Source: an uncultured bacterium
Lineage (GTDB): Bacteria > Krumholzibacteriota > Krumholzibacteriia > LZORAL124-64-63
DNA length: 64,000 nucleotides
Assembly: GCA_963727525.1 (NCBI GenBank)
Contig: CAVSGO010000007.1
Location: 2,016,001-2,080,000 of the forward strand
Direction of reading: 5' to 3'
The translations under genes and the position numbers were made by a program. This document shows, piece after piece, positions 1 through 64,000 of the stretch. How positions within the stretch are numbered: position 1 is the stretch's first letter; every line of letters begins with the position of its first letter. Below the pieces are notes generated by a model. It saw only the letters and a program-made list of their open reading frames with translations, did no database searches and had not been told where the DNA came from.

Positions 1-1
1 G

Positions 2-343
2 CCCGACGTCGAGAAGGTCGAGGCCGCCCTCGCCATCGTGAGCGACAAGGCTCCCACCCTGCTGGTCGACGGGCCGTTGCAGGCCGACGCCGCCCTGGTG
101 CCGGCCATCGGCGACCGCAAGGCTCAGGGCAGCGCGGTCGCGGGTCACGCCAACGTGCTCGTGTTCCCCGACCTGGATGCCGGCAATATCGGGTACAAGC
201 TCGTGCAGCGACTGGCCGGCGCCGAGGCCGTGGGCCCGGTCATGCAGGGTTTGGCCCGGGCCGTCAACGATCTGAGCCGCGGTTGCAGCGTCGACGATAT
301 CGTGAACGTCGTGGCGATCACAGCCTTGCAGAGCGCCGGTTAA
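2..343 (+). CDS. pta: Phosphate acetyltransferase, C-terminal part (5' end outside the window)
   Basis: Motifs [31 protein letters not shown] and [13 protein letters not shown]. The frame is open from position 2 and lies directly upstream of ackA. Confidence 0.93.
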
Positions 344-359
344 GCGAGAGGCGACGACG

Positions 360-1559
360 ATGCTGAACATCCTGGTCATCAACTGCGGCAGCAGTTCGCT
401 GAAGTACCAGCTCCTGGAGATGGAGAACGAGACGCTCCTGGCCAAGGGCCTGGTGGAGCGCATCGGCCTGGACCGGGGCACCCACATCTACCAGCGACCC
501 GGGCACGACAAGCTCACCCGCGAGCTGCCCATCGCCGACCACTCATGCGCGATCGCGCTGGTGATGAAAGCCCTCACCGACACTGCGTACGGCGTGGTGG
601 CGAGCATGGACGAGATCGCGGCCGTCGGGCATCGCGTGGTCCATGCCGGCGAGCGCTATGCGTCGTCGGTGATCATCGACGACGATGTGATCGCCGCGCT
701 CGAGGCGTGCATCCCGCTCGCACCACTGCACAATCCGCCGAACATCATGGGCATCAAGGCCGCCCAGCAGGTGATGCCCAGCACGCCGATGGTGGGGGTA
801 TTCGACACGGCGTTCCACCAGACGATGGCCGACTGGGCATACATCTACCCGCTGCCGTACGATTTCTACACCGATCTGAAAGTACGCCGCTATGGCTTCC
901 ACGGCACCAGCCACCGCTTCGTGACCCAGCGCGCAGCCGAACTGCTCGGCCGCCCGGCGACGGCGCTCAACCTCATCACCTGCCACCTCGGCAACGGCGC
1001 GTCGGTGTGCGCGGTGAAGCACGGCAAGTCCATCGATACCAGCATGGGCTTCACGCCCCTCGAGGGCCTCGTGATGGGCACGCGCAGCGGCGACATCGAC
1101 CCGGCGATCGTGGGCTTCATCGCCAAGGCCCGCGGGCTCACGCTGGAGCAGGTCGACCGCATCCTCAACAAGGAGAGCGGCATCCTCGGCATCTCGGGAG
1201 TCTCCAGCGACCTGCGCGACGTCGAGCGCGCCTACGCCGCCGGCAATGACCGTGCCCGCCTGAGCATCGACGTCTACAGCTACCACATCCAGAAGTATAT
1301 CGGCGCCTATGCGGTGGCCCTTGGCCACGTAGACGCCATCGTCTTCACCGCCGGCGTGGGCGAACACGGATCGCTGGTGCGGGAGTGGGCTTGCCGCGGA
1401 CTCGAGGTGCTCGGCGCAGAGCTGGACCTGTTCGAGAACGGCGTGCGTCACGACGAGGCGTTCATCAGCAAACCCGGCTCGCGCGTGAAGATCATGGTGA
1501 TCCCCACGAACGAGGAGCTGATGATCGCGCGTGACACGCGCGATCTTCTGCGTCGCTGA
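360..1559 (+). CDS. ackA: Acetate kinase
   Basis: Motifs ILVINCGSSSLKY, GHRVVH, LAPLHNP, FDTAFHQT, YGFHGTSH, CHLGNGAS, TSMGFTPLEGL and IPTNEEL. Confidence 0.97.
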   Translation: MLNILVINCGSSSLKYQLLEMENETLLAKGLVERIGLDRGTHIYQRPGHDKLTRELPIADHSCAIALVMKALTDTAYGVVASMDEIAAVGHRVVHAGERYASSVIIDDDVIAALEACIPLAPLHNPPNIMGIKAAQQVMPSTPMVGVFDTAFHQTMADWAYIYPLPYDFYTDLKVRRYGFHGTSHRFVTQRAAELLGRPATALNLITCHLGNGASVCAVKHGKSIDTSMGFTPLEGLVMGTRSGDIDPAIVGFIAKARGLTLEQVDRILNKESGILGISGVSSDLRDVERAYAAGNDRARLSIDVYSYHIQKYIGAYAVALGHVDAIVFTAGVGEHGSLVREWACRGLEVLGAELDLFENGVRHDEAFISKPGSRVKIMVIPTNEELMIARDTRDLLRR

Positions 1560-1568
1560 TCGGTCGCG

Positions 1569-2501
1569 CTAGCCCGCCGCCGCGCGCGCGGCGCGGTCGA
1601 ACTGGAGCGATCCCCGCATCACCACTGCACCCGTGGCCGCGATCTCCACGCGCTGGATATGCTCACCGAGCATGCCGACATGTACGGTGGCGCGGTTCGG
1701 ACGTCCCAGCACATGGCCCTGTGCCGTCTCGATGCGCACGTGGTCGGCCGATGGGACCAGTCCCGACGCCACGAGGTAGGCGCCCATGGCACCGAGTCCG
1801 TTCCCGCTGGCCACGTCCTCGCAGGCGCGGTCGCCCGGATGGAAGAACCGGCACTGGAAGTCGGCGTCGGCGGCCGCCAGCTCGCGGCACACGAGCACCA
1901 CGCCGGCCACGCCACGCTCGTCGGTGAACGCCTGCATGCGGGCCATGTCGCGAAAACTGCCGCGCATGACGTTGCGATCGGACACCGGCACAATGATGTG
2001 ATCGAAGCCGCACGAGACACGTTGGGGCCCGTGTCCGTCGAGCTTGAGCAGCTCGGCCGGCACGCCCAGCACCGCCGCCACCTCTGCGGCGGGCACAGGC
2101 TCGCCGAAGCGCGGATTCGGCAGCTCGAAGGTGACGAGTGTGCGCGCGTCGGGAACCGTGGTGAGCGTGACACCGAGCACGCCGGCCAGGGTCTCCACGT
2201 GGACGACGCGACCCTCGGGAGTCGGGCGGAAGATGCCGCGATCGGCCAGGCTGGTGAACGCCGCGATCAGCACGTGCCCGCTCAGCGAGTCCTCGCGGCT
2301 CAACGTGAAGAACCGCAGCTTCACGTCGGCCTCGCGCGCGGCGGGTGGCAAGACGAACCCCACCTCCATGCCAAGTTCCTCGGCGATCTGGATCATCTCC
2401 GCGTCGGTGAGGCTGGCGGCATTGGGAATGATGGCGGCGGGATTTCCCGTGAAAGGTCGATCGGCGAAAGCGTCGACCAGATGCAGGGGGATGACGGCCA
2501 T
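1569..2501 (-). CDS. PhzF family (diaminopimelate-epimerase fold) isomerase
   Basis: N-terminal VDAFADRPFTGNPAA, LRFFT, VETLAG and C-terminal GAVVMRG. The ATG at 2501 follows a GGGAAGG RBS. Confidence 0.85.
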   Translation of the reverse strand: MAVIPLHLVDAFADRPFTGNPAAIIPNAASLTDAEMIQIAEELGMEVGFVLPPAAREADVKLRFFTLSREDSLSGHVLIAAFTSLADRGIFRPTPEGRVVHVETLAGVLGVTLTTVPDARTLVTFELPNPRFGEPVPAAEVAAVLGVPAELLKLDGHGPQRVSCGFDHIIVPVSDRNVMRGSFRDMARMQAFTDERGVAGVVLVCRELAAADADFQCRFFHPGDRACEDVASGNGLGAMGAYLVASGLVPSADHVRIETAQGHVLGRPNRATVHVGMLGEHIQRVEIAATGAVVMRGSLQFDRAARAAAG

Positions 2502-2558
2502 GGCATGTCTCCTTCCCGTCCCTGGCACCATACGCCATCGGTGGGTACGCAGCCAGCG

Positions 2559-4241
2559 CTATCGCGCCGGGCTCGATCGGTACCGTACGCGCCCGTCGAC
2601 GACCGTGGCAACCACATGGGTGTCAAACAGTTGCGACGGATCATCGCCGGTGGGATCGTGATCGAGCACGGTGATGTCGGCCAGGTAGCCCGGTGCGAGG
2701 ACACCGACCTCCCTTTCCAGCCAGGCCGCGTAGGCCGCTGCGGAGGTGGACAGCCGCAGCGCCGTGCGTCCGTCGACGCATTCCTGCGGGTGCCAGCCGC
2801 CGGGCGGCGTGCCGTCAGGATGCTGGCGTGTGCGCGCGGCGAAGAGCGTGGCCAGCGGATCCACGGCCTCGACCGGGAAGTCGGTGCCGAAGCAGAGCAC
2901 GGCGCCGCTGTCCAGAAGCGAGCGCCAGGCGTAGGCGCCGGCGAGGCGATTGGGCCCGAGGCGCTGCGCGACCCAGTCCATGTCGCTGGTGCAGTGGGTG
3001 GGCTGCATCGACGCGATCACGCCGAGCTGACCGAAGCGCGGCACATCGGCGGGCGCGAGGATCTGGGCGTGCTCCACACGCCAGCGCGCATCGCGCAGTC
3101 GTGGTCCCATGACCTCATCGTAGAGGTCGAGGACGAGCCGGTTGGCGGCGTCGCCGATGGCGTGGGTACACACCTGGAAGCCGGCCGCGGCCGCCCGCCG
3201 GCACACCTCGCGCAGATGTTCGGTGGGAGTGACCTGGAGGCCGCGGTTGCCCGGTTCGTCGCTGTAGTCGGCGAGAAGGAGCGCCCCGCGGCTGCCGAGG
3301 GCGCCGTCGGCATAGAGCTTCACCGCACGCACCGTCACCATGAAACGCGGGCCGCTCGTCGGGCCGGCGGCCAGGCCGGCGTCGAGGGTGGCCGGTTCAT
3401 CGGCGAGCATACACACGAGCCGCAGGCCCAGCTCGTCCCGGGTTGCGAGGTCGCGATAGAGCTGGATGCGTGACCAGGGCGTACCGGCTTCGTGCACGGC
3501 GGTGAGGCCGTGGCGCAGGCAATCGTCGATCGCCAGGTGCACCCGCCGCGTCACCTCAGCCGGCGACGGCTCGGGGACGTGGGCGAGCACGAGGTCGACG
3601 GCGTTGTCCACCAGCACGCCCGTGGGCTCACCGCCGGGCCCGCGGATGATCGTACCGCCATCGGGATCGGCCGTGTCGCGCGTGATACCGGCGAGGCGCA
3701 GCGCCTCGCTGCTCACCCAGGCGGCGTGACCGTCGATGCGACGCAGCACCACGGGGCGTTGCGGCGCCGCCGTGTCGAGGAGCGCGCGATCGGGCCAGTG
3801 GGCGTCGGTCCAGTCGTTCTGGTCCCAGCCGCGCCCTTCCAGCCAGCCTGCGGGCTGGGCCGCGGCTGCCGCGCGCACGCGGGCCGCGCAGGCAGCGGCG
3901 TCGGGCGTGCCCACGAGGTCGATCTGCGCGAGGGCCGTGCCGAGCCCAAAGAGATGGCAGTGGGCGTCGACCAGCCCCGGCACGGCGACGGCGCCCTGCA
4001 GGTCGATCACCGTCGTCTCGGTCCCGCGCAGGGCCAGGACAGCCTCGTCGTTCCCCACGCGGAGGATACGGCCGTCGCGCGCCGCCAGCGCCGTGGGCGC
4101 CGGCGAGGGCTCGGGCTCGAGGAGCGTCAGCACGCGTCCCCCGTGGAGAATGAGATCGGCCGGCCCCGCCCCGACAGGGTGGGCCGCGGTGGATGGCGAC
4201 GGCACGGTGAGCGCCGCACAGAGCGCGAGGACGACGGACAT
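2559..4241 (-). CDS. Secreted metal-dependent amidohydrolase (amidohydrolase_3 / YtcJ-like)
   Basis: Motifs PGLVDAHCH, GRGWDQ, RIDGH, KLYADGALGSRGA, HAIGD, RVEHAQ, MQPTH, GTDFPV and G(Y)LAD. Hydrophobic N-terminus. The start could be 4268. Confidence 0.9.
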   Translation of the reverse strand: MSVVLALCAALTVPSPSTAAHPVGAGPADLILHGGRVLTLLEPEPSPAPTALAARDGRILRVGNDEAVLALRGTETTVIDLQGAVAVPGLVDAHCHLFGLGTALAQIDLVGTPDAAACAARVRAAAAAQPAGWLEGRGWDQNDWTDAHWPDRALLDTAAPQRPVVLRRIDGHAAWVSSEALRLAGITRDTADPDGGTIIRGPGGEPTGVLVDNAVDLVLAHVPEPSPAEVTRRVHLAIDDCLRHGLTAVHEAGTPWSRIQLYRDLATRDELGLRLVCMLADEPATLDAGLAAGPTSGPRFMVTVRAVKLYADGALGSRGALLLADYSDEPGNRGLQVTPTEHLREVCRRAAAAGFQVCTHAIGDAANRLVLDLYDEVMGPRLRDARWRVEHAQILAPADVPRFGQLGVIASMQPTHCTSDMDWVAQRLGPNRLAGAYAWRSLLDSGAVLCFGTDFPVEAVDPLATLFAARTRQHPDGTPPGGWHPQECVDGRTALRLSTSAAAYAAWLEREVGVLAPGYLADITVLDHDPTGDDPSQLFDTHVVATVVDGRVRYRSSPAR

Positions 4242-4437
4242 CGTTGCCTCCGGGATGGGGAGTGGCATCGCTCCGGATGTCGGGTTGACTTCTCGGTACG
4301 CGATCATTCCTTACCATGATATCGCTCCACCGTACACGCGAGGCGCGTTGGCCACCAACCCGGCCGGGTAACGCAACACCGGGGAACCCGGGCGAGCGGG
4401 CGGGGTCTCACGGTCGATCCCCGAGGAGAGGACCACG

Positions 4438-6606
4438 TTGATTCGATCGCTGCGCACCATCCTTCGCCCCCTCGCCATCCTCGCGCTGGCCGCCGTGCTC
4501 GCCACCGCCGCGGCAGCCGCTGCCGGACCCGATCCGCACGCCCGGAATCTCCTCGGTGCGTTGAGGCGCCAGCTCGCCACGTCACGTCTCGATTCGGCGC
4601 TCACCACGGCCCGCGCGTACGTCGCGATCGACCCCACCAGCCCCGACATGTTCTACAACCTCGCGGGCCTCGAGGAACACGCCGGCCATCGTGACGCGGC
4701 CGCGGCCGCGCTGAAGGTGGCGGTGGATCTGGGGTTCGATGATTTCCGCCTGGCCGACGCGGACAGCGATCTCGGCGACCTGCGCACCGATCCTCGCTAC
4801 GGCGCCCTGCGCGAGCAGTGGCAGCGGAACCTGCGCGAGCGCTGCGCCGGACGAAGCGTCGCCCTGACGGCAGGCGCGTTCGGCGACCCCATCGAGCTGA
4901 GCGACCGGGGAGGCGGCCTGACGCCGCCCCTGGTCACGGTGCGGTTGCGTTACGACGGCGGCGGCTTCGAGGTGGAAGCCACCGTCCAGGATCTCGGGGC
5001 CAGCGAGCGCCTGCCGGCCTGGCGCGGGGGCAGCGGCCTGGCGGTCACGTTCCTGGTACCCTCCGCGGACGCCGCGTGCGAGGGCACCATGTTCCGAGAG
5101 GTGGGGGCCGGGCTCGCCAAGGGCCTCCCGGAAGGGGTTCTGCTCCTGCCGCGACCGTCGCTCCGCTGGCAGCCCGTGGCCGAGCTGACGCCGAAACTCC
5201 ACTATGCGCCGGCAAGCAAGGCCCTCGTCCTCGATCTACGCATTCCGTGGCAAGCCATCGCACCGCTCGATCCGCTGGCCTATCCCGAGCTGGCGATCAA
5301 CGTCTCCTGGATCAGCCGCGACGCCGAGGGGCACCGTACCCACGCCGCCCTGCTGGACGATCCGGCGACGTTCGTCGCGACCGACACGTGGCGCCGCGGC
5401 CTGCCCCTGCGCGTCGCGTGGTCGCCGACGACCGAGCCCCGCGCGGCCCTGCACGTGTCCGACCACGTGGTGACCGGGTCTACCGTGGCGGGGACCATCG
5501 GTCTGGTGGCGCCGGTAGCGGGGAGGGCCAGCCTCACAGCCTCCCTGGAGAACGCCGACGGGCAGCCCATCGCGGGCGCCATTATGGACGGCGAGCGTGC
5601 GGTGGTGGCCGGCTGGCAGCAGCTTCCACTGCGCCTCGCGGCCACGGCCTTGCCGCTGGGGCCCGTGACGATGACGGGTTCGGTAACCCTGCCGGGAGGA
5701 CAGGACGCCTCGTTTCGCGCCGACCTTCTCGCGCTGCCCACCGACTGGCTCGCGCAGGCGCGTCGCACGGTGCCGAAACTCCCCGAATCCGAGCGTGCGT
5801 CGGTGGCCTTGCGCCTCGACGCGATCACCGGCGAGCTGGCCGCGCGACAGCCCGGCGATCCGGCCGGCGCACTCGCCACGACGGTGCGCGAGACCGAGAG
5901 CCTCCTCCAGCACTGGCGCGAGACGGGGACCACCATCCCGGACAGCGGCGCCTACCTGGCCATCCTGCCCGCGGCCGCCGGCGTGGATGCGCGGCCGTGC
6001 AGCGTGAATCTGCCGCCGGATTACCGCAATCACGACGGATTGCGCGTGCTGGTGGTCATCGTCCGTGCCTTCGGTCAGGAAGACCGGTTCGCCCAGATGG
6101 CCCAGGCCGTGCTCGCCGAGCGAGGACCGGGCCTCGGCCTCGATCCCCACGGCATGGTCGTGGTCGTACCCCACGTGTCGGCGACCGACGGAGCGACCAT
6201 CGAGGCGGGCATCGCGCAGGCCGCCGACTGGGTCACCCACACGTTTCCCGGCCGGCCGTTGCTCGTGGCCGGCGTCGACGACCTGGCGGCGCCGACGCTG
6301 CGCGCGAGCCTGGCGGGGACGTTCACGGCGTCGGGCGTGCTGCTCATGGTCGGCGAGGATTTCATGCCCTGGCCCGGAGCCGATGCCGGCCGCCTGCGCA
6401 CCGAGATCGGACCGGGATCGCTGCGCACGCCGTATGCCTGGATCCGCTTTCCAGCCGATGCCTGCCCCGGGGACCAGTGCCAGGCGGTCATCGCGGCGAT
6501 GAAGGCCGCCGGATTCGGAACCAGCGCGGTCCAGGACGTCCCCGGCAGTCTGAGCTTGAGCCAGGCGTGGGGACGCGCCATGCTCTGGGCCGCGGGTTCG
6601 CGCTGA
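4438..6606 (+). CDS. Secreted multidomain protein: TPR region, beta-sandwich (CBM9/DOMON-like) region and degenerate alpha/beta-hydrolase-like C-terminus
   Basis: GAGGAG RBS, TTG start and signal peptide. TPR-like segment FYNLA...ALKVAVDLGF..F..ADADSDL..LR.DPRY. LDLRIPW...LAINV sugar-binding-like strand pattern. VNLPPDY...LVV hydrolase-like segment. Confidence 0.65.
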   Translation: MIRSLRTILRPLAILALAAVLATAAAAAAGPDPHARNLLGALRRQLATSRLDSALTTARAYVAIDPTSPDMFYNLAGLEEHAGHRDAAAAALKVAVDLGFDDFRLADADSDLGDLRTDPRYGALREQWQRNLRERCAGRSVALTAGAFGDPIELSDRGGGLTPPLVTVRLRYDGGGFEVEATVQDLGASERLPAWRGGSGLAVTFLVPSADAACEGTMFREVGAGLAKGLPEGVLLLPRPSLRWQPVAELTPKLHYAPASKALVLDLRIPWQAIAPLDPLAYPELAINVSWISRDAEGHRTHAALLDDPATFVATDTWRRGLPLRVAWSPTTEPRAALHVSDHVVTGSTVAGTIGLVAPVAGRASLTASLENADGQPIAGAIMDGERAVVAGWQQLPLRLAATALPLGPVTMTGSVTLPGGQDASFRADLLALPTDWLAQARRTVPKLPESERASVALRLDAITGELAARQPGDPAGALATTVRETESLLQHWRETGTTIPDSGAYLAILPAAAGVDARPCSVNLPPDYRNHDGLRVLVVIVRAFGQEDRFAQMAQAVLAERGPGLGLDPHGMVVVVPHVSATDGATIEAGIAQAADWVTHTFPGRPLLVAGVDDLAAPTLRASLAGTFTASGVLLMVGEDFMPWPGADAGRLRTEIGPGSLRTPYAWIRFPADACPGDQCQAVIAAMKAAGFGTSAVQDVPGSLSLSQAWGRAMLWAAGSR

Positions 6607-6614
6607 ATTGTCAC

Positions 6615-6639
6615 GTAACCCTGGCCGCCAATGTGCGTA
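6615..6639 (+). promoter_or_regulatory. Possible ECF-sigma-type promoter (GTAAC-N16-CGTA)
   Basis: GTAAC at 6615-6619 and CGTA at 6636-6639, in the spacer upstream of the beta-propeller/RND genes. The motif is short and could be chance. Confidence 0.3.
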
Positions 6640-6791
6640 GACACAGCCGTCAAGAAACGTCCCCCGGCGTTTCCCCCGGTAGCTCGAAAATCCATGTCTC
6701 GGAGAATAGCCGGTCGCCGGGACGGGTACTGCGCGCGACAGACCGGCCGATCGCCGTGCTCAATCACGATCCCAAGAACGAGGAGTCTGCC

Positions 6792-8108
6792 ATGGTGAAA
6801 GTCACGCGTACCCCGACCACGTGCACTTCTGCCGCCTGCCCCGACCGCGTCCGGCACCGTCACCTCCCGGGTACCGGGTTCGTGCTCGCCCTCGCCACCC
6901 TGCTGCTGTCCATCGCCTTCGGCGCGCGGGCTGTGGAGACGGTGATGGTCGACGGCGTGCCCCATGTCAAGAATGGAGCCACGCCGACCCAGGGCGTCGA
7001 GAAGCTCCCCATGAAGGAGATCTGGCGCCACGGCGGCGACGACGACGAGGACGTCCTCTTCGGCATGATCACCGACTGCGCGGTGGGCCCGGACGGCAAT
7101 ATCTACCTCCTGGACGCCCAGCTCATGCAGGTGCTGGTGTTCTCGCCCACCGGCGAGGTGCTGCCCAGCCTCGGTCGCCAGGGCCAGGGGCCGGGCGAGT
7201 TCCAGAATGCCCGGCAGATGGTGTTCCTGCCCGACGGCACGCTCGGTGTGGCCCAGCTCTTTCCCGGCAAGCTGATCGGGTTGAACCTCGACGGCACGCC
7301 CGCGAAGGACCTGGAGCCCGGAAAGAACGACCCCACGGCCGGGGGCTTCATGGCGCTGATCAATGCGGAATCGGGCGGCGAGAACCTCATCCTGAGCGGG
7401 ATCGAGATCACCTTCGACCAGGCCAACGCCACGCAGAAGCGGCATTACTTCGTGCGCAGCTATGGCATGGATGCGAAGCCCATCGTCGATTTCCTGACCG
7501 ACGATCGCGAGTGGCATTTCGACGACAACTTCGTCTTCGAGGAGAAGGACAACGACTTCGTGTGGCAGCGGCTCGCGGTCGGTCACGACGGACACGTGGT
7601 GGTGGCGATCCCGCGCAACGAGTACGTTCTCAGCGTGTTCGCGTCCGACGGCACGCTCGAGCGGGTGATCGAACGCCCGTACGAGACCTGGACCCGCGAC
7701 GAGCGCGTGCGCAAGCGCTTCGACAGCCTCATGGCGGGCCAGGCCCGGCAGTTTCCCGCCGGCACGGAGCACACGATCGCCGACACCGAGGCCGACATCG
7801 AGGGCATCCGCTACGGAGAGGACGGCACCATCTGGGTCGTGACCAGCCGCACCATCTACACGCCCAAGCCCGACGTGCTGACCGCCTGGGACGTGTTCTC
7901 ACCGCAGGGCGAGTTCATCAAGCAGGTCGAGGCCCATGCGCCGGGTGACCCCGCGAGCGACCTGCTCTTCCTCACGGACAAGGGCTACGCGGTGCAGATC
8001 GTCGGATTCTGGGACGCGGCCCTGTCCGCGATGGGTGGCGGCGGCGACGACAGCGACGACAACGGCGACGCGGCGCCGATGCAGGTGATCTGCTACAAGA
8101 CCGACTAG
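6792..8108 (+). CDS. Secreted 6-bladed (NHL-like) beta-propeller protein, paralog 1
   Basis: GAGGAG RBS before the ATG at 6792 and a signal-like hydrophobic segment. Contains GPDGNIYLLD..VLVFSPTGE....LGRQGQGPGEF and repeated DG-x-I/V blade motifs. Confidence 0.82.
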   Translation: MVKVTRTPTTCTSAACPDRVRHRHLPGTGFVLALATLLLSIAFGARAVETVMVDGVPHVKNGATPTQGVEKLPMKEIWRHGGDDDEDVLFGMITDCAVGPDGNIYLLDAQLMQVLVFSPTGEVLPSLGRQGQGPGEFQNARQMVFLPDGTLGVAQLFPGKLIGLNLDGTPAKDLEPGKNDPTAGGFMALINAESGGENLILSGIEITFDQANATQKRHYFVRSYGMDAKPIVDFLTDDREWHFDDNFVFEEKDNDFVWQRLAVGHDGHVVVAIPRNEYVLSVFASDGTLERVIERPYETWTRDERVRKRFDSLMAGQARQFPAGTEHTIADTEADIEGIRYGEDGTIWVVTSRTIYTPKPDVLTAWDVFSPQGEFIKQVEAHAPGDPASDLLFLTDKGYAVQIVGFWDAALSAMGGGGDDSDDNGDAAPMQVICYKTD

Positions 8109-8156
8109 GACCCCGGGGATCGCGCCATGATCCCGCCAGCATACGAAGGAGAGCCC

Positions 8157-9377
8157 ATGCGATCGATCTACTCGCCTCATCGTCGCCCGGTCCTGCTGGG
8201 CCTGGTATTCCTGCTGGCCGCCGGCGCCTCGGGAGCGCCGGTGGTGGACAACCCCGCGCAGCCGGCTGAAGGCCAGCGCGACGTGACGCTCCGCGAGCTG
8301 TGGCGGGCCGGCGGCGAGGACGACGACGTGTTCTTCGGGACCATCGGCAGCGTGCGGCGCGGCCCCGACGGCAATATCTATCTACTCGACAGCCAGCTCT
8401 CGCACGTCGAGGTGTTCGGTGACGACGGTACGCACCTGGCCACGCTCGGGCGAGAGGGTGAAGGCCCCGGCGAGGTGACCGGACCCGCCGGCATGTTCTT
8501 GCACGACGACGGCCGCGTGAGCCTGCTGAAGTCGTTTCCCGGCAAGGTCGTCACGATCAACGCGGACGGGACCCCCGCCGGCGAGTTGAAGTATCAGCTC
8601 CCCGACGCCAGTGGCGCCGGCTTCAACGTGCTGAACTCCGGCGAGAATCTGAGCGGCGGCGACATCCTGCTACTGGGCATACGCATGTCGATGGGCGGCG
8701 GACCGCTGAGCGATCAGACGTACTTCATCTCGCGCTGCGGTCCGGACGGCGTGGAGAAGACCAGCTATCTCACGAAGGACTACCAGATCAACTACGCCGA
8801 CTTCCGCCTCGACGAGGGCAAGATGGACTTCGTGTGGAACCGTTACGCCGTCGATGCCGACGGGAACGTCTACACGGCGCCGGATCGCGACCGCTACCTC
8901 GTACGCGTCCAGGCCCCCGATGGCACCGTGATCCGCGAAATCACCCGCGCCTACACGCCTCCCGCGCGCAACGATGCCGATCGGCAGCGAGCGACGAAGA
9001 TCATCGAGGCCGTGGGCAAGTACTACCCCGTGCCGCTGAAGGGCACGTCGATCGAGGATCACGATCAGGTCATCACGGGCATGTTCATCGATGACGGCGG
9101 CCAGCTCGTCGTCTCCTGCACCAACCGCGATGCGCGCCCGGACGGCGCCTTCGCCGTGCTCGACGTCTTCGATACCCAGGGACGCTTCGTACGGCAGCGC
9201 GTCATCCACTGTGCCGGCAACGCGGATCAGGACGGCTTGACGTTCCTCGGCGGCCACCGCGCGATCCGGATCGTGGGCAGCCTCGATGCGTGGCTGAACC
9301 AGCAGGGCGTGGGCGCGACCGGAGCGGCGGGCGATGAGGCGCCCGTGCTCGAGGTGGTATGCTACGCCGTGCCCTGA
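8157..9377 (+). CDS. Secreted 6-bladed (NHL-like) beta-propeller protein, paralog 2
   Basis: GAAGGAG RBS and signal peptide. Contains GPDGNIYLLD...LGREGEGPGE and is colinear with paralog 1 (DFVW.R, C-terminal V.CY). Confidence 0.82.
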   Translation: MRSIYSPHRRPVLLGLVFLLAAGASGAPVVDNPAQPAEGQRDVTLRELWRAGGEDDDVFFGTIGSVRRGPDGNIYLLDSQLSHVEVFGDDGTHLATLGREGEGPGEVTGPAGMFLHDDGRVSLLKSFPGKVVTINADGTPAGELKYQLPDASGAGFNVLNSGENLSGGDILLLGIRMSMGGGPLSDQTYFISRCGPDGVEKTSYLTKDYQINYADFRLDEGKMDFVWNRYAVDADGNVYTAPDRDRYLVRVQAPDGTVIREITRAYTPPARNDADRQRATKIIEAVGKYYPVPLKGTSIEDHDQVITGMFIDDGGQLVVSCTNRDARPDGAFAVLDVFDTQGRFVRQRVIHCAGNADQDGLTFLGGHRAIRIVGSLDAWLNQQGVGATGAAGDEAPVLEVVCYAVP

Positions 9378-9430
9378 TAGACTTTACGCTGCCCGTTCGC
9401 GCGCTGGTCACCCGATGCCGAGGTAGGACG

Positions 9431-10777
9431 ATGCTCACACCGCCCCCTTCACTACGCCGCCCCGCTCCCGTGGCGGTCGCCACGCTCCTGTTCGCCGTGA
9501 TCGCGGTCGGCGCGACCGGCTGCAAGGTCGGCGGTTCCGCGGGGAACGCCGCCGACAGTACGGGGGCCACGCAAGACACCACGGCGCAGGCCGCCGATGA
9601 GCCCTCCGGCAACGAGAGCAGCGACGACAAGGCCACCGAGGAGAAGGCGATCAAGGTGAACCTGGGCGAGGTGCGGCGCGGCGACCTGGTCACCTCCATC
9701 TACGCCGACGGCGTCATCCGGACGCCGCGCTCGCTCGAGGTGCGCACCAAGGTGGCTGGCCAGCTCGTCGAGGTGCGCGTGCGCGACGGCGACCACGTCA
9801 AGACGGGGCAACTTCTCGCCCGGATCGACCCGCGCAGCTATCGCATCGAGCTGGAAGCTGCGCGGTACGCCCACCTCAAGGCCCTCTCGCTGGTGGCGGC
9901 CGAGGAGGACACGTTCGCGGTGGACACGACGGCGCTGCGCGAGTTCACGGCCGGTCGCGACGAGCTCGATCGCCAGGTCCAGCGCAAGGCGATCACCGAA
10001 GAGGAATACCGCGCGCGGCTGCTGAACCTCGAGTTGACGGCGCTCGGGCAGGGCGCATTCCGGCAGGACGTGTTCCAGCAGCGCACCGGACTGGCCGATG
10101 CGCGGCTCGCCGAGGAACGCGCCGAGCTGAACCTGGACTACACCGAGATCCGCGCGCCCTTCGCTGGCGTGATCCAGGGCCTGAAGGCGGTGGTGGGCGC
10201 CAATGCGTCGGTGGGACAGACGGTGTGCATGCTCTATGACAACGAGTCGCTCGAGGCGGTGGTGAACGTGCTCGAGGCCGACCTCGGTGACCTGCGCGAG
10301 GGCCGCCCGACCCGCCTGGCCGTGCCGGCGGTGAACGACACGCTCTACGCCTATGTCGACGTCATCTCCCCCGCGCTCGATGCCCAGAGCCGCACCTGCG
10401 AGTGCATCATCCGCTTCCCCAATGCCGACGCCAGGTTCCGGCCCGGCATGTTCGTGCGCGCGGAGATCGCGGGCTTCGTGCACCACGACAAGCTCATGGT
10501 GCCCAAGGCCGCGGTGCTGATCCGCGACGATCGTCCCCTGGTGTTCAAGGCCGTCGACGATCGTGCGAAGTGGCTGTACGTGACCACGGGACTCGAGAAC
10601 GACCACTGGGTGGAGATCCAGGCCGTCCACAGCGGCGGTAGCCTTGCGCCGGGCGACAGGGTCGTGGTGAGCGATCACCTCACCCTGGCGAACGAGGCGA
10701 AGATCGCCGTCCGCAAGACGGTGCCGCCGGAGGATCGCTGGGCGTTTGCCGCCGCCGCGCTGCAGGAGTCGCGCTGA
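9431..10777 (+). CDS. RND efflux periplasmic adaptor (membrane fusion protein), probable lipoprotein
   Basis: Lipobox-like ATGC. Motifs VRDGDHVKTGQLLARID, IRAPFAG, FRPGMFV and VPKAAV. Confidence 0.92.
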   Translation: MLTPPPSLRRPAPVAVATLLFAVIAVGATGCKVGGSAGNAADSTGATQDTTAQAADEPSGNESSDDKATEEKAIKVNLGEVRRGDLVTSIYADGVIRTPRSLEVRTKVAGQLVEVRVRDGDHVKTGQLLARIDPRSYRIELEAARYAHLKALSLVAAEEDTFAVDTTALREFTAGRDELDRQVQRKAITEEEYRARLLNLELTALGQGAFRQDVFQQRTGLADARLAEERAELNLDYTEIRAPFAGVIQGLKAVVGANASVGQTVCMLYDNESLEAVVNVLEADLGDLREGRPTRLAVPAVNDTLYAYVDVISPALDAQSRTCECIIRFPNADARFRPGMFVRAEIAGFVHHDKLMVPKAAVLIRDDRPLVFKAVDDRAKWLYVTTGLENDHWVEIQAVHSGGSLAPGDRVVVSDHLTLANEAKIAVRKTVPPEDRWAFAAAALQESR

Positions 10778-13700
10778 TGCTCATCCGCAAGGCCGTCGGG
10801 CGCCCGGTGGCCGTGATCATGGCCTTCACGGGCCTCGTGTTGCTGGGCTGGCAGGGCAAGAACCGGCTCTCCCTCGACCTGTTGCCGACGATCAACTACC
10901 CCAATCTCACGCTCATCACCAACTACGCCGACACGCCCGCCGACGATCTCGTACGCCTGGTCACGCAGCCCCTCGAGGAGCGGATCACCGGGCTCGAAGG
11001 CGTGAGGCGCGTGGTGAGCAAGACCCGCGAGGGCACGTCCACGATCACCGTGCAGTACGACTGGGGCACGGACATGGACTTCGCCAGCCTGCACCTGCGC
11101 GAGGCCGCGGACCAGGTATCCTACAGCGAGGATTTCCCGGCCGACTCCGACCGCCCGCTGATCCTGCGCTGGGACCCCTCGGCCCGTCCGATCGCCATCC
11201 TCGTGCTGGAGGGCGACGATCCCCTGCGCGAGATGACCGACTTCGCCCGTGAGGTCGTCAAACCCGCCCTCGAGCAGATCGACGGGATCAGCCAGGCGGA
11301 AGTCATCGGCGGCGCCGAGCGCGAGATCCTGGTGGAGCCCGACTTCGCGAAGCTGCGCCTGTACGGCCTGACGATCGACGACCTGGCCACGTCGCTGCGC
11401 ATCGCCAACGTGAGCTTTCCTGGCGGCCGCATCCGCAAGGGGCCACTGCATCTGCCGCTGCGCATCCTGGGCGAGTTCGAGAATCTCGACGAGATCCGCG
11501 CCACCGAGATCGCCGCCGCCGGACCCGGCATCACGATCGCCGACATCGCCAATGTCACAGACACCGTCAAGGAGCCCGAGGGCGCCACATTCCTGGGCGA
11601 TCGCGAGGTGGTGGCGCTGCATCTGTACAAGGAGGTCGGCAAGAACACGATCGAGACCACGCGCCACGTGGACGACGTGCTCGCCGTACTCCACGACCAG
11701 TACCCGGATCTGGATACGCGTTTCGTCTATCGCGACGCCGACTTCGTCGAGCAGTCGGTGACGGGTCTTCAGCAATCGCTGGTCTACGGCGGGTTGCTGG
11801 CCTTCCTGGTATTGCTGCTCGCGCTCGGCGACTGGCGCAGCCCCGTGGTGGTGGGCCTGGCGATCCCGGTGTCGATCATGACGACCTTTGCCTTCCTCGA
11901 CTTCGCGCACGTCAATCTGAACCTGATGTCCCTGGGCGGCCTCTCACTGGCGGCCGGCATGCTCGTGGACAACTCGATCGTCGTGCTCGAGAACATCAAC
12001 CGCCACCTGCGCCGGCTCGGCCGCGGCGCCAGCGCGGCGATCGTGGCCGACACCTGTGCGACCGGCGCGCAGGAGGTTGCGTCGCCGGTCATCGCCGCCA
12101 CGCTCACCACCGTGGCCGTGTTCTTCCCCGTGATCTACGTCCCGGGCATCGCCGGCGAGTTCTTCCGCGACCAGGCACTGACGGTGACGTTCTCGCTGCT
12201 CGTGTCCATCCTGGCCGCATTGATCCTGCAACCGATGCTCTCGGCGTACCTGCTTCGCCCCCGTGAGCATCCGAACCGCGTGCTGGCGCCGGCGATCGCG
12301 GTTCAGGACCGCATCTTCGAGGCCTACCACCGACGGCTGCACACCGTACTCGATCACAAGACCGTGTTCCTAGTCGTGCTCGGAATCGCTCTCGCCGCCA
12401 GCGCATTGCTCGTCCGCGACATGCGGCGCACCTTCTTGCCCGACCGCAATCGCGGCGATTTCTCCGTGCACCTCGAGCTGCCGGCCGGCACGCCCCTGGA
12501 GACCACCGATCGCGTGACGCGCGACCTCTCCGGCTGGCTGCAGACCCGCACCCACGTGGCGACAGTGTACGCACAGGTGGGCCAGACGGAGAAGACGCTC
12601 GCGAGCCTGAAGGAGTACACGGCGCCCAACGTGGCGCGGATCCGCGTGATCCTGCACCCCTCCCGTCATGGCCAGCGCGACATGGCCGGCGTGAAGGCCG
12701 CGTTGCAGCAGCGCCTCGGTGCGCTGGCCGGTGCCGTGGCGGTCTTCAACGACGAGGGCCTCGGCCTGCGGGAGATCCTGGCAAGCGGCGAGTCGCCATT
12801 CACGCTGGGCGTGGTGGCGGAGAAGCCCGAGGACGCGTTGCACGCCGTGCAGGACCTGCTCCCGAAGCTGAAGAACGTGCCGGGTCTCGTGGATCTGGAA
12901 ATGGACCGCGTGCTCGGCAACCCCACCCTCGAGGCGACGATCGACCGCGAGCTGGCGCTACGCTACGGCCTGGAGCCCGAATTCCTCGCGAATGAGCTGC
13001 GCAATCGTATTCGCGGCAACGTGGCCACCACGTACAACGAGATCGACCAGCGCATCGATATCGCCGTGCGCCTGCCGCGCGACGAGCGCTACGACCTGGA
13101 TGGCGTGCTCAACTCGCCGCTCAATCTTCCCGGCGGCAAGACGGTGACGCTGGGCACATTCATCACGCGCACGCTCGACCGCCCCGTGCGCGAGATCGTG
13201 CGCCGCGATCAGCGCCGTCAGATCACGATCTCGGGCGATGTCCAGGGGCGCGGCGTCGACGAGGTCTGGCGCGACGTCATGCCGATCCTGGACAGCGAAC
13301 CCCGCACCGCCGGCCTCTCGTTCGTCACCGGCGGCGAGCAGGAGGAGATCAACCGCAGCTTCGGCGATCTGGGCTGGGCCCTGCTGCTCTCCGCGCTGCT
13401 GGTGTACATGATCCTGGCCGCGCAGTTCGAGAGCTTCATCGACCCGCTCATCATCGCGGCCGTGCTACCCGTGGGCGTGGCGGGCGGCCTGATGACGCTG
13501 CTCGTGACGGGCAACACGCTGAACATCATCTCGCTGATCGGTTTGATCGCCTTGCTGGGAATCGCCGTGAACGACGCCATCGTGAAGGTGGCCACGATCC
13601 GGCGCCTGCGTGAGGACGAAGGCCTCGCGGTGCGCGCGGCCATTCTCGAGGCCAGCCGCTTGCGATTCCGACCCATCATGATGACCACGCTGACGACGGT

Positions 13701-13878
13701 GCTGGCCATGGTGCCGATGGCGATCGGCCTGGGCACGGGCGAGCAGATCCAGCGTCCCCTCGCGGTCACCATCATCGGCGGCTTGAGTCTCGCCACCGTG
13801 CTGACGCTGTACCTCACGCCGGTGGTGTACGAGCTGGTCCATCGCGACCGGCCCGCGCCGGAAGGAACGCAGTCGTGA
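10777..13878 (+). CDS. RND transporter permease (AcrB/MdtB-like), subunit 1
   Basis: 1033 aa with RPVAV, NLMSLGGL..AAGMLVDNSIVVLEN, LAAQFESF..P and RFRPIMMTT. Start overlaps the adaptor stop (TGATG). Confidence 0.95.
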   Translation: MLIRKAVGRPVAVIMAFTGLVLLGWQGKNRLSLDLLPTINYPNLTLITNYADTPADDLVRLVTQPLEERITGLEGVRRVVSKTREGTSTITVQYDWGTDMDFASLHLREAADQVSYSEDFPADSDRPLILRWDPSARPIAILVLEGDDPLREMTDFAREVVKPALEQIDGISQAEVIGGAEREILVEPDFAKLRLYGLTIDDLATSLRIANVSFPGGRIRKGPLHLPLRILGEFENLDEIRATEIAAAGPGITIADIANVTDTVKEPEGATFLGDREVVALHLYKEVGKNTIETTRHVDDVLAVLHDQYPDLDTRFVYRDADFVEQSVTGLQQSLVYGGLLAFLVLLLALGDWRSPVVVGLAIPVSIMTTFAFLDFAHVNLNLMSLGGLSLAAGMLVDNSIVVLENINRHLRRLGRGASAAIVADTCATGAQEVASPVIAATLTTVAVFFPVIYVPGIAGEFFRDQALTVTFSLLVSILAALILQPMLSAYLLRPREHPNRVLAPAIAVQDRIFEAYHRRLHTVLDHKTVFLVVLGIALAASALLVRDMRRTFLPDRNRGDFSVHLELPAGTPLETTDRVTRDLSGWLQTRTHVATVYAQVGQTEKTLASLKEYTAPNVARIRVILHPSRHGQRDMAGVKAALQQRLGALAGAVAVFNDEGLGLREILASGESPFTLGVVAEKPEDALHAVQDLLPKLKNVPGLVDLEMDRVLGNPTLEATIDRELALRYGLEPEFLANELRNRIRGNVATTYNEIDQRIDIAVRLPRDERYDLDGVLNSPLNLPGGKTVTLGTFITRTLDRPVREIVRRDQRRQITISGDVQGRGVDEVWRDVMPILDSEPRTAGLSFVTGGEQEEINRSFGDLGWALLLSALLVYMILAAQFESFIDPLIIAAVLPVGVAGGLMTLLVTGNTLNIISLIGLIALLGIAVNDAIVKVATIRRLREDEGLAVRAAILEASRLRFRPIMMTTLTTVLAMVPMAIGLGTGEQIQRPLAVTIIGGLSLATVLTLYLTPVVYELVHRDRPAPEGTQS

Positions 13879-16800
13879 TCCGCTTCTGGGTCGACCATCC
13901 GGTGGCCACGTGGATGCTCTTCGCCTCGCTGCTGGTCTGCGGACTCTACGCGCTGCCGCGGCTCACGATCGAGGCCATGCCCGAGAGCGACCTGCCCAAG
14001 CTCACCATCTACACCACCTGGCCGGGCGCCTCGCCCAGCGCCATCCAGCGTTCGCTCACGCTGCCCATCGAGGAGGCCGCGGCCCAGTGCCACGGCATCC
14101 AGAAGATCGAGTCCACGTCGCGGCACGGCGAGTCGAGCGTGGAGGTCAGCTACCAGCGCGACGTCGACCTCGAGTTCGCGCGGCTGGAACTGAGCGAGCA
14201 GCTCGGCGCGGTGCGGCGCACACTGCCCGCGCGGGCGGGTCAGCCGCAGATCCGGCCCGATGTGCCCGAGCAGATCCGCGTGGACGAGTTCTTCTCCGTC
14301 AGCCTCATCTCGCCCTTGCCGCTGAACGAGCTGCGCGAGCAGGCCGATGACTGGCTGGTGCCCCGGTTCCTCGCCATTCCCGGCGTGGCCGACGCGGTGC
14401 TGCGCGGGGGCGCCCTGCCGGAGCTGAAGGTGGCGCTCGATCTCGAACTGTTGGAGCGCTACGGCCTCACGGCCGACACCGTCGCGCGTCGTCTCGATGC
14501 CCTCGATGCCGTCGTACCGGCCGGCGTGGTCCACCACGGGGGCCAGGACCTCACCGTCACGGTGCACGACTCCGTCACCGTCGCCATGCTCGAGCACACG
14601 GTGCTGACGACGGTGGGTGGACAGGCAGTCACGCTTGGCCACGTCGCCCGGGTGGAGCGTGGCTACGAGGATGTCGTCTATTTCCGGCGCATCGACGGTG
14701 ACAACGTGATCTCGCTGATCGTGACCAAGCGCAGCGGCGAGAACTCGGTAGCCGTGAGCCGGCGGCTGCGCGACGCTCTACCGACGATCGCGAAATCGGT
14801 GCCGTTCGCGGTGACCTTCGACGTGGAGCAGGACGAGGGTCAAGATCTCGAGGACAAGCTGCGCGAGCTGGTCTACCGTTCGCTGGCGATCCTCGTCCTG
14901 CTCTTCCTGCTGCTTGCCGCGGCGCTGCGTCGGGTCGTGCTCGTGGGCATCGTCATCGCGTCGATCCTCTTCGCCATCGTCGTCTGCCTGAGCCTCTTCT
15001 ACTTCTTCGGCATCTCGGTGAACTTCATCACGATCAGCGGGCTCACCATCTGCTTCGGCATGCTCCTGGACAACAGCATCCTCGTGCTTGATTCCATCCA
15101 CCGACGTCTCACGACGCGACGCCTCGGTTCGGCCCACGACGCCCTGGTCGACGGGACGCGCGAGGTGAGCTTTCCGATCATGGCCACGACACTGACCACC
15201 GTGGTCGCATTCCTTTCTTTCATCTACATGACCGGTCGCCTGGCTCTCTTCTACGTGCCGCTGGCCACGAGCGTGGGATTTGCCATGGCCGCGTCGATCT
15301 TCGTGGCTTTCTGCTGGATGCCGGTGGCCCTGCGCGGGACGGCGGAGCGGGAACGCCGCAAGCCCGCGTCGGAAGGTCTGGCGGACGAGCGCTCGGGCTG
15401 GGCGCTATTCTGGCGCTGGAGCCTGGGGACGCTGGTGCTGGCGGGACTGGCCGTGCTCGGCGCCCGTTTCGCGCCAGGGGCGTCTCGCCTGCGCGTCCTC
15501 CTGCCGTGGATCGGCGTCGCTGCCGGCATCCTCGTGGCGGTGGGCGCGTTTCTCAGCTACGTGGCCCCCCTCACCCGCCTGAACATCCGCCTCTGGCCGT
15601 TGGCAATGCTGCTCATGCTGGGCCTGTTCACTGGCGGCTGGTGGGCCTTCCAGCACAAGGTGCACAAGGGCGGCTTCTGGCAGCCGGCGAGCGAGGAGAA
15701 CCTGCGCCTGTACCTCCGGCGCCCGGTGGGCACGGACGTGGTGCTCACGAGCGAGACGATGAAGCTCTTCGAGAACGAACTGATGCCGCTGCCCGACGGC
15801 GTCCGCATGCGCGTGACGGCTTTCGAGAACTGGGCCTACATGCAGGTGGAGTTCAAGACCGACGCCGTGCGCTACTCGGCTTATCCCGTGATGTACCGCA
15901 ACAAGCTCATCGTCCTCGCCGAGGAGATGGGCGGCATGTTCATCTTCATCGGCGGCTACGGCGACCCCTATCTCAAGGGCGGGAGCGGCGGCATGATGAA
16001 CAACTCCACCATCATGCTCTCGGGCTACAACAGCAAGGAGCTGAAAGCGCTCAGCGACGGCATCGTGGAGCGGTTGAACCGCAACCGTCGCGCACGCAAC
16101 GTGCGGCTGAGCAGCGGCGCACAGTTCGAGAGCGAGGGCACAGACGAGACGGTTGTGCAGATCGATCGCGACATCCTCGCCCGGCACCGCCTCTCGGTGG
16201 CCGAGGTGAGCGGCTACCTGCAACGGTTGCTGGGCATCGACACGCCGTGGCACATGATCGTCGACGGCGAGGATACCCAGGTGCAGCTCAGCTTCGAGGG
16301 TGCCGACGACATGCAGTACGGCACCGTCCTCGGCAAGACCATGACCACCCGCCGCGGCCAGAAGGTCCGACTCGGCGATCTCGTCCGGCTGGAGACCCGT
16401 CCCGAACTCACCGCCATCACGCGCAAGGACCAGCGCTACAGCCAGCGCATCAACTGGGAGTACATCGGCACCGATCGCATGCGGCAGGCCTTCATCGCGG
16501 ACATCCTGGCCGGCCTGCAGCTCCCCTATGGCTACACGGCCGAGGACGTCTCGGGCGAGCAGATTACGCAGGAAGAGAAGGAGCAGCTCACCCGCACGCT
16601 GTGGCTCACGCTGGTCTTCATCACGATGACGCTGGCCGCCCTCATCGAGAGCTTCGCGCTGCCCCTGATGATCCTGCTCGCGGTGCCCATGGCGATGGTG
16701 GGCGTGGTGGGCATCTTCTGGGCCGCCGGCTCCACCTTCGACAGCTCGGCCCAGATCGGCCTCATCCTCATGTTCGGCATCGTGGTGAACAACGCCATCC

Positions 16801-17267
16801 TGCTCGTGAACCGTTACCGCCTGATGGTGCGCGAGGCCGTGGCCGATCACGGCCTGAGCGAAGGCGCCGAAGCCCGCGTGCCCGCGAAGGCCCGTCTCGG
16901 CGGCTTCGACCTGTGGCGTCTCGAGCCCGACGAACGACGCGGCATCCTGCGCCACGCCATCGTCGAAGGCACCCGCATCCAGATGCGCTCCATCCTCCTG
17001 ACCAGCGGCACCACGATCTTCGGCCTCCTCCCTCTCCTCTACCAGGTGGAGAAGCAGGCCGGCCAGACCAAGGATATCTGGGAGAACCTGGCCCTGGCCA
17101 GCATCGGCGGGCTCACGAGCTCCACCGTGCTCCTGCTCTCGGCCGTACCCGCGATGTACTGGGCTTTCACACGCTGGGGCTGGGGACTGGCGCGGCTGTT
17201 CCGGGGCCGCCGCGAACACGGCGGCGGACCCGTCGTCACGGAACCGGCGCCGTCGGATCTGGGCTGA
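13875..17267 (+). CDS. RND transporter permease, subunit 2 (divergent, with insertions)
   Basis: 1130 aa with HPVATWM, GMLLDNSILVLD, TTLTTVVAF, ESFALP and GIVVNNAILL. GTGA overlap with subunit 1. Confidence 0.93.
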   Translation: MIRFWVDHPVATWMLFASLLVCGLYALPRLTIEAMPESDLPKLTIYTTWPGASPSAIQRSLTLPIEEAAAQCHGIQKIESTSRHGESSVEVSYQRDVDLEFARLELSEQLGAVRRTLPARAGQPQIRPDVPEQIRVDEFFSVSLISPLPLNELREQADDWLVPRFLAIPGVADAVLRGGALPELKVALDLELLERYGLTADTVARRLDALDAVVPAGVVHHGGQDLTVTVHDSVTVAMLEHTVLTTVGGQAVTLGHVARVERGYEDVVYFRRIDGDNVISLIVTKRSGENSVAVSRRLRDALPTIAKSVPFAVTFDVEQDEGQDLEDKLRELVYRSLAILVLLFLLLAAALRRVVLVGIVIASILFAIVVCLSLFYFFGISVNFITISGLTICFGMLLDNSILVLDSIHRRLTTRRLGSAHDALVDGTREVSFPIMATTLTTVVAFLSFIYMTGRLALFYVPLATSVGFAMAASIFVAFCWMPVALRGTAERERRKPASEGLADERSGWALFWRWSLGTLVLAGLAVLGARFAPGASRLRVLLPWIGVAAGILVAVGAFLSYVAPLTRLNIRLWPLAMLLMLGLFTGGWWAFQHKVHKGGFWQPASEENLRLYLRRPVGTDVVLTSETMKLFENELMPLPDGVRMRVTAFENWAYMQVEFKTDAVRYSAYPVMYRNKLIVLAEEMGGMFIFIGGYGDPYLKGGSGGMMNNSTIMLSGYNSKELKALSDGIVERLNRNRRARNVRLSSGAQFESEGTDETVVQIDRDILARHRLSVAEVSGYLQRLLGIDTPWHMIVDGEDTQVQLSFEGADDMQYGTVLGKTMTTRRGQKVRLGDLVRLETRPELTAITRKDQRYSQRINWEYIGTDRMRQAFIADILAGLQLPYGYTAEDVSGEQITQEEKEQLTRTLWLTLVFITMTLAALIESFALPLMILLAVPMAMVGVVGIFWAAGSTFDSSAQIGLILMFGIVVNNAILLVNRYRLMVREAVADHGLSEGAEARVPAKARLGGFDLWRLEPDERRGILRHAIVEGTRIQMRSILLTSGTTIFGLLPLLYQVEKQAGQTKDIWENLALASIGGLTSSTVLLLSAVPAMYWAFTRWGWGLARLFRGRREHGGGPVVTEPAPSDLG

Positions 17268-17285
17268 GCCAGAAGATCCGCACTG

Positions 17286-17735
17286 TCATCCCTTGCGGAT
17301 CCCGTTCACCATCTCGTCGAGTTTCTGCAGGAAGAGCGAGCGGTCGCGCTTCGCGAATGGTGGCGGGCCGCTCATCATCTGGCCCTGGTCACGAAGCTGC
17401 GAGAGCAGATGACGCGTGGCCAGCGAGTCGCCCACGTTTTCGGGCGTGAATGGTCGTCCCTTGTGGCCGAGCACGCGCGCACCCCGGTCGAGGCACCGGG
17501 CCGCGAGGGGGATGTCGCCGGTGACGACGATATCATCGGTTTCCACCGTGGCGACGATCCAGTCGTCGGCCGCGTCGGGTCCCTGGTCCACGACCACCAG
17601 CGTCACCCACTCGCCGCCAGGCACTCGCATATAACTATTCGCCACGAGGATGACACGCAGACGATACCGCTGCGCCACGCGGTAGATCTCGTCCTTCACG
17701 GGACAGGCATCAGCGTCGACGTAGATATCGAGCAT
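17286..17735 (-). CDS. YaiI/YqxD family (DUF188) protein
   Basis: Motifs IYVDADACPVKDE, DAADDWI, DIVVTGDIPLA and GPPPF...DRS.F. Confidence 0.92.
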   Translation of the reverse strand: MLDIYVDADACPVKDEIYRVAQRYRLRVILVANSYMRVPGGEWVTLVVVDQGPDAADDWIVATVETDDIVVTGDIPLAARCLDRGARVLGHKGRPFTPENVGDSLATRHLLSQLRDQGQMMSGPPPFAKRDRSLFLQKLDEMVNGIRKG

Positions 17736-17961
17736 GGTGGGTCTCCGCGGGTGAGCGAGAAGCCGATGACGATCCGGCTCCGCGACTGCCATGGCCTCGC
17801 GCCAGGATCGTCACCTCATGGTTCGCCCCGTCGTCACCGGTCGAGGGACCACACGGAACGATGCGTGGCGCTGGCACCCCGCCATGGTATCATCGCGGCC
17901 GGGAGTATTCCAGGCGGACGATCCGCCCTGCCACGCACCTCTACAGAAATCGTTGCGGGTC

Positions 17962-19110
17962 ATGTCACAGGAACGGCTCGTCGCACTGCGCCACGCGTGC
18001 CACGCCCAGCCCGAACTCTCCGGCCACGAGGCCGAGACGGCGGCGCGGGTGCGGGCCTTTCTCGCTGCATATGCACCGGCGGAGATCCTCGACGGCCTGG
18101 GCGGGGGCCACGGCCTGGCCGCGGTCTTCGCGGGCGACGATCCGGCCGGCGGCCCCACGATCGTGCTGCGCGCGGAGCTGGATGCGTTGCCGATCCAGGA
18201 GATCGGTCGTACGGCGTACCGGTCCAATCGAACCGGCGTGGCACATCTCTGCGGGCACGACGGCCACCTCGCCATCCTCTGCGGCGTGGCACCGTGGCTG
18301 CGCGCCCATGAGTTGCGGCGCGGACGGGTGGTATTGCTCGCCCAGCCGGCAGAGGAGACGGGCGAGGGGGCACGCGCCGTGGCTGCTGATCCGCGCTTCC
18401 AGGCCCTGGACGCCGACTGGGCCTTCGCCCTGCACAACCTGCCCGGCTATCCGCTGGGGACGGTGCTGGTGCGCGACGGCGCGTTCACGGCCGGCAGCGT
18501 GGGCGTTGCCATCCGGCTCATGGGTCGCACGGCGCACGCGGCCTATCCCGAGCAGGGAACAAGCCCGGCGCGCGCCATGACCGACCTTGTCACTGGCCTG
18601 GTGACGTTGCCCATCGCCCGGGAAGCGCGCGGCGAACTGGCGCTGGTCACGGTGGTACACGCGCGCCTCGGTGAGGTGACCTTCGGCACCAGTCCGGGCG
18701 AGGCCGAGGTCATGGCCACGTTACGGGCCGATCACGAGCCGGTGCTGGCCGGTCTGCGCGACGAGGCCGCCGCCCTCGCTCACCGCATCGCCGCACGGGA
18801 TGGTCTCGCGGTCGCTGTCGAGTGGGTGGAAGAGTTTCCGGTGACGGTGAACGACGCGCGGGCGACAGCGCACATCGTGGCCGCGGCCGGCGCTGCCGGC
18901 CTCTCCCTGGGCTCACCGAAAGAAAGCCCGTTCCGCTGGTCCGAGGATTTCGGCTGGTTCACCCGCACCATTCCCGGCGCGATGATCGGCCTCGGCGCCG
19001 GCGTGGATCATCCGCCGCTTCACGCGCCGGATTTCGACTTTCCTGACGCGCTCATCGCGCAGGGCGTGCGGCTGTGGGGGGCGCTGATCGCGCAGGTGTG
19101 TTGCTCGTGA
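17962..19110 (+). CDS. M20D family amidohydrolase
   Basis: Motifs H..PELSGHE..TA, LRAELDALPI, HLCGHDGH, QPAEETGEGA, HNLPG, HAA.P, SEDFG and LH.PDFDF. Confidence 0.9.
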   Translation: MSQERLVALRHACHAQPELSGHEAETAARVRAFLAAYAPAEILDGLGGGHGLAAVFAGDDPAGGPTIVLRAELDALPIQEIGRTAYRSNRTGVAHLCGHDGHLAILCGVAPWLRAHELRRGRVVLLAQPAEETGEGARAVAADPRFQALDADWAFALHNLPGYPLGTVLVRDGAFTAGSVGVAIRLMGRTAHAAYPEQGTSPARAMTDLVTGLVTLPIAREARGELALVTVVHARLGEVTFGTSPGEAEVMATLRADHEPVLAGLRDEAAALAHRIAARDGLAVAVEWVEEFPVTVNDARATAHIVAAAGAAGLSLGSPKESPFRWSEDFGWFTRTIPGAMIGLGAGVDHPPLHAPDFDFPDALIAQGVRLWGALIAQVCCS

Positions 19111-19117
19111 TGGCGGG

Positions 19118-19744
19118 CTAGCGCCAGGCGCGCACCAGAGAGACCACGCCGCCGAGGGAGAGCAGAATGCCCAGGACGTGCAGAACGCGGTCGAGCAACC
19201 GCGCGCTGACCTTCGTACGAAACATGATGAGCAGCTTCAGCGCCAGGGCGTACCAGGCAACGATACCGAGGGCGACCCCCAGCGCGAACGCCGGTGGCGA
19301 GACGTGGGGATCGAGTCCGAACGTCATGGCCACCGTCAGCAACGCGAGCCAGTTCACCGGGATGGCGAGGTTGACCGCCACGAGCGTGGCTCCCACCCGG
19401 AACTCGTCGCGCAGACGGCGCGCCGGGGCGGTCGCCGCGGTTTCGCCGCCCAGCAAGGTGGTGTGGCGCGTCAGGAAGTACAGTCCCAGCGCCACGAGGA
19501 GCACGCCGCCCAGCGTCCGCGCGACGATGGCGACGGTGGGCCAGCGCATGAGGACACGCGCCGCCCCCTCGATCACGACCAGGCACCACGCCCCCTCGGC
19601 CACGGCTGCGCCGACGGCAAGGGCCAGACCGTTGCCATACCGACCCGCCAGCCCGCGCTGGCATACGAACACCGACACCGCGCCGGCGATGGGCATCGAC
19701 CCCAGCCAGCCCAGCATGACACCGGTCAGCAGGGTCGTCAGCAT
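19118..19744 (-). CDS. LysE family translocator
   Basis: About 6 hydrophobic segments. N-terminal SMPIAGAV...QRGL..G...G pattern and NLAIP..W. Confidence 0.75.
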   Translation of the reverse strand: MLTTLLTGVMLGWLGSMPIAGAVSVFVCQRGLAGRYGNGLALAVGAAVAEGAWCLVVIEGAARVLMRWPTVAIVARTLGGVLLVALGLYFLTRHTTLLGGETAATAPARRLRDEFRVGATLVAVNLAIPVNWLALLTVAMTFGLDPHVSPPAFALGVALGIVAWYALALKLLIMFRTKVSARLLDRVLHVLGILLSLGGVVSLVRAWR

Positions 19745-20466
19745 GGTGTGGTGAACTCGCGGCGCGCGGCCTCGAGATCTGCGGCCGTGTCGACCTCGCG
19801 ACAGGCCAGCCCCGCCAGGTCGATGGGCGTCACGCCGTGGCCGGACCGGATCAGTTCAACGAAGGCCGCCTCGTAGTACTCGTTCACGCGCTGTTCCTCC
19901 TGCAGACGCCGGCGCAGCACCGGGAACAGATCCGCCACGAAGGCGGGGCCGAAGACCTCGATTCCCACCGACTCCCCCGCGGCGACGACCGGGTCCATCG
20001 CCTTCGAGAGGTCGGCCACCCGACCGTCCGGGCCGAGCCGCACCTTCATCTCCTCCGCCCCGACGGCCCCCTCCGTGCGCAACCCGAGGCGGTTCGCGGC
20101 GGGGTGTGCCAGGAGTCGGTCGATGACGCCCGCGTCGAACACGATGTCGCCGTCGAGGAGCATCATCCCCTCATCCGGCGCGCCGTCGGCGAGCATGAGC
20201 GACCAGGCGTTGTTCGTGGAGGCGAACACGGCATTGCGTGCAAAGGTGACGGCGAGGCGTGGGAAAGCGGCGGCCACGGCATCACGGATCATCGCGCCGC
20301 GATAACCGTCGACGATGGTGAACCGCGTCAGCCCGCGCGAGACGAGGATGCGCAGCGCCCGCAGCAGGATCGCCTCGCCACCGACGTCGAGAAGGCACTT
20401 GGGCCGGTCGTCAGTCAGAGGACGCAGGCGTGTCGCCTGCCCGGCGGCCAGCAGCACGACTCGCAT
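19738..20466 (-). CDS. Phosphocholine-cytidylyltransferase-like (LicC/IPCT-type) nucleotidyltransferase
   Basis: Motifs LLAAGQATRLRPLTDDRPKCLL, N..FASTNNAWSL, LDGD and EVDT..DL. Confidence 0.88.
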   Translation of the reverse strand: MRVVLLAAGQATRLRPLTDDRPKCLLDVGGEAILLRALRILVSRGLTRFTIVDGYRGAMIRDAVAAAFPRLAVTFARNAVFASTNNAWSLMLADGAPDEGMMLLDGDIVFDAGVIDRLLAHPAANRLGLRTEGAVGAEEMKVRLGPDGRVADLSKAMDPVVAAGESVGIEVFGPAFVADLFPVLRRRLQEEQRVNEYYEAAFVELIRSGHGVTPIDLAGLACREVDTAADLEAARREFTTPC

Positions 20467-21382
20467 GCAGCAATCCCTTCATGAGATCGAGCGGGGCGCG
20501 TTGGTCGGTGGCCTGGTGATCGCTGACAACGCGTAGTCCGAGCGCGACGATCCCCCAGCTCGTCCCAAAGACGAGGGCGACCCAGACATACCACGCCGGC
20601 TTGGCGAGCACGCCGGCGAGCATGATGAGCGACAGGTGCATGGTCGGCCCCATGAGCACAGCCATGCGCAGCGCGGGCAGACGGCGCCGCTTCCAGGCCG
20701 CGAGCGACTCGTCCTGCGGCAAGGCGTTCAGGGCGCAAGGTCCCGAATACCAGAGTCCGATATATGTCGCGTAGAGATGCACCAGCGCGCGCTCGGCGTG
20801 ATGGGTTCCCTCCACGCGCCAGACCTCGGCCTGCGCTCGCAATCCCAGCAGTTCCTCGCGCGGATCGCGCCGGCGCCCGTAGACGCGTTCGAGCCATTCG
20901 TTGCGGAAACGGTCGACCCGCGCGCTCCACCAGGCGAAGCTGATGCCGGCGGGTACGCCGAAGAGCCAGGCGAAACGCACGTCGCCCGTCTGCGTGGCGA
21001 TCCCGTGCAGAAGGCAGATCACGAGCGTGGCCTGGATCGTGTAGTCGGCCAGTCCATCGAGGATATACCCCACGAGCGAGCCGGACCCGCGCACGCGCGC
21101 GAGCATGCCGTCGACACAGTCGAGCACATTGGTGAGAAAGAGCAGGATGGCACCCGCCATGAGCATCGTGGGCGTGCCTTGCCAGAAACACCACGCCGAG
21201 GCGAGGCCGGGAAGGAGGCCCGCAAGGGTCACCTGATTCGGCGTGATGGCGGTGGGCGCCAGGATCTTGACCAGGACGAACGCCAGCGGACGGTACACGA
21301 CCAGGTCCAGCGGCTCCTCGAGCTCGGGCGCCTTGAGCATGGCCTCGTACTCGGCGACCCAGCGACGCCAGAACGACATCAC
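20411..21382 (-). CDS. CDP-alcohol phosphatidyltransferase family protein
   Basis: ITPNQVT plus the exact signature DxxDGxxAR-x8-G-x3-D-x3-D (DCVDGMLARVRGSGSLVGYILDGLAD). Several TM helices. Confidence 0.92.
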   Translation of the reverse strand: MMSFWRRWVAEYEAMLKAPELEEPLDLVVYRPLAFVLVKILAPTAITPNQVTLAGLLPGLASAWCFWQGTPTMLMAGAILLFLTNVLDCVDGMLARVRGSGSLVGYILDGLADYTIQATLVICLLHGIATQTGDVRFAWLFGVPAGISFAWWSARVDRFRNEWLERVYGRRRDPREELLGLRAQAEVWRVEGTHHAERALVHLYATYIGLWYSGPCALNALPQDESLAAWKRRRLPALRMAVLMGPTMHLSLIMLAGVLAKPAWYVWVALVFGTSWGIVALGLRVVSDHQATDQRAPLDLMKGLLHASRAAGRRAGDTPASSD

Positions 21383-22467
21383 GCGGCGCCTCCGGCCACG
21401 GCGTGGCGCACGGCAGGCATGGCCATGGCCTCCCCGATCGCAGTGAGCAGCCTCTCGTTCTCCGTCTCGGTGCCGAGACTGATACGCGCGTGGTTCAGAA
21501 ACGCCGGCTCGGTGAAGAACTTCACGATGAGGCCCTGCGCGTCGAGTTCACGCTTGAGCAGCGGCATCACCGCGGCCGGAAACTTCACGAGCACGAAATT
21601 CGCCTCGCTCTGGTAAATCTCGCACCCCGGACACGACCGGAACAGTTCGTAGAATCGCCGCCGGTCGCTCGCCATGCGGTGGGCGATGTCCTCGTAGTAG
21701 AGCGGGCTATCGAGCGCCGCGAGGGCGAGACGCTCGGAGAGGCGATTGTAACCGAGGTTGCGCGCGCAGAACTTCTGGAATGTCCCCAGACCACGGCCGG
21801 CGATGCCATAACCGATGCGCACACCCGCCAGCGCGTACAGCTTGCTGAAGGTGCGCATGATCAGCAGGTTGTCATAGCGATCGGTGAGGTCGCCGAAGTC
21901 GTCCAACTCGCCCGGCCTGAGGCCGAAGTATGCCTGGTCGAGCACGAACGGCACGTCGCGATAGACGTCGAGGAGTCGCAGCAGATCGGCGCGGCTCAGG
22001 ACGTTGCCGGTGGGATTGTTCGGCGATGCGACGAGGACGAGAGCGGGATTCGCCGCTTCGCGCAGCCTCATGAGCGCATCGATGTCGTACTCGTAGTGAG
22101 CCGCGGTCGCGCACAGCGGATACTCGACGGTCACGCCCCCCACCTCGTCGGCCACGGCCCGGTAGTACCACCAGGACGCGGACGGAATGAGGATAGACTG
22201 TCCGGCCGCGACGAAGTGGTGCACCGCTTCCTTGAGCAGGTCCTCGCATCCGTAGCCGAGGATGATCCTCGGCTCGTCGACGCCATGGTCCCGAGCGAGG
22301 CGCGTCGATAGTTCACTGTACACGCCCTGCTTGAAAGCGCGGGTGTAATTGAACAGCAGTTCCGGCTCGGCGCCTTGCAGCACGTCGAAGCAAGCCGGTG
22401 CAGGGCCGTAACGGTTCTCGTTGCGATCGAAAAGAACGACGGTCGACGCTGGCATGATTGACCTCAT
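21379..22467 (-). CDS. PLP-dependent class I/II enzyme (HisC/CobD-like aminotransferase or phospho-amino-acid decarboxylase)
   Basis: Motifs DRNEN.YGP, SPNNPTG, LDQAY, RTFSKLYALAGVRIGY (PLP lysine), ANFVL and RISLGT. The start could be 22455. Confidence 0.88.
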   Translation of the reverse strand: MRSIMPASTVVLFDRNENRYGPAPACFDVLQGAEPELLFNYTRAFKQGVYSELSTRLARDHGVDEPRIILGYGCEDLLKEAVHHFVAAGQSILIPSASWWYYRAVADEVGGVTVEYPLCATAAHYEYDIDALMRLREAANPALVLVASPNNPTGNVLSRADLLRLLDVYRDVPFVLDQAYFGLRPGELDDFGDLTDRYDNLLIMRTFSKLYALAGVRIGYGIAGRGLGTFQKFCARNLGYNRLSERLALAALDSPLYYEDIAHRMASDRRRFYELFRSCPGCEIYQSEANFVLVKFPAAVMPLLKRELDAQGLIVKFFTEPAFLNHARISLGTETENERLLTAIGEAMAMPAVRHAVAGGAA

Positions 22468-22653
22468 CGCCGCGAGGGCGGATGTTTGGCCACGGCACGA
22501 GACCCGCGCACGAAGTTCACCATCGCGGGTCCGAAGTCGCTTCCGAGGCCGGGTCCAACACCTGAACCGCCATGAAGTTGCAAGGGCGCGCCGGAAATTT
22601 CATCAAAAAAAAATTACTGGCTGCCAATCGCACGGGCAATCTCTTCCGATCCT

Positions 22654-22669
22654 TGCAAGTTCCGCGCCC
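22654..22669 (-). promoter_or_regulatory. Sigma54-like -24/-12 promoter
   Basis: The minus strand reads GGGCGCGGAACTTGCA, matching TGGCACG-N4-TTGCW with correct GG/GC spacing. It points into the PLP/CDP operon and is flanked by AT-rich DNA. Confidence 0.45.
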
Positions 22670-22789
22670 ACCTGGTCGCAATGACGCACCGGCGCACGTC
22701 GGCAAGCGGCACGCCGCCGAAGCACGTAAATCCCATTAGTAAAATCTGTTATGGATAGCGACGGCGGGCGCAGACCCCGAAACGGCGGC

Positions 22790-22818
22790 GAGCCGGCCGG
22801 TCCGCCGCCGGCCGGTTC
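22790..22818. terminator. GC-rich hairpin downstream of the DUF2239 gene
   Basis: GAGCCGGCCGG-N7-CCGGCCGGTTC forms an 11-bp stem with one imperfect pair. No clear U-tract. Confidence 0.3.
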
Positions 22819-22880
22819 GACGGATGATCCGGTCGCCAGGCACGACGCGCGCGAGGCCGCTGCGCCGCTGCGGCGCGCGC

Positions 22881-23480
22881 TCAACCCTGGCGCGGGGCCG
22901 CGCCGGCCCCCTCCTCGCCGACGATCGCCAGTACCTGGGCCCGGATATCGGGCGGCCAGGCGTCGATCCGAGCGGCCACGCCCGGGAGATCCCAGGCATA
23001 GAGCGCACGGATCGCCTCCTCGTACCCCTCGCGATCGCCGGCCAGGGCGAGCATGGTGCGGTACGCGACGTCCTGGCGTCGGCGCACATCGGCACTGGCC
23101 TGATTCTGCTTGCGCGCCGCCTCCACGAGTTTGCGCAGCGTGACCGATGCACCTCCTGGCTGTGCACTCACCCAGTCCCAGTGGCGCGGCAGCAGCGTCA
23201 CCTCGCGCGCGACCACGCCCAGGCGCGGTCGACCGCGATTGCTACGCTCGGCGGCGGCTCGCTCGGCCTCCTGGCGGAGGCGCACGCGGTCGGCGACCTC
23301 GTCGGGGGTTCCGCGCAGGTCGAGGTCGACAGCGCGTCCATTCGCGCCATCGAGTACGAGGACGGCTTCCGATTCACCGGCGTCGAGACACTCGCGCACG
23401 GTGCGGGCGACATCGGCGAGGTCGCCGGCGGCGATGCGACGCGCCCCGGCAAAGGCGACGTAGGCGGGATTTGCGGGCAT
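22881..23480 (-). CDS. DUF2239 family protein
   Basis: YVAFAG.RRIA.G, VDLDLRG and RGRPRLGVVAREVTLLPRHW.W...QPGGASVTLRKLVE..R, then AY..M.ALAGD..GYEEA.RALYA. Confidence 0.9.
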   Translation of the reverse strand: MPANPAYVAFAGARRIAAGDLADVARTVRECLDAGESEAVLVLDGANGRAVDLDLRGTPDEVADRVRLRQEAERAAAERSNRGRPRLGVVAREVTLLPRHWDWVSAQPGGASVTLRKLVEAARKQNQASADVRRRQDVAYRTMLALAGDREGYEEAIRALYAWDLPGVAARIDAWPPDIRAQVLAIVGEEGAGAAPRQG

Positions 23481-23526
23481 GGCGTGTCCAATCTGGCTCG
23501 AGTTCTGGTTGCGTCCATACCCCAAT

Positions 23527-23570
23527 TTATACCCGGACATTATTGCAATGTCAATAATGCCCGGGTAAAA
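23527..23570. promoter_or_regulatory. 19-bp inverted repeat (putative operator) upstream of DUF2239
   Basis: TTATACCCGGACATTATTG-N6-CAATAATGCCCGGGTAAAA, 17/19 complementary, in an AT-rich island about 47 bp before the start codon. Confidence 0.7.
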
Positions 23571-23588
23571 ACCGAAGATCTGCCTTCG

Positions 23589-24197
23589 TCATTCCTCGTC
23601 GGGATAGAGAAACCCCAGGCAGACCGGACACAACCCGTGGCTGATCTGGAGACCGTGGTCGTTCAGCCAGGACGGGATCCAGTCCCAGCGCTGCGGCTGC
23701 GTGCGGTTGAGGAAGCGCCGGCAGGTGGCGCACTGGCAGACCACGCCGTCACGATCCTGGTAGACGTCGGGCGCGGGTGCGCAGGGGCGGTGGGTGACGG
23801 GATCGTGCGTGTGCTCGACGCGCAGGGAGTTCACGACAAGCAGTCCTTCGCGCTCGCCCAGGGGATACGCGGTCTGGCGAAACAGTCGGTAGGTCCGGTC
23901 GCTGGAGCACTCGTAGTCGTGGGACCAGGGGTCATCGCCACGCAGGCAGTTGTGGTAGGCGTCGCGATAAAATGTCAACAGCGGCTCCGGCAACGCGTCG
24001 GCGATGCTCCGGCCGAGGGCCCAGCGGTGCGTGATCGCCGGCTCGCCGCCGTTCTCGCGGGCAAAGCGGTACCACGCGGGATTCACCCAGGCGAGCGTGA
24101 GATCGGGCCATAGTCCATAGGCGACGCCGTCTTGCTTCTCGAGGTCTCCCAGGTCGAAACCGCGTAGCAGGACCTGGAAATCGCGTCCCGTCATCAT
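23589..24197 (-). CDS. Hypothetical protein: PAS-like domain plus C-terminal Cys/His metal-binding motif
   Basis: LAWVNPAW.RFA.ENG and YECSS....RLF (PAS-like), followed by CQCATCRR...W...SHGLCPVC. Confidence 0.7.
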   Translation of the reverse strand: MMTGRDFQVLLRGFDLGDLEKQDGVAYGLWPDLTLAWVNPAWYRFARENGGEPAITHRWALGRSIADALPEPLLTFYRDAYHNCLRGDDPWSHDYECSSDRTYRLFRQTAYPLGEREGLLVVNSLRVEHTHDPVTHRPCAPAPDVYQDRDGVVCQCATCRRFLNRTQPQRWDWIPSWLNDHGLQISHGLCPVCLGFLYPDEE

Positions 24198-24225
24198 TCG
24201 CCTCGCTCGCCAGGTTCGGTGGCGT

Positions 24226-25581
24226 TCAGCTCTCGATCAGCGTCAGGAGCGCCTTCGTCTGCTCGCGCATGAGATCGACGTCGCCCCGGCTCTCAACGTT
24301 GAGCCGCAGCAGCGGCTCGGTGTTGCTCATGCGGAGGTTGAAGCGCCACTGCGCGAATTCGCACGACAGGCCGTCCGTGTGGTCGACGGCGCTGGCCTGC
24401 GGTCCGTAGGTTGCCTCGATGTGCGCGATCACACGAGCCGGATCGGCGACCTCGCGGTTGATCTCGCCGCTCGCCGGGTACGCGCGCTGCATCGCGCCCA
24501 CCAGGGCCGAGAGCGGATCGCCGGTGCGGCTCATCTCCTGCAAGACGAGCAGCCAAGGCAGCATGCCGCTGTCGCAGTAGGTGAAGCGGCGGAAGTAGTG
24601 GTGGGCGCTCATCTCGCCTCCGTACACCGCATCTTCGCGCCGCATGCGCTCCTTCATGAACGCATGTCCGGTCTTGTTCATCACCGGTACGCCGCCGGCC
24701 GCCCGCACGACGTCGATGGTGTTCCACGTCAGGCGCGGGTCGTGCACGATGGCCGACCCGGGCGCCTCACGCAGTGCGGCACGCGCGAGCAATCCCACGA
24801 GGTAATAACCCTCGATGAACGCGCCGTGTTCGTCGAAGAAGAAGCAGCGGTCGAAGTCGCCATCCCACGCAAGCCCGACGTCGGCGTCGTGTTCCCGCAC
24901 CGCGGCAGCCGTGGCGCTGCGGTTCCCGGGCAGCAACGGGTTGGGGATACCGTGGGGAAACCTGCCGTCGGGCTCGTCGCGTACATGGACGCATGCCAGC
25001 GGCAGGTGGGCGGCGAGCGCCCGCATCACCGGCCCCGCGCAGCCGTTGCCGCCGTCGGCGACCACGCGCAGGGGGCGCAACCGGTCGACGTCCACGGCCT
25101 CGAGCAGCGAGGCCACGTAGTCGGCCAGGACGTCCGCCTCCTCGTACCGGCCACGCGTCCCGGCCGGTGCCGGTGCGGACTCCAGGACCAGAGCCCCGAT
25201 CTCGTCGAGGCCGGTGTCGCCGCTGATCGGCCGCGCCTCGGCGCGCACCAGCTTCATGCCGTTGTAATCCATCGGATTGTGGCTCGCAGTGACCATGATG
25301 CCGCCGTCGAGGTGGTGGGCGGCCGTGGTCCAGTACACCATCTCGGTGCCGCAGAGGCCGATGTCCACGACATCCGCGCCGGCGGCGCGCATGCCGTCGA
25401 TGACGGCCGCCGCGAGCGCGCCGCTACTGAGCCGGCAATCGCGGCCCACGCAGAGCCGGCGGGCGGCGAGGAAGCGGGCGGTGGCATGCCCGATACGTCG
25501 CGCGAGATCGGCGTCGAGCTGGTCGGGTACGCGGCCGCGGATGTCGTAGGCCTTGAAGCAGGCGGGTTTGCCGGGCGGCAT
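24226..25581 (-). CDS. manB: Phosphomannomutase/phosphoglucomutase (CpsG/ManB type)
   Basis: Motifs FKAYDIRG, TASHNP (phosphoserine), DGDFDR (metal), GEMSAH and LRMSNTEPLLRLNVE. Confidence 0.93.
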   Translation of the reverse strand: MPPGKPACFKAYDIRGRVPDQLDADLARRIGHATARFLAARRLCVGRDCRLSSGALAAAVIDGMRAAGADVVDIGLCGTEMVYWTTAAHHLDGGIMVTASHNPMDYNGMKLVRAEARPISGDTGLDEIGALVLESAPAPAGTRGRYEEADVLADYVASLLEAVDVDRLRPLRVVADGGNGCAGPVMRALAAHLPLACVHVRDEPDGRFPHGIPNPLLPGNRSATAAAVREHDADVGLAWDGDFDRCFFFDEHGAFIEGYYLVGLLARAALREAPGSAIVHDPRLTWNTIDVVRAAGGVPVMNKTGHAFMKERMRREDAVYGGEMSAHHYFRRFTYCDSGMLPWLLVLQEMSRTGDPLSALVGAMQRAYPASGEINREVADPARVIAHIEATYGPQASAVDHTDGLSCEFAQWRFNLRMSNTEPLLRLNVESRGDVDLMREQTKALLTLIES

Positions 25582-25727
25582 CGGAGCGCTCCTGGGGCTG
25601 GGGCGGTCGGCAGGTCGCGGGACTCGCAGATAATAGTGGCACAGGAGTGCGCCATCGGCCACCATGGAGCGATTCGACGAACGGGGCCGGCAGCGCCGGC
25701 CTGTCCCAGGTCTCGAGGAGGACGACC

Positions 25728-26474
25728 ATGCGCATCGTGAGTTCCGCCATCCTGATCGCCGGCCTGCTAGCCGTAGCCGGATGCGTGCAGATGCACTCCA
25801 GCATCACCATCAACGCCGACGGCTCGGGTGTGTGCTCCATGACCTACAGCATGAGCAAGGACGTGGCCGACGCGCTCAAGGATATGGGCAGCATGGGCGG
25901 CCAGGACAAGGAAGCCCCCACGCTGGACGATTTCGACAAGGCCAAGATGGAGAAGGCCGCGGCCGCCAACGGCGTCAAGGTCAAGAAGTTCGACCGCAAG
26001 ACCGCGGATGGGCGCGATACTCTCGCCATGGAGCTGGAGTTCAAGGACATCACCGGCCTGTCGCGCGTGCTGAACACGGGCGACGAGGAAGACAAGGTCA
26101 TGAAGATCTTCAAGACGCCGGAGGGCAACTACGTGCTCAAGTCCGTGCCCGACGACAACCCGCCGGCCCGGGACAAGGCCGAGGAGCCGGAATCGGACTC
26201 CGAGGACGCCAAGGAGGCGTCGCCGGAGGACGTGCAGAAGTCGATGGCAGTGATGGGCAAGCTCATGCAGTCGATGAGCGAGCTGGATGTGCGGATGGAA
26301 GTGGCCGTGCCCGGCGACATCGTCAGCAGCAACGCTCCCGAGACTGACGGTCGGACCTCGATCTGGGCCATCAACTCGGCTAACATGATGCAGGCCCAGA
26401 ACATGGAGATGGAGCCGGAGATCGTCTTCTCGGGCAAGGGCGTGAAGATCGACGCCCCCGCTCTGCCGCAATAA
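25728..26474 (+). CDS. Lipoprotein of unknown function (LppM-like)
   Basis: GAGGAGG RBS, lipobox VAGC, I.INADGSG and V.VPGDIVSSNA...GRT..W. Confidence 0.72.
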   Translation: MRIVSSAILIAGLLAVAGCVQMHSSITINADGSGVCSMTYSMSKDVADALKDMGSMGGQDKEAPTLDDFDKAKMEKAAAANGVKVKKFDRKTADGRDTLAMELEFKDITGLSRVLNTGDEEDKVMKIFKTPEGNYVLKSVPDDNPPARDKAEEPESDSEDAKEASPEDVQKSMAVMGKLMQSMSELDVRMEVAVPGDIVSSNAPETDGRTSIWAINSANMMQAQNMEMEPEIVFSGKGVKIDAPALPQ

Positions 26475-26503
26475 CTCTCCGCAATAACTCTCGCAAAGCG
26501 ATC

Positions 26504-26539
26504 GCAGGGGGCAGCGCACGCGTAGGCGCTGCCCCCTGC
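26504..26539. terminator. Perfect 14-bp hairpin between convergent genes (probable bidirectional terminator)
   Basis: GCAGGGGGCAGCGC-N8-GCGCTGCCCCCTGC. Confidence 0.6.
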
Positions 26540-26575
26540 TCGTGAAGCGGACCGCAAGCAAACCTGTGGTCGTGA

Positions 26576-27094
26576 CTACGTGGCCGACGGGTTCGGCGCG
26601 GAGGCCGCGACCCGACCGCCCAGCTCGCGGTCGATCATGAACAGCCCGGCGCCCTGCTCGCCCACGAGCTGCACCTTGGCGACGATGGCCTCGACCGTCG
26701 CCTCCTCCTCCACCTGCTCCCCGACGAACCACTCCAGCATCGCGTGCGTGGCATGGTCTTTCAGCTCGACGGCGAGGGTGGCCAGGTCGTTGATCCGCTG
26801 CGAGACCATGCGCTCGTGATCACGCGCGGCCTCGAAGACGGCGAGCGTCGAGTCCCAGTTCTGGGTCGGCTTGGCGATGGTGTCCAGCGCCACGTTGCCC
26901 CCGCGATCCACGATGTAGCGGTAGAACTTGAGCGCGTGTTGCTGCTCCTCCTGGTACTGGACGAGCATCCAGTTCGCCATGCCTGCGAGGCCGCGATTCT
27001 CGAAATAAGCCGCCATCGCGAGATAGAGATAGGCCGAGTAGGCCTCGGCGTTGATCTGTTCGTTCAGAGCCTTCTGCATGCGATCGCTCAGCAA
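26576..27094 (-). CDS. ftnA: Non-heme ferritin
   Basis: ALNEQINAE.YSAYLYLAM, Q..EE..HA.K, HE..V, L.WFV.EQVEEE. TTG start after GAGGAGG. Confidence 0.93.
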   Translation of the reverse strand: MLSDRMQKALNEQINAEAYSAYLYLAMAAYFENRGLAGMANWMLVQYQEEQQHALKFYRYIVDRGGNVALDTIAKPTQNWDSTLAVFEAARDHERMVSQRINDLATLAVELKDHATHAMLEWFVGEQVEEEATVEAIVAKVQLVGEQGAGLFMIDRELGGRVAASAPNPSAT

Positions 27095-27130
27095 GGTGAT
27101 CCTCCTCGAATGGGGTCGGCGTCTCGTCGC

Positions 27131-27568
27131 TCAGGCCGTGGCATCCTGGTTACCGGCCAGTTCGACCATCTTGTTCAGCAGAAACTCGTGCTTCTCCTCC
27201 TCGAGACGCAGGTAAGTGAGCAGGAGCTCCTGGATCTCCAGACCATGCCCCTCCAGCGCAACCAGGCTGGTGCGCGCGAGCCGGACGGTTTCCTTCTCCA
27301 TGGCCGCGTGCGACTGGAGCTTCGCCCAGACCTCTCCGAGGTCGGCGGCGTCGAGATTGAGCACGCGCGACTGGAGACTGTCGATGAGCATCTGCTCGAC
27401 GCGGTGGTGCATCTGGCTGTCGCGCTGGATGATCTCCATGAGAATACAGAGCAGCGGGTGGTTCGTCGACTCGATCACGCTGCCCGTGAGGGTGATGGTC
27501 GCGTTCTCGATCTTCTGCCACTGCCGGAGATTCTCGACGAGTTGCTGCTGCAGTTCCCGTGTCGACAT
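27131..27568 (-). CDS. Ferritin-like four-helix-bundle protein
   Basis: GGAGGT RBS. Pattern IEN...IQRDSQMH...MEKE...EEEKH resembles di-iron ligand helices. Confidence 0.65.
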   Translation of the reverse strand: MSTRELQQQLVENLRQWQKIENATITLTGSVIESTNHPLLCILMEIIQRDSQMHHRVEQMLIDSLQSRVLNLDAADLGEVWAKLQSHAAMEKETVRLARTSLVALEGHGLEIQELLLTYLRLEEEKHEFLLNKMVELAGNQDATA

Positions 27569-27787
27569 GCCGCACCTCCCGCCCGGCGGGTCGGCGACGT
27601 TGCCACCCGCATCGTGAGAATGGTAGTCCAGCGCGGCAGCACGGCAAACCTCGAAGTCGGGGCGAGCGAGCGTTTGCCGGGAAAACCACAATTGCGCCGC
27701 GTTTTCATTTCCCTATCATGTGGCGCAATGCCCACTCGGCGCCCTCTGCGGCGCCGTCGCCCCCCTGTGACCCGAAAGGACCTTCTG

Positions 27788-28882
27788 ATGCCGAGGAAGA
27801 TCATCGCGGACTTCGCGATCGAGCACCTGGAGATCCTCGACGTGGACGGCCGCGTCGACAAGGCACTCGAGCCCGATCTCCCCACGGACGACCTGCTGCG
27901 CCTCTATCGCGGCATGGTGCTGGCCCGGGAGATGGACGAGCGCATGTTCAAGCTGCAGCGCCAGGGCCGCCTCGGCACGTTCCCGCCCTGCATCGGTCAG
28001 GAAGCCGTGAGTACGGCCGCCGCCCTCGCCATGCAACCCGACGACTGGTTCGTGGGCGCGTTCCGCGAGCTCGGCGGGCGGCTGCTGCGCGGCGAGCCGC
28101 TCACGTCCACGCTCTACTACTACAACGGCTGGGAAGAGGGCAACGTCCTGCCGCCACAGGTCGCCCGGCGCATGCTGCCCATCGCCGTGGTCGTGGCCAG
28201 CCAGATCCCTCAGGCCGCCGGCATCGGCTACGCCGTCAAGCTGCGCGGGGCGCCCGAGGCCGTGGTGTGTTTCATGGGTGACGGCGCCACCAGCGAGGGC
28301 GACTTCTACGAGGGTCTCAACTTCGCCGCCGTGTGGCAGGCGCCGGTCGTGTTCATCAGCCAGAACAACCAGTGGGCGATCTCCGTCCCCCGCGAAAAGC
28401 AGACGCGCTCGGCAACGCTCGCGCAGAAGGGCATTGCCGCGGGCATGCCATGTCTGCAGGTGGACGGCAACGATCCGTTGGCCTGCTACGTCGCGGTGAA
28501 GGACGCGCTCGACCACGCCCGCGCCGGCCACGGCCCCACGTTCATCGAGGCCGTCACCTATCGTCTCACCGTGCACACCACTGCAGACGACCCGCGCAAG
28601 TACCGCAGCGAGGCCGAGGAGCAGGAATGGTGGCGGCGCGAGCCCCTGAGCCGCATGCAGAAGTACCTGGAAGCGAGGAAACTCTGGGACGACGAGCGCG
28701 AGGCGACCTTGCGCGCGGAAATCCGGTCCGAGATCGACGTGGCCGTCAAGACCTTCGAGGCGGAGACGAACTTCGCCACCGACCTGCCCTTCAGCCACAT
28801 CTATGCCGAAACCCCGCCGGCGATCGAGCGGCAGCGCCAGGAGTTTCTTTCCAGCCTCACGGAGGTGACCGGCGATGCCTAA
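27788..28882 (+). CDS. pdhA: 2-oxoacid (pyruvate-type) dehydrogenase E1 alpha subunit
   Basis: Motifs LQRQGR, GQEA, GDGATSEGDF.E.LN.A...NNQWAIS (TPP binding), VDGND and YRL..HTTADDP. AAGGA RBS. Confidence 0.92.
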   Translation: MPRKIIADFAIEHLEILDVDGRVDKALEPDLPTDDLLRLYRGMVLAREMDERMFKLQRQGRLGTFPPCIGQEAVSTAAALAMQPDDWFVGAFRELGGRLLRGEPLTSTLYYYNGWEEGNVLPPQVARRMLPIAVVVASQIPQAAGIGYAVKLRGAPEAVVCFMGDGATSEGDFYEGLNFAAVWQAPVVFISQNNQWAISVPREKQTRSATLAQKGIAAGMPCLQVDGNDPLACYVAVKDALDHARAGHGPTFIEAVTYRLTVHTTADDPRKYRSEAEEQEWWRREPLSRMQKYLEARKLWDDEREATLRAEIRSEIDVAVKTFEAETNFATDLPFSHIYAETPPAIERQRQEFLSSLTEVTGDA

Positions 28883-29855
28883 GCTCACGATGGTGCAGGC
28901 CATCAACCTCGCGCTGAAGCAGGAGATGGCACGCGATGAGAACGTGATCGTGCTCGGCGAGGATGTCGGTCGCGACGGCGGCGTATTCCGCGTCACCGAG
29001 GGTCTGCTGGACGAGTTCGGCGAGGCGCGCGTGATGGACACGCCCCTGGCCGAGTCGGGCATCCTCGGCACGTCGCTCGGCATGGCGATGGCGGGTCTGC
29101 GCCCGGTCGCGGAGATGCAGTTCAGCGGCTTCAGCTACCTGATGTTCCACCAGTGGGAAGGCAACGTCACCCGCATGCGCAGTCGCACGCAGGGCCACTT
29201 CACGGCACCCCTCGTGGTGCGCATGCCCTACGGTGGCGGGGTGCGCGCCCTCGAGCATCACAGCGAGAGCCGGGAAGCGACGTATGCCCACATCCCCGGC
29301 GGCAAGGTGGTGATCCCCAGCGGGCCGCGCAACGCGCGCGCCCTCCTGGTGGCCGCGATCCGTGATCCGGACCCGGTGGTGTTCATGGAACCCAAGCACA
29401 GCTACCGGTCGTTCCGCGAGGATGTGCCCGAGGCGGAGGAGGTGATGCCCCTCGGTCAGGCGCAGGTCGTACAGCCGGGCGATCAGCTCACGGTGGTGTC
29501 CTGGGGCGCGATGATGCGTCCCACCCTCAAGGCCGTGGCCGAGGTCGGCGAAAAGCGCGGCGCGAGCATCGAGGTCATCGACATGCTCTCGATCGCTCCG
29601 CTCGACGGCGCCGCGGTCGTCGCGTCGGTGAAGAAGACGGGACGCTGCGTCGTGGTGCAGGAAGCGCCGCGCAGTTTCGGCGTGGCCTCCGAGATTATCG
29701 CTTGCCTCAACGACGACGCCTTGCTCTATCTCGAAGCCCCGGTAAAACGTCTCACGGGATTCGACGTGGTGATGCCGTACTTCGGTCGCGAGAAGAACTA
29801 CATCCCGACGGTGCCCCGGATCGTCGCCGCGATCCACGAGACCCTCGACTTCTAG
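28875..29855 (+). CDS. pdhB: 2-oxoacid dehydrogenase E1 beta subunit
   Basis: Motifs GEDVGRDGGVFRVTEGL, DTPLAE, EMQF, GGGVRALEHHSE and DPVVFMEPK. Confidence 0.93.
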   Translation: MPKLTMVQAINLALKQEMARDENVIVLGEDVGRDGGVFRVTEGLLDEFGEARVMDTPLAESGILGTSLGMAMAGLRPVAEMQFSGFSYLMFHQWEGNVTRMRSRTQGHFTAPLVVRMPYGGGVRALEHHSESREATYAHIPGGKVVIPSGPRNARALLVAAIRDPDPVVFMEPKHSYRSFREDVPEAEEVMPLGQAQVVQPGDQLTVVSWGAMMRPTLKAVAEVGEKRGASIEVIDMLSIAPLDGAAVVASVKKTGRCVVVQEAPRSFGVASEIIACLNDDALLYLEAPVKRLTGFDVVMPYFGREKNYIPTVPRIVAAIHETLDF

Positions 29856-29864
29856 GAGGCCGAC

Positions 29865-31199
29865 GTGTTCGAGTTCAAGCTCCCCGATCTCGGCGAGGGC
29901 ATCCACGAGGGCGAGATCCTCAAGTGGCACGTGGCGGTGGGCGGCGCGATCGTCGAGGACGCACCCCTCGTCGACGTGGAAACCGACAAGGCGGCCGTCA
30001 CCATCCCCTCGCCGCGCGGCGGCAAGGTGGTCCGCCTGAACGGCAACGTGGGCGACACGGTGAACGTGGGCGACGTCATCATCAGCATCGACGACGGCAA
30101 GGACGCCGCGACGGCGGTGGCTTCATCGGCCGTGGCCGCGGCCGCGCCGGCGGCGGCCACGGTGCCCGCCACGCCGACGCCGGCCATCGCGCCCGGCCGC
30201 CGGCGGCCGGTGCCCGCCGCGCCGGCCACGCGCCGCCTCGCCCGGGAACTGGGTGTGGCCATCGACACGGTGCCACCGAGCGGCCCGGCCGGTCGGGTGA
30301 CGGCCGACGACGTGCGCCGCGTCGCCGCCGGCGGTGTCCCCATTGCCGCGAAGACCGCGGAGGTGCTGCCGGACGGTCATGTGACCGCGCACGATGTGCG
30401 GGACGACCGCGCGTTTGCCGAGTTCGCCGCCCACGCCGCGGCCACCATCCCCTTCCTCGAGCTGGAGCCCCTGCCCGATTTCCGCCACGAGGGCCCGGTC
30501 GAGATCGAACCCCTGCGCTCGATCCGCCGCAAGGTCGCGCGCAAGATGGTCACGAGCATGGCCCTGGTGCCGCATGTGGCCCACATGGACGAGGCCGACG
30601 TCTCCGCGCTCGAACGCTTCCGTCGCCAGCAGAAGGAGAAGAATCCCGACGATCCGGGGCTCGGCTCGCTCACGTTGCTGGCCTTCGTGATCAAGGCCGT
30701 CACGGCGGGGCTGCGCGCGGCGCCGTCGTTCAACGCCAGTCTCGATCCGTTCAAGGAAGAGATCATCTACAAGAAGTACTACAACATCGGCTTCGCGACG
30801 GACACGGGGCGCGGACTGCTGGTACCGGTGATCCGCGATACCGACCGCAAGAGCCTGCGCGAGATCTCGGCCGAGGTGGCGCACAAGGCGGCGGCCGCGC
30901 GCGAGGGCAAGCTGCCGGTGGAGGACATGCGCGCCGGCACGTTCACGATCACCAACGTCGGCCCGCTCGGCGGCACGGCGCTGCTGGCCACGATCAACTA
31001 CCCCGAGGTGGCGATCCTCGCCATGGGCCGCGCACAGAAGAAGCCGGTGGTGCGCGACGGCGAGATCGTGGTGCGCACGATGCTGCCGCTCACGCTGGCC
31101 TTCGATCACCGCATCGCCGACGGCGCCGATGCGGCGCGCTTCGTCAGCGAGCTGATCCGCCACCTCTCGGACCCGAACCTGCTCTTGCTCGAGACGTGA
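29865..31199 (+). CDS. pdhC: Dihydrolipoamide acyltransferase E2 (one lipoyl domain)
   Basis: FKLPDLGEGIHEGEI, VETDKA (lipoyl lysine), PATRRLARELGV subunit-binding domain, TFTITN and DHRIADG. Confidence 0.93.
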   Translation: MFEFKLPDLGEGIHEGEILKWHVAVGGAIVEDAPLVDVETDKAAVTIPSPRGGKVVRLNGNVGDTVNVGDVIISIDDGKDAATAVASSAVAAAAPAAATVPATPTPAIAPGRRRPVPAAPATRRLARELGVAIDTVPPSGPAGRVTADDVRRVAAGGVPIAAKTAEVLPDGHVTAHDVRDDRAFAEFAAHAAATIPFLELEPLPDFRHEGPVEIEPLRSIRRKVARKMVTSMALVPHVAHMDEADVSALERFRRQQKEKNPDDPGLGSLTLLAFVIKAVTAGLRAAPSFNASLDPFKEEIIYKKYYNIGFATDTGRGLLVPVIRDTDRKSLREISAEVAHKAAAAREGKLPVEDMRAGTFTITNVGPLGGTALLATINYPEVAILAMGRAQKKPVVRDGEIVVRTMLPLTLAFDHRIADGADAARFVSELIRHLSDPNLLLLET

Positions 31200-31233
31200 T
31201 GACCTCACCCGTTCGCGGCGCAAGGAGAGCCTC

Positions 31234-32655
31234 ATGGTGATGGGAAGTCTGCGCGAGGAGACCCAGGTCGCCGTCATCGGCAGCGGCCCGGGCGGATACG
31301 TGGCTGCGCTGCGCCTGGCCGACCTCGGCCTCGAGGTGCTGCTCATCGAGGAGCGCGAACGTGACGGCGGCACCTGTCTGCTCGAGGGTTGCATCCCCTC
31401 GAAGGCGCTGATCAACGCCGTCGAGGTGAAGGACGCCGCCGTGGCCGGCACGCAGTTCGGACTCGACGTCGGCTCGTGGCAGATCGACCTGCCGAAGCTG
31501 CGCACCTGGACGGAAGGGATCGTGGCGGGCCTCTCCACCGGCGTCGCCGGATTGCTCAAGCGCCGCGGGGTGCAGGTGCTGCGCGGGCGCGCCCGCTTCA
31601 GCTCGAGCACGAGCCTGGAGCTCGCGGGCGGCGAGGTGAGCGGCGTCGATTTCCAGCACGCCATCATCGCCACCGGATCGAGCCTGGCGCGCCTACCCGA
31701 GGGCATGACGCGCGCCGTATGGTCGAGCGCCGACGCGCTCAAGCTTCCGCGCATACCCGGGTCGCTTCTCGTGGTGGGCGGCGGCTACATCGGCCTGGAA
31801 CTGGGACTCGTCTACCAGGGCCTGGGCAGCCAGGTCTCGGTGGTGGAGTTCTTCCCCCGCCTGCTCATGGGTGCCGATCAGGACCTCGTGGACATCATGG
31901 TGAAGCACGTGAGCGGCCGGCTCGAACACGTCATGGTCGAGAGCAGGGTGGAACGCATCGTCGAGGCGGAGGGCGGCGGGTTCACCGTCACGATCGCGCA
32001 CGAAGGCGACGTCACGGCGCAACATTTCGACCAAGTACTCGTGGCCATCGGCCGGCGGCCCAACACCGACAACATCGGACTGGAGCATACGAAGGTGGGT
32101 GTGGACGAACGCGGCGTGATCCGCACCGACGAATCGTGCCGCACCGACGATCCGCATATCTTCGCCATCGGCGACGTGACGGCCGGGCCCATGCTGGCCC
32201 ACAAGGCGAGCCGCGAAGCGAAGGTTGCCGCCGAGGTCATCGCGGGTCATCCCGCAGCCTTCGACAACCGCGCGATCCCCGCCGTGGTCTACACCGACCC
32301 GGAGATTGCGTGGGTCGGGATCACCGAGCGCGAGGCGGCCGCGGCCGAGCGGGCCGTGAAGGTGGGTCGCTTCCCGATGTCGGCCCTGGGACGTGCGCGC
32401 ACCCTCGGGCGGACCGACGGCCTGGTGAAGGTCATCTGCGACCCCGAAGACGAACTGATCCTCGGCGTGGGCATCGTGGCACCGCACGCGAGCGAGCTGA
32501 TCGCCGAGGCCGCGCTCGCGATCGAGATGGGCGCCACCCTGCAGGATCTCATTGCCACCATCCATCCCCATCCCTCGCTCTCGGAGGCGATCATGGAGGC
32601 GGCCGAGGCGGCGGCGGGCGAGGCCATCCACATCAATCCGCCGCGCAAGTCGTGA
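31234..32655 (+). CDS. lpdA: Dihydrolipoamide dehydrogenase E3
   Basis: Motifs GSGPGGY, GGTCLLEGCIPSK, GGGYIGLE, MLAHKA and HPHPSLSE. Confidence 0.95.
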   Translation: MVMGSLREETQVAVIGSGPGGYVAALRLADLGLEVLLIEERERDGGTCLLEGCIPSKALINAVEVKDAAVAGTQFGLDVGSWQIDLPKLRTWTEGIVAGLSTGVAGLLKRRGVQVLRGRARFSSSTSLELAGGEVSGVDFQHAIIATGSSLARLPEGMTRAVWSSADALKLPRIPGSLLVVGGGYIGLELGLVYQGLGSQVSVVEFFPRLLMGADQDLVDIMVKHVSGRLEHVMVESRVERIVEAEGGGFTVTIAHEGDVTAQHFDQVLVAIGRRPNTDNIGLEHTKVGVDERGVIRTDESCRTDDPHIFAIGDVTAGPMLAHKASREAKVAAEVIAGHPAAFDNRAIPAVVYTDPEIAWVGITEREAAAAERAVKVGRFPMSALGRARTLGRTDGLVKVICDPEDELILGVGIVAPHASELIAEAALAIEMGATLQDLIATIHPHPSLSEAIMEAAEAAAGEAIHINPPRKS

Positions 32656-33323
32656 CCTCCGCCAGTGCCGCGCACGAGCCGCGCGAACTCGCGCCCTACG
32701 ACCGCGACGAGGCCCTGATCGCGACCGCCCGCAGCAGCGGCGGCGCGCAGCTCGCGGTCTATCCCCATGCGGGCCGCGCAGTGGTCGTCGGTCGGGGCGG
32801 CGATCCCGACGTGGAGACGCGACCTGCCGTGATCGCCGCCGACGGCGTCCCCCTGCTGCGCCGGCGTGGGGGCGGCTGCGCCGTGGTGCTTGACGAAGGC
32901 AACCTGGTGGTATCGCTCGCATTGCCGATGGCGGGCATCGGGGGCATCACGGGCGCGTTCACCGCGATCACGCGGTGGCTCGTCGCCGGCCTCGCCGACA
33001 GCGGCGTGCCGAGCGTGGTGCAGGCCGGCGTGAGCGATCTCGCGCTCGGCGATCGGAAGCTCGGCGGATCCTGCATCTGGCGAACCCGGGGCCTGGTGTA
33101 TTACACGACCACCCTCCTCGTCTGCCCCGCCTGGGATCTCATCACGCGGTATCTGCCGCATCCCCCGCGCGAACCCGCCTATCGCCGGGGCCGCGAACAC
33201 CGCGCGTTCCTGACCTGCCTCGAGGAACTGGGGCTGGAGGCTTCACCGGCCGCGTTCGGCGCCACCCTCCTGCCCGTGCTGACGGCCCGTCTCAACGCTC
33301 TCATGCGTGCCGTGGGGGCCTGA
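32652..33323 (+). CDS. Lipoate-protein ligase family protein (catalytic domain only)
   Basis: RRRGGGCAVVLD.GNL, DL..GDRKLGGS and P.REP.YR..R.H..FL. The GTG start overlaps the lpdA stop (GTGA). Confidence 0.82.
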   Translation: MTSASAAHEPRELAPYDRDEALIATARSSGGAQLAVYPHAGRAVVVGRGGDPDVETRPAVIAADGVPLLRRRGGGCAVVLDEGNLVVSLALPMAGIGGITGAFTAITRWLVAGLADSGVPSVVQAGVSDLALGDRKLGGSCIWRTRGLVYYTTTLLVCPAWDLITRYLPHPPREPAYRRGREHRAFLTCLEELGLEASPAAFGATLLPVLTARLNALMRAVGA

Positions 33324-33341
33324 GACAGCATCGATTCTCCC

Positions 33342-33369
33342 TTGTCGGCACCGTCGGATGCTGTATACT
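33342..33369 (+). promoter_or_regulatory. Sigma70-like promoter for the response regulator
   Basis: TTGTCG-N16-TATACT. Confidence 0.4.
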
Positions 33370-33438
33370 GGCCCCAGAAATGACGATACAGGTACGGAGT
33401 ATTGCCCCAACACGGTATCCCAGAAGGTTGAGTGAGCC

Positions 33439-34101
33439 ATGGAGTCGTACCGCATCCTGATCGTGGACGATCATCCGCTCGTTCGTTCCGGAATCGTCTC
33501 GATGCTGGAGCTAGAGCCAGACCTCACCGTCTGCGGGGAGGCGGAGGATCCTGCCGACGCGATGGATTCCATCGAGAAGCAGAAGCCGGATCTCGCGCTC
33601 GTCGATATCTCGCTGCGCGGCGGTACCAGCGGGCTGGAGCTGCTCAAGGCGATCCGTCAGAAGTACCCGCGGTTGAAGACGCTCGCCGTCTCGATGCACG
33701 ACGAGGAAGTGTACGCTCTGCGCGCGCTCAAGGCGGGTGCGCAGGGCTACATCATGAAGCAGGAGGGTACGGAGCGTATCCGCGAGGCCATCCGCTGTGT
33801 CCTCGAGGGTCGCACCTATCTCAGTGAAGGCATGACGCAGGCGGCCGTCGACCAGCTCGGCCAGAGCGGCATTCCGCGCGATACCTCGCCGTCGACCGTC
33901 CTCAGCGACCGTGAACTCGAGCTGTTCGAGCTGACGGGACAGGGCAAGGAGATCAACGAGATCGCCAAGATCATGAATATCAGCCCCCGCACCGTCGAGG
34001 TGCACCGCTCTCACATCAAGAAGAAGCTGGGCCTGAAAACGAGCACCGACATCTTTCAGAACGCATACGAGTGGCTCCGGGAACGCGGCATGAAACCATG
34101 A
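33439..34101 (+). CDS. NarL/LuxR family response regulator (REC plus HTH), no adjacent kinase
   Basis: ILIVDDHPLVR, PDLALVDISL (phospho-Asp), SMHDE, GYIMK and LSDRELE...ISPRTVEVHRSHIKKKL. Confidence 0.95.
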   Translation: MESYRILIVDDHPLVRSGIVSMLELEPDLTVCGEAEDPADAMDSIEKQKPDLALVDISLRGGTSGLELLKAIRQKYPRLKTLAVSMHDEEVYALRALKAGAQGYIMKQEGTERIREAIRCVLEGRTYLSEGMTQAAVDQLGQSGIPRDTSPSTVLSDRELELFELTGQGKEINEIAKIMNISPRTVEVHRSHIKKKLGLKTSTDIFQNAYEWLRERGMKP

Positions 34102-34127
34102 CCGTTGGTTCCGACAGTGCAACACGA

Positions 34128-34161
34128 GAGGCGGACCTCGAACGGGCCGCCTCGTTTTTTT
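34128..34161 (+). terminator. Rho-independent terminator
   Basis: GAGGCGG...CCGCCTC stem followed by GTTTTTTT. Confidence 0.75.
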
Positions 34162-34305
34162 GGAACTGGCTAGCGAGCCCCGCAAAACTCCTAGTCAAGA
34201 GATAAAATTAGTGTTAAGAGTTCGCTGGAGATGTGGTAATAACAAGATGAGCCTGGTCGGGAGTGGAAGGCGGGTCGATTCACACCATCGTGTAAGGAGG
34301 CCGGA

Positions 34306-34560
34306 ATGAGTAGTAGGGCTCACGAATACTGGATGGCCAACATCCGTCTCGTAGTTGGGTGCATCGCCGTCTGGTTCCTGGTCTCGTTCGGGTTCGGCAT
34401 CCTTCTCGCCGAACCGCTGAATAGCATCAAAATCGGGGGATACAAGCTGGGCTTCTGGTTCGCCCAGCAGGGTTCGATCTACACGTTCGTGGCCCTGATC
34501 TTCTTCTACGCGCATCGCATGAACATCCTGGACCGCAGATACAACGTGCACGAGGACTGA
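34306..34560 (+). CDS. DUF4212 small membrane subunit of a solute:sodium symporter
   Basis: YW.AN..L, WFLVSFG and GG..LGFWFAQQGSI..F..LIF.Y..RM..LD. AAGGAGG RBS. Confidence 0.92.
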   Translation: MSSRAHEYWMANIRLVVGCIAVWFLVSFGFGILLAEPLNSIKIGGYKLGFWFAQQGSIYTFVALIFFYAHRMNILDRRYNVHED

Positions 34561-34652
34561 TCAATTCTGCTCCTGGCGGACGTGACCGGGACCCGGTCGT
34601 CAGCCAACGAGCGCTCGCGTTCGGGACGTTCAAAGAGAAGGAGAGCGGCTCC

Positions 34653-36422
34653 ATGGACCTCAAGACCATGACCTTCGTGGTGGTCGGACTGACCTTCGCG
34701 ATCTACATCTACATCGCCATCCGCGCCCGCGCCGTCAGCACGTCGGAGTTCTACGTGGCCGGCAAGGGTGTCCATCCCGTGCTCAACGGCATGGCCACGG
34801 GCGCCGACTGGATGTCGGCGGCGTCGTTCATCTCCATGGCCGGCATCATCGCCTTCAGCGGTTACGGCGCGTCGGCCTACCTGATGGGCTGGACCGGAGG
34901 CTACGTATTGCTGGCCATGCTCCTGGCTCCGTACCTGCGCAAGTACGGCAAGTTCACGGTGCCGGAGTTCATCGGCGACCGCTTCTACTCCAAGAGCGCG
35001 CGTGGCGTCGCGATCCTATGCCTGATCGTCGCCTCGCTGACTTACGTGATCGGCCAGATGAAGGGCGTGGGCGTGGCCTTCTCGCGCTTCCTCGAGGTGC
35101 CGTTCGCGACGGGCGTCTACGTGGGCATGGGCATTGTCTTCATCTACGCCGTGCTCGGCGGCATGAAAGGCATCACCTACACGCAGATCGCACAGTACTG
35201 CGTCCTCATCTTCGCCTACACGGTTCCCGCCATCTTCATCTCGATGCAGCTCACCGGCAACCCGATCCCCCAGCTCGGTCTGGGCGGGACGCTCTCGGGG
35301 ACCAACGTGCACCTGCTCGACAAACTCGATCTGATCTGCACAGACCTTGGTTTCGCCCAGTACACGACGCAGAAAGGGTCCATGCAGGACATGTTCCTGC
35401 TGACGTTGACGCTCATGATCGGCACCGCCGGATTGCCCCACGTGATCACGCGCTTCTTCACGGTGCCGCGCGTTCGCGATGCGCGCTCGTCGGCCGGCTG
35501 GGCCCTCGTGTTCATCGCCATCCTCTACACCACGGCACCGGCCGTGGCCGCGATGGCCCGCCTCAATTTCATGCACACCGTGCAGACGGGCGAGATCGGC
35601 GCTCCCAATGGCAACCTGCTCATCGCCAACGCGCCGGCGTGGTTCAACAACTGGGAGAAGACCGGCCTGCTGCAGGTCGAGGACAAGAACGGCGATGGCC
35701 GCATCCAGTACTACGGCCCGGGCCTCGACGCCAAGGCGGCCGCGTTCGGCTGGAAGGGCAACGAGATGGTAAAGGTCGACCGTGACATCATGGTACTGGC
35801 CAACCCGGAGATCGCGGGGCTGCCCAACTGGGTCATCGCGCTCGTGGCTGCCGGCGGCATCGCCGCGGCACTCTCCACGGCGGCCGGTTTACTGTTAGCG
35901 ATCGCGTCGGCCATATCGCACGACCTGTTCAAGGGCATCTTCACGCCCAACATCTCCGAACGTACGGAACTGAGGGTGGGCCGCGCCTCCATGGCGGTGG
36001 CGATCGTCGTCGCCGGCATCCTGGGGCTCAATCCACCGGGCTTCGCGGCCCAGGTCGTGGCGCTGGCCTTCGGCCTGGCGGCGTCGTCGATCTTCCCGGC
36101 GATCATGATGGGCATCTTCAATCGGCGCATGAACAAATCCGGCGCCATTGCCGGCATGCTCGCCGGTCTGCTCTTCACGATCGTCTACATCTTCCTCTAC
36201 AAGGGCTGGTTCTTCGTCAAGGGCACGAACGTGCTGCCGGACGACAAGGCCCACTGGTTGCTCGGCATCTCGCCGGGCTCGATCGGCGCGATCGGCGCGC
36301 TCATCAACTTCATCGTGGCCTGGATCGTATCGAAGGTCACTCCGCCGCCGCCTGAGCACATCCAGGCGATGGTGGAGGACATCCGCGTGCCGGTGGGCTC
36401 GCGCGGCGCGACGGAACACTAG
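34653..36422 (+). CDS. Sodium:solute symporter (ActP-related, probable acetate/monocarboxylate permease)
   Basis: Motifs FYVAG, NGMATGADWMSAASF, GKFTVPEFIGDRF, GGMKGITYTQ, GTAGLPH, RFFTVP and AAALSTAAGLL. Confidence 0.93.
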   Translation: MDLKTMTFVVVGLTFAIYIYIAIRARAVSTSEFYVAGKGVHPVLNGMATGADWMSAASFISMAGIIAFSGYGASAYLMGWTGGYVLLAMLLAPYLRKYGKFTVPEFIGDRFYSKSARGVAILCLIVASLTYVIGQMKGVGVAFSRFLEVPFATGVYVGMGIVFIYAVLGGMKGITYTQIAQYCVLIFAYTVPAIFISMQLTGNPIPQLGLGGTLSGTNVHLLDKLDLICTDLGFAQYTTQKGSMQDMFLLTLTLMIGTAGLPHVITRFFTVPRVRDARSSAGWALVFIAILYTTAPAVAAMARLNFMHTVQTGEIGAPNGNLLIANAPAWFNNWEKTGLLQVEDKNGDGRIQYYGPGLDAKAAAFGWKGNEMVKVDRDIMVLANPEIAGLPNWVIALVAAGGIAAALSTAAGLLLAIASAISHDLFKGIFTPNISERTELRVGRASMAVAIVVAGILGLNPPGFAAQVVALAFGLAASSIFPAIMMGIFNRRMNKSGAIAGMLAGLLFTIVYIFLYKGWFFVKGTNVLPDDKAHWLLGISPGSIGAIGALINFIVAWIVSKVTPPPPEHIQAMVEDIRVPVGSRGATEH

Positions 36423-36443
36423 GTCGTCAACGACCATCGAGAC

Positions 36444-36469
36444 AGGGCGCCGGCTTCGGCCGGCGCCCT
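36444..36469. terminator. Hairpin with cUUCGg tetraloop between convergent genes
   Basis: AGGGCGCCGGC-TTCG-GCCGGCGCCCT, a perfect 11-bp stem. Confidence 0.65.
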
Positions 36470-36489
36470 CCAGCGTCTGTATGGCCGGG

Positions 36490-38292
36490 TCAGACCTGCG
36501 TCCGGAAGCGCTGGGCCACCGCCTCCTGAAGCGACCGGATGACCCCGAAGGCATCCTTGAGCAGCCGATGATCCCGCGGAGACAGATTCCCGAGGTCGAT
36601 GCGATTGTCGAGCACACCCCCGGCGTGCAGGGCGGCGAGCTGTGCGCGCAGGCGCATCTGCAGGAGGAAACGGTAGGTCTCGATGCTGGTGGTCCCCAGA
36701 TCGCGACTCAGCAATCCCGCGGCGATCGCCGCTTCCAGACGTTCGCGCGTGGGTCGTGCGGCGCTGCGGGCCTGCAGCGCGTAGACCCTCGCCGCGCTGA
36801 CCAATGGCGCCAGACCGCCGGTCTTGACGTCGACCCGACCATCCTCCGCCTGGATGCGATGGAAGAGCCCCAGTGGCGGTCGCCAGTTGAGCGAGGCGCG
36901 GGCCATGTGCAGCATGAAGAGCTGGTTGTCGCCCGCCGCGGCCACCTGATCCACGAGCGGCGTCACGTCGAGATCGCCGGCGATAGCGCGGAAATCGAAG
37001 AAGATGGCCGCCACCATCAGTGCCTGCGGATCGGGCGTGCGGATCCAGTCGCCGAAGGTGCGCTGCCACCCGGCGAGCGAACGACACCACTGCGTCGCCA
37101 TGAATCCGCCCGGACAGGGCGGGAAGCCAGCCGTGACGAGACTGTCCACCGCGAGGCGCGCGAGTCGGGGAAAGTAAGCCTGCGCCTCGGCGCTGTCGTC
37201 GGCATGGACGAGGGCGTTGTCCTGGTCGTTGATCAGCACCTGCTCCATACGACCTTCGGACCCGAAGACGAGCCAGGCATACGCGCAGGGCGGCGGGCCA
37301 AGCTGCGACTCGGCCAGCCGCAGGACCTGGCGCACGAGCGTGTCGCCCACGCTCGCGCAGATGCGCCCGATCTGGGCCACCTTGAGACCGCCCTCGAAGA
37401 GACGCTCCACCATGCTGGCCACGCCGCTCGCGTAGGTGGCGAGCGCCTCGGGGGCATCGACGTGCTCGAGCTGTTGCATGAGGTAGAGTGGGCTGCGCGT
37501 CTGATGGCGCATCAGATCGGTGGCCGAGAGCACGCCGCGGATCTCGCCCGCCGCGGTCACAGGCACGTGGTGGATCCGTTCCTGCAACATGAAGAGCAGA
37601 GCGGCATGCACCGGTACGTCGTCGTCGAGCGTCTTGAGCGGTCGCGTCATCACGTCGCTCGCGATCATGTCGGCGCCACGATCGGCCGCCAGCACGCGTG
37701 TCTGGAAATCATGGTCCGTGAGGATGCCTGGCGGGTCGCTAGAGACGATGGCCACGTCGACGCGCGCATCGCGCATGGCGCGCGCGACCTCGCCCACGGT
37801 GGCGGACGGCGACACGACGAGCGGCCGCTGCAGCCCGAGATCGCCGATCGCAGCCGTCAATTCCCCGCCCAGGGACGCCACCTCGCGCCGCGTGACGCGG
37901 CGCAGCCGCTCGCTCAGGCTCTTCAGGAAGAACTCGGCGAACGGCGCGTTGCCCAGGAGTTCCCGGAAATCGGCGGCCGGGATCCCGTGAACGGTGACGG
38001 CATCCACCGCGACGGCGTCGAGGGACGGCGGCGCCATGCCGATGATCGACGGGTAGCCGAAGCAGTCGCCTTCCTCGAGGATCTGCACCGTCACCCCGTC
38101 GCGCGTCAGGTGTACCGTGCCCTCGGCCACGAGGTACACGCAGGGGCTGGGCTTACCCCCCACGCGCAGGATGCGAGTGCCGGGACGGAAGACCTCGGTG
38201 CGGACCGCGGCCTCCACCCGCACACGCTCGGCATCATCGAGCAGCACGAAGGGATGGTGGGTACGCAGAAGCTCGCCGATCGTCGCCGCCAT
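36490..38292 (-). CDS. cNMP-binding / CBS-pair / DUF294 putative nucleotidyltransferase
   Basis: PF..L...LEEGDCFG (cNMP). GILTDHD..MT.P and IHHVPV..G.LS..DL (CBS). FGSEGRMEQ...DQDNAL, GFP.C.G..MA..W, FFDFR and DVK.GGL.P (DUF294 and DUF294_C). GGGAGG RBS. Confidence 0.92.
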   Translation of the reverse strand: MAATIGELLRTHHPFVLLDDAERVRVEAAVRTEVFRPGTRILRVGGKPSPCVYLVAEGTVHLTRDGVTVQILEEGDCFGYPSIIGMAPPSLDAVAVDAVTVHGIPAADFRELLGNAPFAEFFLKSLSERLRRVTRREVASLGGELTAAIGDLGLQRPLVVSPSATVGEVARAMRDARVDVAIVSSDPPGILTDHDFQTRVLAADRGADMIASDVMTRPLKTLDDDVPVHAALLFMLQERIHHVPVTAAGEIRGVLSATDLMRHQTRSPLYLMQQLEHVDAPEALATYASGVASMVERLFEGGLKVAQIGRICASVGDTLVRQVLRLAESQLGPPPCAYAWLVFGSEGRMEQVLINDQDNALVHADDSAEAQAYFPRLARLAVDSLVTAGFPPCPGGFMATQWCRSLAGWQRTFGDWIRTPDPQALMVAAIFFDFRAIAGDLDVTPLVDQVAAAGDNQLFMLHMARASLNWRPPLGLFHRIQAEDGRVDVKTGGLAPLVSAARVYALQARSAARPTRERLEAAIAAGLLSRDLGTTSIETYRFLLQMRLRAQLAALHAGGVLDNRIDLGNLSPRDHRLLKDAFGVIRSLQEAVAQRFRTQV

Positions 38293-38314
38293 GGCAACGT
38301 CCTCCCGTTGGCCG

Positions 38315-38713
38315 TCAGTCGTCCGGATCGGCCGGCGGGGGCGCCACGATGCGCCCCAGGATGAGGCCACCGGCGAAGCCATAGATCCAGCCGGCCGCAG
38401 CACCCACCAGGACCAGGCGCGGCGACGGCGCCAGCGCTGCGATCACCACCAGGGCGCCGCTGAGCAGACCGACGCTGCCCAGCAATGCGGCGGCAGATCG
38501 AATGCGCCGCGTCCGGGTCACGAGCATGCCGCCGGCGGCCCAGACCAGCGCGGTCAGGGGCGCCATGCGCAAGAGGAACGCGGTGAGGGCCGTGCGGTCG
38601 CCGTACCCAGCAATCTCCAGCGCTACCGGGAGCACGCTCGCCACCAGGCTGATCCCGGCGAAGCAGCCGAGCAGCCCACCGACGAGCCAGCGGACGAAGC
38701 GTTTTTCGAACAT
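38315..38713 (-). CDS. Hypothetical four-TM membrane protein
   Basis: 132 aa with four Gly-rich hydrophobic segments. It fills the gap and is co-oriented with the DUF294 gene. Confidence 0.6.
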   Translation of the reverse strand: MFEKRFVRWLVGGLLGCFAGISLVASVLPVALEIAGYGDRTALTAFLLRMAPLTALVWAAGGMLVTRTRRIRSAAALLGSVGLLSGALVVIAALAPSPRLVLVGAAAGWIYGFAGGLILGRIVAPPPADPDD

Positions 38714-38808
38714 GGTACGGGCACTCTAGCATCGGTCCACGGGCTTGACCAGCGCCGTACATCCAGCTCGGTCTTGCCAGAAAGGCGCGCGTCCCCAAAG
38801 ATGGCGTC

Positions 38809-40212
38809 ATGAATGCCGCCTCGTACCAGACGATCAAGAGCTGCCTCCTGTGGGCGGTGGTCTGCGCGGCGATCGGCGCCTCCGCCCTGGGGCGCGTGGC
38901 CGCCACCGACCAGACGCCAGGACACGGGACGTGGTTCGTGGTGATGGTGACCGGGGTCTGGTCGCTCGCATTGCTCGTGCGTGCCTGGGTGATCGCGGAC
39001 CGCCTGGGCGCCGGACTGGCCGCGGTGCGTACGGCCGTCCTGAACCTCGTCGCCGAACACGACGCGGTGCCGCCCGATGGGCTCGGCGAAGGACTTCCGG
39101 CCGAGATCGCCGACATGCTGGCGTCGCTGGCGCGTTACCAGGGCGATGTGATCCGCGAACGCCAGGCCCCGGACCGGCGGCTCGTAGCGGTACTCGCCTC
39201 GCTGGCCAGCGGCGTGGTGGTCGTCACGGACAAGGGTCAGGTGAGCCTGCTGAACTACCCCGCCCGCGAGCTGCTGGGCGCGGAGCGGGCGCGCGTGGGC
39301 ACCTCGGTCTTCGCCGCGCTGGCGCGCGACACCGTGCTGCACGCCATCGCCCGTGCCCAGGACGCCGCACGCCCGGTGGAGGCCCTGTTCGAGCGGCTCG
39401 ATGGCGTGGAACTGCAGGGCCGCGTCGCCCCCCTCGCCGATGGCGAGGGCGCCGTGATCATCTTCCCACCGATCGAGCTCGCCCGGAATCGCCCCGGCGT
39501 GGAGTTCGATCTGGGCCTGCACGATGCGCCACCGGTCGTGGCGCCGCTCTCGCTCGGCATCCCGCTCGACGAGCTGCCGGCCGTGATCCTGGACACCGAG
39601 ACCACGGGGCTCGACGTCGCGACCGACCGCATCGTCTCGTTCGGAGCCGTATGCACCCACGGAACACGCATGTTCCGCGGCTATCTCATCGACGACGTCG
39701 TGAACCCGGGCGTTCCCGTTCCGCCACGCTCCACCGCCATCCACGGCATCACCGACGCCATGGTGCGCGACGGGCGCAGCTTCGCCCAGGTCTACGCGGA
39801 TTTCGAGCGCCTCGCCCGCAATCGCGTGGTGGTGGGCCACAACATCCCCTTCGACCTCACGCTGATGCGCCACGAGTGCGCCCGTGCCGGCCGCCCCTGG
39901 AACGACCGTGTCTTCATCGACACCCTGCGCCTCGCTTCGCTGCTGAACCCCACGCTCCGTCGCTTCGAGCTGGAGAATCTGTCGCAGATCTACCAGATCG
40001 ACCTGCGCGGCCGCCACACCGCCCTCGGTGACGCGATGGTGACCGCCGAGCTGTTCTTCCGCATGATCCCCCGCCTCCAGCAGCAGGGTTTCGCCACGCT
40101 TGGCGACCTGCTGCGGTTCCAGGACACCGAGGCCGTGGACGTGATCGCCAAGCAGCGCGAGGCCGGCTGGATCGTGTCCCAGCCCGCGGCTCTCGACCGT
40201 GAACCCCGCTGA
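38809..40212 (+). CDS. Membrane-anchored PAS-domain DEDDh (DnaQ-like) 3'-5' exonuclease
   Basis: Two N-terminal TM helices and a PAS-like segment (GVVVVTDKGQVSLLN.PARELLG). Exonuclease motifs LDTETTGLD, GHNIPFD, IDTL and HTALGDA. Confidence 0.88.
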   Translation: MNAASYQTIKSCLLWAVVCAAIGASALGRVAATDQTPGHGTWFVVMVTGVWSLALLVRAWVIADRLGAGLAAVRTAVLNLVAEHDAVPPDGLGEGLPAEIADMLASLARYQGDVIRERQAPDRRLVAVLASLASGVVVVTDKGQVSLLNYPARELLGAERARVGTSVFAALARDTVLHAIARAQDAARPVEALFERLDGVELQGRVAPLADGEGAVIIFPPIELARNRPGVEFDLGLHDAPPVVAPLSLGIPLDELPAVILDTETTGLDVATDRIVSFGAVCTHGTRMFRGYLIDDVVNPGVPVPPRSTAIHGITDAMVRDGRSFAQVYADFERLARNRVVVGHNIPFDLTLMRHECARAGRPWNDRVFIDTLRLASLLNPTLRRFELENLSQIYQIDLRGRHTALGDAMVTAELFFRMIPRLQQQGFATLGDLLRFQDTEAVDVIAKQREAGWIVSQPAALDREPR

Positions 40213-40244
40213 AACGAAACCCCGCAACGCCCAGTCAACAACTC

Positions 40245-40274
40245 TTGATTCAAACCACCGCCTCGTGGTATAAC
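40245..40274 (+). promoter_or_regulatory. Sigma70-like promoter for acs
   Basis: TTGATT-N18-TATAAC with an extended -10 (TGG TATAAC). Confidence 0.5.
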
Positions 40275-40344
40275 CCGATATGCCGTGGCCGCTTGCAGCG
40301 ACCGGCGCATCGATGTCCATGAGTTGAGTCAGGAGGTTCGCGTG

Positions 40345-42309
<1,965 letters not shown>

Positions 42310-42314
42310 ACGGC

Positions 42315-42351
42315 GCCGGCCGGCCGCTCCAGGGAGCGGTCGGCCGGCTTT
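42315..42351 (+). terminator. Long GC hairpin after acs
   Basis: GCCGGCCGGCCGCTCC / GGAGCGGTCGGCCGGC, a stem of about 15 bp with one G-U pair, followed by only TTT. Confidence 0.5.
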
Positions 42352-42364
42352 CCAGGACATCACC

Positions 42365-43303
42365 TTGGACCACGCCTGCGAGCTCCATGTCCACCTCGAG
42401 GGCTGCGTCTGGCCGTCGCACGTACGCCGATGGTGGGCGCGCGCGAATCTGCGCTTTCCCGAGCCGACGAACAGCTCGGTGACGTCGTTCGAAAGTTTCC
42501 TCGCCCGGCTGCGCTACGGGTACAACTTCCTCAACGAGCCCGCGGCGTATGCGGACGTCGCCAGCGCGTACGCCGAACAGGCCGTGGCCCAGGGGATCCG
42601 CTACGCGGAACTTCAGATCAACCTGGCACTGCTCGATGCCTGGGACCTCGCGCTGTCCGAGGTGCTGGCGCGCATCGTCGGCCGCGTGGCACGAGTGCCG
42701 CGGGCTCCGGACCTACGGTTCGTCATCGACCTGCCGTGGCAATTCGATGCCAGGCGGCTGCATGCCGTCGTCGACCGCATCGCCGAGCTGGGGCGCCTTG
42801 GCGTGCGCGGCATCAGCTTCGGCGGGCGCGAGAGCGAGGCGCGTCCGGCCGAGGCGGCTCCCGTGGCCGCCGCAGCACGCGCCGCCGGATTGAAGGTGCT
42901 CTGTCATGCCGGCGAGGGCACCGACAGCGACCTGGCGCAGCGCATCGTCGAGGCGGTGCAGCCTGATCGCGTCACGCACGGCGTCGCCCTCGCCGACTGG
43001 CTCGCCGCCCAGGGCGCGCAGGCTCCCCCGGTCGACGTGTGCCTGTCCAGCAACCTCCGGCTCGGTGTCATCCCGGGCCTCGACGCTCACCCCCTGCGGC
43101 GCTGGTGGGACGCGGGCGTGCCCGTGTGCCTGGCCACGGATGACCCCGCCATCTTCGATACCACGCTTGGCCGGGAGTACGCCCTGGCGACTCGCCTCTG
43201 CCCCGCCCTCGCAACCGACCGCGACCGGATTGTCGCCCACTGGCTGCGCGCAGCGCTCGATACCACGGCCGCGGCGAGGGCACTGGGCCGCGACGGTTCC
43301 TGA
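42365..43303 (+). CDS. Adenosine/adenine deaminase family protein
   Basis: Motifs ELHVHLEG, RYAE, HAGE, RVTHG, VCLSSN and ATDDP.F.TTL..EY. TTG start after AGGA. Confidence 0.85.
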   Translation: MDHACELHVHLEGCVWPSHVRRWWARANLRFPEPTNSSVTSFESFLARLRYGYNFLNEPAAYADVASAYAEQAVAQGIRYAELQINLALLDAWDLALSEVLARIVGRVARVPRAPDLRFVIDLPWQFDARRLHAVVDRIAELGRLGVRGISFGGRESEARPAEAAPVAAAARAAGLKVLCHAGEGTDSDLAQRIVEAVQPDRVTHGVALADWLAAQGAQAPPVDVCLSSNLRLGVIPGLDAHPLRRWWDAGVPVCLATDDPAIFDTTLGREYALATRLCPALATDRDRIVAHWLRAALDTTAAARALGRDGS

Positions 43304-43318
43304 ATCGCCTCGCTGATC

Positions 43319-44869
43319 CTACCGCGACCGATCGGCATCAATCGCGAGGCGCCAGATGGCGCCGACCCGCCCTGGCGCCAGGAGCGGCGCGCGCGTGGCG
43401 AGCCTCACGTCGCGAAGCAGGGGGACGAGGCCGCGATCGGCCAAAGTGTCCGTACCCGTGGCGAGGCTCGCGAGGTAGCCGTCGGGGACCTTCCGCGCGT
43501 AGTGGCCGATGCGCCAGCGACCGGGCTCGGCGAGGGGCCGCCGTGCCATGAAGGCGTCGCCAAGTCCGAGTCGGTCGACGAGCCAGAGGTTGGGTCCGGC
43601 AAAGAAGGCGTACATGCCCGACGCCTGATCGGCCGCGATCGTCGGACGGTCGTGCTCCATCGCGAAGGCGCGGCCGATCTCGGCGAAGCGATGGGCCGGC
43701 ATCGCCGGGAAGCGGCCCGCGCGCAGCAGGCCGGTGGTGGGGTAATAGAACGCACGCTCGTCACCCACCCCGTGGTGACGCTCCTGGCGCTGCGCGTCGG
43801 CGTGCAGGTCGTAGTCGGCCGCCGTGCGCAACGGGGCGAAGGGGGACGAGAGCCCGAGCGACGCGGCGACCGCCACCACCAACCCCAGCGGGCGTGGCCT
43901 TAGCCCCCACATTGGCTCCACGACGAGGAGCACGGCCACGAGGAACGCCGGCGTGAGCAGCCGGCCCGACATGAAGTCGCCCCCGGCGAGCACCACGAAC
44001 AGCAGGTGCGCCGCGATGCCGGCCGCAAGCGCGCGCGAGGCGGCAGCGCGGCGCCCGACCGCCAGCGCGAGCCCGAGCACGATCACGGGCAAGGTGACGC
44101 GGTCGAGAAGCAGCGAGAGCCCGAAATATCGCCAGCCCTGGGCCGCCAGGGCCGACACCGGGATACCGGCCCCGAGCTTGGCGTAGGCGGTGTTCGGCAG
44201 CGCCGACCCATAATAGACGAGCGCGAAGACCGCCCACGCCACGAGCGGCGTGCTACCCAGGACCACGCGCACCCATGCGGCGCGGTTGTGCGTTCGCCAG
44301 AGCCGCCACGCGAGTGCCGGCGCCGCGAGTAGCGCCGCGTCGGGCCGGCAAAGGGTGAGCAGCGCCGCGAGCAGCGCCAACCGGCCAGCCTGGGCCGCCG
44401 GGTCCGGCCGCGGACTTAGCACGGTGAAGACGAAGACGACGAGCAGCAGGTTGAGCAGCGGATTCTCGAGGCCGGCCGTCGCGAAGTCGACATGCGCCTT
44501 GGCCAGCACCAGCAGGGCCACGGCCGCCGCAGCACGCAGCGGCGTCGCGCGCAGGTACGCCACGAGCAGACCAAGGCAGACGACCGTCGTCAGTAGAGAC
44601 GTCACCAGGAACGTGTAGTACGGCTCGCGGGTCATGGCGTAGAACGGCAAGTTCAGCAACAACCACAGTGGGTGGGTAAAGACCTGCACGCGGTCGCCGA
44701 TGTTCCAGCGCAGCCCGTGGCCCTGGACGAGGTTGTCGACGACACGGTAGGTGAGGTAGGCGTCGTCGCAGAGCCATGCCGTCAGCGCGAGCGCGACGAG
44801 GTAGGCCACCACCGCGGCCGCGAGGAGCAGCCACGGCGTGCGCAGACGCGCCGGGACGGTATGGGGCAT
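43319..44869 (-). CDS. Multi-TM GT-C-type glycosyltransferase (AftB-like)
   Basis: W..DDAY.TYR...N...G.GL.WN..DRVQ.FTHPLW, GLENPL, RPD, YYG..LPNT.YAK, GGDFM.GR and D.LGL.D...GH. Confidence 0.78.
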   Translation of the reverse strand: MPHTVPARLRTPWLLLAAAVVAYLVALALTAWLCDDAYLTYRVVDNLVQGHGLRWNIGDRVQVFTHPLWLLLNLPFYAMTREPYYTFLVTSLLTTVVCLGLLVAYLRATPLRAAAAVALLVLAKAHVDFATAGLENPLLNLLLVVFVFTVLSPRPDPAAQAGRLALLAALLTLCRPDAALLAAPALAWRLWRTHNRAAWVRVVLGSTPLVAWAVFALVYYGSALPNTAYAKLGAGIPVSALAAQGWRYFGLSLLLDRVTLPVIVLGLALAVGRRAAASRALAAGIAAHLLFVVLAGGDFMSGRLLTPAFLVAVLLVVEPMWGLRPRPLGLVVAVAASLGLSSPFAPLRTAADYDLHADAQRQERHHGVGDERAFYYPTTGLLRAGRFPAMPAHRFAEIGRAFAMEHDRPTIAADQASGMYAFFAGPNLWLVDRLGLGDAFMARRPLAEPGRWRIGHYARKVPDGYLASLATGTDTLADRGLVPLLRDVRLATRAPLLAPGRVGAIWRLAIDADRSR

Positions 44870-44901
44870 GCCAGAGCCTCCGGGTGCAGGACCGGCGCAG
44901 T

Positions 44902-46938
44902 CTAGCGAAGGCTCCCGCGCGGTGTCAAATGCGGCGGCGCGGGCTCGCGCCACGGCTGGTGGTGTCCATAGAGAGCGAGCGCCCGCCGCAGTTCGTCCTG
45001 CCATTGCGCCTCGTCACCGGTGGCGAGGGCGAGCCCACGTGTGGCCGCCACCTTCGCCAGATCCCACTCACCAAGCTCGGCACGCGCTGCCGAGAGCACG
45101 AGCTGGAGATACGGGTGGTCCGCGTCCAGGCCCAGGGCGGCCTGGACGCGGACCAGAGCGTCGTTGCCGTCGCGCACGTCCGCAGCAGCGCTGGTGGCCT
45201 CGACCCAGGCCACGCGCGCGAGCGGTTCGGCCCACCGCGGCGCCAGAGCGACGGCCTGCCGGTAGTCCGCCAGCGCCGCCCGCGGATCGGCGGTTTCCCG
45301 GTCGCGACCGCGTCGGTACGCTTGCTCGGCCCGCTGCTCGTTCACTCGCGCGAGGTTTCGCGCCGCCTCCGCGTAGTCGGGCGCAAGCGCCAGCGCGTCT
45401 TGCCACTGGGCCGCGGCCTCGTCGAGCCGACCCAGCCGCGCCAGGCAGATCGCCAGGAAATTGCGCGCCGAAATCTGTTGCGCATCCAGCGCGATCGCCT
45501 GCTGAAGACGCCGCTCCGCGCCCTGCCAGTCCTCTTGCTCGTAAAGCGCGTGACCGACGGCGAACTCCAGTTCGCCTCGGTAGTCCCGCTGCTCCTGCGC
45601 GAAGGGACCCGGCACCGTGCCCAGTACGGTCATGACGATCGCCGCCACCAGCGCGGCCACGACCCGACGATCGCGACGCCAGTGTCGCAGATCCGCGGCG
45701 TGACTCAGCCCCGCCGCCGCGAACACCGCCGCCAGCGGCCACAGGGGAGCGCGGTAGCGTGCGGCCACGAACACCGCGACGAGTGCCGCGCCGACGCCAC
45801 TCAGCACGATCAAGGCCGGCAGGTGACGGCGCGCGCCGACCAGCACCAGACCGAAGGTGCCCAGAGCGAGCAGCACGCCACCCGGGAATCCCCAGTTGCC
45901 GAGCCTGAACACGAGCACCCGCAGCACCGGGGACCACTGCCGGTGCAGGTAGATGTCCTGGTTACGCGGCAGCTCGCGGGTGGAGACCAGTTGCAGGAAC
46001 TTGCGCCCCAGCCCGACCGCGTACGCCGCCGGCGCGGTGCGCACGTAGTGCCAGAAACGATCCCGGTAGTAGCGAGCGCCCGCCGCGCCTCCGCCGCCGT
46101 ATCCGGCCTGCGCGGGTGCCGCCAGCAGGCGCTCCCACTCGAGTCCGGGACGCACGTTCACGGTGTGCTCCCGGTCCGGATTGTTGCCGATGAACAGGTT
46201 GAGCGACCCCGATGCGGGCAGCAGCGCGCCATGACCGAAGCGAGCCCGCGCCACCGACTCGACAGGTACGACGACGGCGAGAACGGTCGCCGTGGCGAGT
46301 ACGACCTGGAGCAGGCGCACGCGCGCTGTGCCCGCGCTCTGCCAGCCCAGCCAGACCAGGAGACCGGCGACCGCCGGCAGGAACGTCGGCCGCAGGTAGA
46401 TGGCAACCGCCATGGCGAGGCCCAGCCGGATCGCCGACCACGGCCGCATCGTACAGCCTACCGTGTCGGCCAGCAGCACGAGCAATACAGTCACGAGCGC
46501 GGCCGGTCCCGCCGCCTCGAGCTGCGCCTCGAAGAAGATCAGCGGGCCACACAGAGCGACGAAGAGCCCCGCCGTGAGCGCCACGCGCCTGCCGAACCAG
46601 CGATCGGCGAGCCGCCACGTGGCCAGCCCCGTGAGGCCGCCGATCGCGATCTGCACGAGCCGCGCCGCAAACACCGACGGACCGGCAACCTTGAAGATCG
46701 CGGCCAGCCCGAGTGGGTAGAACACCGGCTGCCAGACCAGCGACGCCGACGGCGGCACGCCCCGGGCAAGCTGCGTAGCGAGGTCGCGGTACGTGCCCGC
46801 GTCGATGATGGGGACGGCCCAGGTGGGGTCGCCATGGCTCAGGGCCAGGTGTGCCACGCGCACGGCGACGGCCGCGAGCGCCACCAGGGCACCGTCGCGC
46901 CACGGCGCGGGCTTCAGGGGCGTCCGAGCTGGTCCCAC
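44902..46938 (-). CDS. GT-C (ArnT/PMT-like) membrane glycosyltransferase with C-terminal TPR repeats
   Basis: IDA.TY..LA, P.FYP..LA, ARLVQ, LRP, NLFIGNN and RYR.P. About 11 TM segments followed by TPR helices. Start uncertain. Confidence 0.78.
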   Translation of the reverse strand: MGPARTPLKPAPWRDGALVALAAVAVRVAHLALSHGDPTWAVPIIDAGTYRDLATQLARGVPPSASLVWQPVFYPLGLAAIFKVAGPSVFAARLVQIAIGGLTGLATWRLADRWFGRRVALTAGLFVALCGPLIFFEAQLEAAGPAALVTVLLVLLADTVGCTMRPWSAIRLGLAMAVAIYLRPTFLPAVAGLLVWLGWQSAGTARVRLLQVVLATATVLAVVVPVESVARARFGHGALLPASGSLNLFIGNNPDREHTVNVRPGLEWERLLAAPAQAGYGGGGAAGARYYRDRFWHYVRTAPAAYAVGLGRKFLQLVSTRELPRNQDIYLHRQWSPVLRVLVFRLGNWGFPGGVLLALGTFGLVLVGARRHLPALIVLSGVGAALVAVFVAARYRAPLWPLAAVFAAAGLSHAADLRHWRRDRRVVAALVAAIVMTVLGTVPGPFAQEQRDYRGELEFAVGHALYEQEDWQGAERRLQQAIALDAQQISARNFLAICLARLGRLDEAAAQWQDALALAPDYAEAARNLARVNEQRAEQAYRRGRDRETADPRAALADYRQAVALAPRWAEPLARVAWVEATSAAADVRDGNDALVRVQAALGLDADHPYLQLVLSAARAELGEWDLAKVAATRGLALATGDEAQWQDELRRALALYGHHQPWREPAPPHLTPRGSLR

Positions 46939-48215
46939 AGGATCTCCGCCACGAGGCGCATCCCGATGGCGACGCTCGCCTCGTCGGGATCGAACGTCGC
47001 GCTGTGCAAGGCCATGTCCCGATCGGGGCGGCCCACGCCGAGTCGGAACTGCACGCCGGGCACCACCGCGGAGAAGCGCCCGAAGTCCTCCCCGCCCATG
47101 CCCGGAGGATAGTCGCGTGCATTGTCGGGGCCGAGCACGCGCGCGATCGCGGCCATGACCTGCGCCGACAGGCGGGGATCATTGCGTCCGGCCGGCGTGC
47201 CCAGGTCGTACTCCAGCCCCGGCTCCGGCGCGCCCGCCGCGGCGGCCAGGCCGTTCACCGTGCGCGTGATCTTTGCCTGCACGAGCGCGCGCGTCTCGGA
47301 ATCGCGGGTGCGCACCGTGGCCTCGAGCACCACATCGTCGGGAATTACGTTGGACTTACTGCCGCCCTGGATCTTGCCCACCGAGATGACGGCGGGGTGG
47401 TTGGGATCGATCTCGCGCGCCACCAGGTCGTCCAGGGCCAGCACGATGCGCGCCGCCAGCGTCACCGGGTCGATGGTGCGATGCGGGTAGGCGCCGTGCC
47501 CGCCACGTCCATGCACCGTGATCACGAACCCGTCCACGTTCGCCGTGGCCGGCCCGGAGCACACGCCGGCCTGCCCGACGAGCAGCGTGGGATGGTCGTG
47601 CAGGGCGAACGCGCGCGTCACCCCGCCGGCCAGACCGAGCACGGACGCATCGAGCACGCCCGCATCGAGCAGCGCCGCGGCGCCGGCGCCGATCTCCTCG
47701 GCCGGCTGGAAGATCCACACCACCGTGCCCGGCATGTGGTCGCGCACGTCGGCGAGTTCCCGTAGCGCCCCCAGGGCCACGCTCATGTGAATGTCGTGGC
47801 CGCAGGCGTGCATCACGCCCACGTCGGCTCCCGAGCCGAGGGTGTCGCGGCAGATGGAGGCGAAGGGTTCGCTGGTGTCCTCGGTGATCGGCAAGCCGTC
47901 CATGTCGGCGCGCCAGGCGATCACCGGCCCGGGACGGCCGCCCTTCAGCACGGCGACGATCCCGAGTCCCCAGTCGCCGTCGACGAAGGCCACGCCCGGA
48001 ATCTCGCCCAGTCGGTCGCGCAGGTAGGCGCGGGTGCCGGTCTCGCGACCGGAAAGCTCGGGATGCGCGTGGAGCCAGCGGCGATCTTGCACGGTAATGT
48101 CGCGGTGAGTGCGGGTGAGTGCGGCGAAATCGGGCACCGCGTCGACGGCGGCGGCCAACGCGACGCCGGCGAGGGCCGTGCTCAAGCACCAAGACGCGAG
48201 GAAGCGGACGACCAT
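46914..48215 (-). CDS. M20D family amidohydrolase with signal-peptide-like N-terminus
   Basis: Motifs RRWLHAHPELS..E..T, WRADMDGLP, MHACGHDIH, FQPAEE, GRGGHGA.PH, NVIPD, GEDF and LHS..F.PDE. Confidence 0.9.
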   Translation of the reverse strand: MVVRFLASWCLSTALAGVALAAAVDAVPDFAALTRTHRDITVQDRRWLHAHPELSGRETGTRAYLRDRLGEIPGVAFVDGDWGLGIVAVLKGGRPGPVIAWRADMDGLPITEDTSEPFASICRDTLGSGADVGVMHACGHDIHMSVALGALRELADVRDHMPGTVVWIFQPAEEIGAGAAALLDAGVLDASVLGLAGGVTRAFALHDHPTLLVGQAGVCSGPATANVDGFVITVHGRGGHGAYPHRTIDPVTLAARIVLALDDLVAREIDPNHPAVISVGKIQGGSKSNVIPDDVVLEATVRTRDSETRALVQAKITRTVNGLAAAAGAPEPGLEYDLGTPAGRNDPRLSAQVMAAIARVLGPDNARDYPPGMGGEDFGRFSAVVPGVQFRLGVGRPDRDMALHSATFDPDEASVAIGMRLVAEILWDQLGRP

Positions 48216-48287
48216 GGAATACCCCGCAGCCACCGGCCGGCGAGGCGCCCGGAAGCCGAATGAGATCTCGGGTGACGGCGATCCAGA

Positions 48288-49364
48288 CTAGTCTACCAGG
48301 CGCCCGGCCGGGTGACCAGGCGTCGGTTCGTCGCCCTCCCGATCGAGCTGGGCCAGGACGGCGTCGAGCCGCGGGCCGACGTCGACCTCCGCAGTGGGCG
48401 CCGGCCCCAGCGGATCCTCGAGATCGTCGCGACCGAGCAAGCTCCGCGCGGAGTTCACGACGCCGGCCGCGAGCACCTCGGTGTCGTATCCGCCCTCGAG
48501 CACGACCACCACGCGACCGCCGCACACCTCGCGGGCCAGATCCACGAGTTGCTGGCCGAGCCAGGCGTAGCCGGACAGGCTCACCAGGTGCTGGGCGAGC
48601 GGGTCGCGCCAGTGACCGTCCCAGCCCGCGCTGATGCAGAGCAGATCCGGCGCAAATCGCCGCACGGCCGGCGCGACCACGCGCGTGACCGCCGCGCGCA
48701 TCGCGGCATCGCCGGCGCCTGGCGGCAGCGGGACGTTCACCGTCGCGCCCCTCCCCTCGCCCGCGCCGGTCTCGCTGAACCAGCCGGTGCCGGGGTACAG
48801 CGGGAACTGGTGGGTCGACACGAACAGCACGGAGGGATCGCGCGCGAAGATGTCCTGCGTACCGTTGCCGTGGTGCACGTCGATATCGACGATCGCCACG
48901 CGCCGTGCGCGCTCGGCCTGCGAGGCTCGCACGGCGACGGCGAGATTGTTGAACACGCAGAACCCCATAGCCTGGTCGTGAGTCGCGTGGTGGCCGGGTG
49001 GACGCACGAGCGCGATGCCTCGATCGAGGGTGCCGTCGGCGACCTGCCGCACCAGGTCCACCGTGCCGCCCGCCGCCGCAACGGCGGCGTCCCAGGTCCG
49101 GGCGCACGTGTAGGTGTCGGGATCGAGGGCGCCATGCGGCATGCGCCCCACGACCGCGACGGTGTCCACGTGGGCCACGGCGTGCGCGCGCACCAGTTCC
49201 TCGCGCGTCGCCGGGCGCCCGGACACCGGCACGAGAAGCTCGTTCAGTCCCGCGCGCGCGAGGGCGTCGGCAATCGCCACCAGTCGCTGCGGCCGCTCGG
49301 GATGGCCCGGTGTCGCGTGCGCCAGGAAGATCGGATCACTGACCATGCCCACACGAGGATCCAC
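48288..49364 (-). CDS. Histone-deacetylase-family (Zn-dependent) deacetylase
   Basis: Motifs HPERPQR, RPPGHHA, MGFCVFNN, DIDVHHGNGTQ, YPGTG, NVPL, SAGWD.H..DPL and LEGGY. Confidence 0.95.
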   Translation of the reverse strand: MDPRVGMVSDPIFLAHATPGHPERPQRLVAIADALARAGLNELLVPVSGRPATREELVRAHAVAHVDTVAVVGRMPHGALDPDTYTCARTWDAAVAAAGGTVDLVRQVADGTLDRGIALVRPPGHHATHDQAMGFCVFNNLAVAVRASQAERARRVAIVDIDVHHGNGTQDIFARDPSVLFVSTHQFPLYPGTGWFSETGAGEGRGATVNVPLPPGAGDAAMRAAVTRVVAPAVRRFAPDLLCISAGWDGHWRDPLAQHLVSLSGYAWLGQQLVDLAREVCGGRVVVVLEGGYDTEVLAAGVVNSARSLLGRDDLEDPLGPAPTAEVDVGPRLDAVLAQLDREGDEPTPGHPAGRLVD

Positions 49365-49448
49365 GCATCGCCCTTTCGACCGGTGTCAATATAGCGCGCT
49401 GAGCCGCGACCGGCGCCCAGCGGAGCGCCGCGGCGGCGCGTCCGTCGA

Positions 49449-49476
49449 TTGACGACCACGAGAACCCGGCTATCGT
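49449..49476 (+). promoter_or_regulatory. Sigma70-like promoter for aceE
   Basis: TTGACG-N16-TATCGT in the divergent spacer. Confidence 0.4.
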
Positions 49477-49530
49477 GAGCGTGATCAACGGTCAAGCCCC
49501 AATGCAACGAGAGCAAGGAAAGGGGTCGGC

Positions 49531-52215
49531 ATGGCCACCATGGACGCCAGCGACCGCGACCGCCTCCGCGAGATCGAGAATCGCGAGTGGCGCGATTCGC
49601 TCGATTACGTCCTGCGCGAGCAGGGTTCCGAACGCGTGCGCGAGCTGCTGCGGCACCTCCAGTCGCGCGCCCAGGAGCAGGGCGTGAGCATCCCGTTCAC
49701 GGCCAACACGCCGTACATCAACACCATCCCCCGCGCCCAGCAGCCGGTCTTTCCTGGCAATCGCGAGATCGAGCGACGGATCAAGAGCATCATCCGCTGG
49801 AACGCCATGGCCATGGTGGTGCGCGCGAACAAGGAGCTGCCGGGCATCGGCGGCCACATCTCCACCTTCGCCTCGGCCGCCGCACTCTGGGAAGTGGGAT
49901 TCAACCACTTCTGGCGCGGCCGCACCGATGACTACCTCGGCGACATGGTCTATTTCCAGGGTCATGCGGCTCCCGGAGTGTACGCACGCGCGTTTCTCGA
50001 GGGCCGCATCGACGAGAAGCACCTCGTGAACTTCCGGCGCGAGCTGGCCCCGGAAGGCGGTCTGAGCAGCTATCCGCATCCCTTCCTGATGCGCGATTTC
50101 TGGGAATTCCCCACCGTATCCATGGGGCTCACCGCGCTGCAGGCCATCTACATGGCACGCTACAACCACTACCTCGTGGACCGCGACCTGCGCAGGCGCA
50201 CCGGCCGCAAGGTGTGGGCGCTGCTCGGCGATGGTGAGATGGACGAGCCCGAGTCGCTGGGTGCGATCACCCTGGCCGCGCGCGAGCAGCTCGGCAACCT
50301 CATCTTCGTGATCAACTGCAACCTGCAGCGCCTCGACGGCCCCGTGCGCGGCAACGGCAAGGTGATCCAGGAGTTGGAAGCCGCCTTCCGCGGCGCCGGC
50401 TGGTTCGTGATCAAGGTGATCTGGGGCGGCGACTGGGATCGCCTGCTCGAGCGCGACAAGAGCGGCAAGCTGCTTCAGCGCATGGAGGAGATCCTCGACG
50501 GCGAGATGCAGCGCTACACCGTGAGCGACGGCGCTTACATCCGGGAGCACTTCTTCGGCACGGATCCCGAGCTGCTCGCGCTGGTACAGGACTACACCGA
50601 CGAGCAGATCCGCAAGATGGTGCGCGGCGGGCACGATCCCGAGAAGGTCTACGCCGCCTACAAGCTGGCCACGAGCCACGGGCGGCCCATGCCTACCGTG
50701 ATCCTCGCCCAGACGATCAAGGGCTACGGACTGGGCGAGGCGGGCGAGGGCAAGAACATCACCCACTCGCAGAAGAAGCTGAACGAGGACGAGCTGCGCG
50801 AATTTCGCACGCGCTTCAACATCCCGATCAGCGACGAAGACATCGCCGCCATGCCCTTCTACCGTCCGACCGACGATAGCCCGGAGATGCAGTACCTGCA
50901 CAAACGTCGCGAGGAACTCGGCGGCTCGCTGCCGAAGCGCGTGGTCGTCACCGAGCCGATCGCCTGCCAGACCGAGCACATCTTCCAGGAGTACCTGCAG
51001 GGCAGCGGCGATCGCGACGTCGCGACCACGATGTCGATGGTCCACATGATCGCGCAGATGCTGCGCGACCCCGAGTTCGGCAAGTTCATCGTACCCATCG
51101 TGCCCGACGAGGCCCGCACCTTCGGCCTGGAGTCGCTCTTCCGTCAGGTGGGCATCTACAGCCACGTGGGTCAGCTCTACGAACCGGTCGACAGGGGCAG
51201 CCTGCTCTTCTACAACGAGAAGAAGACGGGCGCGGTGCTCGAGGAGGGCATCAGCGAAGCGGGCGCCATGGCCAGCTTCATCGCGGCCGGCACCGCGTAC
51301 GCCAACAACCGCGTGAATACCATCCCGTTCTTCCTCTTCTACTCGATGTTCGGCTTCCAGCGTATCGGCGACCTCATCTGGGCCGCGTGCGACATGCAGG
51401 CCAAGGGCTTCCTCATCGGCGCCACCGCGGGCCGCACCACGCTCTCGGGCGAAGGCCTGCAGCACCAGGATGGTCACAGCCATGTGCTAGCCCTGGCGCC
51501 CACCACGGTGAAAGCCTACGATCCGGCCTTCGCGTACGAGCTGGCCACGATCGTACACGACGGCATCACGCGCATGTACTGCCACGGCGAGACGTGGATC
51601 TACTACCTCACCGTGATGAACGAGACGTACAAGCAGCCGGCCCGTCCCGAGGGGTCGCGCGAGGGCATCCTCAAGGGCATGTACCGGTTCCGCCCGGGCT
51701 CGGTGAAGGCCACCAAGACCACGCCCCGAGCCCACTTGCTCGGCAGCGGTGCCATCCTCAACGAGACGCTTGCCGCGCAGACCATTCTCGAGGAGCGCTA
51801 CGGCGTGAGCGCCGACGTCTGGAGCGTGACCAGCTACAAGGAACTCTACCGCGAGGCGATCGAGGCTGAGCGCTTCCACATGCTCAATCCGGGCCAGCGC
51901 CAGCGCCCCTACGTGGAGACGTTGCTGGCCAAGGAGCGCGGCGTGTTCGTCGCGGCGAGCGACTACATGAAGGTGCTGCCGGCGAGTATCGCCCGCTGGC
52001 TGCCCGGTCCCCTGCACGTGCTGGGAACCGACGGCTTCGGCCGCAGCGACGGCCGCGCGCAGTTGCGCGACTTCTTCGAGGTCGACAGGCGCTACATCGC
52101 CCTGGCCGCCCTGCACGAGCTGGCGCGCGTGGACCAGCTCGACATGAAGGTGGCGCAGAAGGCGGTGAAGGAGCTGGACATCGACCCGGGCAAGTTGAAC
52201 CCCCACGTCGATTGA
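49531..52215 (+). CDS. aceE: Pyruvate dehydrogenase E1, homodimeric type
   Basis: 894 aa with TPYINTI, IRWNAMAMV, GGHISTFAS, FQGHAAPG, FPTVSMGL, GDGEMDEPES, NCNLQRLDGPV, GEGLQHQDG and GTDGFGRSD. Confidence 0.97.
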   Translation: MATMDASDRDRLREIENREWRDSLDYVLREQGSERVRELLRHLQSRAQEQGVSIPFTANTPYINTIPRAQQPVFPGNREIERRIKSIIRWNAMAMVVRANKELPGIGGHISTFASAAALWEVGFNHFWRGRTDDYLGDMVYFQGHAAPGVYARAFLEGRIDEKHLVNFRRELAPEGGLSSYPHPFLMRDFWEFPTVSMGLTALQAIYMARYNHYLVDRDLRRRTGRKVWALLGDGEMDEPESLGAITLAAREQLGNLIFVINCNLQRLDGPVRGNGKVIQELEAAFRGAGWFVIKVIWGGDWDRLLERDKSGKLLQRMEEILDGEMQRYTVSDGAYIREHFFGTDPELLALVQDYTDEQIRKMVRGGHDPEKVYAAYKLATSHGRPMPTVILAQTIKGYGLGEAGEGKNITHSQKKLNEDELREFRTRFNIPISDEDIAAMPFYRPTDDSPEMQYLHKRREELGGSLPKRVVVTEPIACQTEHIFQEYLQGSGDRDVATTMSMVHMIAQMLRDPEFGKFIVPIVPDEARTFGLESLFRQVGIYSHVGQLYEPVDRGSLLFYNEKKTGAVLEEGISEAGAMASFIAAGTAYANNRVNTIPFFLFYSMFGFQRIGDLIWAACDMQAKGFLIGATAGRTTLSGEGLQHQDGHSHVLALAPTTVKAYDPAFAYELATIVHDGITRMYCHGETWIYYLTVMNETYKQPARPEGSREGILKGMYRFRPGSVKATKTTPRAHLLGSGAILNETLAAQTILEERYGVSADVWSVTSYKELYREAIEAERFHMLNPGQRQRPYVETLLAKERGVFVAASDYMKVLPASIARWLPGPLHVLGTDGFGRSDGRAQLRDFFEVDRRYIALAALHELARVDQLDMKVAQKAVKELDIDPGKLNPHVD

Positions 52216-52239
52216 TCGATGTGTCGATGAGGAGCGAGC

Positions 52240-53589
52240 ATGAGCAAGGAGATCCGCGTTCCCGAAGTCTCTGACGGCGTGGCCCAGGGCAAGGTCATCG
52301 GCATCTCCGTGGCGGAGGGCGATCGTGTCGAGGTCGACCAGACACTTCTCGAGCTGGAGACGGACAAGGCCGTGGTCGCGCTGCCGGCCCCGTTCACGGG
52401 GACCATCACGGCGATCAAGGTGAAGGATGGCGACACGGTGCAGATCGGGGCCGTGGTGATGGAGGGTGAACCGGAGGGCGCCGCCGACGCGCCGCCGCCA
52501 CCGTCCGCGCGCATGACCAATCCGGAACCCGAAACGCCGCAACGCGACCCGCAGCCGGCGCCGCCCGCGCCCGAAGCTGCGGCTGACCCCGCCCGGAAAG
52601 GATCGCGAGAGGCGCCGGAATCGGAAACGCCGCGCGCCGCGGGCGCGCCGCCGGCCCGTAGCGAGTCCGTTGCCCCGGCCGACGTCGCCCCCGCGTCTCC
52701 CGGCGTACGCCGCTTCGCTCGCGAGCTGGGCGTGGATATCGGCGCGGTTCCGGGCACTGGTCCCGGCGGTCGGATCGGTGAGCAGGACGTGCGCGACTTC
52801 GTGAAGTCCGTCATGCAGGGAAGCAGCACCGCCGCCGGCGCCGCCCCCGTCGCCCGTCCCTTGCCCGACTTCACCCGCTGGACTGCGGTCACTCGCGAGC
52901 CCCTCTCCCAGGTGCGCAGGATCACCGCCGATGCCATGAGCCACGCCTGGGTCACGGTGCCGCGCGTGACGCAGTACGACAAGGCCGACATCACCGGTGT
53001 CGAGGCCTTCCGCGAGGAGTTCAACGAGCGTGCGAGCAAGGAGACCAAGCTCACGATGACGGCCATCCTCCTCAAGGTAGTGGCCGGCGCGCTGCGCGCG
53101 TTCCCCGCGTTCAACAGCAGCCTCGACGTGGCGAAGCAGGAGCTGATCCTCAAGAAAGCCGTCCACGTGGGCGTGGCCGTGGACACGCCGGGCGGCCTGC
53201 TCGTGCCCGTGGTGCGCGACGTCGACCGCAAGGGCATCGCGGCCCTCGCCGTGGAACTGAACGATCTCGCGGCGCGCACGCGCGAGCGACGCATCTCGCC
53301 AGCCGACATGGAGGGCGGCGGCTTCACCATCAGCAACCTCGGCGGCATCGGCGGCGTGGCCTTCAGCCCCATCGTCTACTGGCCGCAGGTGGCGATCCTC
53401 GGCGTGTCGCGCGCCGAGCTTGAACCGGTATGGGACGGGGAGGGCTTCGAACCGCGCCTGCGCATGCCCGTCTCATTGAGCTACGACCACCGCGTGATCG
53501 ACGGCGCCCAGGCCGCACGCTTCCTGCGCTGGGTCTGCGCCGCCCTCGCGCAGCCGTTGCTGCTGGCGATGGAAGGAGACGAGCGATGA
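52240..53589 (+). CDS. aceF: Dihydrolipoamide acetyltransferase E2 (one lipoyl domain)
   Basis: LETDKA, a Pro/Ala linker, ASPGVRRFARELGVD, FTISNLGGIGG and SYDHRVIDGA. Confidence 0.93.
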   Translation: MSKEIRVPEVSDGVAQGKVIGISVAEGDRVEVDQTLLELETDKAVVALPAPFTGTITAIKVKDGDTVQIGAVVMEGEPEGAADAPPPPSARMTNPEPETPQRDPQPAPPAPEAAADPARKGSREAPESETPRAAGAPPARSESVAPADVAPASPGVRRFARELGVDIGAVPGTGPGGRIGEQDVRDFVKSVMQGSSTAAGAAPVARPLPDFTRWTAVTREPLSQVRRITADAMSHAWVTVPRVTQYDKADITGVEAFREEFNERASKETKLTMTAILLKVVAGALRAFPAFNSSLDVAKQELILKKAVHVGVAVDTPGGLLVPVVRDVDRKGIAALAVELNDLAARTRERRISPADMEGGGFTISNLGGIGGVAFSPIVYWPQVAILGVSRAELEPVWDGEGFEPRLRMPVSLSYDHRVIDGAQAARFLRWVCAALAQPLLLAMEGDER

Positions 53590-54983
53590 GCGAGACCCTC
53601 GCGCGCGCGTCCCTCGCCATCGTGGGCGGCGGTCCGGGCGGCTACGCCGCGGCGTTCAAGGCCGCCGACCTTGGCCTGGACGTCACCGTGGTCGACATCG
53701 AGGCGAAGCCCGGCGGCGTGTGCCTGCTACGCGGCTGTATCCCGAGCAAAGCGTTGCTGCACGCGGCCAAGCTCGTGCGCGAGACCGAGGAGGCCGGGCG
53801 CATGGGCCTGGCGTTCAAGCCACCGCGCATCGACCTCGCGAAGCTGCGCGGCTGGAAAAACGAGGTCGTGGATACGCTCACCTCCGGACTCGCCGGCAAG
53901 ATGAAGCAGAAGAAGATCCGGTACATCCAGGGGCGTGCGCGGTTGAACGACGCGAACACGCTGCGCATCGACCTGGCCGGGGGCGGCGAGGCGAGCCTGG
54001 CCTTCGACCAGGCCATCCTCGCCACCGGATCCCGCGCGGTGATGCCCCCGTTCGTGCCGCAGGACGCCACACGCATCTCCGGATCCCGTGGCGCCCTCGA
54101 TGTACCGGAGATCCCCGGCACCCTGCTCGTCGTCGGGGGCGGCTACATCGGTCTGGAGATGGGCACGGTGTATGCGGCCCTGGGCAGCAAGGTCACGGTG
54201 GTGGAGATGCTGCCGCAGCTCATGACGGGCGCCGACCGCGACCTCGTGTCCGTACTCAAACGCCGCCTCGACGGGCAGTTCGCCGAGATCTTGCTGCGGA
54301 CGAAGGTGCAGGCGCTGAAGGAGCAGAAGAACGGCGTCAAGGTGACGCTCGCCGACAAGGACGGCGCCGAGAGCACGCGCCTCTTCGAACGCGTCCTCGT
54401 CTCGGTAGGCCGCCGCCCCAATAGCGACGACATCGGCCTCGACACCGCCGGCGTCCAGACGAACGAGCAGGGCTTCGTCACGGTCGACGCGTTGCGCCGC
54501 ACGAGCGTGCCGCACATCCTGGCCATCGGCGACCTCACCGGCCAGCCCATGCTCGCGCACAAGGCATCGCACGAGGGGCAGGTGGCCGCCGAGGTCGCCG
54601 CCGGCCGCAAGTCCGCCTTCGAACCCCGCGCCATCCCGGCGGTGTGTTTCACCGATCCCGAGATCGCCTGGTGCGGACTCACCGAGACCGAGGCCAGGGA
54701 CGCCGGCCGCAAGGTCAAGACGGTGAAGATTCCCTGGCGCAGCATCGGCCGCACCCTCACCCTCGGCCGCGACGACGGCATGACCAAGCTCATCGTGGAT
54801 CCCGAGACGGACCGCGTGCTCGGCGTGGGCCTGGCCGGCCCTGGCGCGGGCGAACTGATCGCCGAGGGCGTCCTCGCCATCGAGATGGCCGCCACCAGCC
54901 GCGACCTGCGGCTGACCATCCACGCGCACCCGACGCTCTCGGAGTCGATCATGGAGGCGGCGGAGGGCTTCTACGAGCCCTGA
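53586..54983 (+). CDS. lpdA: Dihydrolipoamide dehydrogenase E3, second copy
   Basis: Motifs GGGPGGY, GGVCLLRGCIPSK, GGGYIGLE, PMLAHKA and HAHPTLSE. ATGA overlap with aceF. Confidence 0.95.
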   Translation: MSETLARASLAIVGGGPGGYAAAFKAADLGLDVTVVDIEAKPGGVCLLRGCIPSKALLHAAKLVRETEEAGRMGLAFKPPRIDLAKLRGWKNEVVDTLTSGLAGKMKQKKIRYIQGRARLNDANTLRIDLAGGGEASLAFDQAILATGSRAVMPPFVPQDATRISGSRGALDVPEIPGTLLVVGGGYIGLEMGTVYAALGSKVTVVEMLPQLMTGADRDLVSVLKRRLDGQFAEILLRTKVQALKEQKNGVKVTLADKDGAESTRLFERVLVSVGRRPNSDDIGLDTAGVQTNEQGFVTVDALRRTSVPHILAIGDLTGQPMLAHKASHEGQVAAEVAAGRKSAFEPRAIPAVCFTDPEIAWCGLTETEARDAGRKVKTVKIPWRSIGRTLTLGRDDGMTKLIVDPETDRVLGVGLAGPGAGELIAEGVLAIEMAATSRDLRLTIHAHPTLSESIMEAAEGFYEP

Positions 54984-55001
54984 TGCGTGACGGCGGGGGC
55001 G

Positions 55002-58000
55002 TCACGCGCGCTCCCGCCGCTCCTCCACCCAGCCGTAGAGCACCGGCATCACGACCAGCGTCAGCAGCGTGCTGGTGACCAATCCGCCCATCACCACCAC
55101 CGCCAACGGTTTCTGGATATCGGCGCCGCTGCCGGTCGCGAAGAGCATCGGCAGGTGGCCGATGAAGCTGGTGAGCGCGGTCATCAGGAGCGGGCGAAAA
55201 CGCAGGTCGCAACCGGTGGCGACGGTGTCGCCCACCGCGAGTCCGCGCGCGCGAAGCTGGCGGAAGAACGCCATCAGCACCACGCCGTTCTGCACGGCCA
55301 CCCCCAGGAGCACGATGAACGCCACCGCGGCCGACACGGAGAGCGGCATGCGCGTGGCCACAATTGCCAGTACGCCGCCCACGAGCGCGAACGGCAGGTT
55401 CACGAGCACGAGAATCGACGCCCTCAATGTGCCGAGGGCCAGGAAGAGCAGCACCATGATCAGCACCAGCGCCACCGGCACCACGATGGCGAGTTGCCGC
55501 ATCGCGCGCTGCTGGTTCTCGAACTGGCCCCCGTACGTCACGAGCGTGCCGGTCGGCAAATCGGCCAGCAGCGGCGTCAGACGCTCGCGAGCCTCGGCCA
55601 CGAAGCCACCGAGATCCCGGCCTCGCACGTTCGCCTCCACGACCACGCGGCGCATGCCATTCTCGCGGCTGATCTGGGCCGGCGCCTCCACCATCCGGAA
55701 GTCGGCAAGCTGCGCCAGTGGTACGCGCTGTCCGTCGGGAGCCGCCACCAGGATGCGCTGCAGCGCGTCCACGTCGTCGCGCGCATGCTCCGGATACCGC
55801 ACCGTCACCGCGAAGCGCCGGTCGCCCTCGATGACCCTGGTCACCTCGCGGCCTGCCGCAGCGATCTCGATGGTGTCGTTGATCAGCCCCACGCCGATGC
55901 CGTACCGTGCGGCGGCCTCGCGATCGATCACCACGTCGAGCTGCGCCATGCCCGTCACTTGCTCCACCTTCACGTCGCGCGCGCCCGGCACAGCGGACAG
56001 CGCGGCCGCCGCACGGTCGGCCGCTGCCTTCACAACTCCGAGGTCGCTACCGAAGATCTTCACGGCGAGGTCGCTCTTCACGCCCGAGATCAGCTCGTTC
56101 ACGCGCAGGGCGATGGGCTGCGAGAACGAGAAGCGCAGGCCGGGAATCTGCGCCAGGTCGGCCTGGATGGCCTCCACGAGCGCGGCCCGGCTGCGGCCGC
56201 GGCCCCAGCCACGATGCGGCTTCAGCGTCACGATGACGTCGGTCTGCTCTGGCCCCATGGGGTCCTCACTGATCTCCGCCTGGCCCGTCTTGCTCACCAC
56301 CGTGTCCACCTCGGGGAAGGCGCGCAGCCGCGTCTCGAGGTACGTGGCCACCGCCACCGCGCCTGGCAGCGATGCGCTGGGCAGCCGCACGACGTTGATG
56401 GCGAGTGCTCCCTCGTCGAGCGGCGGCATGAACTCCGTGCCCAGCCCGGGCACCAGCGCCGCACCGAGGGCGAGCACGGCCGCGGCCGCCGCGAGCGTCC
56501 ACCCGCGCCGGCGCTGCGCTCGCGCGAGGAGATCGCGATAGCCGGCATGGAGCCGACGCACGGCGCCGAACTCACGCTCGGGCGCCCGTCGCAAAATGAG
56601 GTCGGCGAGCACCGGAACCACCGTCAGCGCCAGCACGAGCGAGGCGAGCAGGGCGATGAGCATGGTCAGCGCCAGTGGCGCGAACATCTTGCCTTCCACG
56701 CCCTGCAGCGTGAAGAGCGGCACGAGCGTGATGACGACGATCAGCAGCGAGAAGGCCACCGGTTGCGCCACCTCGGCCACGGCCGCGGCGATCACGGCTC
56801 GGCGCGGCCGCTCGGGTTCGGCGCGTGCCAGATGCCGACGTACGTTCTCCACCACCACGATCGACGCGTCCACGACCATGCCCACCGAGAACGCCAGGCC
56901 GCCGAGGCTCATCAGGTTCGACGTGAGACCCACCGCCCCCATCACGAGGAAGGTGGCCAGGAACGTCAGCGGCAGGGAGCACACAACGATGAGCGCGGTG
57001 CGTAGCTCGGCCACGAAGAGGAAGAGCACCAGGATCACGAGCAGGCCGCCCTCGAGCAGCGCGTGCATCACCGTATCGATGCAGGCCTGGATGAGCGACG
57101 TGCGGTCATAGAACACCTCGAGGCGCACACCGTCGGGCAACGTACCGCGCACCTGCACCACGGCGTCTTTGACGCGCGACACCACGTCGCGCGAGTTCTC
57201 TCCCTTGAGCATGATGATCATACCGGCCACGACTTCGCCGCCGCCGTCACGCGTCACGGCACCCTGGCGCGGCTCGGCGCCGATCACCACGTCAGCCACG
57301 TCGCGCACGTAGACCGGTACACCGTCGTGGGCGACGAGTACGATACGCTCGATGTCCTGCACGTCGCCCAGCAGCCCCACTCCGCGCAGGTACACCTGCT
57401 CCCATCCGCGCACGAGCACGCCGCCGGCCGCATTGCCATTGCTGCGCTCGATGGCCTCGGCCACGTCGGCGGCCGTGAGGCCGTGCGCCAGCAGACGCCG
57501 GGGATCCAGACGCACCTGGTACTGCTTCACCCGGCCGCCGAAGCTGTTCACCTCGTTCACGCCGACGACGGGCTTCAAGAGTGGCGCCACGAGCCAGTCC
57601 TGGAGCGTGCGCAGCTCCATGGCGTCGACATCGTCGCTCTCCAGCGTGTACTGGAAGATCTCGCCGAGGCCCGTGCTCACGGGACCCAGGGCGGGGGCGA
57701 GTCCCGGCGGCAGATCGTCGCGCACCGTGGCCAGGCGCTCGAAGACGAGCTGGCGCGACCAGTAGGTGTCGGTGCCGTCGGCGAAGACGATCACCACCTG
57801 CGAGAGTCCCGAGCGCGAGAGCGACCGCACCTGAATCACCCGCGGCAGACCGCGCATGACCTGCTCGATCGGATAACTCACGCGTTGCTCCACATCCACG
57901 GCCGCCAGCCCGGGGGCTGGGGTCAGCACCATCACCTGGGTGGTGGTCACGTCGGGAAAGGCATCGATCGGCAGCCGTGTCCAGGCCACGAGGCCGGCCG

Positions 58001-58061
58001 CGACGAGGCCGACCGTCATCAGCACCACCAGCAGGCGATTGCGCAGAAGCCAGTGCGTCAT
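55002..58061 (-). CDS. CusA/CzcA family heavy-metal efflux RND permease
   Basis: LPIDAFPDVT, GPVSTGLGEIFQY, LRTLQDW, MSLGGL...GMVVDASIVVVEN, EGKMF.PLA, EFMPPLDEG, QPI.LRVNEL.SGVKSD and GVAVQNG. Confidence 0.95.
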   Translation of the reverse strand: MTHWLLRNRLLVVLMTVGLVAAGLVAWTRLPIDAFPDVTTTQVMVLTPAPGLAAVDVEQRVSYPIEQVMRGLPRVIQVRSLSRSGLSQVVIVFADGTDTYWSRQLVFERLATVRDDLPPGLAPALGPVSTGLGEIFQYTLESDDVDAMELRTLQDWLVAPLLKPVVGVNEVNSFGGRVKQYQVRLDPRRLLAHGLTAADVAEAIERSNGNAAGGVLVRGWEQVYLRGVGLLGDVQDIERIVLVAHDGVPVYVRDVADVVIGAEPRQGAVTRDGGGEVVAGMIIMLKGENSRDVVSRVKDAVVQVRGTLPDGVRLEVFYDRTSLIQACIDTVMHALLEGGLLVILVLFLFVAELRTALIVVCSLPLTFLATFLVMGAVGLTSNLMSLGGLAFSVGMVVDASIVVVENVRRHLARAEPERPRRAVIAAAVAEVAQPVAFSLLIVVITLVPLFTLQGVEGKMFAPLALTMLIALLASLVLALTVVPVLADLILRRAPEREFGAVRRLHAGYRDLLARAQRRRGWTLAAAAAVLALGAALVPGLGTEFMPPLDEGALAINVVRLPSASLPGAVAVATYLETRLRAFPEVDTVVSKTGQAEISEDPMGPEQTDVIVTLKPHRGWGRGRSRAALVEAIQADLAQIPGLRFSFSQPIALRVNELISGVKSDLAVKIFGSDLGVVKAAADRAAAALSAVPGARDVKVEQVTGMAQLDVVIDREAAARYGIGVGLINDTIEIAAAGREVTRVIEGDRRFAVTVRYPEHARDDVDALQRILVAAPDGQRVPLAQLADFRMVEAPAQISRENGMRRVVVEANVRGRDLGGFVAEARERLTPLLADLPTGTLVTYGGQFENQQRAMRQLAIVVPVALVLIMVLLFLALGTLRASILVLVNLPFALVGGVLAIVATRMPLSVSAAVAFIVLLGVAVQNGVVLMAFFRQLRARGLAVGDTVATGCDLRFRPLLMTALTSFIGHLPMLFATGSGADIQKPLAVVVMGGLVTSTLLTLVVMPVLYGWVEERRERA

Positions 58062-58072
58062 GGCCCGCCCCC

Positions 58073-59365
58073 TCAGTCCGCGCAGCCGGCGCCCATCTTG
58101 GCGCGCAGCACGTCCGATTTCAGCAGGAAGGCGCCGTCTGCCACGAGGGTCTCGTCGCCCGCGAGCCCCGCGCGGATCTCCACGCGGTCCTGCCAGGTTT
58201 CTCCCGTCTCGACGGACCGGCGCACGAAGTAGTCGCCGTGGTGGTGCACGAAAACGAAGGCGCGTCCCTCGTCCTGCAGCACGGCGGTGCGCGGCAACAC
58301 GAGGGTATCGCCGCCGGTGGGCAGTTGCAGCGCAACCGTCGCGAACATGCCGGCCAGCAGCCGGCCCTCGGGATTGTCCACCGCCACCCGCAGGCGGGCG
58401 GTACGCGTGGCCTCCACCATCACCGGGGCGATGAAGTCGACCACCCCCGCGAACACCGCATCGGGATAGGCTGTCACGGTGACATTGGCGTCGAGCGTGC
58501 CAGCCGCGCGCGCGGCCATCACGCGCGCAAGGTCGCGTTCGTACACGTCGGCCCACACCCAGACCGCGCCGTGGTCGCCCACGGTGGCGACACTCTCGCC
58601 ATCCGCCGCCACCTCGCCCGGCACCGCGTGCAGCGTGAGCACCGTGCCGGCCTGAGGTGCGCGCAGAACGAGGCGGCCGAGGCCATCCGCGCCTGCCGCC
58701 GCCGTGTCGGACACGCCGAGCCCGAGTTGCCGCAGACGCGCGCGCGACGTCTCGTCGCGGATACCTGCGGCGGCGAGGGCCTGCTGCGCCTCGAGATAGT
58801 CCTTCCGCGCCCCGATCCCGCGCTCGTGCAGGCGTTCGGCGCGTTCCCAGGTTCGACGCGCCAGCTCCAGGGCCGACCAGGCCTGGCGCGCCTCGCTCTG
58901 CGCCTCGCCGACGGTTGCGCTTGCCAGCGTCACCAGCGGCGCGCCCGCGGTCACGCGGTCGCCGAGGACCACGTGAACATCCCGCACGATGCCGTCCACC
59001 GGCGCGCGCACGTGGCTCACGCGGCGCTCGTCGAGCTGCACCTCGCCGGTGAGCGCGAGCGACCGTCGGACGGATTCGCGTCGCACCGTCGTGCGCCGCA
59101 ACAGGCCGCCGTCGAAGAGGCTGGCCGGCGCGCACACGACACCCACCTCGTAGCGGCACTCGTCGCAGGTATGGGTCGGCACGCCGTGCTCGCAGATGGC
59201 TGCGAAGAGCGCATCGACGGGGCGATCGAGATCCGAGACCTCCGCGGTCCCGGCGAGATCGTGGTCGTGCGAGTCGCTCTCCGCGCGGGCGGCGCGCTCG
59301 CGCTCACACCCCATGGTGGCCAGAAGCAGGGGAATGATCAGCCAGGCGGGACGGATGGTCGTCAT
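58073..59365 (-). CDS. CzcB/CusB-like periplasmic adaptor with N-terminal His/Cys metal-binding segment
   Basis: Lipobox-like TMGC, SHDHD and CEHGVPTHTCDEC. Adaptor motifs LRAP..G, VWVWADVYE.DL, TRT..LR...NP.G.L..GMF and G.FLLKS. Confidence 0.92.
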   Translation of the reverse strand: MTTIRPAWLIIPLLLATMGCERERAARAESDSHDHDLAGTAEVSDLDRPVDALFAAICEHGVPTHTCDECRYEVGVVCAPASLFDGGLLRRTTVRRESVRRSLALTGEVQLDERRVSHVRAPVDGIVRDVHVVLGDRVTAGAPLVTLASATVGEAQSEARQAWSALELARRTWERAERLHERGIGARKDYLEAQQALAAAGIRDETSRARLRQLGLGVSDTAAAGADGLGRLVLRAPQAGTVLTLHAVPGEVAADGESVATVGDHGAVWVWADVYERDLARVMAARAAGTLDANVTVTAYPDAVFAGVVDFIAPVMVEATRTARLRVAVDNPEGRLLAGMFATVALQLPTGGDTLVLPRTAVLQDEGRAFVFVHHHGDYFVRRSVETGETWQDRVEIRAGLAGDETLVADGAFLLKSDVLRAKMGAGCAD

Positions 59366-60585
59366 GGCTTCAACTCCTCGACGGCCGGCGGCGCCGGCAG
59401 GGGATCCACGCCGGCGGCGGTCGCCAGATCGAGAGCGGCGACAGCGGCGGCGTAGCGTAGGTCGGTGAGAACAGCGCGGGCGTCGAGGACCTCGCGCTGG
59501 ATGAGGAGCACCTGCTCGAGCCCGGACTCGCCGAGCTCGTAGCTGGCTCGGGCGAGCTCGGCACAGTGCGCGGCGGTGATCTCCGTGTCGGCCGCGAGGG
59601 CCGCCTGCAGGTTGGCGCGGCGTTGCCAGGCGGCGCGCACGCGCGCGGCGGCCGCGTGGCGCGCCGCGGCCAGTTCCGCCGCGAGGGCCGCTGCTTCGGC
59701 CTCGGCCGCCCGCGCCGTCGCTGCGGCCCGCCCCGTCACCGGCAGTGAGAGCGCGAGCCCCACACGCGCGATGTCCGTCGCCTCCTCCCGTGCGTACCCG
59801 GCCATGACGTCGATCCGCGGCCACCGGCCGGCACGCGCAAGCCCGGCCCGGGCCAGGGCGGCCTCCCGCCGTGCGGCCAGCAACGTGACATCGGCTCTCT
59901 GACTCGCCGCCGTCTCCAGTTCGGTCAACGAGCCTGTCACCGGCCACGTCAGCGGCCCCGCCACACGCGGCAGCGCGTCGAGGGCCAGGAGATCGGCAAG
60001 GGTGCCGGTCGCCGTCACCAGCCGCGATCCGGCGAGCGCGAGCGCGGCGCGCTGCCGCTCCAGCGACACCGCCGCCAGCTGGGTTTCCAGCGCGCCCGCG
60101 TCGCCGGCGTCCTCTCGCTCCCGCGCCATCGCGAGCAGGTGCTCATGCAACGCCACGGCCTCGGTGGCGAGGTCGCGATCGGCCGTGGCCCGCAAGGCGT
60201 CGAGGTAGAGGCGCCCCGCCAGGGCCAGCGCGTCCGCGGTGGCGGCACCGACCGTCGCAGTGGCCGCGCGCGCACTCGCCGTGGCTGCCGCGATGCGCGG
60301 CCCGCGCCCGGGGAGATCGAGTGGCTGCGCAAGCGTGGCCTCGCGATCCCAGCCGTCGCCGCTGCGGCGGCCGAACACGAGGTCGAGCACGGGATCGTCG
60401 GGCCAGCCGCGGGCGGCCGCCAGCGTGGCCGACGCGGCCTCCTCGCGTGCGCGCGCCGCCGTGATGGACGCAGCGCGCTCACGCGCGAGGCACAGTACGC
60501 GGGCGCGGTCGAGCGTGTCAGCACCGCGGGCGTCGGATACGACGCTCAACGCGAGACACAGGATCGGTACGATGATCCGGAACAT
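59362..60585 (-). CDS. TolC/CzcC family outer-membrane efflux protein
   Basis: Signal peptide, Ala-rich helical repeats, P.LDL...Q.LDL.G, GL.LSLP and YELGE..L..VL. First large gene of the CBA operon. Confidence 0.85.
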   Translation of the reverse strand: MFRIIVPILCLALSVVSDARGADTLDRARVLCLARERAASITAARAREEAASATLAAARGWPDDPVLDLVFGRRSGDGWDREATLAQPLDLPGRGPRIAAATASARAATATVGAATADALALAGRLYLDALRATADRDLATEAVALHEHLLAMAREREDAGDAGALETQLAAVSLERQRAALALAGSRLVTATGTLADLLALDALPRVAGPLTWPVTGSLTELETAASQRADVTLLAARREAALARAGLARAGRWPRIDVMAGYAREEATDIARVGLALSLPVTGRAAATARAAEAEAAALAAELAAARHAAAARVRAAWQRRANLQAALAADTEITAAHCAELARASYELGESGLEQVLLIQREVLDARAVLTDLRYAAAVAALDLATAAGVDPLPAPPAVEELKP

Positions 60586-60662
60586 GGCAGTCCCCAGGTC
60601 TCGAGACGGGTGGGCGCACGGACCGGTATGGCCGCGCGGCCGGGGTCACGTCCGAGATGGGA

Positions 60663-61016
60663 TCAGATGCGCAGGACGGTCGTGCGTGGAGGCGGCGGAG
60701 GTGCCACGGATGGGGACTCGAGCGTGGCGCCCCTATCGAGACCGGGTTCCACAGTGCAGCCGAATGGCGAGGGCAAGATTGGCGAGGCCAGCGGACCGGG
60801 CGCCGTCATCGTTGCGGCAACCACGCGGGCCGCGTCGGCACCGGTGCCGTCGAACGCGCAGCAGGGGCAGGCTGCGTCCGGAGCGTCGGGCGCGCACGGT
60901 GTCTCGCAGCACATGGGATCGCAGCCACCCGCCATGGCGGGCGCCGCCAGGCCCAGCAGGAGGGCCAGCACGAATCCGTGGGTCAACACGTTGCATGTCG
61001 TGTGGCGTGTGAACAT
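60663..61016 (-). CDS. Small Cys-rich exported/membrane protein (CzcI/DUF2946-like leader ORF)
   Basis: Hydrophobic signal, CDPMCCETPC...CPCC and C-terminal APPPPPRTTVLRI. Lies directly upstream of the CBA operon. Confidence 0.6.
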   Translation of the reverse strand: MFTRHTTCNVLTHGFVLALLLGLAAPAMAGGCDPMCCETPCAPDAPDAACPCCAFDGTGADAARVVAATMTAPGPLASPILPSPFGCTVEPGLDRGATLESPSVAPPPPPRTTVLRI

Positions 61017-61066
61017 GATCCGCGCAAGATACGATCCGCGCCGCGACCTCGCCAGGACCGATCTCG

Positions 61067-61687
61067 TCATCGCAGTTCGAACCGGTAGGGCAGCGCGACC
61101 CACGCGTCGGTCGGCTCACCGGCCTTCAGTCCCGGTGCGAAGCGGCAGCGACGGGCCGCGGCCATGGCCGCGCGGTCGAGCAACGGGTGCACCCCCTTGA
61201 CGAGGGCCACATCGCGCACCGAACCGTCGGCGGCCACCAGGACCTTCACGGTGACGACTCCTTCCAGCGCCATCTGCCGGGCGATCTCGGGATACTCGGC
61301 GTCGGCCCGGTAGGTGACGACGGGGGCGCGTGTGGCCGCCAGGGCCGTGACCGCAGCGGGCGGCGCGGGCGTCCAGGCGGTCACGGGAACCGGCAGCAGG
61401 TCTTCGAAGTCAGGCACCGTCTCCACGGTCGCCTCGTCATCAGGCGCGGCGGTCACGGTCTTGGGGGCGGCGATCACGGCCACCGGGGGCGACTCCACCG
61501 CCATGTCCACGGCCTCGAGCCGCGCGTCGATCACCTCGAGTTCGTCGTGCGGCAGCCGGTACGGCTGCGGCTGGAACTCCGGCAGCATCCACCACACCAG
61601 CGCGACGATGCCGAGCGCGCCGAGCAGGGCCCAGCGCAGGGTGCGTCCGTAGGAGAGCTTGAAGCGATCGTTCTGGGTGAGGGTCAT
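61067..61687 (-). CDS. Energy transducer TonB family protein
   Basis: One TM helix and a Pro-rich linker, then YPEIARQMALEGVV.VKVLV..DG.V..V, LLDRAA..AA...RF.PG...G and V.LPYRF. Confidence 0.85.
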   Translation of the reverse strand: MTLTQNDRFKLSYGRTLRWALLGALGIVALVWWMLPEFQPQPYRLPHDELEVIDARLEAVDMAVESPPVAVIAAPKTVTAAPDDEATVETVPDFEDLLPVPVTAWTPAPPAAVTALAATRAPVVTYRADAEYPEIARQMALEGVVTVKVLVAADGSVRDVALVKGVHPLLDRAAMAAARRCRFAPGLKAGEPTDAWVALPYRFELR

Positions 61688-61861
61688 GGCCTGGTCGACC
61701 GCGGGCGTCACAACGTCCTCCACCCGGCGGCGTCCATCGAGGAGCCGGCAGCCGTGAAAGGGAGGAGACACCTCCGGCGAGGGTGCCCCCACGGCCGCCG
61801 GTCCCGGATCACGTTCGGGAGGCATCGTGTTTCCGTCAAGGGGTCGCCGCCGCGGGCGCCT

Positions 61862-62752
61862 TCATCGGACCTGGACGACCCGCCAGCCTCGAGCGGCCAG
61901 CAACTTCGGGATGCCCCGTTCGCCCACGAGATGGCCCGCCCCCACCACCACGAACCACGAGTTCCTGGCCGCACCGGCGCGGCGATCGAGCATCGCGGTC
62001 ATCGCCTCGTTTCGCCTGTCGATCACCCGCTCATGGTAGTCGACGAGACGGGGATCGTCGAGCCACTGGTCGTTGACGAGCCGCGCGATGGCCGCGGGGT
62101 CGCCCTGCCGCCACGCCGTGAGCATGCTGTCGATCACTGCCGGCGTCTCCTGCTGTTCGAGACTCTCCTCGAGGAGCAGCTCGCCCACTGCCGCATCCTG
62201 TCCCAGGAGCAGATCGATTTGCTGGGCCACCGTCTCCAGGTCCACGATCGGCTTGTGCTGCGCGTGGGCCTGCTCGAGCACGTGGCGGTCGATGCCCTGA
62301 TCGGGATCGAGGCCCTGCTGCTGCAGTTGCAGCGCCATGATCGTGACCGCGGCCAGGGCCGGTCGCATGCGCTCGACGAGAGAGACCGGCACCTGCAACG
62401 TGTCGACCGCCGCGGCCACGGCGCGCCAGGTATCGTCGCTCACGTGGTCACGCAGCGTCTCACCGGCCGGGTAGGTGCCTTTCTGCATGGACAGGAGCGC
62501 CGCCTGCCCGGCCTTGATGGGGTCGGTCATGTTGATCTCGCAGGCCACGGTGTCGGCCGCGGCGAGTGCGCTCTCGATGCGGTTGTCCAGGGGGAAGAAG
62601 TCGTCGCTGCCCACGTGCACGCTTCCCAGGAGCCAGATGCGCGCGCCATCGCGCTCGGCGCGCCAGAGGAACAGGGGGTCGTCGCCCGCGCGCGCCGGCG
62701 GCGCTGTCGCCAGCGCCGCCAGCGTTCCGAGCAGCAGTACGTTCACACGCAT
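61862..62752 (-). CDS. TraB/GumN family protein
   Basis: Signal peptide, FLWR, WLLGSVHVG, GID, LET...Q, RN..M and FVVVGAGHL.G..G...LL...G..V. Confidence 0.9.
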   Translation of the reverse strand: MRVNVLLLGTLAALATAPPARAGDDPLFLWRAERDGARIWLLGSVHVGSDDFFPLDNRIESALAAADTVACEINMTDPIKAGQAALLSMQKGTYPAGETLRDHVSDDTWRAVAAAVDTLQVPVSLVERMRPALAAVTIMALQLQQQGLDPDQGIDRHVLEQAHAQHKPIVDLETVAQQIDLLLGQDAAVGELLLEESLEQQETPAVIDSMLTAWRQGDPAAIARLVNDQWLDDPRLVDYHERVIDRRNEAMTAMLDRRAGAARNSWFVVVGAGHLVGERGIPKLLAARGWRVVQVR

Positions 62753-62774
62753 CGTCGCATCCTCTGCTGCGACC

Positions 62775-63707
62775 TCAGCGGCTCTGCTTCAGGAAGCGGT
62801 AGAATTCCGAGTCTGTGGACAGGACGAGCTGGGTCGAGCTGTCCACAGCGGCCGGGTAGCTCTCCATCGTCTTGATGAACTCGTAGAACTCACGAGTCTG
62901 CGCCGACCGATCATACGCCGCGGCGTAGATGCGCGCCGCCGTCGCATCGGCCTTGCCCTTGATCTCCTCGGCCTGGCGGTAGGCCCCCGACTGGATGCGC
63001 AGCAGCTCGCGCTCCTTCTCGCCGCGGATGCGGCTCGCTTCGCCCTCGCCCTCGCTGCGGAAGCGATCGGCGATACGCCGGCGCTCGGCGATCATGCGCT
63101 CGTACACCTTCTGCGACACGTCCTCCACGTAGTTGATGCGCTTGAACTGCACGTCGAGGATCTCGATGCCCAGGTCGCTGGTGCGCGTCTGCGCGTTGGC
63201 CAGGATCTCCTTGCGAATATCGTCGCGCCCGGTGGTGATGGGTTCGAGTACCTTCTCGTCGTCTTCCTCGGCCTCGGTATGCACGGGTTCGCGATTCGTG
63301 CTGCGCACCACCTCCACCAGGTCGTACTTGGCGATGGCGTTGCGCGTCTCGCCGTCGAGGATGTCGTCGAGCCGCGTCTGGGCGCCGCGCTCGTCGTGCA
63401 GACGCTGGAAGTAGAGCAGCGGGTCGGTGATGCGCCAGCGCGCGTAGGTGTTGACCCAGATGAAGCGCTTGTCCTTGGTCGGCAACTGGTTCGCCTCGCC
63501 GTCCCACTCGAGGAATCGCTTCTCGAAGCGATTCACCTTCTGGATGAGCGGCTTCTTCAGCTTGAGCCCCGGCGTGTCGATCATACCCCCGACCGGTCTG
63601 CCGAACTGGGTGACGATGACCTGCTCGTACTCCTGCACCACGTAGAAGGAACCGGTCAGCACCAGCAAGACGATGAATACGCCGATGACGATCGCGATGT
63701 TCCTCAT
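62775..63707 (-). CDS. hflC: FtsH protease modulator HflC
   Basis: SFYVV.EYEQ.IVTQFG, PGL..K.P.IQ, TKDK, WRI.DPL, VYERMIAER..IA..FRSEG and FYEF.KTM.SY. Confidence 0.95.
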   Translation of the reverse strand: MRNIAIVIGVFIVLLVLTGSFYVVQEYEQVIVTQFGRPVGGMIDTPGLKLKKPLIQKVNRFEKRFLEWDGEANQLPTKDKRFIWVNTYARWRITDPLLYFQRLHDERGAQTRLDDILDGETRNAIAKYDLVEVVRSTNREPVHTEAEEDDEKVLEPITTGRDDIRKEILANAQTRTSDLGIEILDVQFKRINYVEDVSQKVYERMIAERRRIADRFRSEGEGEASRIRGEKERELLRIQSGAYRQAEEIKGKADATAARIYAAAYDRSAQTREFYEFIKTMESYPAAVDSSTQLVLSTDSEFYRFLKQSR

Positions 63708-64000
63708 CGTCCACCTCCCTGCTGCGCGGTCCCCCGGTCGAGATTGAGAAGCGGCAGGACGCTGCGTAGCTGCCCATCGACGATCACCTTGTGCTTCACC
63801 TGTGGCAGGACCTTGGCCATGGTCTCCAGGTAGATGCGGCGGCGTGTCACGTCGGGCGCCTGCTCGTAGGCGGCGAAGACCTGGGCGAAGCGCGCCGAAT
63901 CGCCGCGCGCCTCGTTCACGCGCTCCAGGGCGTAACCCTCCGACTCCTGGATCGTCTGCTGCGCCTCGCCCGTGGCGCGCGGGATCACCTTGTTGTAGTC
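63704..64000 (-). CDS. hflK: FtsH protease modulator HflK, C-terminal part (5' end outside the window)
   Basis: YNKVIPRATGEA, A.GD..RF...Y..AP.VTRRRIYLETM..VL and LPLL. Overlaps the hflC start. Confidence 0.93.
   Translation of the reverse strand, partial: DYNKVIPRATGEAQQTIQESEGYALERVNEARGDSARFAQVFAAYEQAPDVTRRRIYLETMAKVLPQVKHKVIVDGQLRSVLPLLNLDRGTAQQGGGR

Follow-up and report, generated by a model that had tools for sequence, protein, structure and literature searches.

The window, the whole 64,000-nucleotide stretch of DNA that was analysed, contains an Na+/monocarboxylate (acetate-type) uptake and activation unit consisting of a LuxR-type regulator, a DUF4212 plus VC_2705-type symporter and acetyl-CoA synthetase (Table 1). 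A first-pass annotation had drawn attention to three genes between the symporter and acs, and Pfam and NCBIfam searches confirmed both flanks; acs begins 72 nt past the last of the three. In 80 related loci, DUF4212 was found in 55, acs in 47 and a comparable regulator in 16. The regulator scored under the NCBIfam cut-offs for both MctR (152.1, cut-off 300) and ErdR (72.7, cut-off 390), and neither a kinase gene adjoining it nor a symporter-type sensor kinase was found within the window.

Table 1. Genes of the uptake and activation cluster, with positions in the window
Feature	Position	Strand	Basis
NarL/LuxR-type response regulator, MctR/ErdR-like (receiver and GerE HTH)	33439..34101	+	Pfam Response_reg 98 bits, GerE 58.6
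DUF4212 small subunit of sodium/solute symporter	34306..34560	+	PF13937 116.5 bits; TIGR03647 116 bits (cut-off 26)
VC_2705-family sodium/solute (monocarboxylate-type) symporter, large subunit	34653..36422	+	PF00474 179.9 bits; TIGR03648 847.9 bits (cut-off 320.75)
cNMP-like domain, CBS pair, DUF294 pol-beta nucleotidyltransferase and DUF294_C helical domain, ~600 aa	36490..38295	-	Pfam, motifs, AF2
Small membrane protein, 132 aa, with 3-4 predicted TM helices and no known family	38315..38713	-	Translation, hydropathy
Sensor exonuclease, 467 aa: TM hairpin (~5-33, 39-63), signalling helix, PAS-like domain (123-227), DEDDh exonuclease (257-451)	38809..40212	+	Pfam, AF2, profiles
Acetyl-CoA synthetase (acetate--CoA ligase)	40285..42309	+	TIGR02188 976.7 bits (cut-off 724.95); Pfam ACAS_N, AMP-binding, AMP-binding_C

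The DUF294 gene, of which the genome has one copy, lies in a 637-aa open reading frame (36490-38403) that runs into the small membrane gene; the database protein has 600 aa and starts at a Met at 38295. The cNMP_binding (47.9 bits), paired CBS (62.1), DUF294 (153.1) and DUF294_C (138.5) domains all exceeded their Pfam cut-offs. As claimed from the first inspection, the pol-beta motifs are intact: GS(344-345)...D356-Q-D358 and the third carboxylate, D433, were invariant in 17 homologs. The nucleotidyltransferase (NTase) half gave no sequence-level match to solved chains. In the AF2 model (pLDDT 80.4) it is predicted to share the fold of GlnE, the closest among the matches listed (VIA-align, 3k7d_B, Z 15.3, rmsd 5.0, 271 residues), and Foldseek matched 3k7d and 1v4a. 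The NTase and helical half together resembled GlnE adenylyltransferase domains, with no other NTase among the matches listed. The DUF294 protein is a sensor-linked enzyme that probably attaches nucleotides. Gating by cAMP or cGMP is doubtful because the phosphate-binding cassette of the cNMP-like domain is degenerate, a Tyr and a nearly invariant Pro (P89) replacing the canonical Glu and Arg.

The description of the divergently transcribed gene as a DEDDh exonuclease fused to two TM helices and a PAS-like domain was confirmed. RNase_T matched residues 259-416 (120.7 bits), and the catalytic set D262, E264, D349, H403 and D408 was invariant in 23 homologs. Hydropathy identified two hydrophobic helices at the N-terminus, modelled by AF2 (pLDDT 83) as residues 5-33 and 39-82. 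The PAS-like region is a five-stranded alpha/beta domain that scored 18 bits against Pfam PAS, under the cut-off of 22.6, and matched the cytoplasmic PAS domains of CitA/DcuS with a profile E of ~1e-4; several homologs carry a pre-computed Pfam PAS. The matches listed include 672 exonuclease homologs at E<=0.001. The exonuclease domain has the DEDDh set of the PolC and DNA polymerase III epsilon proofreading domains and strong profile similarity to them (2p1j, 1.7e-33; 1j53, 6e-21), and it scored above the cut-off of the TIGR00573 dnaq domain model (84.8 versus 71.5). It differs from these domains in its membrane hairpin and PAS module and in being without a polymerase partner, and it falls under the cut-off of every NCBIfam dnaQ equivalog. 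Two further DnaQ-like genes lie elsewhere in the genome. A replicative proofreading role is therefore improbable, as had been argued from the membrane anchor and sensor domain. The anchored enzyme probably cuts attached nucleotides off.

The small gene between the two enzymes is real, although its assignment required revision. It is encoded on the minus strand, 19 nt upstream of and in the same operon as the NTase gene, and its hydropathy profile has three strong segments and one weaker segment. A plus-strand reading frame at 38502-38729 was rejected as its antisense shadow. No Pfam or NCBIfam family was found for the protein, and in the protein atlas it falls only into clusters without a name. 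Relatives were detected by tblastn at 14 of the 80 loci, and the same search found a TM-anchored exonuclease at 9 of these 14; none occurred at loci encoding the short soluble exonuclease.

A neighbourhood survey linked DUF294, exonuclease and symporter genes, often with acs, in several phyla; this linkage is also in print for Pseudomonas (PMC9927547, PMC9765439 and PMC5715377). Of 56 related loci that could be assessed, 45 had an exonuclease gene no more than 8 kb from the DUF294 domain and 11 had none within that distance; a symporter was within 8 kb in 51. The expectation by chance for the exonuclease is, as a rough estimate, ~1%, with only 1-3 such genes per 3-5 Mb genome in this family. 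Among the 37 loci flanked on each side by 8 kb or more, 22 had exonuclease, DUF4212, symporter and acs together. As related loci are kin, these counts overstate independence. In a sample of 101 genomes of the phylum, 12 had a high-scoring DUF294 protein, 12 had a full-length TM-PAS exonuclease and 11 had both, the two genes lying no more than 3 kb apart in 8 of the 11; in one genome they are 206 kb apart. In two lineages the exonuclease forms the output domain of a TM-PAS receptor, and it is membrane-bound here and in Chloroflexota; elsewhere it is a soluble protein of 200 residues.

A second class of DUF294 protein, absent from this genome, has an extracytoplasmic Cache sensor and is membrane-bound. 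These Cache-PAS-(CBS)-DUF294 receptors resemble the present protein in their NTase and DUF294_C output, intact GS...DxD motif, adjoining SSF monocarboxylate symporter and pairing with a phosphoesterase, but the hydrolase has another fold. A metallophosphoesterase with intact metal motifs was encoded 9-100 nt downstream in 16 of 16 loci, 14 of which had an adjoining ActP/MctC-like symporter. In the 36 assessable metagenome loci of Cache-type relatives, one of three metallophosphoesterase types was present in 23 and a symporter in 32, and a PHP phosphoesterase was fused in 7 of 9 longer homologs. The hydrolase tracked the sensor in the sets examined: loci of the cNMP/CBS type had the exonuclease but lacked a metallophosphoesterase, and at Cache-type loci it was the other way round. 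Since exonuclease, metallophosphoesterase and fused PHP pairings all occur, a phosphoesterase of one kind or another recurs as the partner of a GlnE-like transferase, and the pair usually adjoins a monocarboxylate symporter. The writer/eraser logic of the first-pass annotation thereby gains independent support, but swapping does not itself identify the substrate. Protein phosphatases occur within the metallophosphoesterase and PHP families. All three hydrolase families also include enzymes for short oligonucleotides and dinucleotides, and swapping therefore fits a nucleotide messenger equally well. We found no paper on the pairing of Cache-type DUF294 with metallophosphoesterase or PHP.

The NTase/exonuclease pair is already known in Pseudomonas, where PP_0354/PP_0353 (P. 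putida/alloputida KT2440), PA3233/PA3232 (P. aeruginosa) and Pflu5625 (P. fluorescens) are described as targets of the CrbS/CrbR (MxtR/ErdR) acetate two-component system and so belong to its regulon (PMC9927547, PMC5715377, PMC9765439). According to these papers and 10.64898/2026.09.07.749794, these counterparts likewise combine a cNMP-like domain, two CBS domains and a nucleotidyltransferase with an RNase_T-family partner, and are tied to acetate/pyruvate/propionate uptake genes, acs and a LuxR-type regulator. The pair is co-regulated with an operon structure and in P. putida lies near glcB, away from the transporter (PMC9927547). At the present locus, by contrast, a divergent TM-PAS fusion takes the place of the soluble exonuclease encoded downstream, the NTase gene is preceded by that of a small membrane protein, the symporter belongs to the DUF4212 plus VC_2705 type, the window has no symporter-type sensor kinase, and the host lineage is distant (Krumholzibacteriota-like), with best matches ~60% identical. 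The cross-phylum linkage counts, the TM-PAS receptor form and the metallophosphoesterase/PHP pairing are additions of this analysis.

In P. putida, an exonuclease mutant grew poorly on pyruvate, like an actP-I mutant, while an NTase mutant showed little effect, and transposon data at 5 mM acetate agreed with the exonuclease-mutant phenotype (PMC9927547, 10.64898/2026.09.07.749794). Both mutants grew worse on propionate (10.64898/2026.09.07.749794). Taken together, the phenotypes match an antagonistic pair only in part. DUF4212 was cofit with a nearby gene of the pair in Shewanella and P. stutzeri (10.1101/072470). Protein nucleotidylation by the DUF294 family has already been proposed (PMC5715377, citing Aravind and Koonin 1999; 10.64898/2026.09.07.749794). 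We found no biochemical activity for any DUF294 protein or partner in the literature on DUF294, COG2905, DUF4212, CrbR/CrbS and the Pseudomonas/Vibrio counterparts.

Two known systems bear comparison. DrrA(SidM)/SidD of Legionella, in which a GlnE-like AMP-transferase is paired with a neighbouring gene's metal-dependent phosphatase-fold enzyme that removes the tag, is the nearest known precedent for pairing an NTase with an unrelated hydrolase. These proteins are secreted effectors acting on host Rab1, without sensors, a DEDDh enzyme or a transporter context. GlnE and GlnD are sensor-controlled enzymes that tag proteins reversibly with NMP. They share with the DUF294 protein a pol-beta NTase and, at the C-terminal end, a helical domain from the same Pfam clan (PMC3710099). 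The present protein differs in having a single NTase domain without a second NTase, HD or ACT domain, the presumed removal activity resides in a separate DEDDh protein, and the context is carboxylate uptake rather than nitrogen control.

Our best guess, put forward tentatively, is reversible NMP tagging of the symporter pathway. The invariant catalytic motifs of both enzymes, the GlnE-like NTase and helical half, the conserved linkage and the swapping of partners support it. One member of the pair, either the exonuclease or the Cache-type NTase, is membrane-bound in many lineages, which fits a membrane target. DEDDh exonucleases are not known to remove NMP from proteins, and the closeness of this one to DNA proofreading domains argues against tagging, as do the P. 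putida location near glcB, the loci without an exonuclease and the 206-kb separation. The P. putida pyruvate genetics and DUF4212 cofitness support tagging (PMC9927547, 10.64898/2026.09.07.749794, 10.1101/072470), but a simple antagonistic pair does not predict the propionate phenotypes.

The main rival, which we consider unlikely, is a nucleotide second messenger: a sensor-driven DUF294 enzyme would make a linear or 2'-5' di- or oligonucleotide or a dinucleoside polyphosphate, the partner phosphodiesterase (DEDDh, metallophosphoesterase or PHP) would degrade it, and a receptor would set symporter expression or activity, much as diguanylate cyclases and EAL/HD-GYP enzymes make and degrade c-di-GMP. 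Both enzymes bear sensors of the messenger-turnover type (cNMP-like and CBS, Cache and PAS, TM-HAMP-PAS), and all partner families contain small-nucleotide hydrolases (Orn, ApaH/CpdA, RNase AM). Among solved proteins, the 246-aa metallophosphoesterase partner has its closest relative in Dbr1, a 2'-5' phosphodiesterase (1.8e-10). However, the NTase fold is GlnE-like and not cGAS/DncV-like among the matches listed, the exonuclease resembles proofreading domains and not Orn, and no conserved receptor gene accompanies the pair; a cNMP-binding regulator of the Crp type is encoded no more than 1 kb away at metagenome loci, but at only 4 of them.

Control at RNA 3' ends is quite improbable. Here, as with the CCA-adding enzyme and RNase T, the NTase would add untemplated 3' nucleotides to symporter or acs mRNA, an sRNA or tRNA and the exonuclease would trim them, controlling the stability or translation of membrane-translated transcripts. 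Poly(A) polymerase and the CCA-adding enzyme are pol-beta NTases, and the exonuclease is of the standard DEDDh type that acts on nucleic acids, but Pfam and NCBIfam identified no RNA-binding domain on either protein, the match of DUF294_C and of the fold is to GlnE and not to RNA-specific NTases, and small metallophosphoesterases or PHP enzymes would be less natural replacements for RNA trimming. Degradation of mRNA is a speculation of the P. putida authors (PMC9927547), and Price et al. speculate that symporter expression needs the gene (10.1101/072470). Less probable again is cooperation, in which the NTase and hydrolase would work on a single substrate in the same direction, for instance by making a short nucleic acid and trimming or proofreading it, or by activating and processing the substrate. 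The shared propionate defect (10.64898/2026.09.07.749794), the tracking of hydrolase with sensor type and a phyletic overlap broken in a few genomes (G070 and G099) would suit such cooperation, but the mutants differ on pyruvate and no template- or primer-binding module is present. That the exonuclease is a housekeeping DnaQ-like repair or replication enzyme merely lying beside the DUF294 gene is very improbable and was already disfavoured: despite its closeness to PolC/epsilon and its TIGR00573 score, the linkage across phyla, near-identical phyletic pattern, membrane anchor and PAS module, equivalog scores, additional DnaQ-like genes and Pseudomonas co-regulation and operon structure (PMC9927547) speak for a functional pair.

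For reversible NMP tagging, we infer the transfer and removal of the nucleotide, what is tagged and which way uptake is shifted as follows. The soluble, GlnE-like DUF294 protein would transfer NMP from an NTP to a hydroxyl of a target, its CBS pair probably reading an adenylate or other metabolite and its cNMP-like domain probably not reading cAMP. The DEDDh domain of the TM-PAS protein would hydrolyse the phosphodiester on the target, releasing 5'-NMP. The PAS/TM module would control this activity, and contact with either the symporter or the small membrane protein may play a part. The target would be an uptake-pathway protein, with the membrane-located symporter complex as the likeliest candidate; tagging would lower uptake and removal of the tag would restore it. 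The uptake cluster would carry its own post-transcriptional switch, made up of two sensor enzymes.

The genes described in the first-pass annotation, i.e. a nucleotidyltransferase (NTase), an exonuclease and a small membrane protein gene in a symporter/acs context, are all present, with corrections to the strand of the small gene and the start of the NTase. The small gene of this trio does exist, on the minus strand; an ORF on the plus strand (38502-38729) was rejected as a low-complexity antisense shadow of it. A 637-aa DUF294 ORF overlaps the membrane protein gene, and the recorded NTase is 600 residues long, starting at the Met at position 38295. In this window of about 68% G+C the cluster is compact, with gaps of 19 nt between the membrane protein and NTase genes, 95 nt in the divergent promoter region, 72 nt between the exonuclease gene and acs, and 92 nt between the DUF4212 and symporter genes. 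The large and small symporter subunits scored 847.9 with TIGR03648 (cut-off 320.75) and 116 with TIGR03647 (cut-off 26.05). As both exceeded their cut-offs and their genes are adjacent, this is a VC_2705-type two-subunit sodium/solute symporter.

Features in and around the acetate uptake/activation cluster
Feature	Position	Strand
2-oxoacid dehydrogenase operon (E1 alpha, E1 beta, E2, E3), immediately upstream of the cluster	26744-32655	+
NarL/LuxR-type response regulator	33439-34101	+
G+C-rich hairpin followed by a T run, directly 3' of the response-regulator gene	34127-34160	
CCGCAA-N(5-7)-AGTCAA, preceding DUF4212	34180-34198	
DUF4212 small subunit	34306-34560	+
VC_2705-family sodium/solute symporter	34653-36422	+
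cNMP-like/CBS/CBS/DUF294/DUF294_C protein (NTase)	36490-38295	-
132-aa membrane protein, upstream of the NTase gene	38315-38713	-
467-aa protein with RNase_T domain (exonuclease)	38809-40212	+
CCGCAA-N(5-7)-AGTCAA, preceding acs	40222-40238	
Acetyl-CoA synthetase (acs)	40285-42309	+
Adenosine-deaminase-family gene, 55 nt past acs	42365-43303	+
PDH E1 (AceE-type) gene	49531-52215	

Two flanking features were recorded in addition. The E1 alpha ORF of the upstream dehydrogenase operon is 712 aa, with an E1_dh domain only at residues 389-674 and about 380 N-terminal residues without a family. The adenosine-deaminase-family gene scored below the NCBIfam equivalog cut-offs and had a tblastn match in 0 of 80 related loci; for the latter reason it probably lies outside the module.

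The NTase contains DUF294 (153.1 bits, cut-off 21) and DUF294_C (138.5 bits, cut-off 22.5). The pol-beta motif GS...DQD, reported as intact in the first-pass annotation, was invariant among 17 sequences (G344-S345, D356 and D358), as was a third carboxylate, D433. We conclude that this protein is a DUF294 pol-beta nucleotidyltransferase (PF03445 and PF10335, COG2905-type) of predicted activity. DUF294_C has been grouped with the C-terminal domains of GlnD and GlnE (PMC3710099). In an AlphaFold2 model (pLDDT 80.4) the C-terminal half was nearest to GlnE adenylyltransferase domains; VIA-align superimposed 271 residues (model 259-595) on 3k7d_B with a Z score of 15.3 and an rmsd of 5.0, the sole nucleotidyltransferase among the best 50 matches listed, and Foldseek matches included 3k7d and 1v4a. 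A phmmer comparison of the NTase half with solved chains gave no match at E<=10. The modeled protein shares the NTase plus helical domain fold of GlnE and GlnD. It lacks the second NTase domain of GlnE and the HD and ACT domains of GlnD; the only Pfam domains found on it were cNMP_binding, CBS, DUF294 and DUF294_C.

The N-terminal domain has a cyclic-nucleotide-binding fold (PF00027, 47.9 bits, cut-off 27.5; VIA-align to CNB domains, Z 17-18). In proteins that bind cAMP or cGMP, a Glu and an Arg of the phosphate-binding cassette hold the ligand. Where PKG reads FGE...RSA, the NTase family reads FGY...P(A/S), with P89 nearly invariant. Tyr and Pro replace the cassette Glu and Arg, which makes cAMP and cGMP doubtful as ligands.

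The exonuclease matched PF00929 (RNase_T) with 120.7 bits, and the full DEDDh catalytic set that had been read from the sequence held up across 23 sequences, in which D262 and E264 (Exo I DxE), D349 (Exo II) and H403 and D408 (Exo III Hx4D) were invariant. A block in the PAS-like region was also invariant among 23 homologs (T140, G143-Q-V-S-L147, N149, L156-G157, R160, G164 and S166). The structural model (pLDDT 83) begins with two long helices and an intervening loop of some ten residues, which means that there is no periplasmic domain; next come one more helix, then a five-stranded alpha/beta domain at 123-227 and finally the exonuclease fold at 257-451. Pfam PAS (PF00989) scored 18 bits, under its cut-off of 22.6, and the AF2 model placed five strands between residues 135 and 219. 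Two carboxylate sensors, CitA and DcuS, gave weak profile matches through their cytoplasmic PAS domains (E of 1.2e-4 to 1.9e-4). Among solved chains, the exonuclease profile matched the proofreading domains of PolC (1.7e-33) and epsilon (6e-21). Every NCBIfam dnaQ equivalog scored below its cut-off (TIGR01406, 87.3 versus 222.7; PRK05711, 93.5 versus 196), and the DnaQ epsilon subunit is soluble and about 240 aa, whereas the window protein is 467 aa with a transmembrane (TM) hairpin and a PAS-like domain. These differences argue, as the first-pass annotation did, that this membrane-anchored sensor form is ill-suited to replicative proofreading. The window genome holds two other DnaQ-like genes.

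To examine linkage, a DUF294 alignment was used for degenerate-pattern scanning of 185,579 species genomes. The best 80 loci were kept, spanning Krumholzibacteriota-like MAGs, Chloroflexota, Meiothermus/Calidithermus, Acidobacteriota, Binatia and others. By tblastn with the window proteins, the exonuclease domain was found in 49 of the 80 loci, the symporter in 61, DUF4212 in 55 and acs in 47; the corresponding counts were 29, 34, 30 and 25 for the 37 loci flanked by 8 kb or more on each side, and 22 of these 37 had all four. A uniform HMM rule, which required 3.5 kb or more of sequence around the NTase domain and a partner no farther than 8 kb away, placed the exonuclease in 45 of 56 loci, leaving 11 without it, and the symporter in 51 of 56, although linkage counts are not independent because the loci are kin to one another. 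The survey bears out the suggested co-occurrence of DUF294, DEDDh, symporter and acs genes. In a further sample of 101 genomes from the phylum of the window, high-scoring DUF294 genes were defined by a post hoc threshold of at least 156 bits set at a gap in the scores. Twelve genomes had a high-scoring DUF294 gene, 12 had a full-length TM-PAS exonuclease and 11 had both; the two genes were within 3 kb in eight of the 11, 9 kb apart in one, 206 kb apart in one and on separate contigs in one.

Three forms of the linked exonuclease were found among the related loci. The window and its nearest relatives have a TM-PAS form of about 465 aa divergent from the NTase operon, Chloroflexota (L038 by Pfam) have a TM-HAMP-PAS form of 700-780 aa located about 5 kb downstream past a histidine kinase gene, and Meiothermus and Acidobacteriota have a soluble form of about 200 aa whose gene lies 35-135 nt 3' of that for the NTase. 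A C-terminal motif shared by all linked exonucleases was considered and rejected, as the tails are of three lineage-specific kinds. Relatives of the 132-aa membrane protein occurred in 14 of the 80 loci, none of which had the short soluble exonuclease; the membrane-anchored exonuclease was matched in nine of these 14 in the same tblastn search. In the Chloroflexota locus L038, the gene between those for DUF294 and the TM-HAMP-PAS exonuclease (12264-15104) encodes a 946-aa HisKA/HATPase kinase with about 680 N-terminal residues without a family, and farther along the locus come another acs copy, a gene related to that for the small membrane protein and one that is YcxB-like.

The lower-scoring DUF294 genes in the 101-genome sample encode proteins with TM, sCache_2, PAS, DUF294 and DUF294_C regions. 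This Cache type retains GS...DxD and the third carboxylate, and its sCache_2 domain most resembles the sensor of MctS. In all 16 such loci (L082-L084 and L087-L099, from 16 genomes of the same phylum; example L082:6056-11208), a gene for a 246-aa calcineurin-like phosphoesterase followed 9-100 nt 3' of the DUF294 gene, and an ActP/MctC-like symporter adjoined the module in 14. Metal-binding motifs were invariant in the phosphoesterase, the closest solved relative of which is the 2'-5' phosphodiesterase Dbr1 (1.8e-10). A metagenome scan with the Cache architecture returned 79 loci, 36 of them assessable: 23 had one of three metallophosphoesterase types, 10 had an adjoining TIM-barrel gene (not counted as a hydrolase) and three had none, while a symporter lay within 8 kb in 32. 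In seven of nine homologs exceeding 1,050 residues (P0245-P0252), Cache-PAS-CBS-DUF294 is joined to a PHP phosphoesterase domain, and in one homolog, P0244, the cNMP/CBS form carries a fused NAD-dependent epimerase domain; a DUF294-RNase_T fusion was found in none of the nine, which is weak evidence of absence. In the sets examined, the cNMP/CBS type occurred solely with the exonuclease and the Cache type solely with metallophosphoesterases. The window genome carries only the former type and has no Cache-type module.

An AP_endonuc_2 TIM-barrel gene was convergent to Cache-PAS-CBS-DUF294 in 13 metagenome loci (L128-L175; e.g. L142:8890-9732), at a distance of up to 172 nt in 12. It was rejected as a fourth phosphodiesterase because of this orientation and because the solved chains related to it are those of MJ1311 and sugar 3-epimerases rather than endonuclease IV. 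Other neighbors of Cache-DUF294 genes were a Crp-type regulator (cNMP_binding and HTH_Crp_2) within about 1 kb in L141, L148, L168 and L176, and a 111-aa DUF6915-like protein encoded 7 nt after the gene in L144 and L165.

Hallmarks of the CrbS/CrbR (MxtR/ErdR) acetate regulon are a CrbR/ErdR-type regulator, an SLC5-STAC sensor kinase and an ACTU inverted repeat at promoters. The LuxR-type regulator adjoining the cluster scored under the NCBIfam ErdR and MctR cut-offs, and no kinase was found among the window ORFs covered by the scan, which lie at 22.8-33.5 kb and 44.8-53.2 kb. A pattern differing from the ACTU repeat, CCGCAA-N(5-7)-AGTCAA, lies just 5' of the promoter-like hexamers preceding DUF4212 and acs; it matches nowhere else in 64 kb (expectation 0.02), although it was derived from those very sites, and it was absent from all 81 loci checked. 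It is possibly a site for the neighboring LuxR-type regulator and is offered as a lead only. A consensus promoter and terminator scan of 34050-42500 gave no signal exceeding shuffles. The hairpin 3' of the response-regulator gene, absent from the list of that scan, looks like an intrinsic terminator that would divide this gene from the symporter operon.

The gene pair is already in print for Pseudomonas. In two reports on P. putida KT2440, PP_0354 (CBS protein) and PP_0353 (RNase_T family) form one operon under direct control of ErdR, which ranks with the genes depending most on MxtR/ErdR; PP_0353 and actP-I mutants alike grow poorly on pyruvate, transposon data at 5 mM acetate agree, and propionate growth is worse in both PP_0353 and PP_0354 mutants (PMC9927547, 10.64898/2026.09.07.749794). 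The authors speculated on mRNA degradation in 2022 and on protein modification in 2026 (PMC9927547, 10.64898/2026.09.07.749794). Other sources describe co-induction of PA3232-PA3235 (PMC9765439), cofitness of DUF4212 with a nearby gene of the pair, named as 'COG2905 (RNAse T domain protein)', which fits either one (Price et al., 10.1101/072470), and a prediction, after Aravind and Koonin 1999, that Pflu5625 controls proteins via nucleotidylation; DUF294/COG2905 has been a predicted signaling nucleotidyltransferase since that year (PMC5715377). Our full-text literature search, including the Pseudomonas and Vibrio genes and CrbR/CrbS, found no published substrate for the pair. New here is a variant from a distant phylum, with a receptor-type membrane-tethered exonuclease and a small membrane protein.

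A GlnE-like transferase thus occurs repeatedly with a phosphoesterase (DEDDh, three metallophosphoesterase types or a fused PHP domain), usually beside a monocarboxylate symporter, the most constant neighbor across all module forms. Often one of the two enzymes is membrane-bound, and the hydrolase fold varies with the DUF294 type. The writer/eraser logic of the first-pass annotation draws support from this recurrence, and its interpretation is borne out in part; cAMP gating is doubtful, given the degenerate cassette. In P. putida, a mutant lacking the hydrolase behaves on pyruvate like one lacking the transporter (PMC9927547, 10.64898/2026.09.07.749794). In the simplest model, NTase and hydrolase would constitute a sensor-gated switch that adds and removes a group on the uptake pathway at the membrane.

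The recurrence of NTase, phosphoesterase and symporter narrows the candidate chemistry to a few options, namely a tag placed on protein of the symporter pathway, a small nucleotide messenger, or a tail on RNA. We favor the protein tag, giving it somewhat less than an even chance. DEDDh, metallophosphoesterase and PHP families all include dinucleotide or oligonucleotide hydrolases, and both the NTase and the exonuclease look like messenger-turnover enzymes; these features speak for a small nucleotide messenger made by the NTase and degraded by its partner, which we nevertheless consider rather unlikely. A switch at RNA 3' ends, which would correspond to the RNA tail, is improbable. The two enzymes might instead cooperate rather than oppose each other, a reading that we regard as quite improbable, and given how often their genes are found together, the chance that they have no functional relation is very slight.

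More broadly, we tentatively propose that DUF294 enzymes write an undescribed reversible nucleotide tag (or synthesize an undescribed nucleotide messenger) that gates Na+/monocarboxylate symporters in several bacterial phyla, and that the eraser is whichever phosphodiesterase fold is available, in the window a receptor-type membrane-tethered DEDDh exonuclease. This PAS-exonuclease is convenient to study, as its catalytic domain could be produced separately and its location directs attention to the membrane. DUF294/COG2905 belongs to the acetate, pyruvate and propionate uptake regulon of Pseudomonas and Vibrio, with relevance to host colonization and biotechnology strains. If the proposal is true, the exonuclease would be the first DnaQ-like enzyme to serve as a signaling output domain and might also be the first de-NMPylase with that fold.
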